In this document: one piece after another, positions 1 to 31,073 of the stretch
How the letters are laid out: every line of letters starts with the position of its first letter
Position numbering within the stretch: the first letter of the stretch is position 1
DNA from: a virus
Taxonomy: Duplodnaviria > Heunggongvirae > Uroviricota > Caudoviricetes
Length of the DNA stretch: 31,073 nucleotides
Direction: 5' to 3' (one strand)
IMG/VR virus record: IMGVR_UViG_2602041669_000008
Notes under the pieces: model-generated
Databases searched by the model: none
Told to the model about the DNA's origin: nothing
Seen by the model: only the letters and a program-made list of their open reading frames with translations
Position numbers and translations under genes: made by a program

Positions 1-1005
1 TTCATCATCCAGCACCACTTCTTTCACCGTGAAATACCCCGCGTTGATGTACTGCTGGAACGGCACATTTTTACGTCCACCGGACGCTATCAGGATGCCG
101 TTCTCCCGTAACCAGACAAACAGCGCGTTTTGCTTAAGTCCAACAACCTTTGCAAAATTCCCAATCAGGATCCCTTTAGCTACTGATACCCGGTCGGCAA
201 AATCGACTTTAGGAGCGGCGGCCACCAGCTGCTGATTTAGCTGGTGGGCTTTCTGTTCCAGAAGTTGCTTTTGTTCAGCCAGTTCGGCAGCCAGGCGTAG
301 GGCTTCAGGAAGCGTCTGGGGGATTGCGATCGGTTGCTGTTCTTTTTGTCGGAAGTAGCTGTCTTCCAGTTTTTCAAAGAATGCCCATGCCTGATCGGTT
401 TCGATCATTTTAGCGTGGCGGGCTGCGCCGCGTTCCGTCCAGAGAGTGAGGTTTCTGGCGTTCTTACCAACAGAGTTACTAAAAGTAACTCTGTTCTTAA
501 ATTCCTTTAATTTTGAACCAGTTAAAAGAAAGTAGTGTTTACCTTCTTCAAAGCGATCGGAGTTGCAAGACAAATTTTTACGAATATTGCCTTCATCGGT
601 TCCGTACCCCTTAGCAAGAGTTTCGGTCGTTACGACACGTACTCCCTGCCATTCCAGAACGGGAATTTCATCCGGCTGATTTTGAACAACCACCAGCTCC
701 GATTCCTGAGCTGAAGTTGCATGAATTTTTTCTGATTTAACGTTAGTTGCTTTCATTCTGTGTGCCTCCTTGCGTGCTTCGGCTGCGATGGTTGCGTAAT
801 TCAGATGCCCCTGTTCGAGCAGGTATTCACGGATATCAGACAACAGGATACGGTGAACCGCGTTCTTGTCCTTTCTCCGGTAAAGTTGTTTGGTGATCAT
901 GAAGTAGTTGGCAATAACGCCCGGTATATCCCTGGTACTGATACAGGCGGTATGCTGTTCAATTGCCTCGATCATCTCTTCACGGGTGACTAATGACGTT
1001 CTCAT
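1..1005 (-). CDS. ant: Antirepressor (Ant-type, KilAC-like C-terminal region), 3' end cut by the window edge
   Basis: ATG at 1003-1005 (MRTSLVTREE...) overlaps the stop of the upstream small ORF (ATGA); paralog of the complete 372-aa copy at 7480-8598. Confidence 0.7.
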   Translation of the reverse strand, partial: MRTSLVTREEMIEAIEQHTACISTRDIPGVIANYFMITKQLYRRKDKNAVHRILLSDIREYLLEQGHLNYATIAAEARKEAHRMKATNVKSEKIHATSAQESELVVVQNQPDEIPVLEWQGVRVVTTETLAKGYGTDEGNIRKNLSCNSDRFEEGKHYFLLTGSKLKEFKNRVTFSNSVGKNARNLTLWTERGAARHAKMIETDQAWAFFEKLEDSYFRQKEQQPIAIPQTLPEALRLAAELAEQKQLLEQKAHQLNQQLVAAAPKVDFADRVSVAKGILIGNFAKVVGLKQNALFVWLRENGILIASGGRKNVPFQQYINAGYFTVKEVVLDDE

Positions 1006-1196
1006 AGTCCCTCCTGAGCAGAAGCGTTAACAGGGAGGCACCAGTAACTGAGAGAATTGCGTGAATCAGTGGAAAAACGGGCAGAGAAAATGCAGGGAGC
1101 ATCCGGAAGCTGAGAGCGAGCCTCATCTTCTGTCGGTGCAATAACGAAGTGATAGTGACGTTTCTGGCAGGAGTAAAAGCGCCAGATAAATTCAGG
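1..1196. repeat. Direct repeat copy A (about 1.2 kb) matching 7588-8789; covers the icd-like ORF and the 5' two-thirds of ant; probably continues left of the window
   Basis: Positions 1-460 and 640-1196 align near-identically to 7588-8047 and 8230-8789; the track ORFs 29-235 and 7616-7822 are identical; a ~170-bp central patch is divergent. Confidence 0.85.
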
Positions 1197-1223
1197 GCGT
1201 GCGCAAGGATTGGCATTAACCAT
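1002..1223 (-). CDS. icd: Icd-like small protein (73 aa), translationally coupled to ant
   Basis: Track ORF; GAGG 9 nt upstream of ATG 1223; C-terminal 64 aa identical to the copy at 8595-8816, N-terminal 9 aa differ; size and position match P1 icd (from memory). Confidence 0.5.
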   Translation of the reverse strand: MVNANPCARPEFIWRFYSCQKRHYHFVIAPTEDEARSQLPDAPCIFSARFSTDSRNSLSYWCLPVNASAQEGL

Positions 1224-1382
1224 AGTTACGGCCTCATGTACAGGTTTAACAACCTGCTACCCGCTGCTAAACGGGTGGCAGGGCGTGACGGGGTTAGCAG
1301 ACTGGCGTACATGAAACCAGCAGGCCGAAGCCTCCCCATCACGCCCCACCATAATTTGGGCGTAACGCGGTTTTAGGGACAT

Positions 1383-1530
1383 AAAAATACCGCAATATCG
1401 GAAATCTGCGGTTGTCCGCATGTACATTCAGGCTGCTAAACCCGGTCGCAGAATTTGCTACGACGGCGGAACTATAAGCCTGAACGACAGGAAGATCAAT
1501 AGGGCAGTGTGCAATGGTAGTTTATTTTCC
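1383..1530 (-). ncRNA. Candidate c4-like structured leader/antisense RNA between a C1 operator and icd-like copy A
   Basis: Minus-strand hairpin ACCGCA/UGCGGU (1389-1412) followed by a U-run, about 145 nt downstream of the operator at 1541-1557; no ORF; sequence unrelated to the equivalent region of copy B. Confidence 0.3.
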
Positions 1531-1540
1531 TCAAAAAATC

Positions 1541-1557
1541 AAATCTATTAGAGCAAT
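1541..1557 (-). promoter_or_regulatory. C1 operator-like site (ATTGCTCTAATAGATTT, 16/17 to the consensus ATTGCTCTAATAAATTT as I recall it)
   Basis: Direct read of the minus strand; sits at the head of the icd-like/ant transcription unit. Confidence 0.6.
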
Positions 1558-1662
1558 AATGTTTGTGTGTTATTTTTGCACATGTTGAGCGTCATGGGGA
1601 ATTGAAATTTGTTTAAAACCTTGGCAACCTACTGTTTTTAATGCACTTAATAAGGTATGCAG

Positions 1663-1974
1663 ATGAAACTAGGTAATTTGTTAGCCGCAGCTATCGTTTT
1701 AACGATAACTGCATGTGCCGGAAAAGCTGAAAAAGACCCGCAATATGTAGCCGCAGAGAAATGTGCAGATTTAGTTATCACAAAATCAAAAGCTCTGGCA
1801 GAGAAAGGCATCAGTGGAAAATACGTACTTACATCAAAACTGCGTACAACTTCGACGTCTGATGGTCCATTCACATCAACACAAATCAGAGGCATTCCAT
1901 ATGCAACCTCTACGTTTCTTGATAACGGTAATGAGGGGAGTGCCTGGAGACAATGTATGGGGCCGCTATTGTAA
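1663..1974 (+). CDS. Putative lipoprotein (about 103 aa)
   Basis: Track ORF 1657-1974; second ATG at 1663 has AAGG 7 nt upstream; N-terminus MKLGNLLAAAIVLTITAC has a hydrophobic core and lipobox-like ITAC; AT-rich gene. Confidence 0.55.
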   Translation: MKLGNLLAAAIVLTITACAGKAEKDPQYVAAEKCADLVITKSKALAEKGISGKYVLTSKLRTTSTSDGPFTSTQIRGIPYATSTFLDNGNEGSAWRQCMGPLL

Positions 1975-2007
1975 GAATGAGTTGTTCCCCAAAAGGATTT
2001 GGGGATG

Positions 2008-2649
2008 TTAAAAATAGTTTCCCTTTCCAGTTAAGATTCCGTGTGGAACGCTTTTTTCCGCAAGTCTCTGTGTGCCGCGAATTATGTTAATCAGAGGGCT
2101 TAGTAACGATGGTTCCTGGCGTGCCTCAACTTCTCCAGCCATTGCCCTGATGTAGTCGGCGCTGGCAACGTTGTTGTATTCCGTCGCAAAGCAACATAGT
2201 AACGTCAGAACATGCTCTGTCGTTATTTCGCTCCAGTTGATGTTGAAAAATTCATCGCCTTTTTTATCGTGTTCGGAATCGAAGATGCTTTGGTGGAGGA
2301 TGTATTTGCCGGATTCCTTGCGCGGTAACTTGATCGCTTTCTGGCGTTCCAGCTCCTTGTAAATCTGCATTGCTTCAATCAGTACCGGCCTGCCGTTCAT
2401 GAAGGGATCGCGCAACCTTACACGCTGGCCAACTCGACCAGTAATAAAGCTGTTTTCCTCTTCCACCAGCACGATAAAACCCTTTTCCTCTTTTTCTCGC
2501 AATTCGCGCAGCAGCTGGAGTTCCATATCGCGGCGGCGTTCAGGGTAGCTGGTCCGCTCAGCCATTATCAGCTCGTTATTGATCCATGCAGCAGTCATTG
2601 ACGCCGGTTTGCCGACGCTCATCGAAACAACGCATATTTTCTTATCCAT
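2008..2649 (-). CDS. Hypothetical protein (213 aa); occupies the position of mat in the P1 order
   Basis: Internal ATG 2647-2649 with GGGGG 5 nt upstream, in frame with track ORF 2008-2796; no family recognised. Confidence 0.55.
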   Translation of the reverse strand: MDKKICVVSMSVGKPASMTAAWINNELIMAERTSYPERRRDMELQLLRELREKEEKGFIVLVEEENSFITGRVGQRVRLRDPFMNGRPVLIEAMQIYKELERQKAIKLPRKESGKYILHQSIFDSEHDKKGDEFFNINWSEITTEHVLTLLCCFATEYNNVASADYIRAMAGEVEARQEPSLLSPLINIIRGTQRLAEKSVPHGILTGKGNYF

Positions 2650-2661
2650 AGCGCCCCCTAC

Positions 2662-2689
2662 AAAAAAGAAAAGCCACCAGCGGCGGCTT
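2662..2689 (-). terminator. Intrinsic terminator-like hairpin plus U-run on the minus strand, just upstream of the 2649 start
   Basis: Minus-strand stem AAGCCGCC/GGUGGCUU (one G-U pair) followed by UUCUUUUUU. Confidence 0.45.
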
Positions 2690-2838
2690 AGCAATACAAC
2701 TGAAGGTAGCGCCCGGTACTCAGACTGTGCCGTCCATGGAATATTTGAAAAGGGATCCATCCGTACCGGGCGTGTGATGATTCTGACTGAAGTCACTTGT
2801 CAGTTGTCAATCATTTATCATTAAAAATAATATATTTA

Positions 2839-3399
2839 TTAGTGCATGATGTTTGCCATCTCATAGGCGTCAGCCAGTAACTCCATCTCTGACTTTTTCA
2901 GCAAGGTGAATTCTTTCTTGCCTCCAACCACACCATCGGCATGAACAGGGACCAGCCAGGGGTATTTTTCTCTTACTTCAGCCGGTGCTGCATGCTGGTG
3001 GTGCCATCTACAAAGTGGCAACTGCTTTTTGTGACAACCCGGCGCGGTACGACCGGAGATATGGTGCAGAGACACCTCTTCAGATATTACTCCATGCATA
3101 TAGCAGGCAATGCAGGGGAGAGCGCCAAGAGCATTGGCTATACGCCGTTCCTCCGCCGTCGGTGTTCGTCCCTTCAAGCCACGAGATTTTATTTTTACCG
3201 CACTTTTCCGCGTTTTGCTGGCTGGTGGGCGCTCTTTCTGTTTAGCGATACGGCGGTCGATAGAATCCCGCATTTTCTGATATTGCGATTCTCTCCAGGC
3301 GGGGTCAGCCAACTTTTCCCGTTGCCGAGCGATCGCTCGTTCTCTGGCTGCCTTCTGCCACTCGCGGCGCTGTTCAAGTTTTTGTTCGATTGTTTTCAT
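2839..3399 (-). CDS. ref: Ref-type HNH nuclease (186 aa; basic disordered N-terminus, Cys/His HNH motifs)
   Basis: ATG 3397-3399 in frame with track ORF 2839-3477; motifs CIACYMHG...HHISGR...CHKK...CRWHHQH; length and position next to cre match P1 Ref. Confidence 0.75.
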   Translation of the reverse strand: MKTIEQKLEQRREWQKAARERAIARQREKLADPAWRESQYQKMRDSIDRRIAKQKERPPASKTRKSAVKIKSRGLKGRTPTAEERRIANALGALPCIACYMHGVISEEVSLHHISGRTAPGCHKKQLPLCRWHHQHAAPAEVREKYPWLVPVHADGVVGGKKEFTLLKKSEMELLADAYEMANIMH

Positions 3400-3404
3400 A
3401 TGGC

Positions 3405-3430
3405 AAAAAAAAGGCGGCCTAATGGCCGCC
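3405..3430 (-). terminator. Strong intrinsic terminator on the minus strand ending 6 nt before the ref ATG
   Basis: Plus strand reads A8-GGCGGCC-TAAT-GGCCGCC, so the minus-strand RNA is a perfect 7-bp stem followed by U8. Confidence 0.7.
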
Positions 3431-3490
3431 AATGATGTCAAGGAGTTAAGTAATGGCAACGTCTTCGTAGTTGACAAAAACTGCGGCTAA

Positions 3491-3514
3491 ATTATAGCAA
3501 TCAATTAGAGCAAT
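3491..3514 (-). promoter_or_regulatory. C1 operator-like site (ATTGCTCTAATTGATTG, 14/17) abutting a TATAAT -10 on the minus strand
   Basis: Direct read; -10 TATAAT is plus 3491-3496 reverse-complemented; operator 3498-3514. Confidence 0.55.
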
Positions 3515-3580
3515 GGTAGATATTTTATTTATCGCGAATCACATTTTTTCACTTCAGTACCTGTGTGCTATACTCCTTCT

Positions 3581-3650
3581 TGATTGATTGGATGCGGAAT
3601 ACAAACCCGCTCTTTTGTGCAGCCTGGCTCCTTGCCAGGCTTTTTTATTT
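3581..3650 (+). ncRNA. Candidate small RNA (about 70 nt): extended -10 promoter, 5' motif UGAUUGAUUGG, intrinsic terminator
   Basis: TGcTATACT at 3566-3574; motif at 3581-3591; stem GCCTGGC/GCCAGGC (3622-3640) followed by TTTTTTATTT; no plus-strand ORF. Confidence 0.35.
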
Positions 3651-3956
3651 CATCATGGAAGCTGTTAACGCTTTGGATCTTGCTGAACTGATTGAAAGGG
3701 CATTGTTTACCTTACCCAGGAGTTCGCCAAATTCCGCCATCACTCTAGTAAGCCCGCGCCGCGCTTCCTCCTCCGTTGCATTCATCACAAAATGTTCAGC
3801 ACTCCGCATGCTTTTAACGGGGAACGCAACAGATATCGAGTCGATATCAGGCATCCTATCGCTCAACTTTACGGTGACAATGACAGATGGTGACTGAATT
3901 TGAGAGCTTACAGACAGCACCACATATTTTCCGTCTATTTTGAAATCCTTCCGCAT
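3645..3956 (-). CDS. Hypothetical protein (103 aa) directly downstream of cre
   Basis: Track ORF with protein-like composition; GGTGA 4 nt upstream of the ATG; the overlapping plus-strand ORF 3565-3897 is less protein-like. Confidence 0.5.
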   Translation of the reverse strand: MRKDFKIDGKYVVLSVSSQIQSPSVIVTVKLSDRMPDIDSISVAFPVKSMRSAEHFVMNATEEEARRGLTRVMAEFGELLGKVNNALSISSARSKALTASMMK

Positions 3957-3972
3957 GTGTCACCATAAATAT

Positions 3973-3989
3973 CAAATAATTAGAGCAAT
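3973..3989 (-). promoter_or_regulatory. C1 operator-like site (ATTGCTCTAATTATTTG, 14/17) between the cre stop and the downstream ORF
   Basis: Direct read. Confidence 0.45.
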
Positions 3990-4006
3990 CAAGCGTAAAT
4001 AAACGG

Positions 4007-5038
4007 CTAGTTGCCATCTTCCAGCAGGCGCACCATTGCCCCCGTTTCACTATCCAGGTTACGAATGTAGTTCATGACAATATTTACGTTGGTCCAGCCA
4101 CCAGCTTGCATGATCTCCGGTATTGAAACTCCGGCGCGGGCCATATCTCGCGCGGCACCGACACGGGCACTATGTCCAGACCAGGCCAGGTATCGCTGAC
4201 CAGAGTCATCTTTTGCCCCGTAAATCAATCGGTGAGTTGCTTCAAAAATCCCTTCCAGGGCGCGAGTTGATAGCTGGCTGGTGGATGATGGCGCGGCAAC
4301 ACCATTTTTTCTGACGCGGCAAAACAGGTAGTTATTCGGATCATCAGCTACACCAGAGACAGAAATCCATCGCTCAACCAGTTTAGTTACCCCCAGGCTA
4401 AGTGCCTTCTCTACACCAGCGGTGCTAACCAGCGTTTTCGTTCTGCCAATATGGATTAACATTCTCCCACCGTCAGTACGTGAGATATCTTTAACCCTGA
4501 TCCTAGAAATTTCGGCTATACGTAACAGGGTGTTATAAGCAATCCCCAGAAATGCCAGATTACGTATATCCTGGCAGCGATCGCTATTTTCCATGAGTGA
4601 ACGAACCTGGTCGAAATCAGTGCGTTCGAACGCCAGCGCCTGTTTTGCACGCTCACCGGCATCAACGTTTTCTTTTCGGATCCGTCGCATGACCAGTGAA
4701 ACAGCATTGCTGTCACTTGGTCGTGGCAGCCCGGACCGACGATGAAGCATGTTTAGCTGGCCCAAATGTTGTTGGATAGTTTTTACTGCCAGACCACGCG
4801 CCTGAAGATATAGAAGGTAATCGCGAACATCTTCAGGTTCTGCGGGAAACCATTTCCGGTTATTCAACTTGCACCATGCCGCCCACGACCGGCAAACGGA
4901 CAGAAGCATTTTCCAGGTATGATCAGAAAACGCCTGGCGATCCCTGAACATGTCCATCAGGTTCTTGCGAACCTCATCACTCGTTGCATCGACCGGCAAT
5001 GCAGGCAAATTTTGGTGAACGGTTAACGAATTAGTCAT
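4007..5038 (-). CDS. cre: Cre site-specific tyrosine recombinase (343 aa)
   Basis: Translation is near-identical to canonical P1 Cre as I remember it; differences noticed: N-terminus MTNSL instead of MSNLL, E39D, two A-to-S changes, C-terminal D-to-N; loxP lies about 820 bp upstream. Confidence 0.97.
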   Translation of the reverse strand: MTNSLTVHQNLPALPVDATSDEVRKNLMDMFRDRQAFSDHTWKMLLSVCRSWAAWCKLNNRKWFPAEPEDVRDYLLYLQARGLAVKTIQQHLGQLNMLHRRSGLPRPSDSNAVSLVMRRIRKENVDAGERAKQALAFERTDFDQVRSLMENSDRCQDIRNLAFLGIAYNTLLRIAEISRIRVKDISRTDGGRMLIHIGRTKTLVSTAGVEKALSLGVTKLVERWISVSGVADDPNNYLFCRVRKNGVAAPSSTSQLSTRALEGIFEATHRLIYGAKDDSGQRYLAWSGHSARVGAARDMARAGVSIPEIMQAGGWTNVNIVMNYIRNLDSETGAMVRLLEDGN

Positions 5039-5430
5039 TTATTATGCGTGATTTTAACAGTTAAGCCTTGTTCATGAAGTATCTCATCAATAATTCGAAT
5101 CACATCCCCTGGTAGATCATCGTTCTCGAAATATCTGTGATCGGGGATTTCTACAGTGATTGGGGTTGCTGCTTTATGCAAAATCCGAACAATCTTTTTT
5201 TCTTTTTTGCATGTTGCATATTCAGCCTCTTCGATATCTATCCAGCTCGCACCATCAAATTGCTGGTAAACCCGAGTGTATAGTAAGCGATTTCGCTTTA
5301 CTTCTTCTGCTAACTCCCAAATTGCAACAGCCATAGCACGTTCATTTTCATTCGTTCCAGGGTTAGCAGCTTTTTGTTTTGCGTCGTTCAGTAAGGCGTT
5401 TACCTTGGCATCTGTCAGGCCATTAAACAT
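5035..5430 (-). CDS. Hypothetical protein (131 aa) translationally coupled to cre
   Basis: Track ORF; GGTGA 3 nt upstream of the ATG; stop TGA overlaps the cre ATG (ATGA); no family recognised. Confidence 0.6.
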   Translation of the reverse strand: MFNGLTDAKVNALLNDAKQKAANPGTNENERAMAVAIWELAEEVKRNRLLYTRVYQQFDGASWIDIEEAEYATCKKEKKIVRILHKAATPITVEIPDHRYFENDDLPGDVIRIIDEILHEQGLTVKITHNK

Positions 5431-5449
5431 TCATCACCTCATGATCAAG

Positions 5450-5671
5450 TTAAATTATTGTTTTCAGCAGAGTGTACAGGATTGGCTCTGCCTTTACCTG
5501 GTTATGGTTCTCGTCATAGAAACGCCAGCGACCGCGCGTGCGTTCTATTTTCTCTTCACCGCGAGATAATGACAGTTGGTAACTATCACGCTCAAACCAT
5601 TTTGCCCGCCAGTAACCACGGTTTTTCTCAAGCTCAAGATGAGTGGACACTTTAGCAGCTGAATATCCCAT
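5450..5671 (-). CDS. Hypothetical basic protein (73 aa)
   Basis: Track ORF; GGTGA 3 nt upstream of the ATG, preceded by CCAATCAATCA; first gene of the unit ending in cre. Confidence 0.5.
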   Translation of the reverse strand: MGYSAAKVSTHLELEKNRGYWRAKWFERDSYQLSLSRGEEKIERTRGRWRFYDENHNQVKAEPILYTLLKTII

Positions 5672-5768
5672 TTTTCACCTCTGATTGATTGGTGGTGCTA
5701 AGTGCGCTACGCGAAATCTGGAGCACTAACACTGCCAACATTTCGCAGATTTTACGTAGCGCAACCTT

Positions 5769-5788
5769 GATCAAATGATCAAGTGATC
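5769..5788. promoter_or_regulatory. Cluster of three GATC (Dam) sites within 20 bp in the lox-proximal promoter region
   Basis: GATC at 5769, 5777 and 5785; Dam-sensitive cre promoters are described for P1 (from memory). Confidence 0.4.
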
Positions 5789-5860
5789 ACTATTTGACCT
5801 GATAAGGTATTGAACTGTATGGATTTACAGGTAAATTAATCATGTTCAATAACCCTTAAG

Positions 5861-5894
5861 ATAACTTCGTATAATGTATGCTATACGAAGTTAT
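5861..5894. other. loxP: loxP site (13-bp inverted repeats around an 8-bp spacer)
   Basis: Exact match ATAACTTCGTATA-ATGTATGC-TATACGAAGTTAT. Confidence 0.98.
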
Positions 5895-6020
5895 TAGGTC
5901 CGAAGAGGAGTTTACGTCCAGCCGCGCATAAAAATCAATAATCATTAGAACAATAAATTTTGAGAGAAAAATCCCACTCCACCAGCAAAAAACTGGATTG
6001 TTTTTCATAGTTGTTTGACA

Positions 6021-6037
6021 ATTGCTCTAATAAATTA
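6021..6037 (+). promoter_or_regulatory. C1 operator (ATTGCTCTAATAAATTA, 16/17) in the spacer of a TTGACA-N17 promoter upstream of coi-c1
   Basis: TTGACA at 6015-6020 immediately followed by the operator; a weaker operator-like site lies at 5938-5954. Confidence 0.65.
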
Positions 6038-6275
6038 TAGTTTTGCCGCCGTTACGTAATACGACTTTGGATTCACTATTTAATGTGTCTTCAGCGTTGT
6101 AGAGCGGCTCAGAAGGAAATGAGCAAACAGGGAAACCTTATACAACGGCATTACAGCTATGCATTGCTCATCTTACACACAGCGCAATGTTGTTAGATTA
6201 CCCCAGCATGGATCATGGGTGAAACAGTAGGTCAGAGCTTCAGGCTCTGTGTTGTCAATACAGTGAGGCATAATT

Positions 6276-6485
6276 ATGGCTTTCATTCAACCAACCATCG
6301 ACGACGTTAGACATTGCTCTAACGCTTTATCTGTAGACCCTGCCGAAACCGACGCTGCCCGCGCCATTGCTGAACACTACTCAAAGATATCCAATCAGGA
6401 GTACCGCATCACCCAAGACGACCTGGATGACCTCACTGACACAATCGAATATCTCATGGCAACTAACCAGTTAGACTCACAATAA
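6276..6485 (+). CDS. coi: Coi-like small protein (69 aa) upstream of c1
   Basis: Track ORF; GAGG 8 nt upstream of the ATG; size and position match P1 Coi (from memory; sequence not verified). Confidence 0.55.
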   Translation: MAFIQPTIDDVRHCSNALSVDPAETDAARAIAEHYSKISNQEYRITQDDLDDLTDTIEYLMATNQLDSQ

Positions 6486-6595
6486 ATGCACTAATAAATC
6501 TATTATTTTTGTTTGATCCCTCTATAATATAGGTCAGTAATGACCGGTTTTCTCAGCCGGGCGTTATTGACCATGTCAATTCTGGAGGAGGATCA

Positions 6596-7447
6596 ATGAT
6601 AAATTATGTCTACGGCGAACAACTGTACCAGGAGTTCGTCAGCTTCAGGGATCTCTTTCTAAAAAAAGCTGTTGCACGCGCCCAACACGTTGATACAGCC
6701 AGCGACGGTCGTCCTGTACGCCCGGTTGTCGTTCTACCGTTCAAAGAAACTGACAGCATTCAGGCTGAAATTGATAAATGGACTTTAATGGCGCGGGAAC
6801 TGGAACAGTACCCAGACCTCAATATCCCAAAGACTATTTTATATCCAGTGCCTAACATCCTTCGCGGTGTGCGCAAGGTTACAACTTATCAGACAGAAGC
6901 TGTGAACAGCGTCAACATGACCGCTGGACGCATTATTCATCTGATTGATAAGGACATTCGCATCCAGAAAAGCGCGGGGATCAATGAGCACAGTGCGAAA
7001 TACATAGAGAACCTGGAAGCAACAAAAGAGCTAATGAAGCAGTACCCGGAGGATGAAAAATTCCGTATGCGTGTACACGGCTTTAGCGAAACAATGCTGC
7101 GCGTCCACTACATTTCCAGTAGCCCTAACTACAATGATGGTAAATCAGTTAGTTACCATGTGCCACTGTGTGGCGTGTTTATCTGCGATGAAACTCTCCG
7201 TGATGGAATTATCATCAACGGTGAATTCGAAAAAGCAAAATTTAGCCTTTATGACTCCATAGAACCGATCATCTGCGACCGCTGGCCGCAAGCAAAAATA
7301 TATCGCCTGGCAGATATTGAAAATGTAAAAAAACAAATTGCCATCACTCGCGAAGAGAAAAAGGTTAAGTCAGCCGCATCAGTTGCGCGCAGCCGTAAAA
7401 CCAAGAAGGGGCAGCCAGTAAACGACAACCCCGAAAGCGCGCAATAA
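6596..7447 (+). CDS. c1: C1 immunity repressor (283 aa)
   Basis: Track ORF with strong RBS GGAGGAGG; length equals P1 C1; sits next to loxP; many cognate operator motifs across the window. Confidence 0.85.
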   Translation: MINYVYGEQLYQEFVSFRDLFLKKAVARAQHVDTASDGRPVRPVVVLPFKETDSIQAEIDKWTLMARELEQYPDLNIPKTILYPVPNILRGVRKVTTYQTEAVNSVNMTAGRIIHLIDKDIRIQKSAGINEHSAKYIENLEATKELMKQYPEDEKFRMRVHGFSETMLRVHYISSSPNYNDGKSVSYHVPLCGVFICDETLRDGIIINGEFEKAKFSLYDSIEPIICDRWPQAKIYRLADIENVKKQIAITREEKKVKSAASVARSRKTKKGQPVNDNPESAQ

Positions 7448-7452
7448 ATTAT

Positions 7453-7470
7453 GCCCGGCATCAACCGGGC
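7453..7470. terminator. Hairpin between convergent c1 and ant; candidate bidirectional terminator
   Basis: GCCCGG-CATCAA-CCGGGC with U-rich flank on the minus strand and a moderately U-rich flank on the plus strand. Confidence 0.45.
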
Positions 7471-7479
7471 ATTCTTCCA

Positions 7480-8598
7480 TTATTCAGCCGCCACCGGTTT
7501 TAACAAGCCAGCATCGAGCAGTTTACGCGTCAACCACTGCTGGCCTTTACCCGTTAATTGGGGCGTCAGCCGTATCTGGTAGCCATTTTCATCATCCAGC
7601 ACCACTTCTTTCACCGTGAAATACCCCGCGTTGATGTACTGCTGGAACGGCACATTTTTACGTCCACCGGACGCTATCAGGATGCCGTTCTCCCGTAACC
7701 AGACAAACAGCGCGTTTTGCTTAAGTCCAACAACCTTTGCAAAATTCCCAATCAGGATCCCTTTAGCTACTGATACCCGGTCGGCAAAATCGACTTTAGG
7801 AGCGGCGGCCACCAGCTGCTGATTTAGCTGGTGGGCTTTCTGTTCCAGAAGTTGCTTTTGTTCAGCCAGTTCGGCAGCCAGGCGTAGGGCTTCAGGAAGC
7901 GTCTGGGGGATTGCGATCGGTTGCTGTTCTTTTTGTCGGAAGTAGCTGTCTTCCAGTTTTTCAAAGAATGCCCATGCCTGATCGGTTTCGAGCATTTTAG
8001 CGTGGCGGGCTGCGCCGCGTTCTGTCCAGAGGGTGAGTGAGCGAACATTGCGAGCAATTTTTACAGAGTAGTTTAAAGCTACTCTGTGCTTCAACTCGCG
8101 CAATGATTCTCCTTCAACTTTGAAAAAGTGCTTCCCTTCAACAAAGCGTACTTTGTTCTCATGATGATTTTGGCGAATACGGATTGTTTCTGTCCCATAC
8201 CCTCTAGCAAGAGTCTCGGTTGTCACTACACGCACTCCCTGCCATTCCAGAACGGGAATTTCATCAGACTGATTCTGAACAACCACCAGCTCCGATTCCT
8301 GAACTGAAGGTGCATGAATTTTTTCTAATTTAACGTTATTTGCTTTCATTCTGTGTGCCTCCTTGCGTGCTTCGGCTGCGACGGTTGCGTAATTCAGATG
8401 ACCCTGTTCGAGCAGGTATTCACGGATATCAGACAACAGGATACGGTGAACCGCGTTCTTGTCCTTTCTCCGGTAAAGTTGTTTGGTGATCATGAAGTAG
8501 TTGGCAATAACGCCTGGTATATCCCTGGTACTGATACAGGCAGTGTGCTGTTCAATTGCCTCGATAATCTCTTCACGGGTGACTAATGACGTTCTCAT
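7480..8598 (-). CDS. ant: Antirepressor (372 aa; Bro-N/Rha-like N-terminal region, KilAC-type C-terminal domain)
   Basis: Track ORF; C-terminal motif ...VAKGILIGNFAKVVGLKQNALFVWLRENGIL...; start overlaps the icd-like stop (ATGA). Confidence 0.8.
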   Translation of the reverse strand: MRTSLVTREEIIEAIEQHTACISTRDIPGVIANYFMITKQLYRRKDKNAVHRILLSDIREYLLEQGHLNYATVAAEARKEAHRMKANNVKLEKIHAPSVQESELVVVQNQSDEIPVLEWQGVRVVTTETLARGYGTETIRIRQNHHENKVRFVEGKHFFKVEGESLRELKHRVALNYSVKIARNVRSLTLWTERGAARHAKMLETDQAWAFFEKLEDSYFRQKEQQPIAIPQTLPEALRLAAELAEQKQLLEQKAHQLNQQLVAAAPKVDFADRVSVAKGILIGNFAKVVGLKQNALFVWLRENGILIASGGRKNVPFQQYINAGYFTVKEVVLDDENGYQIRLTPQLTGKGQQWLTRKLLDAGLLKPVAAE

Positions 8599-8789
8599 AG
8601 TCCCTCCTGAGCAGAAGCGTTAACAGGGAGGCACCAGTAACTGAGAGAATTGCGTGAATCAGTGGAAAAACGGGCAGAGAAAATACATGGGGCGTCAGGA
8701 AGCTGAGAGCGGGCCTCATCTTCTGTTGGTGCAATAACGAAGTGATAGTGACGTTTTTGGCAGGAGTAAAAGCGCCAGATAAATTCAGG
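7588..8789. repeat. Direct repeat copy B (matches 1-1196)
   Basis: See copy A; divergent patch at about 8047-8225, inside ant. Confidence 0.85.
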
Positions 8790-8816
8790 ATGAGTTGGGG
8801 TAGGGATAGTAGCCAT
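8595..8816 (-). CDS. icd: Icd-like small protein (73 aa), translationally coupled to ant
   Basis: ATG 8814-8816 with AGGAGG 8 nt upstream, in frame with track ORF 8595-9044; MATIPTPTHPEFIWRFYSCQ... Confidence 0.5.
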   Translation of the reverse strand: MATIPTPTHPEFIWRFYSCQKRHYHFVIAPTEDEARSQLPDAPCIFSARFSTDSRNSLSYWCLPVNASAQEGL

Positions 8817-8981
8817 ATTGGCAGCCTCCTTAGACGTTGGTATGTAACCACCGCAGAAGAGACCAATCTTGCTGGCGGTGGACTGTACGGAGTTGGCCTT
8901 ACTGGCGTCCAAGGTAACCAGCCTACCCGAAGGTAGCCCCATACAGCCCACCATTGTAGAGGTGTGCGTGTACGCCGATAC

Positions 8982-9125
8982 AAAAAAAAGACGCGAGCGG
9001 CGTCTGTATCGCCTTAGACTTAAGCGGGAGGCCAATCCCGGCACCCGTTTTAATGAGGTGCCTGATAAGCATAAACCGAAAATGCCTCAAGGCGCAAGAG
9101 GTCAGGCTCAATGTAACATCGGTAG
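8982..9125 (-). ncRNA. Candidate c4-like structured leader/antisense RNA upstream of icd-like copy B
   Basis: Begins just below the operator at 9136-9152; hairpins GGCACC/GGUGCC and CGGGA/UCCCG; ends in stem AGACGC/GCGUCU plus U8 (8982-9005); no ORF. Confidence 0.35.
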
Positions 9126-9135
9126 TTAAAAAACA

Positions 9136-9152
9136 CAATTTATTAGAGCAAA
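9136..9152 (-). promoter_or_regulatory. C1 operator-like site (TTTGCTCTAATAAATTG, 15/17) heading the icd-like/ant unit
   Basis: Direct read; lies immediately after the pacB stop. Confidence 0.6.
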
Positions 9153-9155
9153 TAT

Positions 9156-10640
9156 TCATTCATTAAGCCATGCCAGAGCTTCATCAACCTGCGCTTCGTC
9201 TTCGACGCTAAGCACTTCATCCTGGGGAACATAATCCGCCAGCATAGCGAAACAATATGTATCCCAATGGTCTGGTGAGTGCAGGTTGAGTTTTTTCTTC
9301 ATATCCTCCTTACTCATCACCTTCCATTGACCTGCGGAGTTAATCCCTACAGGGATTTTCGACGCTTCCTCAATAGTTTCATTACCCTTATCCAGTCTCA
9401 TGCGACCAGATTTTACGGCCTCTGCGGCTTGAACGTTGGCATAAGCACGTTTATCAAAGTACAGGCTCTTATCTTCACGGCTATGCATCTTTTTACCCCA
9501 GCGTATACGCTGTACGGTAATACCATAATACTCGTACATCAGATCCGCCGTTGCTTTACCCAGGCCATCGCCGTCTATCGCTATGGTGATATTTGGGAAT
9601 CGCTCAGGATTACATTCTGCGAAAATTTTGGCGGCAAGCTGCGTTTCTGTAACGTCTGTGTATTCCAGCATTCGATAGTTGATTACACGGCGTTTATTTC
9701 GCTGGCCGGACACCATCATGATATTGATAACGGACTTATCCCGTCCCGTACCACCAGCAACGTCCACACATGCAAGCCAGCCCCATCCTTTTGCAATCTT
9801 GACTTTCCGCCGCGTTGCACGTTCAACCTCATCACGTCCAAGAAGGAAGCCATCCTGTGATTTAGGGAATAGGCCGCGTACCTTAATCATGTACATAGGG
9901 TTATCACGCCCGCCGTACTCCGCCAGCTTCATTTTGATAAATGCTGGCGTTACCAACGGTGATTCCTCACTGTTAAGCGTGATCGCCGTATAAACGCCAT
10001 CAGGGTTACCAGGACGCTTGGCCAGTTTATGGTGTGTATCGTAGAAATAGCCGCTTGGGCGTGTAGGCTGTGACAGCAATAAGATGCGGTTATCCTGTCC
10101 GGTAAGAGCACCGGTGATGATACCGAAAGCTCTATCACTGACACCGGAGGCTTCATCGATAATATACAGAAGATGATCTGCGTGTTCACCGGCGAGAGCT
10201 TCTTCACTTCCCAGACGAAAGCCCTTCGGTACTACAGTCCATACACCTTTACCAGTAATCTCATAGAAAGCGGTTTCTGTCAGAACAAAATAATCAGCAA
10301 GCCATGGGAAACGGCTGGTGGCAGTAGCCCAGTTTATCTTGATGTACTTGAATATACCGGTCATTACCTGCTGAATTTTGTTCGCAACGATAATGGCACG
10401 GGCACCTGGATACATGATTATGAACAACATGATCATGATAGAAGTCATGTCTGATTTCCCGGTACCGTGACCAGACGAAACAGATGTCTTGCTACCCTGT
10501 TCCTGCACAGACTCAATAATCAGATCCTGCTGCCAGGTAGGTGTTTTGCCGAACAAAACATCAGCGGCCGCAATCCAGTCATAACGATATAGCGCCACCA
10601 GCTCGCGCCAACGTGGATCCGTTACGCAACTTCTGGCCAT
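9156..10640 (-). CDS. pacB: Terminase (pacase) large subunit PacB (494 aa)
   Basis: Track ORF; Walker A-like GHGTGKS and Walker B-like LLYIIDEA; start overlaps the pacA stop (TAATG). Confidence 0.85.
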
Positions 10641-11833
10641 TAATCATCATCCCCGTATAGCTTGCGGGTAACTTCTTCGTCTTCCTCCTCGTCTTCGTCC
10701 AGGTCTTGTTCCAGCCATGGGTCGTTTGATACACCTTCAGTATCAACATCTCCATAACCGCCTGTATCAACGATATCGGCGATTTCTTCCCTACGCTGCT
10801 CAATCCACAATGCGGCATCGGCGCGGCGGTTGGCGGCCCGTTCTCGCGCAACTTTGTCCAGATCTTCAAGAGAAGGGCCACCGACGGCTGTTTGCCTTTC
10901 CTCATCATCGGTATTGGTCTTAGGAGCACGCAGATCGGCTTTGATTTGCTCCAGCATCAGGGGCGGCACTTTCCCGCCATGCGCCTCGATGAATTCAGCT
11001 GCTTCCAGCACTGACCAGTTATTTTCACGCTTTCGTTCGTATGCCAGCTTAACAATGCCAGCTTGCCCCATAGACAAAGCGTGCTTTTCCGCCTCCCGGC
11101 TTTCTTTTCGATAGTTATTCCGGATGCTGTAAATGGTGTTGATCAGGCTGCTTATCTGCGCGGAACAGCTGTTTAGCATGCTCGCGATACGGTATTCAGG
11201 CGGAGTACCTTCATCATCGTCTTTTTGCTGATCGCGCATTTCCTGCACCAGGCGAATACACGTATCCCTGGCGTTCTCCAGCATAAGGAGATGAGAAAGA
11301 GACTTTTCCAGAAGAGTGGTTTCCAGAACATCGGCCCCGGACCGACGCAACATAGCGCGCGCGGCCTTCCGCGCTTCAACGTTATCTATCAGGTAATCGC
11401 CAGCTTCGAATTCAAAGCGTTCACCATCATCATCCAGGGTGTCGCGTTCCAGGCGATCACGTAAGGTCCGGTGGGCGCGGGTGATCACGTCATGATCATC
11501 AGAACGATCATTTATGCGCTTATTCTGGCGCTTCGCGTTCTCGACTGCGGCACTGACAACAGCATTAACTCTTTGTTTTTCAGCCATTTCAGCCACAATG
11601 TGATCACCTGCACGTTGATCATTAGCGTGATCAATGATCATGCTTTTTAGTGGTTTTCTGACAGGCTTATTTGGCTTACGGCTGTCCGCTGTTCCGGTGT
11701 CTTCTTTGAATGCACGGAGATAACGACGTGCGGTGTTTGGGTTGAGATTAAACTCGGCGGCATATTGTGCGATGGTGTAACCACCATCTCGCGCCAGGCG
11801 AGCAAAATTCTTCTTGTGATCGTCCCAGGTCAC
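10640..11833 (-). CDS. pacA: Terminase (pacase) small subunit PacA (397 aa); contains the pac site
   Basis: Track ORF; GTG start with AAGGAAG 5 nt upstream; pac hexanucleotide repeats lie inside its 5' third. Confidence 0.8.
11482..11640. other. pac: pac packaging site: 3 + 4 TGATCA-type hexanucleotide repeats, each with a Dam GATC
   Basis: Repeats at 11482, 11493, 11505 and at 11601, 11616, 11628, 11635; matches the P1 pac architecture (from memory). Confidence 0.8.
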
Positions 11834-11919
11834 TTATGCTTCCTTTCGTATAAAACTCTTTTTGACGCGAGGGTAACGAAAGTCACATGTCAAAAGGCCC
11901 GGAACGGGCAAGCAATCAA

Positions 11920-12372
11920 TCAGATACGTGCGGATGTGGCATTACCGTAATGACGGTGCTGACGGACCACCTTATTGAAAAGTTGACGCGCCATCACCCA
12001 AGGCTGGTGCTCCCGGCGTTCCTTTTCGTCCTGCGTCATATAGAGTTCGTTCTGGAGTTTTTCATCAAACCGGCGCGGAGCGCGGCTGCGGCGAAAGAAT
12101 TCAGGATTCAGAGAGTGGATCTGAAATCTACGTGGGCGTGTACTGTCATCAATCAAAACAGACGAATACTTAGACACAGCGATAGCCTTTAAGCGCAGAT
12201 AAACATCGCGCTTATCGACATCCAGATGCGGGTATTCCTTTTCAAGAATTGCTGCGAGATCTTTCGCTGATAGAAGAGATTTAGTGCGGATCATGTAATC
12301 CGCAATCTCGTACGATGTTATTCGTGAGTGATTTATTTCCATGAAGTGGCGTCCCTGCCAGTTAAGTAACAT
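11920..12372 (-). CDS. lpa: Putative late-promoter activator Lpa (150 aa)
   Basis: Track ORF; GGTGA 4 nt upstream of the ATG; directly upstream of pacA and behind a C1 operator, as for P1 gene 10; sequence itself not recognised. Confidence 0.55.
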   Translation of the reverse strand: MLLNWQGRHFMEINHSRITSYEIADYMIRTKSLLSAKDLAAILEKEYPHLDVDKRDVYLRLKAIAVSKYSSVLIDDSTRPRRFQIHSLNPEFFRRSRAPRRFDEKLQNELYMTQDEKERREHQPWVMARQLFNKVVRQHRHYGNATSARI

Positions 12373-12442
12373 CCTGTCACCTACTGATTAGCCCATGTCA
12401 ACTAATCAACGTCGAATATAATACCCTCGATTAAAGAAATAG

Positions 12443-12459
12443 CAATACATTAGAGCAAT
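12443..12459 (-). promoter_or_regulatory. C1 operator-like site (ATTGCTCTAATGTATTG, 14/17) upstream of lpa
   Basis: Direct read; abuts the stop codon of the upstream ORF. Confidence 0.5.
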
Positions 12460-12460
12460 T

Positions 12461-13504
12461 TTATCTAACGCTCGACGAATGACTTGTGATAGCGCCGACT
12501 CCAAGCGCGTAATCAAAGAACAATCGTTGATGCATCGCCAGCCTACCGTGCGTCTTCTCCCAATTATCGCGGTCACGCTCAATATCACGCTGGCATGACT
12601 GGCACAGAGGAACAGCATAAATGTCATGCGCGCATAATCGACTATGACGAACGATATAAGGCGTAATGTGAGCGCCAGCTCCCGCAGCTCCACAGCCACA
12701 GCATGGACGGGAAGCCACAAAATCCATGTACTCGGGCAATTTTAGCGATTGAAGTTTTGGTATTTTGAAATGCGCCATGCCAGGGTCGGCGTCAACATCC
12801 ACAGGGCATACTTTTGCACGCATCGGCGCGGCGCGTTCTTCCATCATCTGAACATATGCTGTAGCGCGATCGTCATACGGGCGAATATCCGCCTCTTTCA
12901 GAGGTCCGCTATCCTGCGGAGTAGCCTTCATCTTATTTATTGATATGCGGCAGACTTCTTCCGGCATCAGGTGCATCATGTTGCGCATGAAAGCCCACCA
13001 GCACAGCTCCTGAATACTTAAATCATGGCTATTTGAAAGGCCCATTTCCTGACGGGCGACATCCAGTATCCAGTTAACGCGATTATTGTGCAGCGTTTCT
13101 TTCAGCTCATTAAAACCACGCATCCGGTAATGGTTATCGTGATGCCAGCACAACAACACCGCGCTATTGTCTCGTTCAGCGTGGACAATATGGTTGTCAC
13201 ACCAACTACGATCTGCGGCCTGGCATTGACCCTCTTTCCTACGCAACCACGCCACCAGCGCGTCAATTCCACCAATACGGCGAAACAGTTCATCGCTGTT
13301 AAAAAACGGCTGCAACGCCTCATTTGTTGCCATGGTTTGCTCGGTAACAACGAGGCCGTCTTCCATGTGCTCGATTAACTCACGCGGCACCGGCTCCATA
13401 ATAAATTTACGGCCAGCCTCCACCAGCTTTCTGACCTCCTGATCCACTTTGAACGTGGCGAGGCCAAGCTCTTTCTGTACAAAGGGAGTAATTACGGCTT
13501 TCAC
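12461..13504 (-). CDS. Hypothetical Cys-rich protein (347 aa); positional equivalent of P1 pdcB
   Basis: Track ORF; GTG start with AAAGGTG 4 nt upstream; no family recognised. Confidence 0.6.
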
Positions 13505-13531
13505 ATCACACCTTTAATCACTGATTGGGCT

Positions 13532-13711
13532 TTATCTGCTGCCCGGCATTCTCTGTTTAAGCACAACCATTTCCTGACGGCATAACACAGCAATAGCGGT
13601 CCTGACTCCAATTTGCTTACCAACCAGGTATTGCTTTACCTTGCGGCGACTCACGCCATCAAGAAGCATCTTTAACGCTTCACGGGACAATTTGTTGTAT
13701 TTGCGTGCCAT
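13532..13711 (-). CDS. Small basic protein (59 aa); positional equivalent of P1 pdcA
   Basis: ATG 13709-13711 with GGAG 8 nt upstream, 5 nt after the doc stop; in frame with track ORF 13532-13732. Confidence 0.45.
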   Translation of the reverse strand: MARKYNKLSREALKMLLDGVSRRKVKQYLVGKQIGVRTAIAVLCRQEMVVLKQRMPGSR

Positions 13712-13715
13712 TAAT

Positions 13716-14096
13716 CTACTCCGCAGAACCATACAATCTACGTAACGTGTCGGCGACAGAAGATACAGATATCTCGCCAGTCGCAGCGCCTACAGTAAGG
13801 TCTGCCAGTTCAGGTGAATCAAATACCTGCACCCCGTTACGGCGTAGAAATAGCAGCGCACTGTTTAGCGCGGTACGCTTATTGGCATCATTGAATATAT
13901 GCCCTCTCGCTGTAGCCACCAGGTAGGTGGCGGAGACTTCGAAAAGGTCGGTGATCTCTTCGTAGGCAACTCTGGCCTGAACTCTCCCGATAATGGCCTC
14001 TGCCCTACCCGGATCAGACATTCCCGGCAGGCCGCCGTAGCGGCTTATATTCGCATCATGAAGCGCAATAAGTTCTTCCGGTGATATATGCCTCAT
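13716..14096 (-). CDS. doc: Doc toxin (126 aa, Fic-fold kinase)
   Basis: Track ORF; motif [11 protein letters not shown]; start overlaps the phd stop (TAATG). Confidence 0.9.
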
Positions 14097-14317
14097 TATC
14101 GGTTAACCAGTTCCTTGTTGGTGGAGTCCAGGGTGTCAAACAGGGATGCAAATTCAGCATCCAGCGCCGCTTTTTTGTAGGCTTCGAAAGTAGCCTTGCT
14201 GACAATTACTGCTGGCTCACGGCCTCTGCGGGTGATTTCAACCTCTTCCCCGGCTTCAACATTGTTGAGCACTTCAGAAAGGTTGCCACGCGCGGTACGG
14301 AAGTTAATGGATTGCAT
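14096..14317 (-). CDS. phd: Phd antitoxin (73 aa)
   Basis: [40 protein letters not shown]... as remembered for P1 Phd; in frame with track ORF 14096-14332. Confidence 0.9.
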
Positions 14318-14389
14318 AAACACCTCGTGCACTCGTTATGTGTACACAATTATAAACTTCACAGGCATAAAGCACCAGCACTTTGCAGC

Positions 14390-14779
14390 TTAAATAACCG
14401 GACAATCATCAAATTCCCCACTTCGGGCATCATTGATGACATGAGTGATCACACCAAAAACAGCATTACTGCCCGTGTATCCATCGTCATCTACTGGTAA
14501 CGCCTCTTTCTTCCCGGTGCTTAAATCCTCCAGGTGCTGGCGCGGATACTTCCTGTATCTCTTTATGCGATATTCACCCTCCATAGCGCACACAAGCAGA
14601 GAACCATCAACCGGAGTAAGCGAGGAATCAACCACCAGCAAAGCACCCTGCAATATTCCCTCACGGTGATGGCTATCAGCTGCCCGCATGAAGTAGGTCG
14701 CTGAAGGATGTCTAATTATCTGCTGATCAAGAGAAATTCGGCTTTCAACATAATCCGCCGCAGGAGAAGGGAAGCCCAT
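14390..14779 (-). CDS. humD: HumD (UmuD'-like, 129 aa)
   Basis: Track ORF; GFPSPAADYVE... resembles processed UmuD'; GAGGT 8 nt upstream of the ATG; LexA box just upstream. Confidence 0.85.
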   Translation of the reverse strand: MGFPSPAADYVESRISLDQQIIRHPSATYFMRAADSHHREGILQGALLVVDSSLTPVDGSLLVCAMEGEYRIKRYRKYPRQHLEDLSTGKKEALPVDDDGYTGSNAVFGVITHVINDARSGEFDDCPVI

Positions 14780-14797
14780 AGCGTTTTACCTCAATGA

Positions 14798-14817
14798 TAC
14801 TGTTTATTCATACAGTA
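14798..14817. promoter_or_regulatory. LexA (SOS) box TACTGTTTATTCATACAGTA
   Basis: CTGT-N8-ACAG palindrome 19 nt upstream of the humD ATG. Confidence 0.75.
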
Positions 14818-14902
14818 TACATTGAAAAGGCATAGTTTGTGAAAGCGGGGTTTGTAGGCGCGCCACGCTGGGGGCTAATCACATTTCTCCCCCATCTTGC
14901 CG

Positions 14903-15154
14903 TTATTTTTTTGGTGCATCCTCGTTCTGATACACCGGATCGCTCCCTTTTGGCAACTGGAGGCTTAACTGCCGATAGTGCCGTAACCGTTCCATGAAAT
15001 AGGTGCGCAGATTCTCTGGTTGCTCGCGGGCTACCTGTTCAGCTATGACAGGTATGTTCAATCGCTCTTTGTACGCCACACCGCTGGCAGCCAGATCAAC
15101 GTTAACCTTATCCCGTTCTTCCTGACTTTTAGCTGCAATATTCCAATCGTGCAT
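14903..15154 (-). CDS. hot: Hot, homolog of DNA polymerase III theta subunit (83 aa)
   Basis: [39 protein letters not shown] closely parallels HolE; internal ATG at 15152-15154 of track ORF 14903-15175. Confidence 0.85.
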
Positions 15155-15295
15155 ATCAAATCCCATCCAGAACAATTGCGTAACGACTATTATTTAACCA
15201 GCAAAGTAACTTTTAATTTTTTTTCTTTTCCCATTGATTTTTGTGCACAGCTTATCTGCCTTGCCGTGCGCAGAATCAACTTTTTTCTTCCTGAT

Positions 15296-15304
15296 TTATC
15301 CACA
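15296..15304. promoter_or_regulatory. DnaA-box 9-mer TTATCCACA in a coding-poor region
   Basis: Exact consensus 9-mer; single copy, so function is uncertain. Confidence 0.25.
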
Positions 15305-15603
15305 AAGTTATGCACTTGCAAGAGGGCCATTTTCTAAATATTGTGATGTTTCACAAATGAAATGAATTTTGATTAATGAAGATAAGGAGAAAATTTGAGA
15401 TGCAATCATGACGTTAATAGATAGGGTCTGCATTACAGACCCCATCCGCATCAAGGAATTAGCCGTTCCCTGATGTTGTTCCGAAAACATGTGCCGTAAG
15501 CTCACGTTAACGACTTTCTTTCACCGAATCCAACTATATAGGGGTTGGGTTTCTACGTCAACGTGAGCAAGTGCTCCTTTACATTTGACAAGGAACCACC
15601 TTA

Positions 15604-15741
15604 ATGACTGCTTTTTTTCAGTTCCTGAGTGCATTTTTAGATGCGCCTGTTATTAGCCAGATTCTGGCGATCATCCTCATCATCGTTTTGATTTTGCTTT
15701 TAAGGTCAGTAAAAAATGGAATTATGCACTGGCTTACTTAA
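15604..15741 (+). CDS. Candidate small hydrophobic peptide (45 aa, one predicted TM segment)
   Basis: ATG 15604 with AGGA about 10 nt upstream; MTAFFQFLSAFLDAPVISQILAIILIIVLILLLRSVKNGIMHWLT; below the track size threshold. Confidence 0.3.
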   Translation: MTAFFQFLSAFLDAPVISQILAIILIIVLILLLRSVKNGIMHWLT

Positions 15742-15815
15742 TGTTCAGTGAAACATTAAAATCTCCTTGATGTGGAAACAATCATTTTCTGTATGTGCTG
15801 GTGGGTACCTGTAGT

Positions 15816-16178
15816 TCAGCTTTCGTTGGCATTTAACTTCGTCTTTGCTTTCTCCACCAGCAACTTCCAGATGCCTATTTCATTAGCAGCCGCCTTGATG
15901 GCGGCATAAAAAGCATCTTGCTGATCGTAACGCTGAATCTGTTTTTTCAGTTTTGCCTCCACCAATTTAATTTCATTACGTGCTTTCTGAAGCCGCAGCG
16001 CCGCCCGGTTACGTCTGTTCTTGTATAGCGCGTTAATCTCTGATAATTGCTTTAATTTACCAGCCTGACTGCGGATTATCGCCTCTCTGACTTCTGCCGT
16101 GCGTCTCATCTGATCTCTTAAGAGTTCACCGTTTTCGATAATTCTTTCAAGGTGTTTGATGTGATCTGCAACTCTCAT
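15816..16178 (-). CDS. Hypothetical coiled-coil protein (120 aa)
   Basis: Track ORF; start overlaps the stop of the upstream 310-aa ORF. Confidence 0.6.
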   Translation of the reverse strand: MRVADHIKHLERIIENGELLRDQMRRTAEVREAIIRSQAGKLKQLSEINALYKNRRNRAALRLQKARNEIKLVEAKLKKQIQRYDQQDAFYAAIKAAANEIGIWKLLVEKAKTKLNANES

Positions 16179-17107
16179 ACTTCACCCTCGCTTGTATCGC
16201 CAGCATCCACCAGCGGCAATAAAGCCCTGGCCATCTTATGAACCAATAGTGCATCAATAATGCCAAGCGTATGCCCCGGCTTAATGTTTAATGCCGCCTC
16301 AAGGTGACACCTTTCCAGGCCACTTTTCTCGGCTTGTTTATGATGATCTGGTGTAATAACGTCGCCCAAAACACGGCTAATTCTTTCTCGTAATTGCTGG
16401 GTGCCAGCACACTTGATCGCTGTATCGTGGAGACGGTTAACCAGTTCGCGATAAACATGCGGCTTAATTCGGATACGTTCACCGGTGACGCCCTTTCCTG
16501 GTGCTGGCACCGAACTATCCGGAATATCCGGATAGTTGCCAGCCTCGTAAGCTACCCGCAGCCAGTGCATGAATGTTTCAGTGGACACACAACCACAGTC
16601 CACATCGATTTTCCCGCGTTGCTGTTCCAGCCATTGCCCAAAATCCAACCTGTAAGTCTTACTTTCAAGTTCATCACCATTGAACTCGACTTTCTGCGAC
16701 GCTATGAGAGCTGATTCGTATTGTTCGCGAGTGACAACTGACTGGTATTCATCGCTATCAAGGTCACCAATTGGAAGCTCAATCTCACAACAAAAATTGC
16801 GCCCAAAGAAAGTGTCTTTTTTGTGGTCTGAGCCAAAAGCAAAAGTCGCGCATGGTGCCATTAAATTGACACTGGGTAGGTAACAATAACTCATTCCATC
16901 AGGCCACCCGCCGCACTTAGGCAGTTCCTTCACTAACAAGTCGATAAACTTCATTTTTTTATCATCTTTGCAAGCCGCCAAAGCCATTTGGGCAAGTGCC
17001 AATACTTCATCTGCCGTATATCCAGCACCGTGACCATACATTTCGATACGGGAAATAATCTCTGATATACGCTCTTCAGTGATTCTGGTCATTTCTTTTT
17101 GCGCCAT
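16175..17107 (-). CDS. Hypothetical protein (310 aa), Cys-rich
   Basis: Track ORF; AAGGAA upstream of the ATG; no family recognised. Confidence 0.6.
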   Translation of the reverse strand: MAQKEMTRITEERISEIISRIEMYGHGAGYTADEVLALAQMALAACKDDKKMKFIDLLVKELPKCGGWPDGMSYCYLPSVNLMAPCATFAFGSDHKKDTFFGRNFCCEIELPIGDLDSDEYQSVVTREQYESALIASQKVEFNGDELESKTYRLDFGQWLEQQRGKIDVDCGCVSTETFMHWLRVAYEAGNYPDIPDSSVPAPGKGVTGERIRIKPHVYRELVNRLHDTAIKCAGTQQLRERISRVLGDVITPDHHKQAEKSGLERCHLEAALNIKPGHTLGIIDALLVHKMARALLPLVDAGDTSEGEV

Positions 17108-17463
17108 TTCTTTTCACATTCCTTAGTCCATTTTTCAATGTTCATTTTGGCAATATCAGTCATTCCATCACCTAAGAAATACTTTCTCCGGTACGTCTTG
17201 CACTTAAACCACACTACAACAGCCACCAGCCAGAAAATAAAAGGCCATACAGCAATACCAACTCCAGCCGCGATAAAGCCCAATAGCCATAAATGAAGCT
17301 CTCCAACTTCTGTTTGCGGCAATATTCTTAAAGAATTAAGCAGCAGACTGAAGGAATAGTCGTATGCATTGGCGGTATAAGACATGCAATCCATATAATT
17401 AAAGTCATAGCCTGCGGCTGCCGCCCATAATGGGCGGTCAAGAAAATGTTTTAGTGTCATCAT
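17089..17463 (-). CDS. Putative membrane protein (124 aa; two hydrophobic segments, basic C-terminus)
   Basis: Track ORF; low-GC gene. Confidence 0.5.
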   Translation of the reverse strand: MMTLKHFLDRPLWAAAAGYDFNYMDCMSYTANAYDYSFSLLLNSLRILPQTEVGELHLWLLGFIAAGVGIAVWPFIFWLVAVVVWFKCKTYRRKYFLGDGMTDIAKMNIEKWTKECEKKWRKKK

Positions 17464-17469
17464 ATAAAT

Positions 17470-17763
17470 TTAAGGTTCAGACCAGTTATCTTCAATAGCA
17501 ATGCTTAATCTTTGTAGCCATTCTGCTAATTTCAGCATTGCTTCTCTTTCGCTTAAACCACGAGGAAAATCATCAAGCGAAATTGTTGGCTTGAAGCTCC
17601 CGTAATTATCTATTTCAACAGTCAGATTTTGCTCCAGCACGGTATTCCTTACGCGGCTATTGTGCCGAAGCAAATATACTGAACGTGATTTATTGGTTTT
17701 ATGGTCAAACTGATATTCGGTAAGTATCATCTGGCTTTTGCCATGACTATTACCTCTCCACAT
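17470..17763 (-). CDS. Hypothetical protein (97 aa)
   Basis: ATG 17761-17763 with GAGG 5 nt upstream, in frame with track ORF 17470-17859; low-GC. Confidence 0.5.
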   Translation of the reverse strand: MWRGNSHGKSQMILTEYQFDHKTNKSRSVYLLRHNSRVRNTVLEQNLTVEIDNYGSFKPTISLDDFPRGLSEREAMLKLAEWLQRLSIAIEDNWSEP

Positions 17764-17770
17764 ACTTACC

Positions 17771-17893
17771 TCACTTAATAAAACAACTCCATGCGTAGTT
17801 GATGATTTTTTCCCACGTAATATAAATCTGCACTCCGGCAGTAAAACCAAAGCCAACAATTGCTGAAAAAATCAAAACATTTACTTTTGACAT
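17771..17893 (-). CDS. Candidate small hydrophobic peptide (40 aa)
   Basis: MSKVNVLIFSAIVGFGFTAGVQIYITWEKIINYAWSCFIK; its stop lies 8 nt before the next ATG; weak purine-rich RBS. Confidence 0.3.
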   Translation of the reverse strand: MSKVNVLIFSAIVGFGFTAGVQIYITWEKIINYAWSCFIK

Positions 17894-17941
17894 TATAAAT
17901 TTTCTCTCGGTGTCGTAGGTGATAGCACCATAATTGATAAT

Positions 17942-18175
17942 TTAGTGAGTTAGCAGTTCCATTTTTTGGATGATTTCCGCATGAGCATCATCGTTATCAA
18001 CACTTAACTCGTTTAATGCCTCTCGCACTACATCAACTTCTTCTGGTTGGAAGAAGTCATCTCGGTAGTCACCAAATAGAACCGAAACAAGCCTGCCACC
18101 AGCAACATCAAGATTGGCGCTAACAGGTGGCTCTTTGCCATCCTCAAATTCGACTACAAAAGTTATTTTTCCCAT
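17942..18175 (-). CDS. Hypothetical acidic protein (77 aa)
   Basis: ATG 18173-18175 with GGTGGT 5 nt upstream, in frame with track ORF 17942-18193. Confidence 0.5.
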   Translation of the reverse strand: MGKITFVVEFEDGKEPPVSANLDVAGGRLVSVLFGDYRDDFFQPEEVDVVREALNELSVDNDDAHAEIIQKMELLTH

Positions 18176-18177
18176 CG

Positions 18178-18261
18178 TTACCACCAGCGACAAATTGAAT
18201 ACAAACCCAGTGCTGCCGCCATCACAATTCCTACCGTGGTGAATGCTTCAGGCCAGCTCAT
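18178..18261 (-). CDS. Candidate tiny hydrophobic peptide (27 aa)
   Basis: MSWPEAFTTVGIVMAAALGLYSICRWW; ATG overlaps the stop of the upstream DUF551-like gene (ATGA); its own stop is 2 nt before the next ATG. Confidence 0.25.
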   Translation of the reverse strand: MSWPEAFTTVGIVMAAALGLYSICRWW

Positions 18262-18800
18262 TGATTCACCTCCTGCGGCGGTTCTGGTAGCGGCATCCAG
18301 AACAAGGCGTTCCCTAACCACGATAAAGTGCCGTCGCTCAACTCCACGTATTCCCCTTGCACCTGGCCTGCCATATACTCGCCGTGCTTTGAATAAATTA
18401 AAATCCAATCATCTTGAGCGGGCATTCGCTCACTACAGCTTATCCAACTATCCGGAGTTACCGGAGAGTTGCCATTTACATCGAAGTTTGGCTCTGCGTC
18501 CTGAACCAGGAGGATGTAACCATTCTTGGCAGTATCAAGTTCTAACGCCTCGGTGACGGTGCCGAAATAGCGATTACCTAAATCAGCATCACAAGTGCTT
18601 ACATCAATGGAAACTTCCATGCCTTCGATTAATTCTGGCAAGTTGTAAGTTTGGCTTACAGGCTCTGCTTCCAGCGATGCCAGTGCAATTCGTGCCAGTT
18701 CTTCCGCTTCTTCTGCTGGCAGTACAACGTTGCTACCAGGTCCGTATGTTTCGCGCCACTGCTTGATTGTCAGCAGTCGCTCTTTGGTAATAGTGATCAT
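18258..18800 (-). CDS. DUF551-like phage protein (180 aa)
   Basis: Track ORF; C-terminal W...CSERMP...W...WMPLPEPP signature. Confidence 0.65.
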   Translation of the reverse strand: MITITKERLLTIKQWRETYGPGSNVVLPAEEAEELARIALASLEAEPVSQTYNLPELIEGMEVSIDVSTCDADLGNRYFGTVTEALELDTAKNGYILLVQDAEPNFDVNGNSPVTPDSWISCSERMPAQDDWILIYSKHGEYMAGQVQGEYVELSDGTLSWLGNALFWMPLPEPPQEVNQ

Positions 18801-19006
18801 TTGTTAATCCTCAAAACTTTATGCCCGGGCGCAAAAGCACGCGTTTTGTCTTTGCTTATTCGCCAGCCATCCTTGCGCGCCTCTTTTGCACAGCCAGCCC
18901 ATGACGTACCTATATACTCACCGAAGTCTGGCACTGGATATACACCTTCCGTACACTGGCGGCAGTCACAATAGAGATGCATTGTGTAACTTGCGGCAAT
19001 AGCCAT
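18797..19006 (-). CDS. Small Cys-rich protein (69 aa)
   Basis: ATG 19004-19006 with AAAGGAG 7 nt upstream, in frame with track ORF 18797-19078. Confidence 0.5.
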   Translation of the reverse strand: MAIAASYTMHLYCDCRQCTEGVYPVPDFGEYIGTSWAGCAKEARKDGWRISKDKTRAFAPGHKVLRINK

Positions 19007-19007
19007 A

Positions 19008-19196
19008 TCACTCTCCTTTAGTGCGCAAGTGGTTTTTCCAGCGGTTTTGCGCCGCGCTGGGCTTTTTGCAAAAACCACAATCCATCATCCCGTAATATTT
19101 CATCAACCCCATCCGTCGGTTGCTGAGTCTCACCCACTGCCAGACGCCAGGAGCGTTTCTACGAACTAACAGAATCTTTGCCTTACGGTTTTTCAT
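19008..19196 (-). CDS. Small basic protein (62 aa)
   Basis: Track ORF; AGGAG 9 nt upstream of the ATG; stop abuts the next start. Confidence 0.45.
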   Translation of the reverse strand: MKNRKAKILLVRRNAPGVWQWVRLSNRRMGLMKYYGMMDCGFCKKPSAAQNRWKNHLRTKGE

Positions 19197-19368
19197 CGCT
19201 TTGCTCTCCTGCGTCTCTTTGCTGCTCGTCGTGCCGCTGCAATACCGGTATGGCGGCGCTTTGGTGCCGGGATGATGTTGTCAGCCATCAGGACATACGG
19301 CTTTGCAATTAGCGCAGAAGCCCAAAAACGAGTCGGGTACGGTAACAAGCCAATACATGCCACACGCA

Positions 19369-19857
19369 CTACTCACCTCCGTTGATGCGAATGCCTGTTG
19401 CAATGCTGTTTATGATGCTGTCAGTGCATGGGGTAGAAAGCTGGGCATCTCCAGCAATTTTCATGACATCAACATCTGCATATCGAATACCGAGGTGTAT
19501 CAGACCGGCTATACCTGACTTAAGCCGAGCATTTTCCATAAACAGATCCTTTGCCCGCTGTTTTTCTGCCTCAAGCTCAACGCGCAGCTTCCCTACCGTT
19601 AGCGCAATTTCCTCGTTCTCCTGGTCGCGGGATTTGATGTATTGCTGGTTCCTTTCCCGTTCATCCAGTAGTGCCAGCACGGTTTCTGGTCCGGCCAGAA
19701 ATTTGAAGGCGTTGAGCGCATCAATATCCACACCGTAATCTTTAAGTTCCTGTTCACTTAACAAATCATCATCAGCTGGCAACATTAACAGGCGTTCCAT
19801 TGCTGGAATTGCACGTTCCGCCGCCTCACGCAGTGCCTGGTAATTAATTTCGCTCAC
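19369..19857 (-). CDS. Ead/Ea22-like protein (162 aa)
   Basis: N-terminus MSEINYQALREAAERA typical of the lambdoid Ea22-like family; start overlaps the upstream stop. Confidence 0.65.
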   Translation of the reverse strand: MSEINYQALREAAERAIPAMERLLMLPADDDLLSEQELKDYGVDIDALNAFKFLAGPETVLALLDERERNQQYIKSRDQENEEIALTVGKLRVELEAEKQRAKDLFMENARLKSGIAGLIHLGIRYADVDVMKIAGDAQLSTPCTDSIINSIATGIRINGGE

Positions 19858-20630
19858 TGGTTGCCTCCTTTGCGAAGCTGGGCAGCAAAGTCAACTAACC
19901 ACTCAGTCATTTCAACCTTCCCTACCAGATCTGAACCAGGGTGCATACAGCAATCACTCTGCGCCGCTTTGAAATCCTTATACTCATATTCTTGGGCCAC
20001 CAGATTTTTTGCAGCTTCTATAGCAGCATCCAATCCCTGCGCCCGCACTTCAGCCAGGCATTTGCGAAACTCGGAAACGTACTGTTCGACGCTCATTCCC
20101 CAGCTAAGTGGACATTCATTGAATGTTTCGCCTTCGTGCTCTTCATCAGGTAGCTCTTTGGTAAAGAACTCACGCTCAATGGCGTGGAGTGTGTCAGCAA
20201 AACGACGTAAGTTACTCAAACCTACCGTAATGGAGAATTCAGGAGCATCACATCCGACGCCCATCTGCTGATAAACGGCGGTTTTGAAGGCCTTAAGCCC
20301 CGCATTCTCCGCCACCAGCGCCGCGAGATTAGTCTCAAGCTCTGCAATTCGACACATAGCATCAATATTTGTGTCCTCCAGGCACTTAATTTCACCAAGC
20401 AGCTCCAGTGCAACCTTTGGGTTGAACGCGGCAACATGACGAGCGTTGTTCTCTGCATTTTTCTGTCCATCAAAGCCGGTCCATTTGATAACGTCTTCAC
20501 ATCGTTCATCACCGGGCGTGTGCACCGCATAAGTACCAGTATCCGTCGAAATAAATGCGACCCATTCGTCTGGTGTTGCCTTTTCTGCCGCCTCACGCAG
20601 TACCTGATAGTTAATTGTCATTCTCGCCAT
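19854..20630 (-). CDS. Ead/Ea22-like protein paralog (258 aa)
   Basis: N-terminus MARMTINYQVLREAAEKA, same family signature. Confidence 0.65.
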   Translation of the reverse strand: MARMTINYQVLREAAEKATPDEWVAFISTDTGTYAVHTPGDERCEDVIKWTGFDGQKNAENNARHVAAFNPKVALELLGEIKCLEDTNIDAMCRIAELETNLAALVAENAGLKAFKTAVYQQMGVGCDAPEFSITVGLSNLRRFADTLHAIEREFFTKELPDEEHEGETFNECPLSWGMSVEQYVSEFRKCLAEVRAQGLDAAIEAAKNLVAQEYEYKDFKAAQSDCCMHPGSDLVGKVEMTEWLVDFAAQLRKGGNQ

Positions 20631-21262
20631 CCTTCACAGTTGTAATCACTACAGCCTTCAAAATCATATGGGCTGTACTGCCAGGTTATTTTTCCGCAAT
20701 GCGGACAATTCCAACGCACCTTCCCGCTTCGCGACTTCTTTCTTCTGTTCTGCTCTTCCAACCAGTCAGGCATGACCAAACCTGCGCCCTGAACCATTGT
20801 TCTGCGGTTAAAGTTATTGATATTGAACGTCCGACGCTTTGCTGCATCAGCAATGGAAAATGGCAACCAAACTATTCCTGGTTCGTTTTTGTTGGCGACG
20901 CTAAAGATGGTCGCTTTACTGAAGTCATCTGTTGGCAATCCACCGTGTTGAAGCCAGTAAACATCGTTGCCGTTCCAGCTACCTTTTTTGTAGGCCACAT
21001 ACGCAGTGCAATCTGACTCAATCAGGCTTTCTGTAGGGATGTACTGGCAATCAACGTGCCACACAGCCATTGCATCCACACTATCGGCACAAACAGGCTG
21101 ATCGATATCTCGCCCACAATTCCAGGCTTTTTGGGCTTCTTCCAGCGTGTAAACATGAGCGCGATCGATATCAGAACTGTAACCATTGCCGTTATGGCAA
21201 TGGAATGAGGCGTTATTACCCACAGTTTCACGCAAGCACATCATGTAAAAACGGTTACTCAC
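20618..21262 (-). CDS. Hypothetical Cys-rich protein (214 aa)
   Basis: Track ORF; GTG start with GGGAGG 6 nt upstream. Confidence 0.55.
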   Translation of the reverse strand: MSNRFYMMCLRETVGNNASFHCHNGNGYSSDIDRAHVYTLEEAQKAWNCGRDIDQPVCADSVDAMAVWHVDCQYIPTESLIESDCTAYVAYKKGSWNGNDVYWLQHGGLPTDDFSKATIFSVANKNEPGIVWLPFSIADAAKRRTFNINNFNRRTMVQGAGLVMPDWLEEQNRRKKSRSGKVRWNCPHCGKITWQYSPYDFEGCSDYNCEGWRE

Positions 21263-21470
21263 TGGATGCCTCCCAGCAAATTTGTCTTATATAAGAACTG
21301 TTAACGCGCTTTACTTTCCCGTCGAACTCCAGTTTCTTTAGACGACGCAAAACGTATGCCGTTTTGAGTGTGCGATATTTATCCCTAAGCCAGTTGGTCA
21401 CGACGTAAGTCATACAGCGCCCGTGTTCTTCCAACACCCGAACTATTTCTTCGTCGGTTGGCTTGCTCAT
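21255..21470 (-). CDS. Small basic protein (71 aa)
   Basis: Track ORF in a tightly packed operon. Confidence 0.5.
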   Translation of the reverse strand: MSKPTDEEIVRVLEEHGRCMTYVVTNWLRDKYRTLKTAYVLRRLKKLEFDGKVKRVNSSYIRQICWEASSE

Positions 21471-21688
21471 TTTGTCGCTCCTTCAGCTTTCTCTACTTTC
21501 GCTGCCATGATTTCCAGCTTTTGTGCTGCCGATGCCGCTAACCTGTGAAATTCTTCATCTGTTTCAACTGGAATTGGTACAAACCTGACACCAATTTGAG
21601 CAAGGCTATGCGCCATTTCGAGACTTGCTCTTAACTCTGCTGGGGATGCTTTATTCAGGCCGACTTCCTCACAAATAACTGATTGCAT
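21467..21688 (-). CDS. Small hypothetical protein (73 aa)
   Basis: Track ORF; start overlaps the upstream stop. Confidence 0.5.
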   Translation of the reverse strand: MQSVICEEVGLNKASPAELRASLEMAHSLAQIGVRFVPIPVETDEEFHRLAASAAQKLEIMAAKVEKAEGATK

Positions 21689-21697
21689 ACGCTCGCC

Positions 21698-22423
21698 CTA
21701 CTGAATACGCTCAAACTCGATTACCCAAACCCAGGGATTAGCACTCCAGCTTTCTTCGCCGTAGATGGATTCCCACAGGCGCTGGAACGCAACCTTGGCC
21801 ATTGCGAAATCCCCCTTGGGAGTAAGGAATGTTCCCGGGTGATCAGGAAGCAAACTTCCAGCAGGCGGAACGCCCTCATCCCTTGCATCGCATTCGCTGA
21901 TATCGTTCAACCGCTCAACGCGCACGTTGGTAATTTCCAACAGGATGCGTGATGCCCATCGCGGCATGTGAATTGATGGACGCCACCCACCATCAAACTT
22001 TTCATTCACAGTGTGAGGTTTCCAGTCGGCATCATCGGGTATCGACCATAAACCGTAATCACCAGGCTTTTGCTCACAACTGGCCCGATAAATCCTTGCT
22101 GCGTTCTTCTCATCGCCACGACAAAGGTTGTCGTTCCAGTCCACACTGCAACCATCTTCATTGCCTAATATCGCCCATGTTTCACGAACCCAAATTCGAT
22201 CGCCGACGATACCAAAGGGGCAATTGAAAACACTGCTTACACCATCAGCCCCGTACCACTGAAAACCTGCACCAATTTCCCTAACCATCACTGGTGCTTC
22301 TGGACCAACTTCCGCAGGCTGATTTTTCATTATCCGCCGCGCCTGCGTTTTCCTTCCTTCGAGGATGGCTCGGACCATCTCATCGTTGAAAATCATGCCG
22401 CGCTCTTTCACTTCGCCTTTCAT
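21698..22423 (-). CDS. ASCH/PUA-like domain protein (241 aa)
   Basis: N-terminal motif FNDEMVRAILEGRKTQARR resembles the ASCH signature; AGGGGGA upstream of the ATG. Confidence 0.55.
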   Translation of the reverse strand: MKGEVKERGMIFNDEMVRAILEGRKTQARRIMKNQPAEVGPEAPVMVREIGAGFQWYGADGVSSVFNCPFGIVGDRIWVRETWAILGNEDGCSVDWNDNLCRGDEKNAARIYRASCEQKPGDYGLWSIPDDADWKPHTVNEKFDGGWRPSIHMPRWASRILLEITNVRVERLNDISECDARDEGVPPAGSLLPDHPGTFLTPKGDFAMAKVAFQRLWESIYGEESWSANPWVWVIEFERIQ

Positions 22424-22432
22424 GCATCCCCC

Positions 22433-22519
22433 TTACCCATGCGCGACGATGCCGCCAAAAGTGATAGAGAACAGCCAGAAATAGATCGAGGCCATAATGA
22501 TTTTGAATGCCGTGTTCAT
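22433..22519 (-). CDS. Candidate 28-aa hydrophobic peptide (type I toxin-like)
   Basis: MNTAFKIIMASIYFWLFSITFGGIVAHG; AGGAG 8 nt upstream of the ATG, preceded by CCAATCAATCA; stop is 9 nt before the next ATG. Confidence 0.3.
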   Translation of the reverse strand: MNTAFKIIMASIYFWLFSITFGGIVAHG

Positions 22520-22528
22520 ATTTTCAGC

Positions 22529-22578
22529 TCCTGTGATTGATTGGATACATGCCGCGCCTTACGGCATGTTTTTATTTT
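22529..22578 (+). ncRNA. Candidate antisense small RNA overlapping the RBS of the 28-aa peptide gene
   Basis: CATATT -10-like hexamer at 22517-22522; motif TGATTGATTGG at 22534-22544; stem CATGCCG/CGGCATG (22548-22568) followed by TTTTTATTTT; no plus-strand ORF. Confidence 0.3.
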
Positions 22579-22601
22579 CACTTTCTCTGTTTTAAAAATC
22601 A

Positions 22602-22618
22602 AGATTTATTAGAGCAAT
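22602..22618 (-). promoter_or_regulatory. C1 operator-like site (ATTGCTCTAATAAATCT, 16/17)
   Basis: Direct read; overlaps the stop codon of the HAD-like gene. Confidence 0.6.
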
Positions 22619-23124
22619 TATTGTTGATGGAGAAGCGCGTTTTCATACTCCCTGACCATTAACGTAAGTACGCCGTGACTCCTGAAAACACGCGCCACTT
22701 CAATCTTATCTTCCAGCGCGAACGCAATTTTACTTAGACCAATTTTCTTCAGGAGATCAATCTTTGCTGGACCGTCATTTCTGTCATCGGTGGCAGGACG
22801 CATAGATAGCAAAGGCTCCGCCCCATTTGTTACGTGCTTACGCAACCAGGCTCGTGTTTTATCCCTGGCTATCTCACAGCGCCCGGTTACAAACCAGAGG
22901 GTGTAAATGCCGGACAACTGGCGCACCATATCAATAACTGGAGTGATGGGAGCATCAGTGTCACAGGCAAGGTTAAACTCGTTCCAGTGCTCTGTTAATG
23001 CACCTTTGCCAGGTGGTGGAAGTAAATGCAGCCTGTCTTCCGTTGCCTCTGATATCGTCCCATCAATATCTACTATGACGATGTACGGACGTTCCTGGTG
23101 TGCGTGTTTATTGAAAATACTCAA
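22618..23124 (-). CDS. HAD-superfamily phosphatase-like protein (168 aa)
   Basis: Motif IVIVDIDGT (DxDGT); TTG start with GAGGAGG 4 nt upstream. Confidence 0.65.
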   Translation of the reverse strand: MSIFNKHAHQERPYIVIVDIDGTISEATEDRLHLLPPPGKGALTEHWNEFNLACDTDAPITPVIDMVRQLSGIYTLWFVTGRCEIARDKTRAWLRKHVTNGAEPLLSMRPATDDRNDGPAKIDLLKKIGLSKIAFALEDKIEVARVFRSHGVLTLMVREYENALLHQQ

Positions 23125-23143
23125 ATGCCCTCCTCATTGGACG

Positions 23144-23176
23144 AAAAAAATGCTGGTGGGAGCACTCCACCAGCAT
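23144..23176 (-). terminator. Intrinsic terminator on the minus strand between the 420-aa gene and the HAD-like gene
   Basis: 10-bp perfect stem ATGCTGGTGG/CCACCAGCAT followed by U7 on the minus strand, ending just before the HAD RBS. Confidence 0.55.
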
Positions 23177-23196
23177 TAAAAGTGACACTGTAACTA

Positions 23197-24459
23197 TCAG
23201 CGAACGTAAATAGTGCCGCCGTTCTCTTTTTCCCATGCATCGCTACGTGCATAGCAAACATCGAGAAGTCTTCTTGCCGCAGTTTCCTCTAAACCCAATT
23301 CGACAACCAACTGCTCATGACGGCGGGTAACCACATCAAACAGGGTATGCAGCCCTTTAGTTGCCAGATCATCAATGAATTCCGGTTCGAACGGCAGCTC
23401 TGCATCTGCCAACATAACCTCTTGCGCCCACTCAACTCGACGGACCAATTCCGGGCGACGGCTTTCCATCTCTTTACAGATCAATTCATGGAAGAACTCT
23501 ACCCAACCTTCCGGCTGGAACTCGCGGAAAATTGCCAACGGCTGGAAGTTTGGCATCAACCATTCGTTGATTCGGATATCAATGGCATAGCCCATGTCGC
23601 AGCAGAACTGATAAGCAAAGTCCAGCTTAGAAACGATATAAGGACGCTCGTTATTGAACTCTTTAGGCGATGAGATCCCATAAGCCAGGAGGCGCGGGAA
23701 GAAGGAGATTTGCCCTAACGTCGGATGAAGTTTGCTTGCAGGGAAACGGCGCTCAGTAATGCCATACATTTCCTTCTTGAGCGTCGCAAATTTGGCATTC
23801 TCATTAACCAGCGCGGTAACCTCTGCTTTTTTATTAGCAAATGCCACGCGCGCCTCGCTTGCATCTTTAATAGTTTTTTTGAGCTGTTGGTTAAGGTCGG
23901 CGACCTGCTTACGCAGTTCCTGTCGCTCGCTTTTAGCTTTGTTATAGCGTTTCTCAAGGTTAAAAGGATCAAGTTTCATGATCTCTTTATATTGAGATTT
24001 TAGCGTTGAAATCTGTGAGTTCCGCAGTTCAACCATCGCGGTCATTTCATTGAGTTTTGTTTCCAGCTCAATGCTTATACGTTCGGCATTATCAGCACGC
24101 TGGTTGGCGTCATGCGTCGCATCGTCGATCGCGTCCTGTTGCTGGCGTTTCAAATGTTCAATTTCCAGCTGAAGCTCTTCAATTTCTTTACCCTTCAGAC
24201 CGAGATCCAACTGCATATTTTCAGCTGCATCTACCAGGGAGTTATGGCTATCAGCTTCTGCGTTATAAACATCAATAAGCTGTGCGTGAAGCATCTCCGC
24301 TGACTGAACCGCATTATCAAAAAAACGTGCTGTGAGGTCATCACAACTAACGCGGCGTTGCGCGGCCCGGATGTTCTGGATAATGGCCGGGATACCGGCA
24401 TTCAGGACATCAGGGATACATACATTTTCGATTGATTGGTTTTGTGCTGAAGTGCTCAT
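23197..24459 (-). CDS. Hypothetical protein (420 aa; coiled-coil N-terminal half)
   Basis: Track ORF; CCAATCAATC lies within the first 10 codons. Confidence 0.65.
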   Translation of the reverse strand: MSTSAQNQSIENVCIPDVLNAGIPAIIQNIRAAQRRVSCDDLTARFFDNAVQSAEMLHAQLIDVYNAEADSHNSLVDAAENMQLDLGLKGKEIEELQLEIEHLKRQQQDAIDDATHDANQRADNAERISIELETKLNEMTAMVELRNSQISTLKSQYKEIMKLDPFNLEKRYNKAKSERQELRKQVADLNQQLKKTIKDASEARVAFANKKAEVTALVNENAKFATLKKEMYGITERRFPASKLHPTLGQISFFPRLLAYGISSPKEFNNERPYIVSKLDFAYQFCCDMGYAIDIRINEWLMPNFQPLAIFREFQPEGWVEFFHELICKEMESRRPELVRRVEWAQEVMLADAELPFEPEFIDDLATKGLHTLFDVVTRRHEQLVVELGLEETAARRLLDVCYARSDAWEKENGGTIYVR

Positions 24460-24460
24460 T

Positions 24461-24679
24461 TCAAAGTTCCGTATTAGCTTGTGCTTCGGTCATTTTTCCT
24501 AAGTATGAAGGAGGAAGGACTACGCAATTTGTATCCAGTCCCTCACCTATGGCAGCCTGTAAAATTCTGGCTAAGGTGAGTCTCTTGTTGCGATACCTGG
24601 TGATGACATGCCTGATACCGCCGGTCGGCGTAACAAAGGCGATCAGCCAGTAGTGATATTTCCGTCGGAATGGCCACAT
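24461..24679 (-). CDS. Small hypothetical protein (72 aa)
   Basis: Track ORF; AAGGTG 5 nt upstream of the ATG; a C1 operator overlaps its promoter region. Confidence 0.5.
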   Translation of the reverse strand: MWPFRRKYHYWLIAFVTPTGGIRHVITRYRNKRLTLARILQAAIGEGLDTNCVVLPPSYLGKMTEAQANTEL

Positions 24680-24693
24680 AGTGCACCTTGTAG

Positions 24694-24710
24694 ATTGCTC
24701 TAATAAAAAA
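24694..24710 (+). promoter_or_regulatory. C1 operator-like site (ATTGCTCTAATAAAAAA, 14/17)
   Basis: Direct read; in inverted orientation to the site at 24743-24759. Confidence 0.5.
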
Positions 24711-24734
24711 CGTGATGAGTGTACATCACGTTTT
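24705..24734. terminator. Bidirectional terminator-like hairpin between two C1 operators
   Basis: A-run, stem CGTGATG/CATCACG, then TTTT. Confidence 0.45.
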
Positions 24735-24742
24735 AAAAATAT

Positions 24743-24759
24743 GGAATTATTAGAGCAAT
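24743..24759 (-). promoter_or_regulatory. C1 operator-like site (ATTGCTCTAATAATTCC, 14/17)
   Basis: Direct read; immediately after the stop of the glycosyltransferase-like gene. Confidence 0.45.
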
Positions 24760-24760
24760 A

Positions 24761-25462
24761 TTATTCTGATTCTCGCTCAAAAAATGAGCTGATAAGGGGA
24801 AGCCAATCCTCTGACACTTCGCGAGGTCGCGGTTTGCCGTGGAAAAAGATTATTCGGCAGTCTTTTGGTAATGCCCCATTCCCCCTGGAGTAACGCGCGC
24901 TCGCATATTTTGAACCAGGTTCCACAACATCGGCCTTGTAACTTACAAACCATCCTGGATACAGATCCTGAAATGCTGGTGTATCATCGCCCATAACCTT
25001 TCGTAAGAACCCCTGGTCACCCCAACACTCAGTAGTGACACAACGAGAAATCCAACCTTCCGGATCTTGCCAGAATGAACTCCAGATATGCGCTTTAACA
25101 CTATTTGGTATCCACAGGGCACCGCTGCCACGATATTGTGGATGGTAAAAATCCCTAAGCATGGTGAAGCTGGTTGGTGGATGCTCTAGGATTGGGCGTA
25201 TATCACCGGCAATAACCGTGTCCAAATCCAGATAGAACAGATCATCGGTTATATCCGGTCGGAACAACTCGATTTTCGCCCACCAGCCACGGCACTTTTG
25301 CCACTGGTTGATCAATGGGACAACTTTGACGCCAGGTACATGTAAACGCTTCAGGTCTGTCAGGCAAATAATTTCATAGCCTTTTGGCAGTTGATTAACC
25401 AGCCACTGCACATCGGAAGCGTTATAGTCACCACCAGAGCGAAAAACTAAAGCAATCTTCAT
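24761..25462 (-). CDS. Putative nucleotide-sugar glycosyltransferase-like protein (233 aa)
   Basis: DxD-like motif YLDLDTV with upstream W-rich segment; start overlaps the stop of the phosphatase gene. Confidence 0.5.
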
Positions 25463-26151
25463 GCTGCACCATCACCTTTCACTTTCATCAATGTCAGGTT
25501 TCCGCAAAATACGGCACCAGTGTCGATATACTGCTGATTCCAGAATGTCTTCGGGCTTTTCACCGGAGTGTGACCAAAGATAAAACGATCTGCGCCCGAA
25601 ATTTCGCCACCAATATCATCCATCGAATCACTGATACGCTCGCGCGCCCAGACAACGTTGAAAAGCGGCACCTCCTTACCGAATTGGTATTCATTATCCG
25701 GATAGTCGGCATGGGCTATAACGATAGTTTCTTGCCCGGTGTTCAACTCAATGATATAGGGCAGACGCTTTACCAGCTCCACCAGCGCCCAGGCTAATAT
25801 TTCCTGATCAGTGTCCAGCATGAAGAACCATTGTCCGCCATTCATTAGCCAGTTATTCACGTTGCCATCTGGACTTAACGCATCAATCATCAGCCGCTCA
25901 TGGTTCCCCATCACTGCCCTGAACCAGGGCATCTGCAATAGTTCCAGACATTCGACATTTTCAGTACCGCGATCGATAAGGTCGCCGACCGATATCAGTA
26001 AATCCTGCGCCGGGTCAAAATCCACACGATGGAGTTCGGACATCAGTCTGGTGTAGCAACCATGCAGATCACCAACAACCCAGACATTCCTGTATTTGGT
26101 ACCGTCGATACGGTGATAAATTGTGGGTGCCATCATGTATTCTTCAGCCAT
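25459..26151 (-). CDS. ppp: Ser/Thr protein phosphatase, lambda-PPase-like metallophosphatase (230 aa)
   Basis: Motifs GDLHG, GDLIDRG, GNHE. Confidence 0.85.
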
Positions 26152-26759
26152 TCTTTAAGAGTCATCTGCGGAATACCTCCCATTTTCCCGCATGAAACAA
26201 CGTCAATCCGTTCACGCGCAGACTGGAATAACAAAGGCAGGTGACTTAGATTTTTTGGCGTGCCGCCGGAGTGAACGCGTGGTTCTTGTGTAGCGTCAAC
26301 GCCCACCAGGGCGACATGTTTGAATCCGATATGGAAAGCCAGGTTCAGAGCACCATATGCACTATTGCCGCTGGCAATTTCATTCTCATCTTCGCAAAGT
26401 CCGAAATGTGCGGACCAGCGCCACGCCCACCACTCGGGAGAATTCGTATTTTTTGGCTCCATGCCACGTTCAGCCACACGACGGAAGCACAGAACGCCGT
26501 CTCTGACTTCACGTTCTTTAACATCGGGTAGTGCCATGCAATAACAAACACCACGGCGACGGCGGCCACGACCAACGCGCCGCATATTGTCTGGCGATGG
26601 ATCAAGTGTGAAAAAATAAGAAGCGCGGTTCAGCCAGTCGATGGCCCCATTGACCGCTATAATCGGCACTCCGCGCGGCGCAACAAAGTTTGCGGCGCTT
26701 GGGCCACTGCCGACGATAATAACGCGATCACTGCCTCTAAATTTATTCTTGGGAAACAT
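26133..26759 (-). CDS. Rossmann-like protein with GSGPS motif, DUF115/Maf-like (208 aa)
   Basis: N-terminal [10 protein letters not shown]...IIAVNGA; AGGAG upstream of the ATG. Confidence 0.55.
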
Positions 26760-27319
26760 TGAATTGCACTGCTCCTACTTGCATTCAAAATATGTAAATC
26801 TGCGTGTTTTTTGCGGGTATCCAGGAACTGCTGTTGCCATTTTGAAATAGACACCTGCGTTGGATTCCGTAGTGCTTGAGGGTGCGCGCCATGCCAATGA
26901 AGGCCGTTTTGCAGAGAACAGTCATAGCCGACTAATACCACTACTTCAGCCCCTGATTCAGCAGCCAGACTGATAGCCTGCGCGCCGCTATTTACCCCTT
27001 CCGCCGGTCCACAATATCGCCTGTACTCCAACGAAAATGATTTCGCCGCCGCCAGGTTGGCTGTCACTTTGCGGAATCTCCCTCCCGGTATGGTGGATCC
27101 GTATTGCTTCCACCATGACAAATCACCGGCGTATAAGGCATAAATGTCATCGAACATCTGCCAGGAATTGTTAACCGCGATGATTGAACAGCCAGTTTTT
27201 TCTATAGCAGCACAGTCCTCACGAGTGAGTGACGGACCGCTACCGACACAAAAAACAGTCCTAGTCGCCCTGGGTGGTATGTTCATTCTCAGCTGCAAAT
27301 TCAGCCTCCAGGCGAGCAT
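26657..27319 (-). CDS. Paralog of the preceding DUF115/Maf-like protein (220 aa)
   Basis: N-terminal VFCVGSGPS...IIAVNNS; its 3' end overlaps the downstream paralog by 103 nt in another frame. Confidence 0.55.
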   Translation of the reverse strand: MLAWRLNLQLRMNIPPRATRTVFCVGSGPSLTREDCAAIEKTGCSIIAVNNSWQMFDDIYALYAGDLSWWKQYGSTIPGGRFRKVTANLAAAKSFSLEYRRYCGPAEGVNSGAQAISLAAESGAEVVVLVGYDCSLQNGLHWHGAHPQALRNPTQVSISKWQQQFLDTRKKHADLHILNASRSSAIQCFPRINLEAVIALLSSAVAQAPQTLLRRAECRL

Positions 27320-27482
27320 TCATTTCAGCGATTACAGGGTCCACTACAGCATCTGTTTCCTGTTCATTACGCGGCATGATCGATGCCAGCGATTCATAAT
27401 TAGCCTTGGATGACACGACTATTCTCCCGATGTTAATGTGCGCTATATCAAATGGCGCATATGTACTAATTAATTTATTATT

Positions 27483-28061
27483 TTAAGCAGCATGCAACCA
27501 CTTGTCGCCGTTCAATACATGCTCAATAGCCTCACCCTTTTTAAGGCTTATGTATTCCAGGATGGCGGTTATCGCTTGTTCTGCACCATACGCAAGAACG
27601 ACGTAGTAACCTTCCTCTCTAAGCCTGCGCATCCAGGCGATCTGCTCTTTCGTCGGGGCTTTACCATTTGGTTCTTTAAGCTCAATTCGCATGCCGTGAT
27701 AAATACCGCATGCTTTATCGAGACTCATGTCCGGATAACCTTTTTTCTGCCCTTCAGCTTTCATTTTCCCGGCGGTTGCTTTTGAACGTTTCCCTCCGTT
27801 AGGCGTTGCATGCAACAGCTCATAGATGTCAGGGTGCTTGCGTTCGAAGTAATCAAAAATGAAAACCTGCTCGAAGTGCTCGCAATTTCCGTCGCGCAGG
27901 TCTGGGTTCTTTGCCAGTGCTGCAAGTGCCTTCGCATGTGGAGAAACTTCTTTTACCGGCGCAAGCGATAAGAATGGATCCTTTTTGGTTTTTGGCCTGG
28001 ACCGCCCCTTATTTCTACGCTCACTAAAAGCCTGAAACTCTTCCTCAGTAAAGCGCAACAT
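27483..28061 (-). CDS. VRR-NUC-like (PD-(D/E)xK) nuclease domain protein (192 aa)
   Basis: Motif ...GYPDMSLD...GMRIELK consistent with D...E-x-K. Confidence 0.6.
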   Translation of the reverse strand: MLRFTEEEFQAFSERRNKGRSRPKTKKDPFLSLAPVKEVSPHAKALAALAKNPDLRDGNCEHFEQVFIFDYFERKHPDIYELLHATPNGGKRSKATAGKMKAEGQKKGYPDMSLDKACGIYHGMRIELKEPNGKAPTKEQIAWMRRLREEGYYVVLAYGAEQAITAILEYISLKKGEAIEHVLNGDKWLHAA

Positions 28062-28063
28062 AA

Positions 28064-28309
28064 TCAGTCAAATCCTGCCGGTCGCATGCCATATTTACGC
28101 TGTTTTGCGGCCTGCTCTTCCCTGTGCCATTGCGCACATTCAGCGTCACAATAAATGCCTGATTCAATCGATTCATTGCAGTAACGACACTTCCCTGTAA
28201 ATACCTGGCTCACGACCTGTGCCTGCTTTCTGATGTTATCGATGGCCATGTCTTTGAGAGCTTCTAACTGATTCATGCTCAGCTCTGCATCATCAACACG
28301 TTCTGCCAA
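28064..28309 (-). CDS. TraR/DksA-type C4 zinc-finger protein (70-81 aa)
   Basis: CRYC-x9-CDAEC; TTG at 28309 has GAGGA 7 nt upstream; alternative ATG at 28276. Confidence 0.55.
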   Translation of the reverse strand: MAERVDDAELSMNQLEALKDMAIDNIRKQAQVVSQVFTGKCRYCNESIESGIYCDAECAQWHREEQAAKQRKYGMRPAGFD

Positions 28310-28366
28310 TTTTGTTTCCTCGTGAAGAACCTACTTAAGGGCAGAATGATACATTTCACAATCAAA

Positions 28367-28383
28367 ATTGCACTAATAATTTT
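28367..28383 (+). promoter_or_regulatory. C1 operator-like site (ATTGCACTAATAATTTT, 15/17) in a divergent promoter region
   Basis: Direct read; a TAGAAT -10-like hexamer follows at about 28421. Confidence 0.5.
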
Positions 28384-28455
28384 CTTTTATTGAGTTAAAT
28401 ATTCAACAAATGACTAGCGGTAGAATCACCATCATCTATTTCTGGCAGGCTGACT

Positions 28456-28833
28456 ATGGCTACATCAATCACTACAACCCAAAGCACCCGGCAATATCCT
28501 CTGTCGCGCTATGACGACCGCAACATAGCCGATCCAATACTCAGGGCAGAGCTACGCAAAGAGGTGATGCTTATGTGTGAATCGAACGACAAGAATCTGA
28601 CGATTTATTACGTTCTTCCCGATGAGCAATATCGCCCGGATTTGCTGGCTTACCGTATGTGGGGCATAGCAGAGCTACGCTGGGTTGTGACGCTCGCCGC
28701 CGGGCTTGAGGATGAGTCTCAGGGTATGACTGTTGGCAAAAAATTAAAACCCCCCCCTGCCACATGGATCCGCGAAATGATTCGCCATTTCCAATATGAC
28801 GGCCAGGTGATAGGGACATTATCCATTGCGTAA
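28456..28833 (+). CDS. Hypothetical protein (125 aa)
   Basis: Track ORF; first gene of the plus-strand operon. Confidence 0.5.
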   Translation: MATSITTTQSTRQYPLSRYDDRNIADPILRAELRKEVMLMCESNDKNLTIYYVLPDEQYRPDLLAYRMWGIAELRWVVTLAAGLEDESQGMTVGKKLKPPPATWIREMIRHFQYDGQVIGTLSIA

Positions 28834-28842
28834 GGGAAATGA

Positions 28843-30060
28843 ATGCCAACTGAATATGCTCGCGACAACCTTGGTCGCTATCAGACTGATGGATTAAGTG
28901 CAAAAGACTTTAATAAGGTCTTCGATCTTATCCGTAAACAGCAGCGTCAGAATCGGCGAAACGCGCGACGTACACTCACCCCAAGGATTATGGGGATGCG
29001 CAACCGCGAACTTGAGGCATTCCTCAGCCTTGGTAAAAAGAAAGATGGCACCTACTTTACGCCAGAAGATATACGCAGCTTCAACACCTCAAGGCAGGCT
29101 CATAAAACAAAATTCAAGAGCACGGTACCCGGCATTACCTATGCTCAGCTGGTGGCGCAGTCCACCAGCATTGATATAAAACGCGCTAACAACAAAGTTT
29201 CTGATGGCACAGGGATCAAAGCCGCGACATTCCTCGGGCTAAAACACAACCTTGCATTGATATCTGTTAATGCCTCGGATGAGTCGGTCCACCAGCATCA
29301 CCGTGTCAGAATTCGATTTGAGGAATGGGATAAAGCCGTTGAGGAAATTGCTGAAGACGGTGCGAAAAAAGCCCGAATCGCTGCCGATCTCTGCAAGGGC
29401 CGGGTATCTTTCGACTGTGATTGTGGACGCCATCAATACTGGTATCGTTATATGGCCACGGCTGGTAACTATGCTGTCGCGCCGCCAAAAGAGTATGCAT
29501 TCCCCAAGATCCGCAACCCTGATCTGACTGGTGTGGCCTGCAAACATGTGTTGCACGCTATGACGCGTTTTCAGTCTCCCACATGGCACAAGGCCATCAT
29601 TATTGCCCTGGAAAAAGCAGCTGAACAGGTAGCCTTCGGCGATGACAAGCGGAAGACAACAACCTATTTCAAAGGCGAACTGGCTAAATCGCTCGCGCGC
29701 AACCGGACAACAACGACGGATCAGGCTAAAGCTGCGCGTGAGTATGAGCTGTATCTGAAATCTCAGGATGCATTAGGCAAAAAACTACGCGCAAAAGATA
29801 GCGCCACGGACAACGTTCGCCGGTTGTTAAAAAAAGCTCGCACCACGGCAAACAGGAAGAATGCCGAACTAAAAGCATCGCGGGTGAGGGAAGCCCAGGC
29901 TCGCGCTGAAGCCGACGCTCTCAAAAAAGCCCTGCAAACGCAGGCGAACAACCTCATAAAGTTTTTCATGAGTCAGGGAATGGACAAGGCCGCTGCCACT
30001 GCGCAGGCGCGAAGCATTCTTGAGACACAAATTAACGAAGCCCGTAAACGGAAAGGATAA
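28843..30060 (+). CDS. Hypothetical basic protein with SWIM-type zinc-finger pattern (405 aa)
   Basis: CDCGRH...x26...CKH (CxCxnCxH); AAGGGA 6 nt upstream of the ATG. Confidence 0.6.
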   Translation: MPTEYARDNLGRYQTDGLSAKDFNKVFDLIRKQQRQNRRNARRTLTPRIMGMRNRELEAFLSLGKKKDGTYFTPEDIRSFNTSRQAHKTKFKSTVPGITYAQLVAQSTSIDIKRANNKVSDGTGIKAATFLGLKHNLALISVNASDESVHQHHRVRIRFEEWDKAVEEIAEDGAKKARIAADLCKGRVSFDCDCGRHQYWYRYMATAGNYAVAPPKEYAFPKIRNPDLTGVACKHVLHAMTRFQSPTWHKAIIIALEKAAEQVAFGDDKRKTTTYFKGELAKSLARNRTTTTDQAKAAREYELYLKSQDALGKKLRAKDSATDNVRRLLKKARTTANRKNAELKASRVREAQARAEADALKKALQTQANNLIKFFMSQGMDKAAATAQARSILETQINEARKRKG

Positions 30061-30792
<732 letters not shown>

Positions 30793-30810
30793 TCAGGAAT
30801 GGCTACTGGC

Positions 30811-31073
30811 TGAACCGCCCCGGAAATCCTGGAGACTAAACTCCCTGAGAAAGAGGTAAACAGGATGACTAAAAATACTCGTTTTTCCCCCGAAGTCCGT
30901 CAGCGGGCGATTCGTATGGTTCTGGAAAGTCAGGATGAATATGACTCACAGTGGGCGGCAATTTGTTCCATTGCCCCAAAGATTGGCTGTACGCCGGAGA
31001 CTCTGCGTGTCTGGGTTCGCCAGCATGAGCGGGATACCGGGGGCGGTGATGGTGGGCTCACCAGCGCTGAACG
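30811..31073 (+). mobile_element. IS3-family insertion sequence, left end and start of orfA (IS629/IS1203-like), truncated by the window edge
   Basis: Terminal TGAACCGCCCCGG... begins 18 bp after the stop of the 242-aa gene; orfA N-terminus [64 protein letters not shown]. Confidence 0.8.
30865..31073 (+). CDS. IS3-family transposase OrfA (HTH part), 3' end outside the window
   Basis: ATG 30865 preceded by GAGG; open to the window end; sequence recognised from memory. Confidence 0.8.

Follow-up and report, generated by a model that had tools for sequence, protein, structure and literature searches.

The locus described here lies between pap and pmgV of a P1-like element and is carried on the minus strand (Table 1). 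The window, by which we mean the whole stretch of DNA analysed, is one strand of 31,073 nt of viral DNA (IMGVR_UViG_2602041669_000008), in reversed orientation relative to the P1 map. By its collinearity with P1, which runs from P1 94800 down to 76101, it is a P1-like phage-plasmid with a Punavirus backbone. Specifically, local blastn aligns positions 21728-30810 with P1 85183-76101 at 98.7% identity and positions 14900-16550 with P1 86833-85182 at 97.8%. Both flanks of the locus are collinear with P1 and ~98% identical to it, in agreement with the P1-like backbone proposed in a previous sequence-only reading, and the Pap, PmgS and PmgV proteins are 95-100% identical to those of P1. In addition, the window contains 11 matches to the C1 operator consensus ATTGCTCTAATAAATTT, against 0.18 expected, and the one at 22602-22618 coincides with Op88 of P1.

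Table 1. Features of the pap-pmgV locus, listed from the C1 operator toward pmgV (positions in the window; E, expectation value)
Feature	Position	Strand	Basis or remark
C1 repressor operator (Op88 / OpmgT of P1)	22602..22618	-	ATTGCTCTAATAAATCT, 1 mismatch to consensus; overlaps pap stop codon
Hydrophobic small ORF, 28 aa	22433..22519	-	Shine-Dalgarno; between operator and ASCH-like gene
ASCH-fold protein, 241 aa	21698..22423	-	Intact form of P1 PmgT N-terminal part
Segment absent from reference P1	16551..21727	.	5177 bp; P1 contiguous at 85182/85183 (local blastn)
DUF1382 / lambda Orf63 homologue	21467..21688	-	Pfam PF07131 E 5.7e-29, 100.5 bits (cut-off 27)
71-aa protein, phrog_9799	21255..21470	-	PHROG E 1.4e-43
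214-aa protein, phrog_2457 (P7 Upf87.6)	20618..21262	-	PHROG E 4.6e-119; C-terminal CxxC...C...C motif
Ead/Ea22-family protein, 258 aa	19854..20630	-	Pfam PF13935 E 6.7e-19, 69.3 bits (cut-off 27)
Ead/Ea22-family protein, 162 aa	19369..19857	-	Pfam PF13935 E 2.5e-32, 112.8 bits (cut-off 27)
58-aa protein, phrog_13831	19193..19369	-	PHROG E 1.1e-41
Alternative/additional 62-aa ORF	19008-19196	-	RefSeq annotation of pRM10386-1
69-aa protein, phrog_926	18797..19006	-	PHROG E 2e-36 on aa 25-93 of longer ORF
DUF551 protein, 180 aa	18258..18800	-	Pfam PF04448 E 3.1e-10, aa 118-176, 41.2 bits (cut-off 22); phrog_60 E 6.9e-65
Hydrophobic small ORF, 27 aa	18178..18261	-	Read from sequence; ATG overlaps DUF551 stop
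77-aa protein, phrog_3876	17942..18175	-	PHROG E 6.1e-53
Hydrophobic small ORF, 40 aa	17771..17893	-	ORF list; annotated in SJ46, 98% identity
97-aa protein, phrog_1258	17470..17763	-	PHROG E 6.4e-49
Predicted membrane protein, 124 aa, phrog_2638	17089..17463	-	PHROG E 1.2e-62
310-aa protein	16175..17107	-	Last 111 aa = P1 'PmgU'; phrog_21459 + phrog_60
PmgV, last conserved operon gene	15816..16178	-	100% identical to P1 PmgV

The earlier reading had named two tandem Ea22-like paralogs, a DUF551-like protein and an ASCH-like protein at this locus, and all of these ORFs are present where it placed them, on the minus strand. The DUF551-like protein matches PF04448 above the gathering score; it has an N-terminal module common to EaA-type proteins, and the N-terminal 143 bp and C-terminal 36 bp of its gene form two separate conserved patches. 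Both Ea22-like proteins also exceed the gathering score of PF13935, which upholds their family membership but not a recent tandem duplication, as the part they have in common is an N-terminal motif of ~15 residues. BLASTP aligns aa 1-101 of the 162-aa protein with lambda Ea22 (55% identity over the N-terminal and coiled-coil 100 aa), and only the N-terminal motif (aa 6-23) of the 258-aa protein, which is 71% identical to its Stx2c phage homologue. In the same BLASTP comparison the C-terminal parts of both proteins are unrelated to lambda Ea22, and a PDB sequence search with both returned no match. On these alignments, the two are divergent family members rather than recent tandem duplicates. 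Over 59 aa, the DUF1382 protein and lambda Orf63 are 75% identical, and the former also matches PDB entry 8dsb (E 1.6e-23).

The PHROG families matched by the cassette proteins are all labelled 'unknown function', and an NCBIfam search of these proteins gave no matches. Among the loci compared, the 71-aa protein has a counterpart in MH422554 only and the 77-aa protein in SJ46 only, while the 97-aa protein is limited to the P1-like elements SJ46, RCS47 and MH422554 and the 124-aa membrane protein to P1-like elements. Other members are found more widely: the 214-aa protein is 97-99% identical in P7 (99%), SJ46, an Stx2c phage and the P22-like 611R6, RCS47 and the Stx2c phage have copies of the 58-aa protein at 100% identity, the 69-aa protein is 93% identical in RCS47 and Stx2 phage 86, and Stx phages of the 933W and Sakai types conserve ~80 bp of the 27-aa ORF at 80-86%.

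The 241-aa protein was assigned an ASCH / PUA-like beta-barrel fold. The Pfam ASCH model PF04266 does not match it even at E 10, and matches 5 of 64 diverse homologues (best E 1.3e-4). Residue W233 is invariant in these 64 family members and lies within WVIEFERIQ, the last core strand of the model; the family as a whole comprises 51,130 cluster representatives. Compared with the ASCH proteins YqfB of E. coli (an N4-acetylcytidine amidohydrolase) and 3s9x of L. crispatus, the window protein is ~2x the size and has a large insertion in the fold. Its gene had been grouped with the lambdoid imports, an assignment that fails, because the first 232 codons are 99% identical to P1 PmgT aa 1-232; by this identity it is the native backbone gene pmgT. 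P7, SJ46, RCS47 and JL22 have an allele of it that is 49% identical to that of the window.

Coordinate transfer from the P1 annotation (84293-84337) identifies the operator as P1 Op88 and places the predicted pmgT promoters of the P1 record at 22574-22617. The 28-aa ORF is 93-96% conserved in every P1-like locus compared, and SJ46 has a 'membrane protein' annotated at its position. No strong minus-strand terminator was found inside the cassette, whose genes overlap or abut. We infer an early, C1-repressed pmgT operon (hea in P7) that would extend from Op88 and its promoters, just downstream of pap, to pmgV. The cassette would then be silent in the lysogen and expressed upon C1 inactivation, given the promoters predicted in the P1 record. 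At this locus, the ASCH-fold gene in first place and the 310-aa gene and pmgV in last place are of the P1 lineage, with the variable cassette between them.

The span from pmgV to pap in plasmids ranges from ~2.2 to 8.5 kb, and its contents vary (Ea22, EaA, DUF551, DUF4752, methyltransferase, and PAPS reductase). Across natural P1-like elements, the locus is a bay for accessory genes. The pmgT-humD interval is one of eight hypervariable regions (region 8) described in P1-like phage-plasmids, and in JL22 pmgT was reported as 'replaced' by a cluster including ea22 (PMC9603915). Moreover, the P7 'hea' operon (upf86.8-upf89.5) and JL22 gp99-gp104 occupy this same position, with pap and a C1 operator on the upstream side and pmgV downstream (PMC9603915). 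P7, whose record has an Ead-like gene annotated at the pmgT/hea locus, resembles the window in having an Ead/Ea22-like gene together with Upf87.6 (99% identical to the 214-aa protein), while the cassette genes of P7, SJ46, RCS47, and JL22 are partly different from those of the window. The window allele, with an Orf63 homologue, two Ea22-family genes, and the 180-aa DUF551 protein, is one combination among many. More generally, ~30% of the genes of P1-like phage-plasmids have been recently exchanged (PMC10879196). Lambdoid exchange at this variable locus is therefore already known, from the published variable region, the P7 Ead-like gene, and the 100% identity of the cassette in public plasmids.

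The roles of Ea22 and Orf63 have been described previously (PMC7093339, PMC10834534, PMC10869804). A pro-lysogenic effect is known only for Ea22 of lambda and Phi24B (PMC7093339), and Orf63 is reported to be pro-lytic (PMC7093339, PMC10834534, PMC10869804). By analogy with these two proteins alone, the cassette would be expected to tune host physiology and the balance between lysis and lysogeny. Defence islands also typically combine a fixed position and variable, rapidly turned-over content with small genes of unknown function, and the cassette might instead serve in defence or counter-defence, protecting the lysogen against other phages or the phage against host immunity. In keeping with this idea, other alleles include DNA methyltransferases and a PAPS-reductase-family gene, and the ASCH fold is related to readers and hydrolases of nucleic-acid modifications such as YqfB. 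However, PADLOC returned no matches for ten cassette proteins, and C1 repression would silence the genes in the lysogen, which argues against a lysogen-protecting role though not against counter-defence in early infection. We consider a defence island unlikely, if still worth bearing in mind, and favour developmental modulators.

Across positions 18180-21273, the sequence aligns in short patches with recurring breakpoints, at 88-99% nucleotide identity, with Stx-converting phages (including Stx2c and Stx2-86), P22-like phages, and other lambdoids. Of 5426 complete E. coli genomes, 3046 carry parts of the segment in the chromosome, at 6582 places in total, and these matches are confined to ~18180-21273. 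For the left 1.7 kb (16551-18257) and the interval 21273-21727, nucleotide matches are nearly all within P1-like elements, and for this reason the whole 5.2 kb is not demonstrably 'lambdoid'. The lambdoid phages carry the homologues in the order DUF1382, Ea22, DUF551, with exo or recT on one side and xis/int on the other. The central 3.1 kb holds genes typical of the exo-xis (early-left) region, namely Orf63/DUF1382, two Ead/Ea22 genes, small unknowns, and DUF551, in the lambdoid order as counted from the early promoter. Reference P1 was examined for close orthologs of all the genes named in the earlier reading and lacks every one except the ASCH-like gene. The modular exchange between phage-plasmid and lambdoid gene pools which that reading put forward is thus supported by both the patches and the chromosomal matches, and the cassette is a case of ordinary phage mosaicism. 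Most likely, it would have been built up through successive rounds of homologous recombination, at short conserved patches, with lambdoid prophages resident in the same host; the position of these patches at gene ends and domain borders would reflect classical lambdoid module shuffling.

Transfer might instead have proceeded from P1-like elements into lambdoid prophages, or from a common pool, given that identity is symmetrical and cannot by itself decide the direction of each patch, and that the same hosts often carry P1-like elements. Against this, chromosomal prophages hold many more and far more varied members of these families (6582 versus 715 places), which have a fixed syntenic home in lambdoids, from exo to xis, whereas in P1-like elements they are confined to a single bay. 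Such a reversal seems improbable to us, and we retain import into the P1-like backbone.

The block had been delimited at 18258-22423 in the sequence-only reading; a non-P1 segment does lie there, but it extends 1.7 kb further left and stops 0.7 kb short of that right end (Table 1). The segment is 100% identical in the plasmids NZ_CP028125.1, NZ_CP021336.1, and NZ_CP021340.1. In P1, the corresponding junction falls inside pmgT, with a 2-bp 'aa' microhomology in the junction sequences. Beyond aa 232, P1 PmgT continues as TRLATIRTF..., an alternative frame of the 310-aa gene, and this out-of-frame tail stands in place of WVIEFERIQ, the last conserved strand. P1 PmgU aligns at 95% identity with residues 200-310 of the 310-aa protein, its C-terminal third, and a full-length copy of that protein is present in SJ46 at 98% identity. 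Of 403 matching plasmids, 5 have the contiguous P1 junction, the two halves being apart in ~99%, and among 19 phage records this junction is found only in the 3 laboratory P1 records. These alignments show that reference P1 carries a rare 5.2-kb cassette deletion, and that this deletion made both annotated genes: 'pmgT', an ASCH gene cut short and extended out of frame, and 'pmgU', what is left of the 310-aa gene at its 3' end. PmgT and PmgU of P1, annotated with a 'putative morphogenetic function', are 95-99% identical (aa 1-232 and the whole protein, respectively) to parts of two window proteins, but P1 has a truncated fusion and a 3' remnant where the window has both genes intact and 5.2 kb apart. 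The laboratory P1 reference is therefore the unusual one, through loss of the block.

Conversely, the long allele could be a lineage-specific insertion, with P1 ancestral and its pmgT and pmgU the original intact genes; growth and lysogenisation of reference P1 are normal even though it lacks the cassette, and the short allele is present in a few natural plasmids. This view must contend with a P1 junction that breaks two ORFs intact elsewhere, with the loss from P1 PmgT of a strand conserved across its large family, and with a PmgU that starts in the middle of the 310-aa ORF, the C-terminal half of which is common to P7 Upf89.5. Together with the separation of the two halves in nearly all matching plasmids, these features make an insertion very improbable, and we hold to deletion in P1.

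That the lambdoid block displaced ban (a DnaB-like helicase) and neighbouring P1 replication genes, as the earlier reading suggested, can be dismissed: the 31,073-nt window indeed contains no DnaB-like ORF, but this is a window-edge effect, because P1 ban (71295-72659) lies beyond P1 76101, where the homology ends, and hence past the right end of the window, while the cassette is located between pmgT and pmgU/pmgV, ~12 kb away from ban in P1 coordinates, and pRM10386-1, with an identical cassette, has kept an annotated dnaB ~3 kb past the equivalent of the window end.

The explanation that we favour, with a probability of roughly 0.85, is that the pmgT/hea locus would be a C1-repressed accessory bay holding a lambdoid-shuffled cassette for developmental tuning, of which P1 is a deletion derivative. 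The cassette shares with the exo-xis region of lambda and Stx phages (orf60a-orf63-orf61-orf73-ea22-ea8.5) an Orf63 homologue and Ea22-family genes that follow a repressor-controlled early promoter in the same order and orientation, as well as the small size, tight packing, and non-essential nature of its genes and the 88-99% nucleotide patches in common with Stx phage exo-xis DNA. Unlike exo-xis, it is flanked by P1 pap/pmgT and pmgV, and P1 C1 would take the place of CI and pL in its control. The parallel is also incomplete in gene content: neither exo nor bet, xis, or int was found near the cassette, and a Pfam search of the cassette detected no homologues of orf60a (DUF1317), orf61, orf73 (DksA/TraR-like), or ea8.5. 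We suggest, tentatively and against the odds, that the pmgT/hea operon of natural P1-like phage-plasmids may be the functional counterpart of exo-xis, a repressor-controlled early 'cargo bay' in which Orf63, Ea22, and DUF551 genes modulate lysis-lysogeny or host physiology, continually re-stocked from co-resident lambdoid (including Stx) prophages and lost in P1 by the 5.2-kb deletion that crippled the ASCH-fold gene. If so, the function of the bay would have escaped sixty years of P1 genetics, and the 'morphogenetic' pmgT and pmgU would be deletion scars.

A minor observation concerns the DUF1382 gene, which did not figure in the sequence-only reading: RefSeq starts it at 21658, giving a protein of 63 aa.

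The window carries 5177 bases (16551-21727) that reference P1 does not have. Punavirus records including P1, P7, SJ46, and RCS47 match window 12000-31073 at ~98% identity (megablast, phage collection), and a local blastn against P1 62000-94800 placed the window in reverse orientation to the P1 map. The two blocks that flank this accessory-gene cassette (see table) are contiguous in P1 at 85182/85183, exactly at the extra bases. The ORFs reported in the sequence-only reading of this region are all present, and it had correctly recognized an accessory segment, the boundaries of which need to be moved to these limits. Plasmid pRM10386-1 matches the window at 99.8% identity from 5765 to 30810 and has an identical cassette. 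The window contains 11 C1-operator-like sites where 0.18 are expected.

Features of the window, with P1 counterparts and Pfam E-values
Feature	Window position	Strand	P1 position	Pfam family, E
blastn block	5878-7446		94800-93232	
c1	6596-7447			
interval between c1 and pacB	7447-9157			
pacB	9156-10640			
blastn block	9158-14832		93204-87530	
blastn block	14900-16550		86833-85182	
pmgV	15816-16178			
310-aa gene	16175-17107	-		
spurious ORF in 310-aa gene	16288-16482			
27-aa hydrophobic ORF	18178-18261	-		
DUF551 protein	18258-18800	-		DUF551, 3.1e-10
Ea22-162	19369-19857	-		Ead_Ea22, 2.5e-32
Ea22-258	19854-20630	-		Ead_Ea22, 6.7e-19
DUF1382 protein	21467-21688	-		DUF1382, 5.7e-29
ASCH-fold protein, 241 aa	21698-22423	-		
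blastn block	21728-30810		85183-76101	
28-aa hydrophobic ORF	22433-22519	-		
terminator-like hairpin	22547-22569	+		
Op88	22602-22618			
start of IS3-family element	30811-31073			
mosaic patches	18265-18300, 18421-18473, 18658-18800, 19002-19197			
mosaic patches	19177-19397, 19559-19683, 19826-19858, 20293/20575-21273			

The same reading had placed the lambdoid genes where P1 carries ban and neighboring replication genes, which does not hold: P1 ban lies at 71295-72659, past the end of window-P1 homology (P1 76101), and pRM10386-1, with its identical cassette, has dnaB annotated ~3 kb past the equivalent of the window end. The operon that holds the cassette begins at Op88, a C1 operator overlapping the pap stop codon, and extends to pmgV across minus-strand genes that overlap or are closely packed; no strong terminator was found along the operon between these two points. 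In P7 the operon is named hea, and an Ead-like gene (upf88.3) is annotated there. From this position, we predict that C1 represses the cassette in lysogens and that its expression is early, following induction or infection.

Two small features were observed near the operator. On the strand opposite to the operon, a strong terminator-like hairpin followed by a T-run separates the C1 operator from a 28-aa hydrophobic ORF; read on the coding strand, it falls in the 5' leader. The 28-aa ORF itself (MNTAFKIIMASIYFWLFSITFGGIVAHG), situated between Op88 and the ASCH gene, carries no annotation in P1. Many unrelated conjugative plasmids share an 84-bp part of it at 97.6% identity, and the P1 record notes this stretch as identical to DNA downstream of plasmid hsd loci.

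The P1 junction is located inside genes. Residues 1-232 of P1 PmgT (309 aa) are 99% identical to the 241-aa ASCH-fold protein, the gene for which had been counted among the lambdoid genes and is instead native to the P1 backbone. Beyond residue 232, PmgT switches to an alternative frame of the 310-aa gene (TRLATIRTF...NVSELSRMFIANWL..., the spurious ORF of the table) and thereby loses WVIEFERIQ, which includes W233, a residue invariant across a 64-sequence alignment of the ASCH-like family, and which is predicted to form the last core strand of the modeled 241-aa protein. At the other end of the cassette, P1 PmgU corresponds at 95% identity to residues 200-310 of the 310-aa protein, of which SJ46 has a full-length copy (98%). 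Of 403 plasmids matched by a 401-bp probe that spans the P1 junction, 5 have it in one uninterrupted piece, as do, among 19 phage records, only the three laboratory P1 records. The parsimonious account is a 5.2-kb deletion in the P1 lineage rather than an insertion in the window. In P1, pmgT is a truncated fusion and pmgU the remnant of a gene, both apparently scars of that deletion. The junction shows 2 bp of microhomology only and no flanking repeat was found there, which fits illegitimate recombination while indicating no specific mechanism. We also rejected delivery of the cassette by a transposon or IS, as its ends lie inside ORFs and bear no IS or inverted repeats. In a literature search with incomplete coverage of key P1 papers, we found no statement of a deletion origin for pmgT or pmgU, and for pmgU nothing relevant beyond PMC9603915.

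A short allele of the locus is also common, occurring in L010 (NZ_AP025206.2, 2516-3694) and many Salmonella and E. coli plasmids. Two pieces of it, spread over 630 bp, together match 65% of the P1 junction probe, and it apparently encodes one 392-aa fusion-like ORF, in which the start of an ASCH allele is joined to a PmgU-like end. This may represent a second, independent type of deletion.

The assignment of the 241-aa protein to the ASCH fold depends on alignment depth. A Pfam search gave no ASCH match, phmmer against the PDB reached ASC-1 at E 0.88, a 25-sequence profile found nothing in the PDB, and an AlphaFold model built from a shallow alignment was unusable (pLDDT 47.7). The family is very large: a profile search against 1.84 billion cluster representatives retrieved 51,130 of them at E ≤ 1e-3, and 5 members of the 64-sequence alignment match Pfam ASCH weakly. 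With that deeper alignment the model improved to pLDDT 89.4 and pTM 0.85, and on this predicted structure the assignment of an ASCH fold with a large insertion in the domain holds. The allele of the gene in P7, SJ46, RCS47, and JL22 is 49% identical.

Four of the cassette proteins belong to families found in lambdoid phages, and their Pfam assignments all exceed the gathering score. Lambda Orf63 shares 75% identity with the DUF1382 protein, which also matches PDB 8dsb (E 1.6e-23). Ea22-162 is 55% identical to lambda Ea22 over the first 100 residues only. Ea22-258 has only the N-terminal INYQxLREAAE motif in common with lambda Ea22 and with Ea22-162; since the pair shares only ~15 N-terminal residues, they are divergent family members, and a recent tandem duplication of ea22 was rejected. 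No PDB sequence relatives were found for Ea22-162, Ea22-258, or the DUF551 protein, the cassette proteins matched nothing in NCBIfam or PADLOC, and every PHROG family matched is labeled 'unknown function'.

Exchange with the lambdoid gene pool, as originally proposed, is borne out by matches in Stx2c and many other lambdoid phages with the same gene order. Window 18265-21273 aligns to Stx2c-converting phages at ~97.6%, divided into seven pieces, and to hundreds of further lambdoid phages at 90-99%. Among complete E. coli genomes, 3046 of 5426 match cassette DNA, at 6582 chromosomal places which, among the matches listed, fall only within about window 18180-21273. In Stx2 phage 86, P22-like 611R6, and lambda, the corresponding genes are found with exo or recT on one side and xis/int on the other, in the order DUF1382, Ea22, DUF551, the same order as from the early promoter in the window. 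Local blastn against nine loci revealed a fine mosaic with recurring edges, its patches located at gene ends or domain borders (e.g. the DUF551 N-terminal module and C-terminal end, and the Ea22 N-terminal motif and coiled coil), a pattern that would be expected from homologous recombination at conserved linker sequences. The patches nearly identical to DNA of Stx-converting prophages indicate that phage-plasmids and lambdoid prophages are still recombining within the same E. coli hosts, in agreement with published genome-wide gene-flow surveys and without implying a new principle.

Outside P1-like elements, virtually nothing matches the left 1.7 kb of the cassette (16551-18257) or window 21273-21727 at the nucleotide level, apart from one ~80-bp patch and weak 65-67% matches. 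A 27-aa hydrophobic ORF (MSWPEAFTTVGIVMAAALGLYSICRWW), the ATG of which overlaps the DUF551 stop codon, lies at 18178-18261. In Stx phages of the 933W and VT2-Sakai types this stretch of ~80 bp is conserved at 80-86%, most of the records leaving it unannotated. An Rfam search of window 15500-23300 (E up to 1) gave no match, and the conserved patch (18178-18256) is better explained by this ORF than by an RNA.

Among plasmids matching both flanks, the pmgV-to-pap span varies from ~2.2 to 8.5 kb, and its contents differ, including Ea22, EaA, DUF551, DUF4752, DNA methyltransferase, and PAPS-reductase-family genes. Some part of the 5.2-kb cassette is matched by 681 plasmid records, three of which contain all of it at 100% identity. 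Eight hypervariable regions of P1-like phage-plasmids are recognized in a published survey (PMC9603915), pmgT-humD among them; it describes pmgT in JL22 as 'replaced' by a gene cluster including ea22. An accessory block at this locus is therefore already documented and the exact cassette sequence is already in public plasmids, so neither is new. The one contribution of modest value is that pmgT and pmgU of P1 are apparent deletion scars and that P1 is a poor reference for the pmgT locus, which affects annotation and the choice of reference. Because P1 is atypical here, comparisons based on it call the normal P1-like state 'pmgT replaced'. The 'pmgT' and 'pmgU' labels of 'putative morphogenetic function' have spread into other genome annotations.

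Ea22 of lambda and Phi24B is pro-lysogeny, and Orf63 favors lytic growth (PMC7093339, PMC10834534, PMC10869804, PMC8614690). By analogy, our best guess is that the cassette products might modulate the developmental decision or host physiology; a role in counter-defense is a live rival. If the cassette genes act on induction or lysogeny like their lambda homologues, natural P1-like elements may differ in behavior from laboratory P1.

The window departs from P1 at other points as well. Between c1 and pacB, only 25 bp apart in reference P1, lie 1.7 kb that reference P1 is missing and that are annotated in pRM10386-1 as a KilAC-domain antirepressor and an Icd-like cell-division inhibitor; beside c1, this looks like an extra, putative immunity-type module. 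Window 1-5877 has no match to P1 62000-94800 by local blastn; positions 1-1196 match the compared pRM10386-1 stretch at 91%, and 1197-5764 are without a match there. Several C1-operator-like sites (1541, 3498, and 3973) fall within this leftmost 5.9 kb. At the right end, neither P1 nor pRM10386-1 shows homology beyond 30810, just past gene 7. An IS3-family element begins here with an inverted-repeat-like end (TGAACCGCCCCGG) and an orfA starting at 30866, and thus appears to interrupt the start of gene 24.

Follow-up and report, generated by a model that had tools for sequence, protein, structure and literature searches.

A predicted membrane-peptide gene of P1-like phage-plasmids lies behind a C1 operator at the edge of variable cargo and carries a possible contact site for a distantly encoded candidate small RNA

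The DNA analyzed here, a stretch of 31,073 nucleotides referred to as the window, is an exact piece of the E. coli 95JB1 plasmid p95JB1A, a P1-like phage-plasmid. A sequence-only reading of the window had proposed a type I toxin-antitoxin-like pair, in which a minus-strand ORF for a hydrophobic peptide of 28 amino acids faces a plus-strand antisense RNA carrying the same 11-mer. The features on which this proposal was built are present where they had been placed: the ORF with its AGGAG ribosome-binding site, the 11-mer TGATTGATTGG (22534–22544), the inverted repeat CATGCCG/CGGCATG and a T-run, which a scan flags together as a terminator-like site on the plus strand (Table 1). The C1 operator noted beside the peptide is likewise real and corresponds to Op88/OpmgT of phage P1. 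The adjacent gene had been called ASCH-like, a designation that agrees with the NCBI names of some of its homologues but is not backed by any Pfam or NCBIfam match. The peptide region shares 98% identity with P1 and its relatives, and in P1 coordinates the locus is the 195-bp spacer between pap and pmgT. The P1 reference (NC_005856) lists Op88/OpmgT and two predicted sigma-70 promoters, P1pmgT and P2pmgT, in this spacer, reading in the pap/pmgT direction (minus strand of the window), and it annotates no CDS there. The 28-aa ORF is labeled “membrane protein” in Salmonella phage SJ46 and hypothetical protein in some GenBank records; it is thus a mostly unannotated gene, missing from the P1 reference annotation. 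A published RNA-seq study of P1vir reports nothing on this locus.

Table 1. Positions of the peptide locus, its control elements and the related distant sites, counted in the window (promoters, RNA and structures are predictions).
Feature	Position	Strand	Remarks
Candidate sRNA promoter	3546..3574	+	TTTTCA, 17-nt spacer, TATACT, extended -10 TG (TGcTATACT); 9/12
Candidate sRNA, ~68 nt	3581..3650	+	5' seed UGAUUGAUUGGAU, small stem-loop, U-rich linker, terminator 3621-3641, U-run
Third exact 11-mer copy	5682..5692	-	directly 5' of the cra SD (GAGGTG), upstream of cre
pmgT-like/ASCH-like gene, 241 aa	21698..22423	-	start 9 nt past peptide stop; first swappable cargo gene
28-aa ORF, predicted single-pass membrane peptide	22433..22519	-	encodes MNTAFKIIMASIYFWLFSITFGGIVAHG; family consensus MNTAFKIIMAAIYFWLFSITFGGIVAHG
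Shine-Dalgarno (SD) AGGAG	22528-22532	-	8 nt before ATG
AUCCAAUCAAUCA element, directly 5' of SD, predicted single-stranded	22534..22546	-	complements sRNA 5' end at 3581
Conserved GC-rich hairpin, 8-9 bp	22547..22569 (stem 22547-22554 / 22562-22569)	both	contains CATGCCG/CGGCATG
T-run TTTTTATTTT of plus-strand terminator	22570-22579	both	minus strand: A-rich -10/discriminator tract of P1pmgT
P1pmgT, predicted promoter	-35 TTGATT 22602-22597, -10 GAAAAT 22579-22574	-	NC_005856, by sequence identity
P2pmgT, predicted promoter	-35 TTGCTC 22617-22612, -10 TAAAAC 22594-22589	-	NC_005856, by sequence identity
C1 operator Op88/OpmgT, ATTGCTCTAATAAATCT	22618-22602	-	overlaps pap stop codon; mapped from P1 annotation

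Relatives were compared at 78 loci from IMG/VR and 72 loci from metagenomes. Species-representative genomes contributed two near-identical loci only, and Pap homologues below 60% identity were found in unrelated phages. The full peptide locus is present in 564 of 5,426 complete E. coli genomes (~10%).

Across ~140 related loci the ORF is intact in ~97%. Its start, frame, stop and a near-identical peptide are retained in 75 of the 77 IMG/VR loci, the remaining two being disrupted by insertion, and the metagenome loci that have the P1 upstream context all carry an intact ORF; seven metagenome loci without the start codon are also devoid of this context. Conservation of the ORF in relatives had been set beforehand as one of the tests of the proposed pair, and the ORF passes it. 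The peptide follows the consensus given in Table 1 in most loci, with S11 in the window copy. No change in the AGGAG core was seen among the 77 scored relatives, as far as the match criterion required, and the base immediately 5' of it is changed from C to T in one of them. Substitution patterns are those of a coding sequence, with piN/piS at 0.20 in the ORF frame versus 0.22 to 2.2 in the five other frames, and with diversity declining from the third (0.029) to the first (0.014) and second (0.008) codon position. Event counts for dN/dS are weak (9 nonsynonymous versus 6 synonymous, p = 0.088). Third-position diversity is threefold below that of pap (0.090), which suggests an added constraint at the nucleotide level that the model favored below does not explain.

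The peptide displays one clean predicted transmembrane helix (Kyte-Doolittle 19-residue maximum 1.96), and a hydrophobic ORF of fewer than 60 codons with a transmembrane helix and its own SD is what is expected of a type I toxin. Searches against Pfam, NCBIfam and PHROGs returned no match for the peptide, neither to the described toxin families (Hok/Gef, Ldr, TisB, Ibs, ShoB, Fst and others) nor to any other. Outside P1-like elements, tblastn and a degenerate DNA pattern retrieved no relatives except a relic in ~280 IncF plasmids, an 84-bp ORF fragment without start codon that lies between hsdR and a truncating IS1 and that resembles the seven metagenome loci in lacking the P1 upstream context. 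The conservation and codon pattern thus point to a real small gene that is confined to the P1 lineage, with translation and membrane insertion being predicted and any toxicity of the product hypothetical.

Upstream of the ORF, the P1-annotated Op88 (100% operator match in P1) maps to the window with flanks that are 97.8–98.7% identical. Op88 is a member of the ATTAGAGCAAT repeat family, found 7 times in the window and 12 times in the plasmid. The 17-bp operator overlaps the promoter and lies between pap and pmgT as on the P1 map, which is the arrangement of a C1-controlled early operon. Downstream, the peptide stop codon overlaps the SD of the next gene, and homology among relatives breaks within a few bases 3' of this stop. 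In about two thirds of the loci, pmgT or an ASCH-like relative comes next, starting 9 nt after the peptide stop, whereas ~30% of the loci carry a convergent type I hsdR instead, which ends ~80 nt from the stop. The segment from pmgT to humD has been described as variable region 8, one of eight in P1-like phage-plasmids (PMC9603915), and pap and pmgT are dispensable for plaque formation (PMC10695390). Homologues of the ASCH-like gene of the window are found in early-left operons of Klebsiella lambdoid prophages, where the upstream peptide is missing. Both this and the break in homology after the stop codon place the peptide in the P1 backbone and not in the cargo. As read from these sequences, the locus holds a gene of the P1-like phage-plasmid backbone that has gone unannotated, and the ORF is the predicted promoter-proximal cistron of a C1-repressed early transcription unit, Op88/PpmgT. 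Operator, promoter, 5' hairpin, ribosome-binding region and peptide gene together would form a constant “expression platform” that borders variable cargo.

As its stop codon overlaps the SD of the next gene and is 9 nt away from the start of that gene, the ORF could also be a leader that loads ribosomes or couples translation, or be fortuitous altogether, with constraint acting on RNA or DNA and the 11-mers representing a translation-initiation or enhancer cassette, or chance. The non-significant event counts, the unusually low synonymous diversity and the lack of homologues outside the P1 lineage would fit such an ORF without peptide function. We nevertheless regard it as unlikely. In the ~30% of relatives where no gene follows on the same strand, the ORF, its SD and its promoter are intact all the same, which argues for more than a coupling leader; in addition, piN/piS is lowest in the ORF frame, the codon positions are ordered as in coding sequence, and the predicted transmembrane helix is clean.

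The predicted leader of the peptide gene contains a GC-rich hairpin whose stem is nearly invariant (diversity 0.003). The loop reaches 0.057 and tolerates a 2-nt insertion, and the spacer between operator and promoter reaches 0.049, ~15 times the stem value. This contrast between stem on the one hand and loop and spacer on the other marks a selected structure. Variation within the stem favors neither strand, with one G-U-compatible change for each, a 1:1 tie between G-U and C-A. With P1pmgT mapped onto the window, the predicted +1 falls at ~22567–22569, at the first bases of the hairpin. Folding of the sense strand (predicted leader ~50 nt) yields, in both the MFE and the centroid structure, a 5'-terminal 9-bp hairpin followed by an unpaired stretch, AUCCAAUCAAUCA-C-AGGAG. 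SD and 13-mer are thus unpaired in the predicted leader, unlike the sequestered SD of an inert toxin mRNA.

On the plus strand, the same hairpin combines with the T-run to give the features of a rho-independent terminator, a GC-rich stem plus T-run. A simple scan found three terminator-like sites where 2.0 were expected, so one more such site is not unusual. The sequence-only reading had stressed that this terminator has no plus-strand gene to terminate. That is correct for the window but does not hold for the ~30% of relatives with a convergent hsdR upstream of it; in one relative of this class (L008), the hairpin is the sole terminator-like site downstream of hsdR. Simpler explanations for the plus-strand terminator are at hand: the T-run exactly complements the -10/A-rich tract of P1pmgT, the hairpin coincides with the predicted mRNA 5' end, and it can terminate hsdR. 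The simplest reading appears to be a single conserved structure with two strand-wise roles. On the sense strand, the hairpin at the predicted +1 probably stabilizes the mRNA. On the plus strand, hairpin and T-run would stop transcription entering from the cargo side, acting as an insulator or terminator; hsdR would supply such transcription in about a third of the relatives, and no source is obvious in this window.

An antisense transcript had been proposed to start from the plus-strand hexamer CATATT and to cover both SD and start codon of the peptide. The geometry contradicts this. As a promoter, CATATT (22517–22522) reaches 6/12. It begins with three bases that complement the start codon, and a transcript from ~22529 therefore cannot be antisense to this codon. 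An RNA initiated there, ~7 nt past the hexamer, covers at most part of the SD complement (22528–22532). A standard promoter scan of the plus strand between 21500 and 23500 found no promoter, and between 22300 and 22535 no plus-strand candidate exceeds 7/12, the best one at 7/12 lacking an extended -10. An antisense RNA encoded in cis, driven by a promoter of its own and overlapping the gene or leader of the putative toxin, is thus not seen at the locus, and a locally promoted antisense RNA appears to be absent, as there is no credible plus-strand promoter for it.

These results bear directly on the original form of the proposal, a cis-encoded type I pair in which a short plus-strand RNA from CATATT or the overlapping TATTTT would include the 11-mer, end at hairpin and T-run, and repress a toxic peptide by overlapping its ribosome-binding region. 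Besides the conserved hydrophobic ORF, some details agree with it: the plus-strand fold leaves the 11-mer free ahead of a good terminator hairpin (z = -2.55), TATTTT at 22519–22524 carries the key bases of a -10, A2 and T6, the plus-strand module (13-mer, 8-bp hairpin, TTTTTATTT) resembles a shortened version of the candidate sRNA at 3581, and low synonymous diversity fits an overlapping function. However, a -10 at this place would overlap the start codon and leave that codon uncovered by the RNA, the promoter scores are at best those given above, and repression of the peptide promoter by C1 would leave little toxin mRNA to be neutralized in lysogens. The lack of a known toxin family, the SD predicted to be open, a next gene only 9 nt after the ORF and the place of the ORF as first operon cistron in most relatives further argue against a classical type I toxin. 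We consider a cis-encoded pair very improbable. What survives of the pair is the conserved hydrophobic ORF and an 11-mer that looks like an antisense contact site; the local antisense RNA and the orphan terminator do not.

Exact copies of the 11-mer number only three in the 86.9-kb plasmid and three in P1. They are located at the 28-aa ORF, at cra upstream of cre, and in the c8-ref spacer, in each case intergenic, on the gene-sense strand and abutting an SD-like sequence. The sequence is conserved exactly at 73 of 77 loci for the peptide copy, 78 of 78 for the cra copy and 78 of 80 for the c8-ref copy. In three loci, a 4-nt slippage deletion has altered the peptide site, where 9 bp of pairing would remain. 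The threefold occurrence as such was rejected as a significant signal, as 126 other 11-mers occur at least three times with unrelated flanks, and pairing of the 11-mer with the 3' end of 16S rRNA was rejected on inspection by eye. The non-random signal is the conservation and placement of the elements, not the number of 11-mers or terminators. The 126 repeated 11-mers, and a GAAAA(T)ATG spacer shared by the ribosome-binding regions of cra and the peptide, can be cited for the cassette-or-chance view of the 11-mers that accompanies an ORF without peptide function. Against that view, one of the three copies is positioned on the opposite strand at the +1 of a promoter with an invariant extended -10.

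This copy is the one between c8 and ref. Read on the strand opposite to it, the 11-mer begins exactly at the predicted +1 of the 9/12 promoter, and a terminator hairpin with T-run follows ~40 nt past the 11-mer. In its predicted fold, the transcript begins with an unpaired seed, continues with a small stem-loop and a U-rich linker, and ends in a U-tailed terminator. At 80 loci, diversity is 0.000 for the 9-nt extended -10, and values for seed (0.004) and terminator (0.006) are almost as low, compared with 0.136 in the upstream spacer, 0.10 in the ref operator and 0.034 in the adjacent c8 coding sequence. In one relative, everything upstream of the extended -10 has been replaced and the rest kept. 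Promoter, single-stranded seed, U-tailed terminator and conservation above the flanks are the sequence hallmarks of Hfq-type sRNAs. Rfam reports no family at this site or at the plus-strand leader module, the site is unannotated in the P1 reference, and neither the motif nor a P1 sRNA at this site was found in the searchable literature. From promoter, terminator, fold and conservation, we therefore think that a plus-strand sRNA of ~68 nt is encoded at ~3581–3650. No C1 operator is present at its promoter, so that lysogens probably produce this sRNA.

With its 5' end, the candidate sRNA could pair without mismatch with 13 nt next to the peptide SD in the window, with 12 nt there in P1 and with 11 nt next to the cra SD. 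The 11–13-nt element ahead of the peptide SD most likely serves as contact site of an sRNA acting in trans, and the better candidate for an antisense partner of the peptide gene would be this trans-encoded RNA, 19 kb away, and not a local one. Seed and targets show no covariation, both being nearly invariant; the three loci with the 4-nt target deletion carry no matching sRNA change on the same contigs; and scanning the plasmid for partners of the sRNA 5' end with RNAduplex returned other sites of similar energy and is thus not discriminative. For these reasons the link between sRNA and peptide stays an inference, and we give somewhat less than an even chance to the sRNA being expressed and pairing with both the peptide and the cra sites.

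The similarity between the plus-strand leader module and the candidate sRNA also admits an origin of the former as a promoter-less RNA, processed from the 3' ends of cargo-side transcripts such as the hsdR 3' UTR (~30% of relatives), sharing the seed of the c8-ref sRNA and antisense to the whole peptide gene. In sRNAs derived from 3' UTRs, the seed usually lies directly upstream of the terminator, and this is the layout seen here. The convergent hsdR ends close to the peptide stop with the hairpin as sole terminator-like site downstream, and the junction between hsdR and the ORF persists even as the IS1-truncated relic of IncF plasmids. However, for ~7 kb neither the window nor P1 itself has a plus-strand gene that could deliver such a transcript, no processing site is demonstrable, and the element is no better conserved in one cargo class than in the other. 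A 3'-UTR-derived RNA is quite improbable in our estimation.

We favor, with somewhat better than even confidence, a joint reading of the locus as a C1-repressed membrane-peptide gene of the P1 lineage that has a dual-role hairpin and a contact site for a trans-acting sRNA, and has no local antisense RNA. In lysogens, C1 bound at Op88 would keep the operon promoter off. The sRNA, whose promoter has no operator, would probably be constitutive and could pair beside the SD of peptide mRNA arising from leaky or read-through transcription, blocking initiation; cra mRNA may be blocked likewise. Upon induction or infection, C1 control would be lifted and a stable, hairpin-capped mRNA translated, yielding a small inner-membrane peptide and then the product of whichever cargo lies downstream. 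Such a peptide may be toxic, may exclude other phages or may modulate a membrane protein of the host. An extended version of this scheme assumes an unrecognized c8-ref sRNA with seed UGAUUGAUUGG that acts on cra(-cre) and on a toxic early-lytic peptide, with C1 and sRNA as a double lock and with a promoter-less second copy of the module released from convergent transcripts (e.g., the hsdR 3' UTR). We regard this extension as conceivable, though rather doubtful.

P1 has long served as a model and as a tool (Cre-lox, transduction), and P1-like phage-plasmids also carry resistance and defense cargo. The fixed module of peptide, operator, promoter and hairpin fronts one of the eight variable cargo regions (PMC9603915) and probably sets the expression and insulation of that cargo. 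Neither the ORF nor the candidate sRNA is annotated in the P1 reference. The sRNA, if true, would be a second P1 antisense regulator besides C4 and would touch cra upstream of cre.

Two copies of C4 are present in the window according to Rfam, and the C4/icd-ant (immI) system of the same phage offers one comparison. C4 is an RNA processed from its target operon that acts via short complementary blocks. The likeness consists in a small constitutive RNA, short complementary blocks by a ribosome-binding site and a lytic function that is silent in lysogens. Unlike C4, which derives from the operon that it regulates and is represented by an Rfam family, the candidate sRNA has no Rfam match; it also differs from C4 in sequence and is equipped with a predicted promoter and terminator of its own. 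As to the hairpin, ompA-type 5' stem-loops and bidirectional insulator terminators are similar in that a GC-rich hairpin sits at the predicted +1 and reads as stem plus T-run on the reverse strand; at the P1 locus, transcription start, stabilization and termination are predictions only. With respect to its position, the ORF recalls ORF-11 and ORF-17 at integron attI sites, short leader ORFs that drive translation of swapped cassettes. In both settings a constant short ORF borders an exchangeable array, with its stop beside the first cargo start, but the P1 ORF is hydrophobic, constrained at the amino-acid level and kept even when the cargo is convergent.

Among toxin-antitoxin systems, the hok/sok type shares with the P1 locus its residence on plasmids or prophages, a small hydrophobic ORF and a hairpin-rich leader. 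The P1 locus differs in lacking an overlapping antisense promoter and any Hok/Gef, Ldr, Fst or similar domain. Because its peptide promoter overlaps the C1 operator, this promoter should be off in the carrier state, and we judge post-segregational killing to be unlikely. If the locus is toxin-antitoxin-like at all, it would resemble tisB/istR-1 of E. coli (and dinQ/agrB) rather than hok/sok, with the transcripts being predicted and a toxic action of the peptide hypothetical. In tisB/istR-1, the promoter is LexA-repressed and an sRNA pairs at an upstream standby site. Common to both are a peptide of ~28 amino acids with a single transmembrane helix (predicted in P1), a promoter kept closed by a DNA-binding repressor (LexA for tisB, C1 for the P1 locus), and a separately transcribed sRNA, a candidate in the present case, whose pairing involves a short part of the 5' UTR and which does not overlap the gene. 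The two differ in that they have no sequence homology, that the P1 candidate sRNA is encoded 19 kb away and not next door, and that its pairing would comprise only 11–13 nt, right at the SD and not at an upstream standby site, in a short leader (~50 nt) with an open SD, ahead of an ORF that heads an operon in most relatives.

The c8-ref interval holds an unannotated candidate small RNA gene (predicted RNA of ~68 nt), which is very strongly conserved and has an extended -10 promoter. Its 5' seed is identical to the 11-mer found at the peptide locus, directly 5' of the Shine-Dalgarno (SD) sequence of the 28-aa membrane peptide ORF, and its terminator overlaps the c8 stop codon. Searches of Rfam returned no family matching this gene. 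The cra gene lies upstream of cre, and a further copy of the 11-mer, unchanged in 78/78 relatives, abuts the 5' side of its SD. If the candidate RNA is real, cra would be its second target, perhaps together with cre. The one-mismatch copy in pmgS begins 20 nt past the start codon and is likewise present in P1; it may be due to chance.

Table. Features located in the window
Feature	Position	Strand	Context
Candidate sRNA gene with promoter	3546-3650	+	c8-ref interval, convergent with c8; unannotated
Strong terminator-like hairpin, GGCGGCC...GGCCGCC then T8	3413-3430	-	ref leader
11-mer copy	5682-5692	-	directly 5' of cra SD; upstream of ORF with start at ~5660
11-mer copy with one mismatch, CCAATCAATCG in gene sense	24429-24439	+	pmgS codons 7-10 on minus strand
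131-aa ORF	5035-5430	-	cra-cre interval
Lambdoid early-left accessory module	19854-22423	-	p95JB1A cargo
Two immI-like modules	1-1480 and 7480-9150		flanking c1-cre-c8-ref region
Rfam matches in immI-like modules	1271-1356, 1425-1477, 8871-8958, 8984-9061	-	

The hairpin in the ref leader has the predicted promoters of ref on one side and its start codon on the other, and is probably the attenuator that work from the 1980s put forward for this gene.

Behind the peptide ORF, the variable cargo region of p95JB1A encodes ASCH-like, DUF1382, small winged-helix-like and Ead/Ea22-like proteins, a gene order recurring in Klebsiella prophages, where it adjoins int. Part of the peptide ORF is also found outside P1-like elements: ~280 IncF plasmids carry an 84-bp fragment of it between a type I hsdR gene and IS1. 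This fragment (loci L004/L005) matches window positions 22429-22512 and contains neither start codon nor promoter. This arrangement suggests that IS1 captured the type IC hsd cluster out of a P1-like element.

The 131-aa ORF of the cra-cre interval is missing from P1, which accounts for a gap in the alignment of the window with P1. Each immI-like module combines a C4 antisense RNA, an icd-like gene and an antirepressor gene, one module containing an isrK-like RNA and the other c4-a1b1; window positions 1-300 share 100% identity with positions 7588-7887. In the complete p95JB1A sequence there is a third icd/ant module; P1 carries one.

Follow-up and report, generated by a model that had tools for sequence, protein, structure and literature searches.

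Partial terminators within gene clusters are known from bacteriophage T7, where T-phi lies past gene 10, and from E. coli, where an attenuator separates rplL from rpoB. In phage P1, attenuator-antiterminator control was reportedly proposed for the ref gene by Windle, Laufer and Hays in 1988, so the idea that ref is governed by read-through of a terminator is not new. Lpa, which acts in late P1 transcription, has been described as an activator and not as an antiterminator. According to a 2023 study, direct evidence for a P1 antitermination protein is absent, but there are 'strong indications' (PMC10695390).

The DNA considered here, hereafter the window, is a 31,073-nucleotide stretch from a tailed-phage record and is a P1-like phage-plasmid. 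Positions 21500-25500 match phage P1 and its relatives P7, SJ46 and RCS47 by megablast at 98-99% identity in reverse orientation, hence the genes of interest lie on the minus strand of the window. In the direction of minus-strand transcription the P1 annotation (AF234172, Lobocka) gives the order pmgQ, OpmgRa/PpmgR/OpmgRb, pmgR (24679-24461), pmgS (23197-24459), pap (22618-23124, TTG start), OpmgT with P1/P2pmgT, and pmgT. OpmgRa and OpmgRb are C1 operators, formerly named Op86a/b, and pmgS closes the pmgR-pmgS unit, which is under C1 control. OpmgT (22602-22618, minus; older name Op88) is a C1 operator that overlaps the pap stop and begins the next transcription unit. At the opposite end of the window lie cre, c8, ref (3399-2839) and mat.

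A strict terminator scan, requiring a perfect stem of at least 6, a dG of -9 or lower and a U-rich tail, returned eight sites in the window against 0.43 ± 0.76 expected from 30 dinucleotide shuffles. Looser scans gave 26 sites against 16.6 expected and 30 against 15.6. All four strong sites on the minus strand end at most 30 nt 5' of a start codon, those of pmgR, pap, ref and mat. The recurring terminator-then-start layout that the original prediction had seen besides ref is therefore real. Its further suggestion, that the recurrence hints at regulated read-through or programmed polarity, is supported in part because the cases differ in kind: no single mechanism unites an operon-end terminator at pmgS-pap with leader terminators at ref and mat.

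Several other features of the window accompany these sites. Two immI-like modules lie on the minus strand (8871-9061 and 1271-1477), each behind a C1 operator (9152-9136 and 1557-1541), with two matches to the C4 antisense RNA and a single one each to isrK and c4-a1b1; isrK has its terminator in the U8 hairpin at 9005-8989. The hairpins at 222-247 and 7809-7834 are identical and point to a direct repeat ~7.6 kb apart that flanks the cre-c1 region, and the segment 7480-9150 between pacB and c1 has no P1 match in partial alignments. Strong hairpins at 3621-3641, just past the c8 stop, and at 22547-22569, in the leader of pmgT immediately past OpmgT, are terminators for the plus strand only, antisense to genes, and may block antisense transcription. 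An identical 13-mer, ATCCAATCAATCA, sits past both of these hairpins and before an SD (3581-3593 and 22534-22546, minus), where 0.06 matches are expected. A CAATCAATCA core also precedes SDs in Cronobacter phage JK004, including its ref leader, in the JK004-like contig L196 and in Salmonella plasmids; the sites include L005 ~4421-4432 and L086 ~3909-3919, and the 13-mer may be a translational or RNA-processing signal. Between OpmgT and pmgT lies an unannotated 28-codon hydrophobic ORF with an SD (MNTAFKIIMASIYFWLFSITFGGIVAHG; 22433-22519, minus), and small homologues of it (MH..FKLA..AFY.W...) are found at the corresponding position of JK004, L196 and Salmonella plasmids.

The hairpin between pmgS and pap

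Read 5' to 3' along the minus strand, the TGA stop codon of pmgS (23199-23197) is followed by a 19-nt spacer, the stem arm AATGCTGGTGG (23177-23167), the loop AGTGCTC, the 3' arm CCACCAGCATT (23159-23149) and TTTTT (23148-23144). Beyond the U-run come CGTCCAAT, the Shine-Dalgarno sequence GAGGAGGG (23135-23128), CAT and the TTG start of pap (23124), with 3 nt between the Shine-Dalgarno sequence and the start codon. As RNA the hairpin reads AATGCUGGUGG-AGUGCUC-CCACCAGCAUU, followed by five more U, CGUCCAAU, GAGGAGGG, CAU and TTG. The hairpin thus spans 23149-23177 with a 7-nt loop, and the U7 tract spans 23144-23150, of which 23149-23150 are able to pair with AA of the stem. The stem can be counted as 11 perfect pairs, or as nine G/C-rich pairs plus two A-U pairs, and the unbroken U-run as seven, two of them pairable. 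The 10-bp perfect stem with U7 originally predicted before the ribosome-binding site is accordingly present, with the stem corrected to 11 bp.

Intrinsic terminators were judged by a G/C-rich stem of 5-14 bp, a loop of 3-8 nt, stability above background, a 3' U-tract and maintained pairing. The pap site, with 11 bp and a loop of seven, folds at -18.1 kcal/mol against -7.5 ± 2.3 for shuffled sequences (z -4.66), and none of 200 shuffles folds as well. Free-energy scoring, proposed earlier as a check, gives z -3.6 for the ref hairpin (dG -16.2) and z -0.8 for the mat hairpin (-11.7), the latter being unremarkable by energy alone. The U-tracts are U7 at pap, U8 at ref and UUCUUUUUU at mat, while the plus-strand tails are not U-rich. 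At pap the plus-strand tail is the A-rich AAAAGTG, hence the hairpin is a terminator for the minus strand only.

Conservation of the structure, the other check proposed, is found in relatives at all three sites. A scan of IMG/VR with P1 PmgS returned only P1 loci of 99-100% identity, which are usable for polymorphism but not for deep covariation. Across ~80 such loci the variation of the hairpin is concentrated in its loop (AGTGCTC, AGTGCGC, AGTGCGTC, AGTGCAC and ATTGCGC). Of four changes in the stem, three are compatible with wobble pairing, and the U-run is 6 to 8 long. Phage JK004, with a PmgS 70% identical to that of P1, carries a homologous hairpin, GCUGAUGGG-UUCGCG-CCCAUCGGC with U8, in the same place. 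The JK004 junction runs as in P1, through the U-run, CG(T/C)CCAA.., GGAGGG and a TTG pap start. A second IMG/VR scan with JK004 PmgS as query added a few divergent loci (L196-L200). In an alignment of the P1-group variants with JK004 and L196, pairing holds in 96.6% of cells; one pair shows a compensatory change from G-C to A-U, and four changes are wobble-only. Pairing is likewise maintained at ref, in GGCGGCC versus GACGGTC stems, and at mat, with other loops and partly other stems.

The downstream gene, taken as HAD-like in the original prediction, is pap. Its product resembles a HAD-type polynucleotide 3'-phosphatase according to the P1 annotation and a Pfam HAD_PNKP match (E 2.9e-11), and contains the DIDGT motif. 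High-identity matches number ~650 for Pap and ~680 for PmgS, and pap is present in nearly all P1-group plasmids; a genome-contig scan with Pap found just two near-identical E. coli loci. L196, whose PmgS is 94% identical to that of JK004, has the same terminator with U8 but lacks pap, and the C1 operator of its pmgT unit lies ~50 nt past the terminator. Plasmids of the pCFSAN058588 type from Salmonella are likewise without pap, and a weak hairpin with U6 is all that stands before the C1 operator of the pmgT unit. In both P1 and JK004 the pap stop overlaps the OpmgT operator. As the terminator is kept in relatives without pap, and the pap stop overlaps the operator, pap is cargo, inserted exactly into the space from an operon-end terminator to the operator that follows. 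By its position, conservation and presence or absence, the hairpin belongs to pmgS and not to pap. Its location just before the next start is unavoidable since the pmgS-pap gap is only 72 nt. The central example is therefore an ordinary terminator, and its placement follows from tight packing and cargo insertion.

A consensus scan, which can miss weak or unconventional promoters, found no promoter-like site between pmgS and pap. Nor is a pap promoter listed in the P1 record, which places PpmgR/Op86 before pmgR and Op88/PpmgT after pap, and the distance from the U-run to the pap start codon is only ~20 nt. Expression of these genes has been recorded by RNA-seq of P1vir as gene-level log2 fold-changes against a no-phage control (PMC8201110, Table S1). 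At 10 and 30 min these are 7.05 and 11.66 for pmgQ, 9.02 and 10.81 for pmgR, 9.99 and 11.70 for pmgS, 8.45 and 11.23 for pap, and 9.72 and 11.66 for pmgT (PMC8201110, Table S1). Because such values are relative to a no-phage control and their normalisation is uncertain, comparisons between genes are rough; read in this way, pap at 10 min groups with the PpmgR unit, well above the upstream unit and at most ~3-fold under pmgS. Within-gene changes are robust to normalisation, and between 10 and 30 min pap rises 2.1-fold more than pmgS in the wild type and 2.8-fold more in dksA. When the host is delta-hfq, pmgS and pap co-vary, and pmgQ, pmgR and pmgT shift the opposite way. As no promoter was found after the terminator, pap would be transcribed by read-through. 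The RNA-seq data show that this read-through happens, and hint that it increases late.

Hairpins before pmgR, ref and mat

The hairpin before pmgR, with its U-run, lies between the inverted C1 operators OpmgRa and OpmgRb (24709-24732, minus) and ends ~20 nt 5' of pmgR. The predicted -10 of PpmgR (24735-24730, minus) overlaps the 5' arm in the window, so transcripts from PpmgR would start inside the stem and escape termination while upstream transcripts would stop. JK004 and the Salmonella plasmid pCFSAN conserve this hairpin with a changed stem and have a TATCAT hexamer in the loop. The control region as a whole (24694-24759, minus) is a large palindrome of two inverted C1 operators around the hairpin and U-run, kept in both JK004 and pCFSAN with compensatory stem changes, and it appears to unite a terminator, a promoter and an operator in one element.

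The ref hairpin (3413-3430, minus) is followed by a U8 run (3412-3405) that ends 5 nt before the ATG at 3399. The C1 operator Oref and the TATAAT -10 of P2ref (3491-3514, minus) lie ~60-80 nt upstream. JK004 and pCFSAN have the same ref leader layout with another stem, GACGGTC/GACCGTC (GACGGUC/GACCGUC as RNA). A terminator between a gene's own promoter and its start codon is found at both ref and mat, and since their promoters lie upstream of the terminator these hairpins are leader terminators, or attenuators. The pap hairpin lacks this layout, being preceded by the pmgS coding sequence with no promoter found.

The mat hairpin, AAGCCGCC-GCT-GGTGGCTT (2689-2671, minus; AAGCCGCC-GCU-GGUGGCUU as RNA), is followed by the U-rich tail UUCUUUUUU (2670-2662). 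Between this tail and the ATG at 2649 are 12 nt, one fewer than originally predicted, within which lies AGGGGG. Given its modest folding energy, the terminator is credible because it is conserved in JK004, pCFSAN058588, Klebsiella/Citrobacter plasmids and pYU39-type plasmids.

The position of this hairpin relative to mat depends on the start codon. For Mat the P1 record (NC_005856/AF234172, 2716-3468) uses an ATG that maps to window 2760, 37 codons upstream of 2649 (window = 5476 - x, where x is the P1 coordinate), which means that Mat as annotated would be translated through the terminator hairpin. In many P1-like loci the G-run or U-run that separates the two ATGs contains a 1-nt indel, leaving 2760 out of frame, and in JK004 and pCFSAN the frame upstream of mat holds a stop or frameshift. 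These frame-breaking indels exclude 2760 and bear out the original choice of 2649. Other annotators begin the protein at ATGGATAAG. On this comparison of sequences the reference P1 start is taken to be wrong and the ATG at 2649 (P1 coordinate 2827) to be the true start, giving a mat coding sequence of 2008-2649 (minus) and placing the hairpin within the 5' UTR.

Upstream, the late promoter LPmat and the sigma-70 promoter Pmat share a -10, CAGAAT (2780-2785, minus; P1 2691-2696). At their predicted transcription start begins a structured domain of ~65 nt (2708-2774, minus), for which RNAalifold gives a 9-bp closing stem, an inner hairpin with the loop CUUUUCAAA and a third, small hairpin. Eight sequences retain all 13 modelled pairs, three of these pairs with compensatory changes on both sides, and the fold is the MFE structure in each of three lineages separately. 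A covariance model of the domain (R1) finds no second site, indicating one copy per genome. Neither the leader nor its terminator appears in the annotation of the P1 record or in an Rfam family, and a literature search on LPmat/Pmat gave nothing relevant.

Mat homologues ~35% identical are encoded by Klebsiella/Citrobacter plasmids and by pYU39-type plasmids of E. coli and Salmonella. Their leaders keep the order of parts: a promoter-like TTGAC..CATAAT, a closed structured domain (inner loop CUUUUGAC), a linker, GGCCGC..GCGGCC with U5-7, an SD and the start. The R1 model misses the Klebsiella and pYU39-type leaders, hence the resemblance is one of architecture and is not statistically aligned. 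The gene on the upstream side of mat is divergently oriented in pYU39-type plasmids, which leaves mat's own transcript as the sole target of the terminator. A Vibrio mat homologue has a hairpin without a U-run, and a metagenome scan with a 17-mer from a non-P1 mat leader gave 101 matches, none of them a true leader. Among distant plasmids, ref is truncated in Klebsiella, and in Vibrio the ref terminator stands directly past the upstream gene, away from the ref start. Adjacency of ref and mat is nevertheless retained in very distant Klebsiella and Vibrio plasmids (L377 and L379), including Klebsiella IncF-type replicons. Mat homologues occur in 992 PLSDB plasmids, 130 of which are typed as conjugative, so Mat is not restricted to P1-like phages.

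In the P1vir data ref is an early gene, its log2 fold-change moving from 8.29 at 10 min to 10.05 at 30 min, and mat is purely late, moving from 5.08 to 11.64 (PMC8201110, Table S1). It follows that little early ref transcription reaches mat. As mat is switched on late, with LPmat and Pmat upstream of the terminator, late transcription must also pass it. The mat hairpin looks like a true, undescribed attenuator in a conserved leader, and its terminator probably keeps mat silent until late LPmat transcription overrides it. Leader-peptide attenuation was considered and rejected: the upstream ATG at 2760 has no SD, and its frame, interrupted by indels among P1-like loci, varies with lineage, so a ribosome-mediated mechanism is unlikely. 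No convincing pairing that competes with the terminator was found in the mat leader, and none was seen for ref or pap. The simplest function for the ref and mat leader terminators is to damp leaky C1-repressed promoters in lysogens, with read-through when promoters fire at a high rate. Overall, read-through control is a reasonable general idea, with literature precedent at ref and, at mat, new and fairly good support on the level of architecture.

Read-through, antitermination and other explanations

The pap hairpin is probably an operon-end terminator, constitutive and of partial efficiency, which at the same time acts as an expression divider for promoter-less cargo. According to the proposed mechanism, the hairpin at 23177-23149 would end the C1-repressible pmgR-pmgS unit as a canonical Rho-independent terminator and insulate it from the unit beginning at OpmgT/PpmgT. 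The accessory gene pap, placed in the gap between terminator and operator with a strong SD and a TTG start but without a promoter of its own, would be transcribed only by polymerases that initiated at PpmgR, or upstream of it, and then passed the terminator. Since pap would be reached only via read-through, the terminator would fix its expression as a fraction of that of pmgS. The programmed polarity raised in the original prediction survives here as the best reading for pap, expressed solely by the read-through fraction. One observation runs against this explanation: a strong hairpin with U7 should terminate efficiently, yet pap RNA nearly matches pmgS RNA. Hence the terminator would be either leaky in vivo or suppressed. 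By itself the hairpin is routine and accounts for the expression of a promoter-less accessory gene; more broadly, C1-controlled P1 units appear to be insulated from each other by terminators.

Suppression is the basis of the strongest alternative, which we regard as possible though clearly the less likely. A phage factor, either a protein or a cis RNA such as the mat domain, or a late polymerase modified by Lpa/SspA, would suppress the ref, mat and pap terminators in lytic growth, and the terminators would be switches rather than fixed dampers. Regulated antitermination of this kind is consistent with a leader-terminator layout at ref and mat that is kept across lineages, at mat down to ~35% protein identity, and with the pYU39-type arrangement, where the divergent upstream gene limits the terminator to mat's own transcript. 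It would also suit the purely late rise of mat from a promoter 5' of its terminator and the late increase of pap beyond pmgS. The purely late expression of mat is, however, accounted for by a strong late promoter and a partial terminator without any factor. Sequences resembling boxA or nut are not enriched (15 against 11.7 expected), there is no common sequence element upstream of the ref, mat and pap terminators, and the mat domain is single-copy. The leaders match no Rfam family, a search with the ref, mat and pap sites giving nothing at the gathering threshold or at E <= 5. Likewise, at the level of sequence, membership of the lambda N/nut or HK022 put systems is not indicated by the boxA-like counts or the Rfam search. 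Direct evidence for a P1 antiterminator is itself absent according to the 2023 study (PMC10695390).

A bolder form of the idea is rather doubtful, namely that the mat leader is an undescribed P1-family cis-regulatory RNA gating the late maturation-control gene through conditional read-through, and that together with ref and pap it marks an antitermination footprint. If true, it would be the footprint of the long-suspected P1 antitermination system. The ref, mat and pap sites in any case offer three defined places at which to test that old question.

It is improbable that the pmgS-pap hairpin serves mainly in RNA stability or processing, as a protective 3' end of pmgRS or a processing site, with pap expressed from an unrecognised promoter within or after it. 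The idea gains from two other terminators in the window that are overlapped by predicted promoters starting inside the stem, PpmgR (24732-24709) and P1ref at the ref hairpin, and from a pap RNA level near that of pmgS, the latter being a rough between-gene comparison. Against it, the vicinity of the pap hairpin holds no -10/-35 match, the best candidate, TTTAAT, having no A at position 2 and no -35, and the start codon follows the U-run after only ~20 nt. A promoter inside the hairpin was rejected, as the window has no consensus match and nothing promoter-like is conserved at this position in JK004. Finally, a functionless chance inverted repeat, which has only the A+T-rich intergenic context in its favour, is refuted both by shuffling (none of 200 shuffles folds as well; eight strong sites against 0.43 expected) and by conservation, as pairing survives substitutions and the hairpin is retained in the 70%-identity relative JK004.

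Comparison with known systems

With the pmgS-pap hairpin read as a partially efficient operon-end terminator, the nearest parallels are intra-cluster terminators of the T-phi and rplL-rpoB type. In these, as at pap, a G/C-rich hairpin with a U-tract lies between co-oriented genes, and a downstream gene without a promoter receives only the read-through fraction, which for pap is predicted. They differ in that pap is variable cargo and not a fixed operon member.

The mat leader invites comparison with lambda Q/tR' and HK022 put, as it combines a late promoter, a ~65-nt structured RNA at the 5' end, a terminator within ~110 nt and then the gene. It differs from both in that no Q-like protein and no qut, nut/boxA or put homology was detected. 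Riboswitches and protein-controlled attenuators resemble it in having a folded domain, here with compensatory changes, followed by a terminator and an SD. In contrast to these, the mat leader has no Rfam match, and no convincing antiterminator pairing was found in it.

The IsrK/C4 immunity-region leader RNAs of P1-like prophages share a C1-operator-controlled promoter and a short terminator-ended RNA (isrK, 8984-9061), and the system combines a functional RNA with genes reached downstream via read-through. The isrK hairpin belongs to a curated sRNA family, whereas the ref, mat and pap sites belong to none.

A further close system is the ref attenuator proposed in 1988, which has the same replicon and layout as the ref site of the window: a C1 operator and promoter, a leader of ~60-80 nt, a hairpin with U8 and the start codon. 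The mat site follows the same logic. The pap terminator departs from it in following a coding gene and not a promoter.

Follow-up and report, generated by a model that had tools for sequence, protein, structure and literature searches.

The dispersed C1 operators of phages P1 and P7, Op86a and Op86b included, have been catalogued for decades and are the accepted means by which lytic genes outside immC are silenced. The operator pair considered here is thus one that is already known. In the P1 record (AF234172), OpmgRa, the former Op86a, is described as a 'monovalent C1-controlled operator' controlling the expression of pmgR and pmgS, OpmgRb is the former Op86b, and both sites are labelled monovalent; the corresponding sites in the P7 record (AF503408) are Op(sht[a]) and Op(sht[b]). 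Neither record annotates the hairpin between the operators as a terminator or gives a reason for the presence of two sites, and a full-text literature search found no paper discussing the Op86, OpmgR or pmgR site. Those parts of PMC8546580 that quote Lobocka 2004 give the C1 operator consensus as ATTGCTCTAATAAATTT, an asymmetric sequence of 17 bp, and P1 is said there to carry 22 dispersed C1 operators.

The bivalent P1 operators Obanab (Op72ab) and Oc1ab (Op99ab) resemble the pair in that two convergent asymmetric 17-mers lie on one promoter. In Op72ab and Op99ab, however, the halves share 6 bp and together make up an incomplete palindrome of 28 bp, whereas 32 bp separate Op86a from Op86b (49 bp between centres), and this interval contains a hairpin and a -10 hexamer. 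Canonical intrinsic terminators of enterobacteria and their phages resemble the hairpin in having a short stem-loop with a U-tract directly behind it, close downstream of a unit's final stop codon, but the Op86 stem is A-T-rich (4 G-C pairs among 8 core pairs), is embedded in a promoter-operator region, and has a U-tract and a 5' arm that each serve a double purpose. Two known classes were tried as identities for the site and rejected. As a P1 late (Lpa-dependent) promoter, with the box AAGT(G/T)ACTT, ~4 nt and then TANNNT, it reaches only 6 of 9 box positions and has no correctly spaced -10 when set against the 11 annotated late promoters; as a bivalent C1 operator of the Op72ab/Op99ab type, it has its sites 32 bp apart and each annotated as monovalent in P1.

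The window, the whole stretch of 31,073 nucleotides that was analysed, is by its sequence a P1/P7-type phage-plasmid. The 1.5 kb around the site are 99.7% identical to P7 and 99.1% identical to P1, and the site region is present in hundreds of P1-like plasmids from Escherichia and Salmonella. The window runs in the reverse orientation of the P1 record, with a gene order of mat, ref and cre, immC with c1, pacB-pacA-lpa, the pmg/ppp morphogenesis genes and then genes 26, 25 and 7. From ~12.4 to 28.3 kb, all long ORFs with an assignment to a P1/P7 gene lie on the minus strand. The cognate repressor C1 is encoded within the same element as Op86a and Op86b, and the repressor gene, the operators and the flanking genes are as follows.

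6596 to 7447, plus strand: c1, the repressor gene (280 of 283 residues identical to P1 C1.100, 99%)
23149 to 23177, minus strand: strong terminator-like hairpin 3' of pmgS (11 pairs, 6 of them G-C, then TTTTT)
23197 to 24459, minus strand: pmgS (P7 shtB), second gene of the pmgR-pmgS unit (ORF and P1/P7 annotation)
24461 to 24679, minus strand: pmgR (P7 shtA), first gene under the operators (ORF and P1/P7 annotation)
24694 to 24710, plus strand: Op86b, P1 OpmgRb, P7 Op(sht[b]), reading ATTGCTCTAATAAAAAA (annotated feature; matrix score 19.1 bits)
24743 to 24759, minus strand: Op86a, P1 OpmgRa, P7 Op(sht[a]), reading ATTGCTCTAATAATTCC (annotated protein_bind feature; matrix score 20.1 bits)
24761 to 25462, minus strand: pmgQ (P7 hdmD), last gene of the pmgN-pmgO-pmgP-ppp-pmgQ unit (ORF list and P1/P7 annotation)

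The locus matches the P1 and P7 pairs in position, orientation, spacing and flanking genes, and both 17-mers are base-identical to protein_bind features in the two records, with Op86b inverted relative to Op86a. A sequence-only reading of the window had reported this inverted pair of operator-like 17-mers and taken them for C1 operators; both are present where it placed them, and their identity to the annotated sites bears out the assignment. Each operator agrees with the consensus at 14 of 17 positions, with all three mismatches in the variable 3' tail, and sites with at most three mismatches number 11 in the window against 0.18 expected from shuffles. The earlier reading had proposed scoring by an operator matrix as the check. 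A position-weight matrix was trained on 20 operators from the P1 and P7 annotations, with Op86a and Op86b excluded, and compared with 400 first-order Markov simulations of the window; the training sites span 7.3–27.5 bits, and the two operators fall inside this span with the scores listed above, so that the outcome named beforehand as refuting the assignment, a matrix that fails to score the sites, did not occur. At a threshold of ≥19 bits, 11 sites were observed in the window against 0.02 per simulated window, and at ≥ ~14.6 bits there were 14–15 against 0.28 expected, which agrees with the earlier count of at least ten operator-like sites. By sequence, orthology and the presence of C1, both 17-mers are members of the C1 operator set; for the predicted binding of C1 at Op86a and Op86b specifically, the source is the notes in the GenBank records.

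Several other operator-grade sites in the window can be described in their own right. A 1.7-kb insertion (7480–9152) lies between c1 and pacB and is absent from P1 and P7, where c1 directly follows pacB. It carries a C1 operator-like site, TTTGCTCTAATAAATTG, at 9136–9152 (minus strand; 23.7 bits), an Rfam isrK match at 8984–9061 (minus), a C4 antisense RNA match at 8871–8958 (minus; 75.9 bits), an Ash-family ORF at 8595–9044 (minus) and an antirepressor-like ORF with ORF6N and ANT/KilAC domains at 7480–8598 (minus). The insertion looks like a second immI-type module beside immC, and similar DNA occurs in the phages vB_EcoM-673R5, RCS47 and JL22. Another c4-type module (1–1557), downstream of mat, occupies the position of res/mod in P1 and P7, with an operator at 1541–1557 (minus; 25 bits), a c4 a1/b1 target match at 1425–1477 (minus) and a C4 antisense RNA at 1271–1356 (minus; 72.1 bits), followed by icd/ant-like DNA that is 83–95% identical to the immI regions of P1, RCS47 and JL22. 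Since each of these modules carries one, the 31-kb window has two C4 RNA genes. A weaker site, TATGTACTAATTAATTT, at 27460–27476 (plus; 14.6 bits) is one base off the P7 Op(hdm)/P1 Op83 operator upstream of pmgN. Another, ATTGTTCTAATGATTAT, at 5938–5954 (minus; 16.0 bits), is near lox/cre and stands where P1 has Oc1e (ATTGCTCTAATAATTCT), so the Oc1e operator has diverged in this element.

The Op86a/Op86b module occupies 66 of the 81 bases in the gap between pmgQ and pmgR. The sequence-only reading had set the site between glycosyltransferase/phosphatase genes and the next operon. The site does lie between pmgQ/ppp and pmgR-pmgS, and Ppp, the neighbour of pmgQ, is a clear Metallophos phosphatase, but the glycosyltransferase part of the description does not hold up as well: PmgQ/HdmD (24761–25462, minus) has no Pfam match at E ≤ 0.01, and while re-annotated RefSeq records label it 'glycosyltransferase', its label in a Salmonella plasmid is 'phosphohydrolase'. 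Pap, for its part, matches a PNKP-type HAD phosphatase domain. On the other side of the module, the hairpin at 23149–23177 (minus) likely marks the end of the pmgR-pmgS unit; its position between pmgS and pap would place pap outside the pmgR-pmgS unit, and it is unannotated in the P1 and P7 records. PmgR is reported to be necessary for infectious particles (a table in PMC10695390; bioRxiv 10.64898/2025.12.28.696737).

The operators sit here chiefly because the module holds a predicted promoter, PpmgR, which the sequence-only reading had missed. The parts of the module other than the operators are the following.

24753 to 24758, minus strand: TTGCTC, predicted sigma-70 -35 hexamer of PpmgR, inside Op86a (P1 record annotation mapped to the window)
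24730 to 24735, minus strand: TAAAAC, predicted -10 hexamer of PpmgR, overlapping the 5' arm of the hairpin (P1 record annotation)
24707 to 24734, minus strand: stem-loop on the coding strand, with 5' arm 24734–24724 (AAAACGTGATG), loop 24723–24718 and 3' arm 24717–24707 (repeat search and folding)
24705 to 24710, minus strand: U-tract, UUUUUU then AUUAG, following the 8-pair core and lying within positions 12–17 of Op86b (read from the sequence)

Along the minus strand, the stop codon of pmgQ (24763–24761) is followed after 1 nt by Op86a (24759–24743), an AT-rich spacer, the 5' arm with the -10 hexamer, the loop, the 3' arm, the U-tract (24710–24705), the rest of Op86b to 24694 and, 14 nt further on, the ATG of pmgR at 24679, with the pmgR Shine-Dalgarno sequence AAGGTG between Op86b and the ATG. 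The P1 record labels PpmgR (TTGCTC-17-TAAAAC) as 'predicted', and the implied transcription start, ~7 nt downstream of the -10, falls at ~24723 in the hairpin loop. The -10 is without the consensus T at its sixth position and it varies, as TGAAGC in Cronobacter phage JK004, with the key A at position 2 lost, and as TAAAGC or TGAAAC in some P1-type contigs; a rule-based promoter scan listed nothing at the site.

The same cassette (ATTGCTCTAATAA.. with TTGCTC-N17-TAAAAC) recurs 2.1 kb downstream at OpmgT (Op88)/P2pmgT, 22602–22618 on the minus strand. Like Op86a, OpmgT is right next to the stop codon of the gene before it, in this case pap, and is followed by a hairpin; unlike Op86a and Op86b, it is a single operator. 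The OpmgT hairpin, ACATGCCG..CGGCATGT at 22547–22569, lies ~30 nt downstream and has its T-run on the plus strand, antisense to pmgT. On the coding strand that hairpin would fall in the pmgT leader, without a U-tract.

The hairpin between Op86a and Op86b has arms of 11 nt each (24707–24717 and 24724–24734) that are 100% complementary around a 6-nt loop, and its stem consists of an 8-pair core extended by three A-U pairs. The fold energy is -13.4 kcal/mol, with z = -5.4 to -6.3. The 5' arm begins ~27 nt (24760–24734) past the pmgQ stop codon, at the 3' end of a transcription unit, and on the coding strand the stable stem-loop is directly followed by a U-rich tract, the sequence after the last core pair being UUUUUUAUU. 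The A6 tail of Op86b is the template of the U-tract, and Op86b reads AAAAAA where the consensus has AAATTT because its positions 12–17 serve as that template. A rule-based terminator scan did not flag the hairpin; the scan probably counts the A-U extension as stem, leaving too few T's in the tail. Rfam returned nothing credible at the site (best match E = 0.24, to a plant miRNA family far below threshold), and the literature search found no P1 transcription start or terminator map and no Term-seq data. In the parts examined, the P1 and P7 records carry no terminator annotation at all, and the strong one at 23177–23149 is no exception, so their silence on this hairpin is uninformative. From its structure and conservation, the best reading of the hairpin, held with moderate confidence, is that of a coding-strand intrinsic terminator for the pmgN-ppp-pmgQ unit. 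Termination may be partial, since the stem has only four G-C pairs, and the use of a terminator before an essential morphogenetic gene that lacks its own late promoter is not obvious.

Taken as a whole, the locus is in our view very probably explained by the catalogued double operator Op86a/Op86b silencing pmgR-pmgS, together with a one-way terminator between the two sites. In a lysogen, the geometry and the P1 annotation suggest that one C1 monomer on Op86a would cover the -35 of PpmgR and that a second C1 on Op86b, at ~+14 to +30, would block residual initiation, leaving pmgR-pmgS silent. The hairpin and U6 would most likely stop RNAs that come in from the pmgN-ppp-pmgQ unit, by intrinsic termination and in that direction only, as structure and conservation indicate. 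Transcripts from PpmgR would lack the 5' arm, because the predicted -10 lies in that arm and the start in the loop, and would so escape termination; this step depends on the predicted promoter and is the least certain of the series.

The direction of the terminator bears on what the sequence-only reading had made of the hairpin, namely a bidirectional terminator, bracketed by C1 operators, that would stop transcription from both sides. The hairpin and its flanking runs were correctly seen: in the window the structure is perfectly symmetric, with -13.4 kcal/mol on either strand, and the plus-strand flanks of the core are an A-run (24705–24710) on one side and a T-run (24731–24734) on the other. 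Bidirectional action nevertheless seems unlikely. Transcription does not converge on the site, as pmgQ, pmgR and pmgS are all on the minus strand, as are the other P1/P7 genes of this part of the window; a rule-based scan found no promoter-like site nearby on the plus strand; and the plus-strand tail is only UUUU, followed by AAAAA.

The comparison among relatives points in the same direction. Three diverged lineages have the module as well: the first comprises Cronobacter phage JK004 (71.5% identical) together with L131, a metagenome contig of JK004-like type, the second is formed by Salmonella plasmids (p21-SA00706-0 among them), and the third is the IMG/VR contig L064. On the coding strand, all 11 of 11 pairs are kept in four lineages, few and related as these are, with two compensatory changes (G:C to A:U and A:U to G:C), and the hairpin holds at -13.4 to -14.0 kcal/mol with U6 in all four, JK004 reaching -14.0; the U6 is invariant across the P1-type, Salmonella-type, L064 and JK004-type loci. 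The G-U wobbles of the JK004 type pair only in coding-strand RNA, and in JK004 and L131, where the coding-strand version is intact, the plus-strand hairpin has a CUUC/CUUU tail and reaches only -5.8 kcal/mol. Among all 24 variants tallied over 126 loci, stem transitions tolerated as coding-strand wobble occur at six sites in at least 15 contigs, those tolerated on the plus strand only are three singletons, and disruptive transversions are four singletons. In a control, seven random transitions kept all 11 pairs standard in ~5% of trials, so that, with few and related lineages, the statistical weight of the covariation is modest. The hairpin seems to evolve like a coding-strand RNA terminator and not like a bidirectional one.

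The wider comparative sampling added few further types of locus. A PmgS-alignment search of genome contigs gave only two near-identical Escherichia loci, the search of viral contigs gave 80 near-identical P1-type loci and, with a distant PmgS pair as query, a single Citrobacter-type locus, and the plasmid collection gave only P1-type and five Salmonella-type copies. One metagenome scan added one JK004-type and one P1-type locus, as well as an unrelated palindrome (L133; contig WNFR01261073.1, 656–698), a perfect 43-bp sequence, GCTGCTCTAATAATTTTCGATA..TATCGAAAATTATTAGAGCAGC, that matches the operator-pair pattern in a context that is not P1-like.

More distant relatives keep the arrangement of the operators in another form. 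Citrobacter freundii plasmid NZ_CP056338 encodes a PmgR homologue that is 35% identical, and upstream of its gene TTACAAACCATACTAATT is followed after 20 nt by AATTAGTATGGTCTGTAG, an inverted pair of 17-mers that differ from the P1 operator. The Citrobacter 17-mer is dispersed over the plasmid, mostly before genes, with 21 matches at ≤2 mismatches against 8.3 expected, and at least 10 of the 21 have ACAGA..ATACTAATT in common. On NZ_CP056338.1 (L135/L136) the sequence is approximately TACAGAC(A/C)ATACTAATT, for example at 45621, 47627, 49239, 49271 and 55923, and only a ..CTAAT.. core is shared with the P1 operator. The 17-mer behaves as the plasmid's own repressor site and is presumably the operator of its C1 homologue. 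A promoter, TTACAA-18-TATCAT, spans the pair, with its -10 between the two sites. In a Pantoea plasmid, 20-nt inverted arms (ACAAAAGATACTAAAATATG) with a 16-nt spacer lie in front of the pmgR homologue. In both relatives the paired sites have neither a hairpin nor a T-run between them. The geometry is alike in Citrobacter, Pantoea and P1, with one site over the -35 and the other a little past the start, and the promoter hexamers of the two relatives are better than those of PpmgR; because this geometry is common to both relatives, the position of the P1-annotated PpmgR is supported despite its weak and variable -10.

These relatives also bear on a reading of the hairpin at the level of DNA, in which the palindrome would be the site of a dimeric regulator, part of an Lpa-type late promoter, or a cruciform or bend that makes a stretched 'bivalent' operator of the pair. 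The two operators do converge like the halves of Op72ab and Op99ab, the 5' arm (ACGTGATGT) shares 6 of the 9 positions of the -22 box of late promoters (AAGTGACTT), and 123 of 126 loci have exactly 40 nt between the operator cores. We consider this reading improbable, in that no TANNNT -10 lies at the distance annotated for late promoters, the JK004-type stems stay paired only thanks to G-U, a pairing that would mean nothing for double-stranded DNA or for a protein site with symmetry, the distant relatives keep the operator pair with no palindrome between the sites, and the P1 record labels both sites monovalent. Least probable of all, and hardly to be expected, is a true pmgR start upstream of the hairpin, with hairpin and U-tract attenuating or stabilising the pmgR mRNA from within its 5' leader: the annotated -10 is a weak one that relatives do not conserve, and the full 76-nt region can fold to -26.9 kcal/mol with Op86a RNA pairing to Op86b RNA, but the rule-based scan found no alternative upstream promoter, Op86a leaves a single nucleotide after the pmgQ stop, the placement of a -35 in the first operator and a -10 between the two is common to Citrobacter and Pantoea with better hexamers, and a constitutive hairpin with U6 in its own leader would mostly abort the mRNA of an essential gene.

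The reading of a double operator with a one-way terminator between its sites can be extended, tentatively, to the 66-bp module as an integrated terminator-promoter-double-operator switch, in which upstream RNAs would stop at the hairpin and RNAs initiated inside it would escape. C1 (with Lxc) on Op86b, seated on the template of the U-tract, could then tune the read-through from ppp-pmgQ into pmgR, and the hairpin would have been inserted into an ancestral two-operator promoter of the kind that the Citrobacter and Pantoea relatives still have without a hairpin. We regard this extension as possible but doubtful.

What is modestly new here is that the hairpin seems to be conserved in a strand-specific way, that operator, promoter and terminator signals share the same bases, and that distant relatives have an inverted pair at the pmgR promoter. 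With the operators long catalogued, these additions carry little weight as discovery, though P1 specialists may find them of interest. An inverted pair of operators around the pmgR promoter is an old arrangement, to which the clade of P1, JK004 and the Salmonella plasmids has added the hairpin. Because the inverted pair persists even though the sequence of the repeat differs, the comparison suggests that tight double repression of the essential pmgR is under selection.

Follow-up and report, generated by a model that had tools for sequence, protein, structure and literature searches.

The 103-nt out-of-frame overlap between two genes encoding Maf/MptE-like paralogs in the window (the whole stretch of viral DNA analysed here, 31,073 nt in length) is very probably the native pmgO/pmgP junction of a P1-type phage-plasmid, formed by a same-strand, out-of-frame pair of DUF115 putative glycosyltransferase genes. 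The overlap is already known, since it is part of the published annotation of phages P1 and P7, and the window sequence is ordinary P1-type DNA. Our comparison of divergent loci adds to that annotation in several respects: judging from the sequences, the placement of the pmgP start inside a conserved motif of pmgO is old and selected, the length of the overlap is mostly neutral, pmgO, pmgP and pmgQ form a module of which fusions exist, and the region is frequently mis-annotated.

Identity and layout of the junction

Megablast matched this stretch of the window to phages P1, P7, RCS47, SJ46 and other Punavirus records at 98-99% identity. The curated P1 record (AF234172) annotates the two open reading frames as pmgO (663 nt) and pmgP (627 nt), and the P7 record (AF503408) carries the same two as hdmB and hdmC, in each case with the same 103-nt overlap. 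The likeness to P1 and P7 extends to the genes, both ORF lengths, the overlap, the operon and the C1 operator; there is no difference of substance, and the window departs from P7 by one base within the overlap. Of 5426 complete Escherichia coli genomes, 579, or about one in ten, carry the 1187-nt pmgO-pmgP segment, nearly always on a plasmid.

The ORF list and the sequence agree on the boundaries of both genes (Table 1), and the coordinates and out-of-frame character of the overlap were correctly given in the preliminary description. The reading frame of pmgP is -1 (+2) relative to that of pmgO. The overlap falls into two parts. Over the core overlap the PmgO side encodes the conserved C-terminal element of its domain, the PmgP side encodes a variable, lower-confidence leader (residues 1-11), and there is no variation at all among 50 P1-like haplotypes. 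Over the remainder, the PmgP side (residues 12-34) is conserved and includes the beta1-GSGPS loop (residues 12-21), which thus lies inside the overlap.

Table 1. Features of the pmgO/pmgP junction and its operon in the window (positions in the window; all on the minus strand).
Feature	Position	Strand	Remarks
pmgN	27261..27416	-	51 aa; first gene of the operon; 59-nt overlap with the annotated pmgO start
pmgO	26657..27319	-	Upstream Maf/MptE-like paralog, 220 aa; start 27319 per P1 annotation; stop TAG 26659-26657
A6 run inside pmgO	26807-26812	-	cgcAAAAAAcac
AGGAG	26776-26772	-	12 nt upstream of the pmgP ATG (long spacing); PmgO codons around invariant Ser181-Arg182
pmgO/pmgP common stretch	26657..26759	-	103 nt
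Core overlap	26726..26759	-	PmgO residues 188-198 over PmgP residues 1-11
T_TTC_CCA	26756-26750	-	pmgO frame; formal X_XXY_YYZ shape; Phe-Pro in both frames
A_AAT_TTA	26744-26738	-	Heptamer in pmgO frame; only in P1/P7-type sequences
Lineage-specific pmgO read-through tail	26657..26725	-	PmgO residues 199-220 and TAG over PmgP residues 12-34
pmgP	26133..26759	-	Downstream Maf/MptE-like paralog, 208 aa; start ATG 26759-26757; -1 frame relative to pmgO
ppp	25459..26151	-	Lambda-type Ser/Thr phosphatase; 19-nt overlap with the pmgP end (P1 annotation)
pmgQ	24761..25462	-	233 aa; glycosyltransferase-like (phrog_1962)

It had also been proposed that pmgP possesses its own AGGAG ribosome-binding site. 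The AGGAG is indeed present, but its independence is doubtful because of its spacing from the start codon, because it coincides with invariant codons of PmgO, and because AGGAG or GGAG at this place is weak or absent in several lineages.

In P1 and P7 the operon lies downstream of the C1 operator and has the order pmgN-pmgO-pmgP-ppp-pmgQ, and according to the P1 annotation the genes overlap at every junction (by 59, 103, 19 and 4 nt). The pmgN/pmgO overlap varies in length, from 59 nt in P1 to 41 nt in L106 and 17 nt in L108. The true start of pmgO may be an internal ATG at position 27286 rather than 27319, as residues 1-15 of the annotated protein are modelled at pLDDT <50.

Two observations concern the rest of the window. 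Rfam matches at 1271-1356, 1425-1477, 8871-8958 and 8984-9061, all on the minus strand, include two full copies of the C4 antisense RNA, one with an a1b1 target and the other beside an isrK-like sRNA, making two immunity-I-type regions within ~8 kb. Positions 1-24500 are only 66-71% matched by P1-type phages, indicating that this part of the window is mosaic.

Intactness of both genes and conservation of the pmgP start

We fetched 72 P1-like loci, of which 67 (50 haplotypes) are ungapped over pmgO-pmgP; both frames are intact in all 67. Variable sites in the part of pmgO outside the overlap are synonymous in 43 cases and nonsynonymous in 16, and the corresponding counts for the part coding for pmgP alone are 52 and 18, a ratio of about 3:1 for either gene. 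These ratios indicate that both genes are under purifying selection, as would be expected of an overlapping coupled pair. One P1-like contig (L014, 3719-5399) carries a ~1.7 kb insertion in pmgP after codon 53.

The preliminary description had left three readings side by side: a genuine overlap, a frameshift error and a decaying duplicate. The first is borne out by the annotation of the same overlap in both P1 and P7 and by its retention in 67 of the 72 P1-like loci and in divergent lineages. Were the overlap instead an artefact of assembly or sequencing, an indel would have created it from one gene or from two abutting genes. Indel errors or variants do arise in this region, as seen in the related loci L065, L066 and L058 and in a variant at the A6 run of pmgO in the P0002 cluster. 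However, the curated P1 and P7 genomes, 67 ungapped independent loci and hundreds of complete E. coli assemblies all show the same overlap, the same register recurs in lineages of only 36-50% identity, and no single indel can bring the ...LEAVI end of PmgO and the conserved PmgP motif into a common frame while preserving both. We consider an indel artefact to be excluded for practical purposes, its remaining probability being negligible. The P0002 cluster itself comprises 48 database sequences that are frameshifted at the A6 run and end in ...RKKTRRFTYFECK; L066 carries a similar indel, and all of these may be real variants or homopolymer sequencing errors.

A decaying duplicate, that is, a pseudogene paralog whose frame has stayed open by chance, might be suspected from the fact that neither gene is needed for plaques and that pmgO is unannotated in some RefSeq/PGAP records. 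Against this stand the synonymous excess in both genes, the motifs that are invariant in both proteins across distant homologs, the confident folds predicted by AlphaFold, and the old divergence of the paralogs, which are only ~25% identical. Purifying selection on both genes and the high-confidence models lead us to discard decay as exceedingly improbable, and we proceed from the genuine overlap.

In order to follow this overlap over longer evolutionary distances, we rebuilt the junction in every locus with adjacent pmgO and pmgP, and analysed 15 lineages with PmgO identity down to 36%. In all 15 the pmgP ATG lies in the C-terminal C-F-P motif of PmgO and in the -1 frame, so that both overlap and register are conserved; the pmgO stop alone differs in position, and overlap lengths range from 37 to 109 nt. 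The overlap measures 109 nt in L110 and L114, 103 nt in P1/P7, 100 nt in both L116 and L117, 94 nt in L113 and L118, 70 nt in L070/L071/L106, 67 nt in L124, 49 nt in L084/L108, 43 nt in L121, 40 nt in L120/L123/L132/L133, and 37 nt in L122. A further lineage, L125, is an exception: its overlap is only 11 nt long and uses the other frame. The start is embedded in the motif (Q/K/T)-C-F-P, read as cA-ATG-TTT-CC, so that the ATG consists of the last base of the codon preceding the PmgO Cys (Trp in L121) and the first two bases of the Cys codon.

The codon before Cys ends in A in 14 of the 14 linked lineages tabulated, regardless of the amino acid encoded (ACA, AAA, CAA, CGA, GCA, CTA), versus none of 18 distinct PmgO homologs that are not linked to pmgP (ACC, ACG, AAG and others). 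The contrast suggests that a synonymous site is under selection to preserve the pmgP start wherever pmgP follows, although it is partly circular, since the linked lineages were recognised in part by the ATG, and although the number of lineages overstates the independent evidence, since they probably share the arrangement by descent. The overlap is not required for function, as both genes occur alone elsewhere and L125 differs.

Most distant PmgO homologs have no adjoining pmgP, and these unlinked homologs also serve as a control for the place where PmgO normally ends. In alignments the conserved core of PmgO reaches C-F-P-R-x-x-L-E-x-x-(L/I), 10-12 residues past the site of the pmgP ATG. Where no pmgP adjoins, the homologs terminate 8-12 residues beyond CFP, for example at ...KIFPRSTIEAEL and ...TCFPRARPEDVL, each directly followed by the stop codon, and P1 PmgO continues for ~20 residues after its domain has ended. 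The alignment therefore speaks against homologs ending before position 26759, an outcome envisaged in the preliminary description: the PmgO domain extends 8-12 codons further than the point at which the pmgP ATG lies. Because PmgO homologs that are free of pmgP end at this same distance after CFP, we regard ~35-40 nt of the overlap as ancestral and selected.

In two prophages, of Citrobacter and Pantoea (L085, 3525-4992; L092, 3543-5007), a solitary PmgO homolog is followed by a different conserved pair, encoding a ~288-aa protein and a ~205-214-aa putative methyltransferase, with stop/start junctions that overlap by 4 nt. This gene set suggests a second module built around a PmgO-type domain.

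Overlap length and alternative readings of the junction

We compared the observed overlap lengths with a neutral simulation in which the first 11-12 pmgP codons were fixed and the remainder was recoded synonymously, using the protein and codon usage of each lineage. Simulations with the P1 protein or the window sequence gave overlaps of at least 103 nt in 18-22% of cases (for the window, P(sim >= obs) = 0.22), so the length of 103 nt is unremarkable. Over the 15 lineages, with lineage-specific recoding, P(sim >= obs) ranged from 0.10 to 1.0, with a combined p = 0.90. An earlier impression from simulations based only on the P1 protein, that the overlaps are longer than expected under neutrality, disappeared with the lineage-specific simulations. 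What departs from chance is where pmgP starts within pmgO, not how long the overlap is.

The remaining ~65 nt of the P1 overlap fit the neutral expectation for read-through, and the 22-residue tail is not itself selected. Silent or tolerated substitutions in pmgP removed earlier TAG and TGA stops from the pmgO frame, thereby adding this extra overlap. The TAG stop of pmgO in L084/L108 corresponds to TCG in P1, and the TGA stop in L070/L106 corresponds to ACT in P1, by way of a Met-to-Ala change in PmgP. The tail residues arise from reading the conserved PmgP beta1-GSGPS codons with a one-base offset; 'LSS', for instance, derives from I-I-V-G. Among the P1-like loci, the proximal 56 nt of the overlap are invariant, and all five variable sites fall in the distal 47 nt, within the pmgO tail, where four of the five are nonsynonymous in pmgO and three of the five are synonymous in pmgP.

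It might be argued that residues 199-220 of P1 PmgO have a selected function of their own, such as contacting PmgP, given that AlphaFold extends the last PmgO helix to residue 207 and that several lineages have similar tails (overlaps of 94-109 nt). The tail nevertheless varies freely in length and sequence, and in close relatives (58-70% identity) the stop comes 11-18 codons sooner; since its residues mirror conserved PmgP codons, its observed lengths fit neutral recoding and its polymorphisms are mostly nonsynonymous in pmgO, we consider a selected function of the tail improbable.

The overlap would not be real if the many database entries that place the pmgP start further downstream, at GTG 26669 (Val31) for instance, were right. 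Large protein clusters are annotated in this way (P0054, 178 aa with 373 members, and P0162), and gene callers likewise chose later starts in L107 and L110. Such a start, however, skips the most conserved N-terminal element of the protein, (A/V)IIV(A/G)SGPS, in which I15, V16, G19 and P20 show little or no variation across 43 homologs and which forms beta1 at pLDDT >95. Solitary PmgP homologs, which lack the leader, begin just before this element (MRAIIVASGPS). We therefore hold a later start to be barely credible, and take the ATG inside pmgO as the start of pmgP.

The constant -1 register also raises the question of programmed -1 ribosomal frameshifting at T_TTC_CCA or A_AAT_TTA, which would yield a PmgO-PmgP fusion mimicking a natural one. 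Frameshifting is worth testing because all linked lineages but one have pmgP in the -1 frame, because the pmgO frame contains these two slippery-shaped heptamers just past the pmgP ATG, and because an in-frame O-P fusion exists in nature. In this form of the idea, a fraction of ribosomes would shift by -1 at T_TTC_CCA or elsewhere in the overlap, producing a fusion beside the separate proteins, with the -1 register fixing the ratio of fused to free subunits of a phage glycosyltransferase-like complex; to our mind this is quite unlikely. The heptamers are not conserved, being replaced in L110 (T_TAC_CCA), L113 (C_TTC_CCG), L118 (C_TTT_CAA), L121 and L070/L084, and the conserved CFP motif suffices to account for T_TTC_CCA. 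Slippage at the FP site would moreover cost PmgO its conserved C-terminal helix, which the natural fusion keeps. The strict maintenance of the ATG by synonymous choice is needless for frameshifting and argues for initiation. A search for stimulatory RNA structure downstream found none beyond that of shuffled sequences (MFE -44.3 versus a shuffle mean of -43.5 kcal/mol, z = -0.24). Initiation at the pmgP ATG within pmgO accordingly remains our preferred reading, and we see programmed frameshifting as very improbable.

A glycosyltransferase-like module and its relation to known systems

The PmgO and PmgP families match one another over their full length in profile-profile comparison (hhalign probability 97.9%, E 4e-13), indicating that they are genuine but old paralogs; in this alignment the CFPRxxLExxL element of PmgO corresponds to the extreme C-terminus of PmgP. 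Both proteins match the Pfam family PF01973, MptE-like (DUF115), with scores (23.4 bits for PmgO, 21.0 bits for PmgP) below the gathering cutoff of 34.6 bits, and 43 of 43 PmgP homologs match it at E <= 1 (best 8.6e-7). The AlphaFold model of PmgO has a pLDDT of 86.7, with residues 211-220 at ~57, and that of PmgP has a pLDDT of 95, with residues 1-10 at ~66. Foldseek searches with both models gave as best PDB match the Maf glycosyltransferase 5mu5 (probability 1.0, TM ~0.55 over the query), and the PmgP model also matched the archaeal MptE HPPK 8sd5 (probability 0.99) and, weakly, CstII-type sialyltransferases. Both models thus resemble solved PF01973 members, namely the MptE HPPK and the Maf central domain. 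The description of the pair as DUF115/Maf-like paralogs agrees with these weak Pfam matches, the hhalign homology and the structural match of both proteins to Maf. In PHROGs, PmgO is labelled 'alpha-2,3-sialyltransferase' and PmgQ 'glycosyltransferase'. Searches of PDB sequences with profiles of both families returned nothing useful, and an NCBIfam search gave no match. A Kdo transferase, suggested by a faint match of the O-P fusion to Pfam WaaZ_KDO_III, was dropped as a candidate when the match was absent from a scan of 43 PmgP homologs.

Gene order and fusions show a conserved three-gene glycosyltransferase-like module, pmgO-pmgP-pmgQ, that has spread among enterobacterial prophages. A PmgQ homolog lies downstream of PmgP in nearly every related locus (L003, L110, L113-L133), with ppp between them only in the P1 group. 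The related loci occupy moron positions of lambdoid prophages: the Q/lysis interval, the lysis/terminase interval, or sites among head genes. An in-frame O-P fusion of 376 aa is encoded on a podovirus-like contig (P0051/L003; a single Logan contig), tandem two-domain relatives occur (P0247, P0249), and PmgP-PmgQ fusions are found in P0189 and P0277, such fusions being seen in few metagenomic proteins.

The first ~35-40 nt of the overlap are obligatory dual coding, with the structured C-terminal element of PmgO lying over the variable N-terminal leader of PmgP. We propose a coupling in which ribosomes translating pmgO would cross the pmgP start and keep it unfolded, and might re-initiate at pmgP after terminating 37-109 nt downstream of it. 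Translation of pmgO and pmgP would in this way be coupled and both proteins made together, and PmgO, PmgP and probably PmgQ would act as partners in one glycosyltransferase-like module. The likely role of the junction, as inferred from gene architecture and fusions, is the coupled expression of partner subunits. It could be objected to coupling that elongating pmgO ribosomes could hinder initiation at pmgP as easily as help it.

By CRISPRi, neither pmgO nor pmgP is essential in P1 (PMC10695390). Of the Pmg proteins, PmgC and PmgG alone were detected in the virion, and no plaque defect was seen in 24 of 29 knockouts (PMC9024508); the P1 transcriptome paper mentions only pmgN. The name 'morphogenetic' is unsupported in view of the CRISPRi result, the virion composition and the plaque-normal knockouts, and the pmgO-pmgP-pmgQ module, dispensable for plaques and absent from the virion, has been mislabelled by it.

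Gene callers handle the pmgO/pmgP overlap badly, which matters for a region carried by roughly a tenth of complete E. coli genomes. In the RefSeq/PGAP records of P1-like plasmids that we examined (L195, L196), pmgO is unannotated, leaving a 500-nt gap and a skipped locus tag, and PmgP is named 'motility associated factor glycosyltransferase family protein' or 'hypothetical protein'. The upstream gene is likewise missing from metagenomic gene calls in L113 and L114, and the cut of PmgP to Val31 in the 373-member P0054 cluster falls past the conserved GSGPS loop. A misspelling in the pmgM note of AF234172, 'norphogenetic', has become the product name 'norphogenetic protein' of PmgO and PmgP homologs in Escherichia, Salmonella, Citrobacter, Enterobacter, Erwinia, Ochrobactrum and other hosts. 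Knowledge of the native overlap and of the true ends of both proteins allows these pmgO and pmgP records to be corrected.

Among solved structures, the closest relatives of both proteins share with them the Maf-like domain fold (5mu5, PF01973). Maf (motility-associated factor), a flagellin glycosyltransferase that transfers a nonulosonic acid to Ser/Thr of its acceptor, is however a protein of 632 aa with N- and C-terminal flanking domains, whereas PmgO and PmgP (220 and 208 aa) lack these domains and reach a target-normalised TM of only 0.20-0.21. Maf genes are linked to flagellin and CMP-pseudaminic/legionaminic acid genes, whereas the neighbours of pmgO and pmgP are pmgN, ppp, pmgQ, pmgM and tail genes; no nonulosonic-acid synthesis or flagellin genes were found in the phage operon. 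Since they are a third of the size of Maf and lack its genomic context, PmgO and PmgP are treated here as small Maf/MptE-like domain proteins and not as members of the Maf family, with a putative glycosyltransferase role.

Long same-strand overlaps with translational coupling are known from other phages, such as the MS2 lysis gene, which overlaps the coat and replicase genes, and the overlapping genes of phiX174. The pmgO/pmgP junction resembles these in being same-strand and out-of-frame, in extending over tens of bases, and in having the downstream start inside the upstream coding sequence. It differs from them in that its products are paralogs of one fold, that most of the overlap length is neutral, and that coupling is proposed from the arrangement of the genes. 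It also differs in that constraint alternates along the overlap, with the end of the PmgO domain lying over the PmgP leader and PmgP beta1 lying over the PmgO tail.
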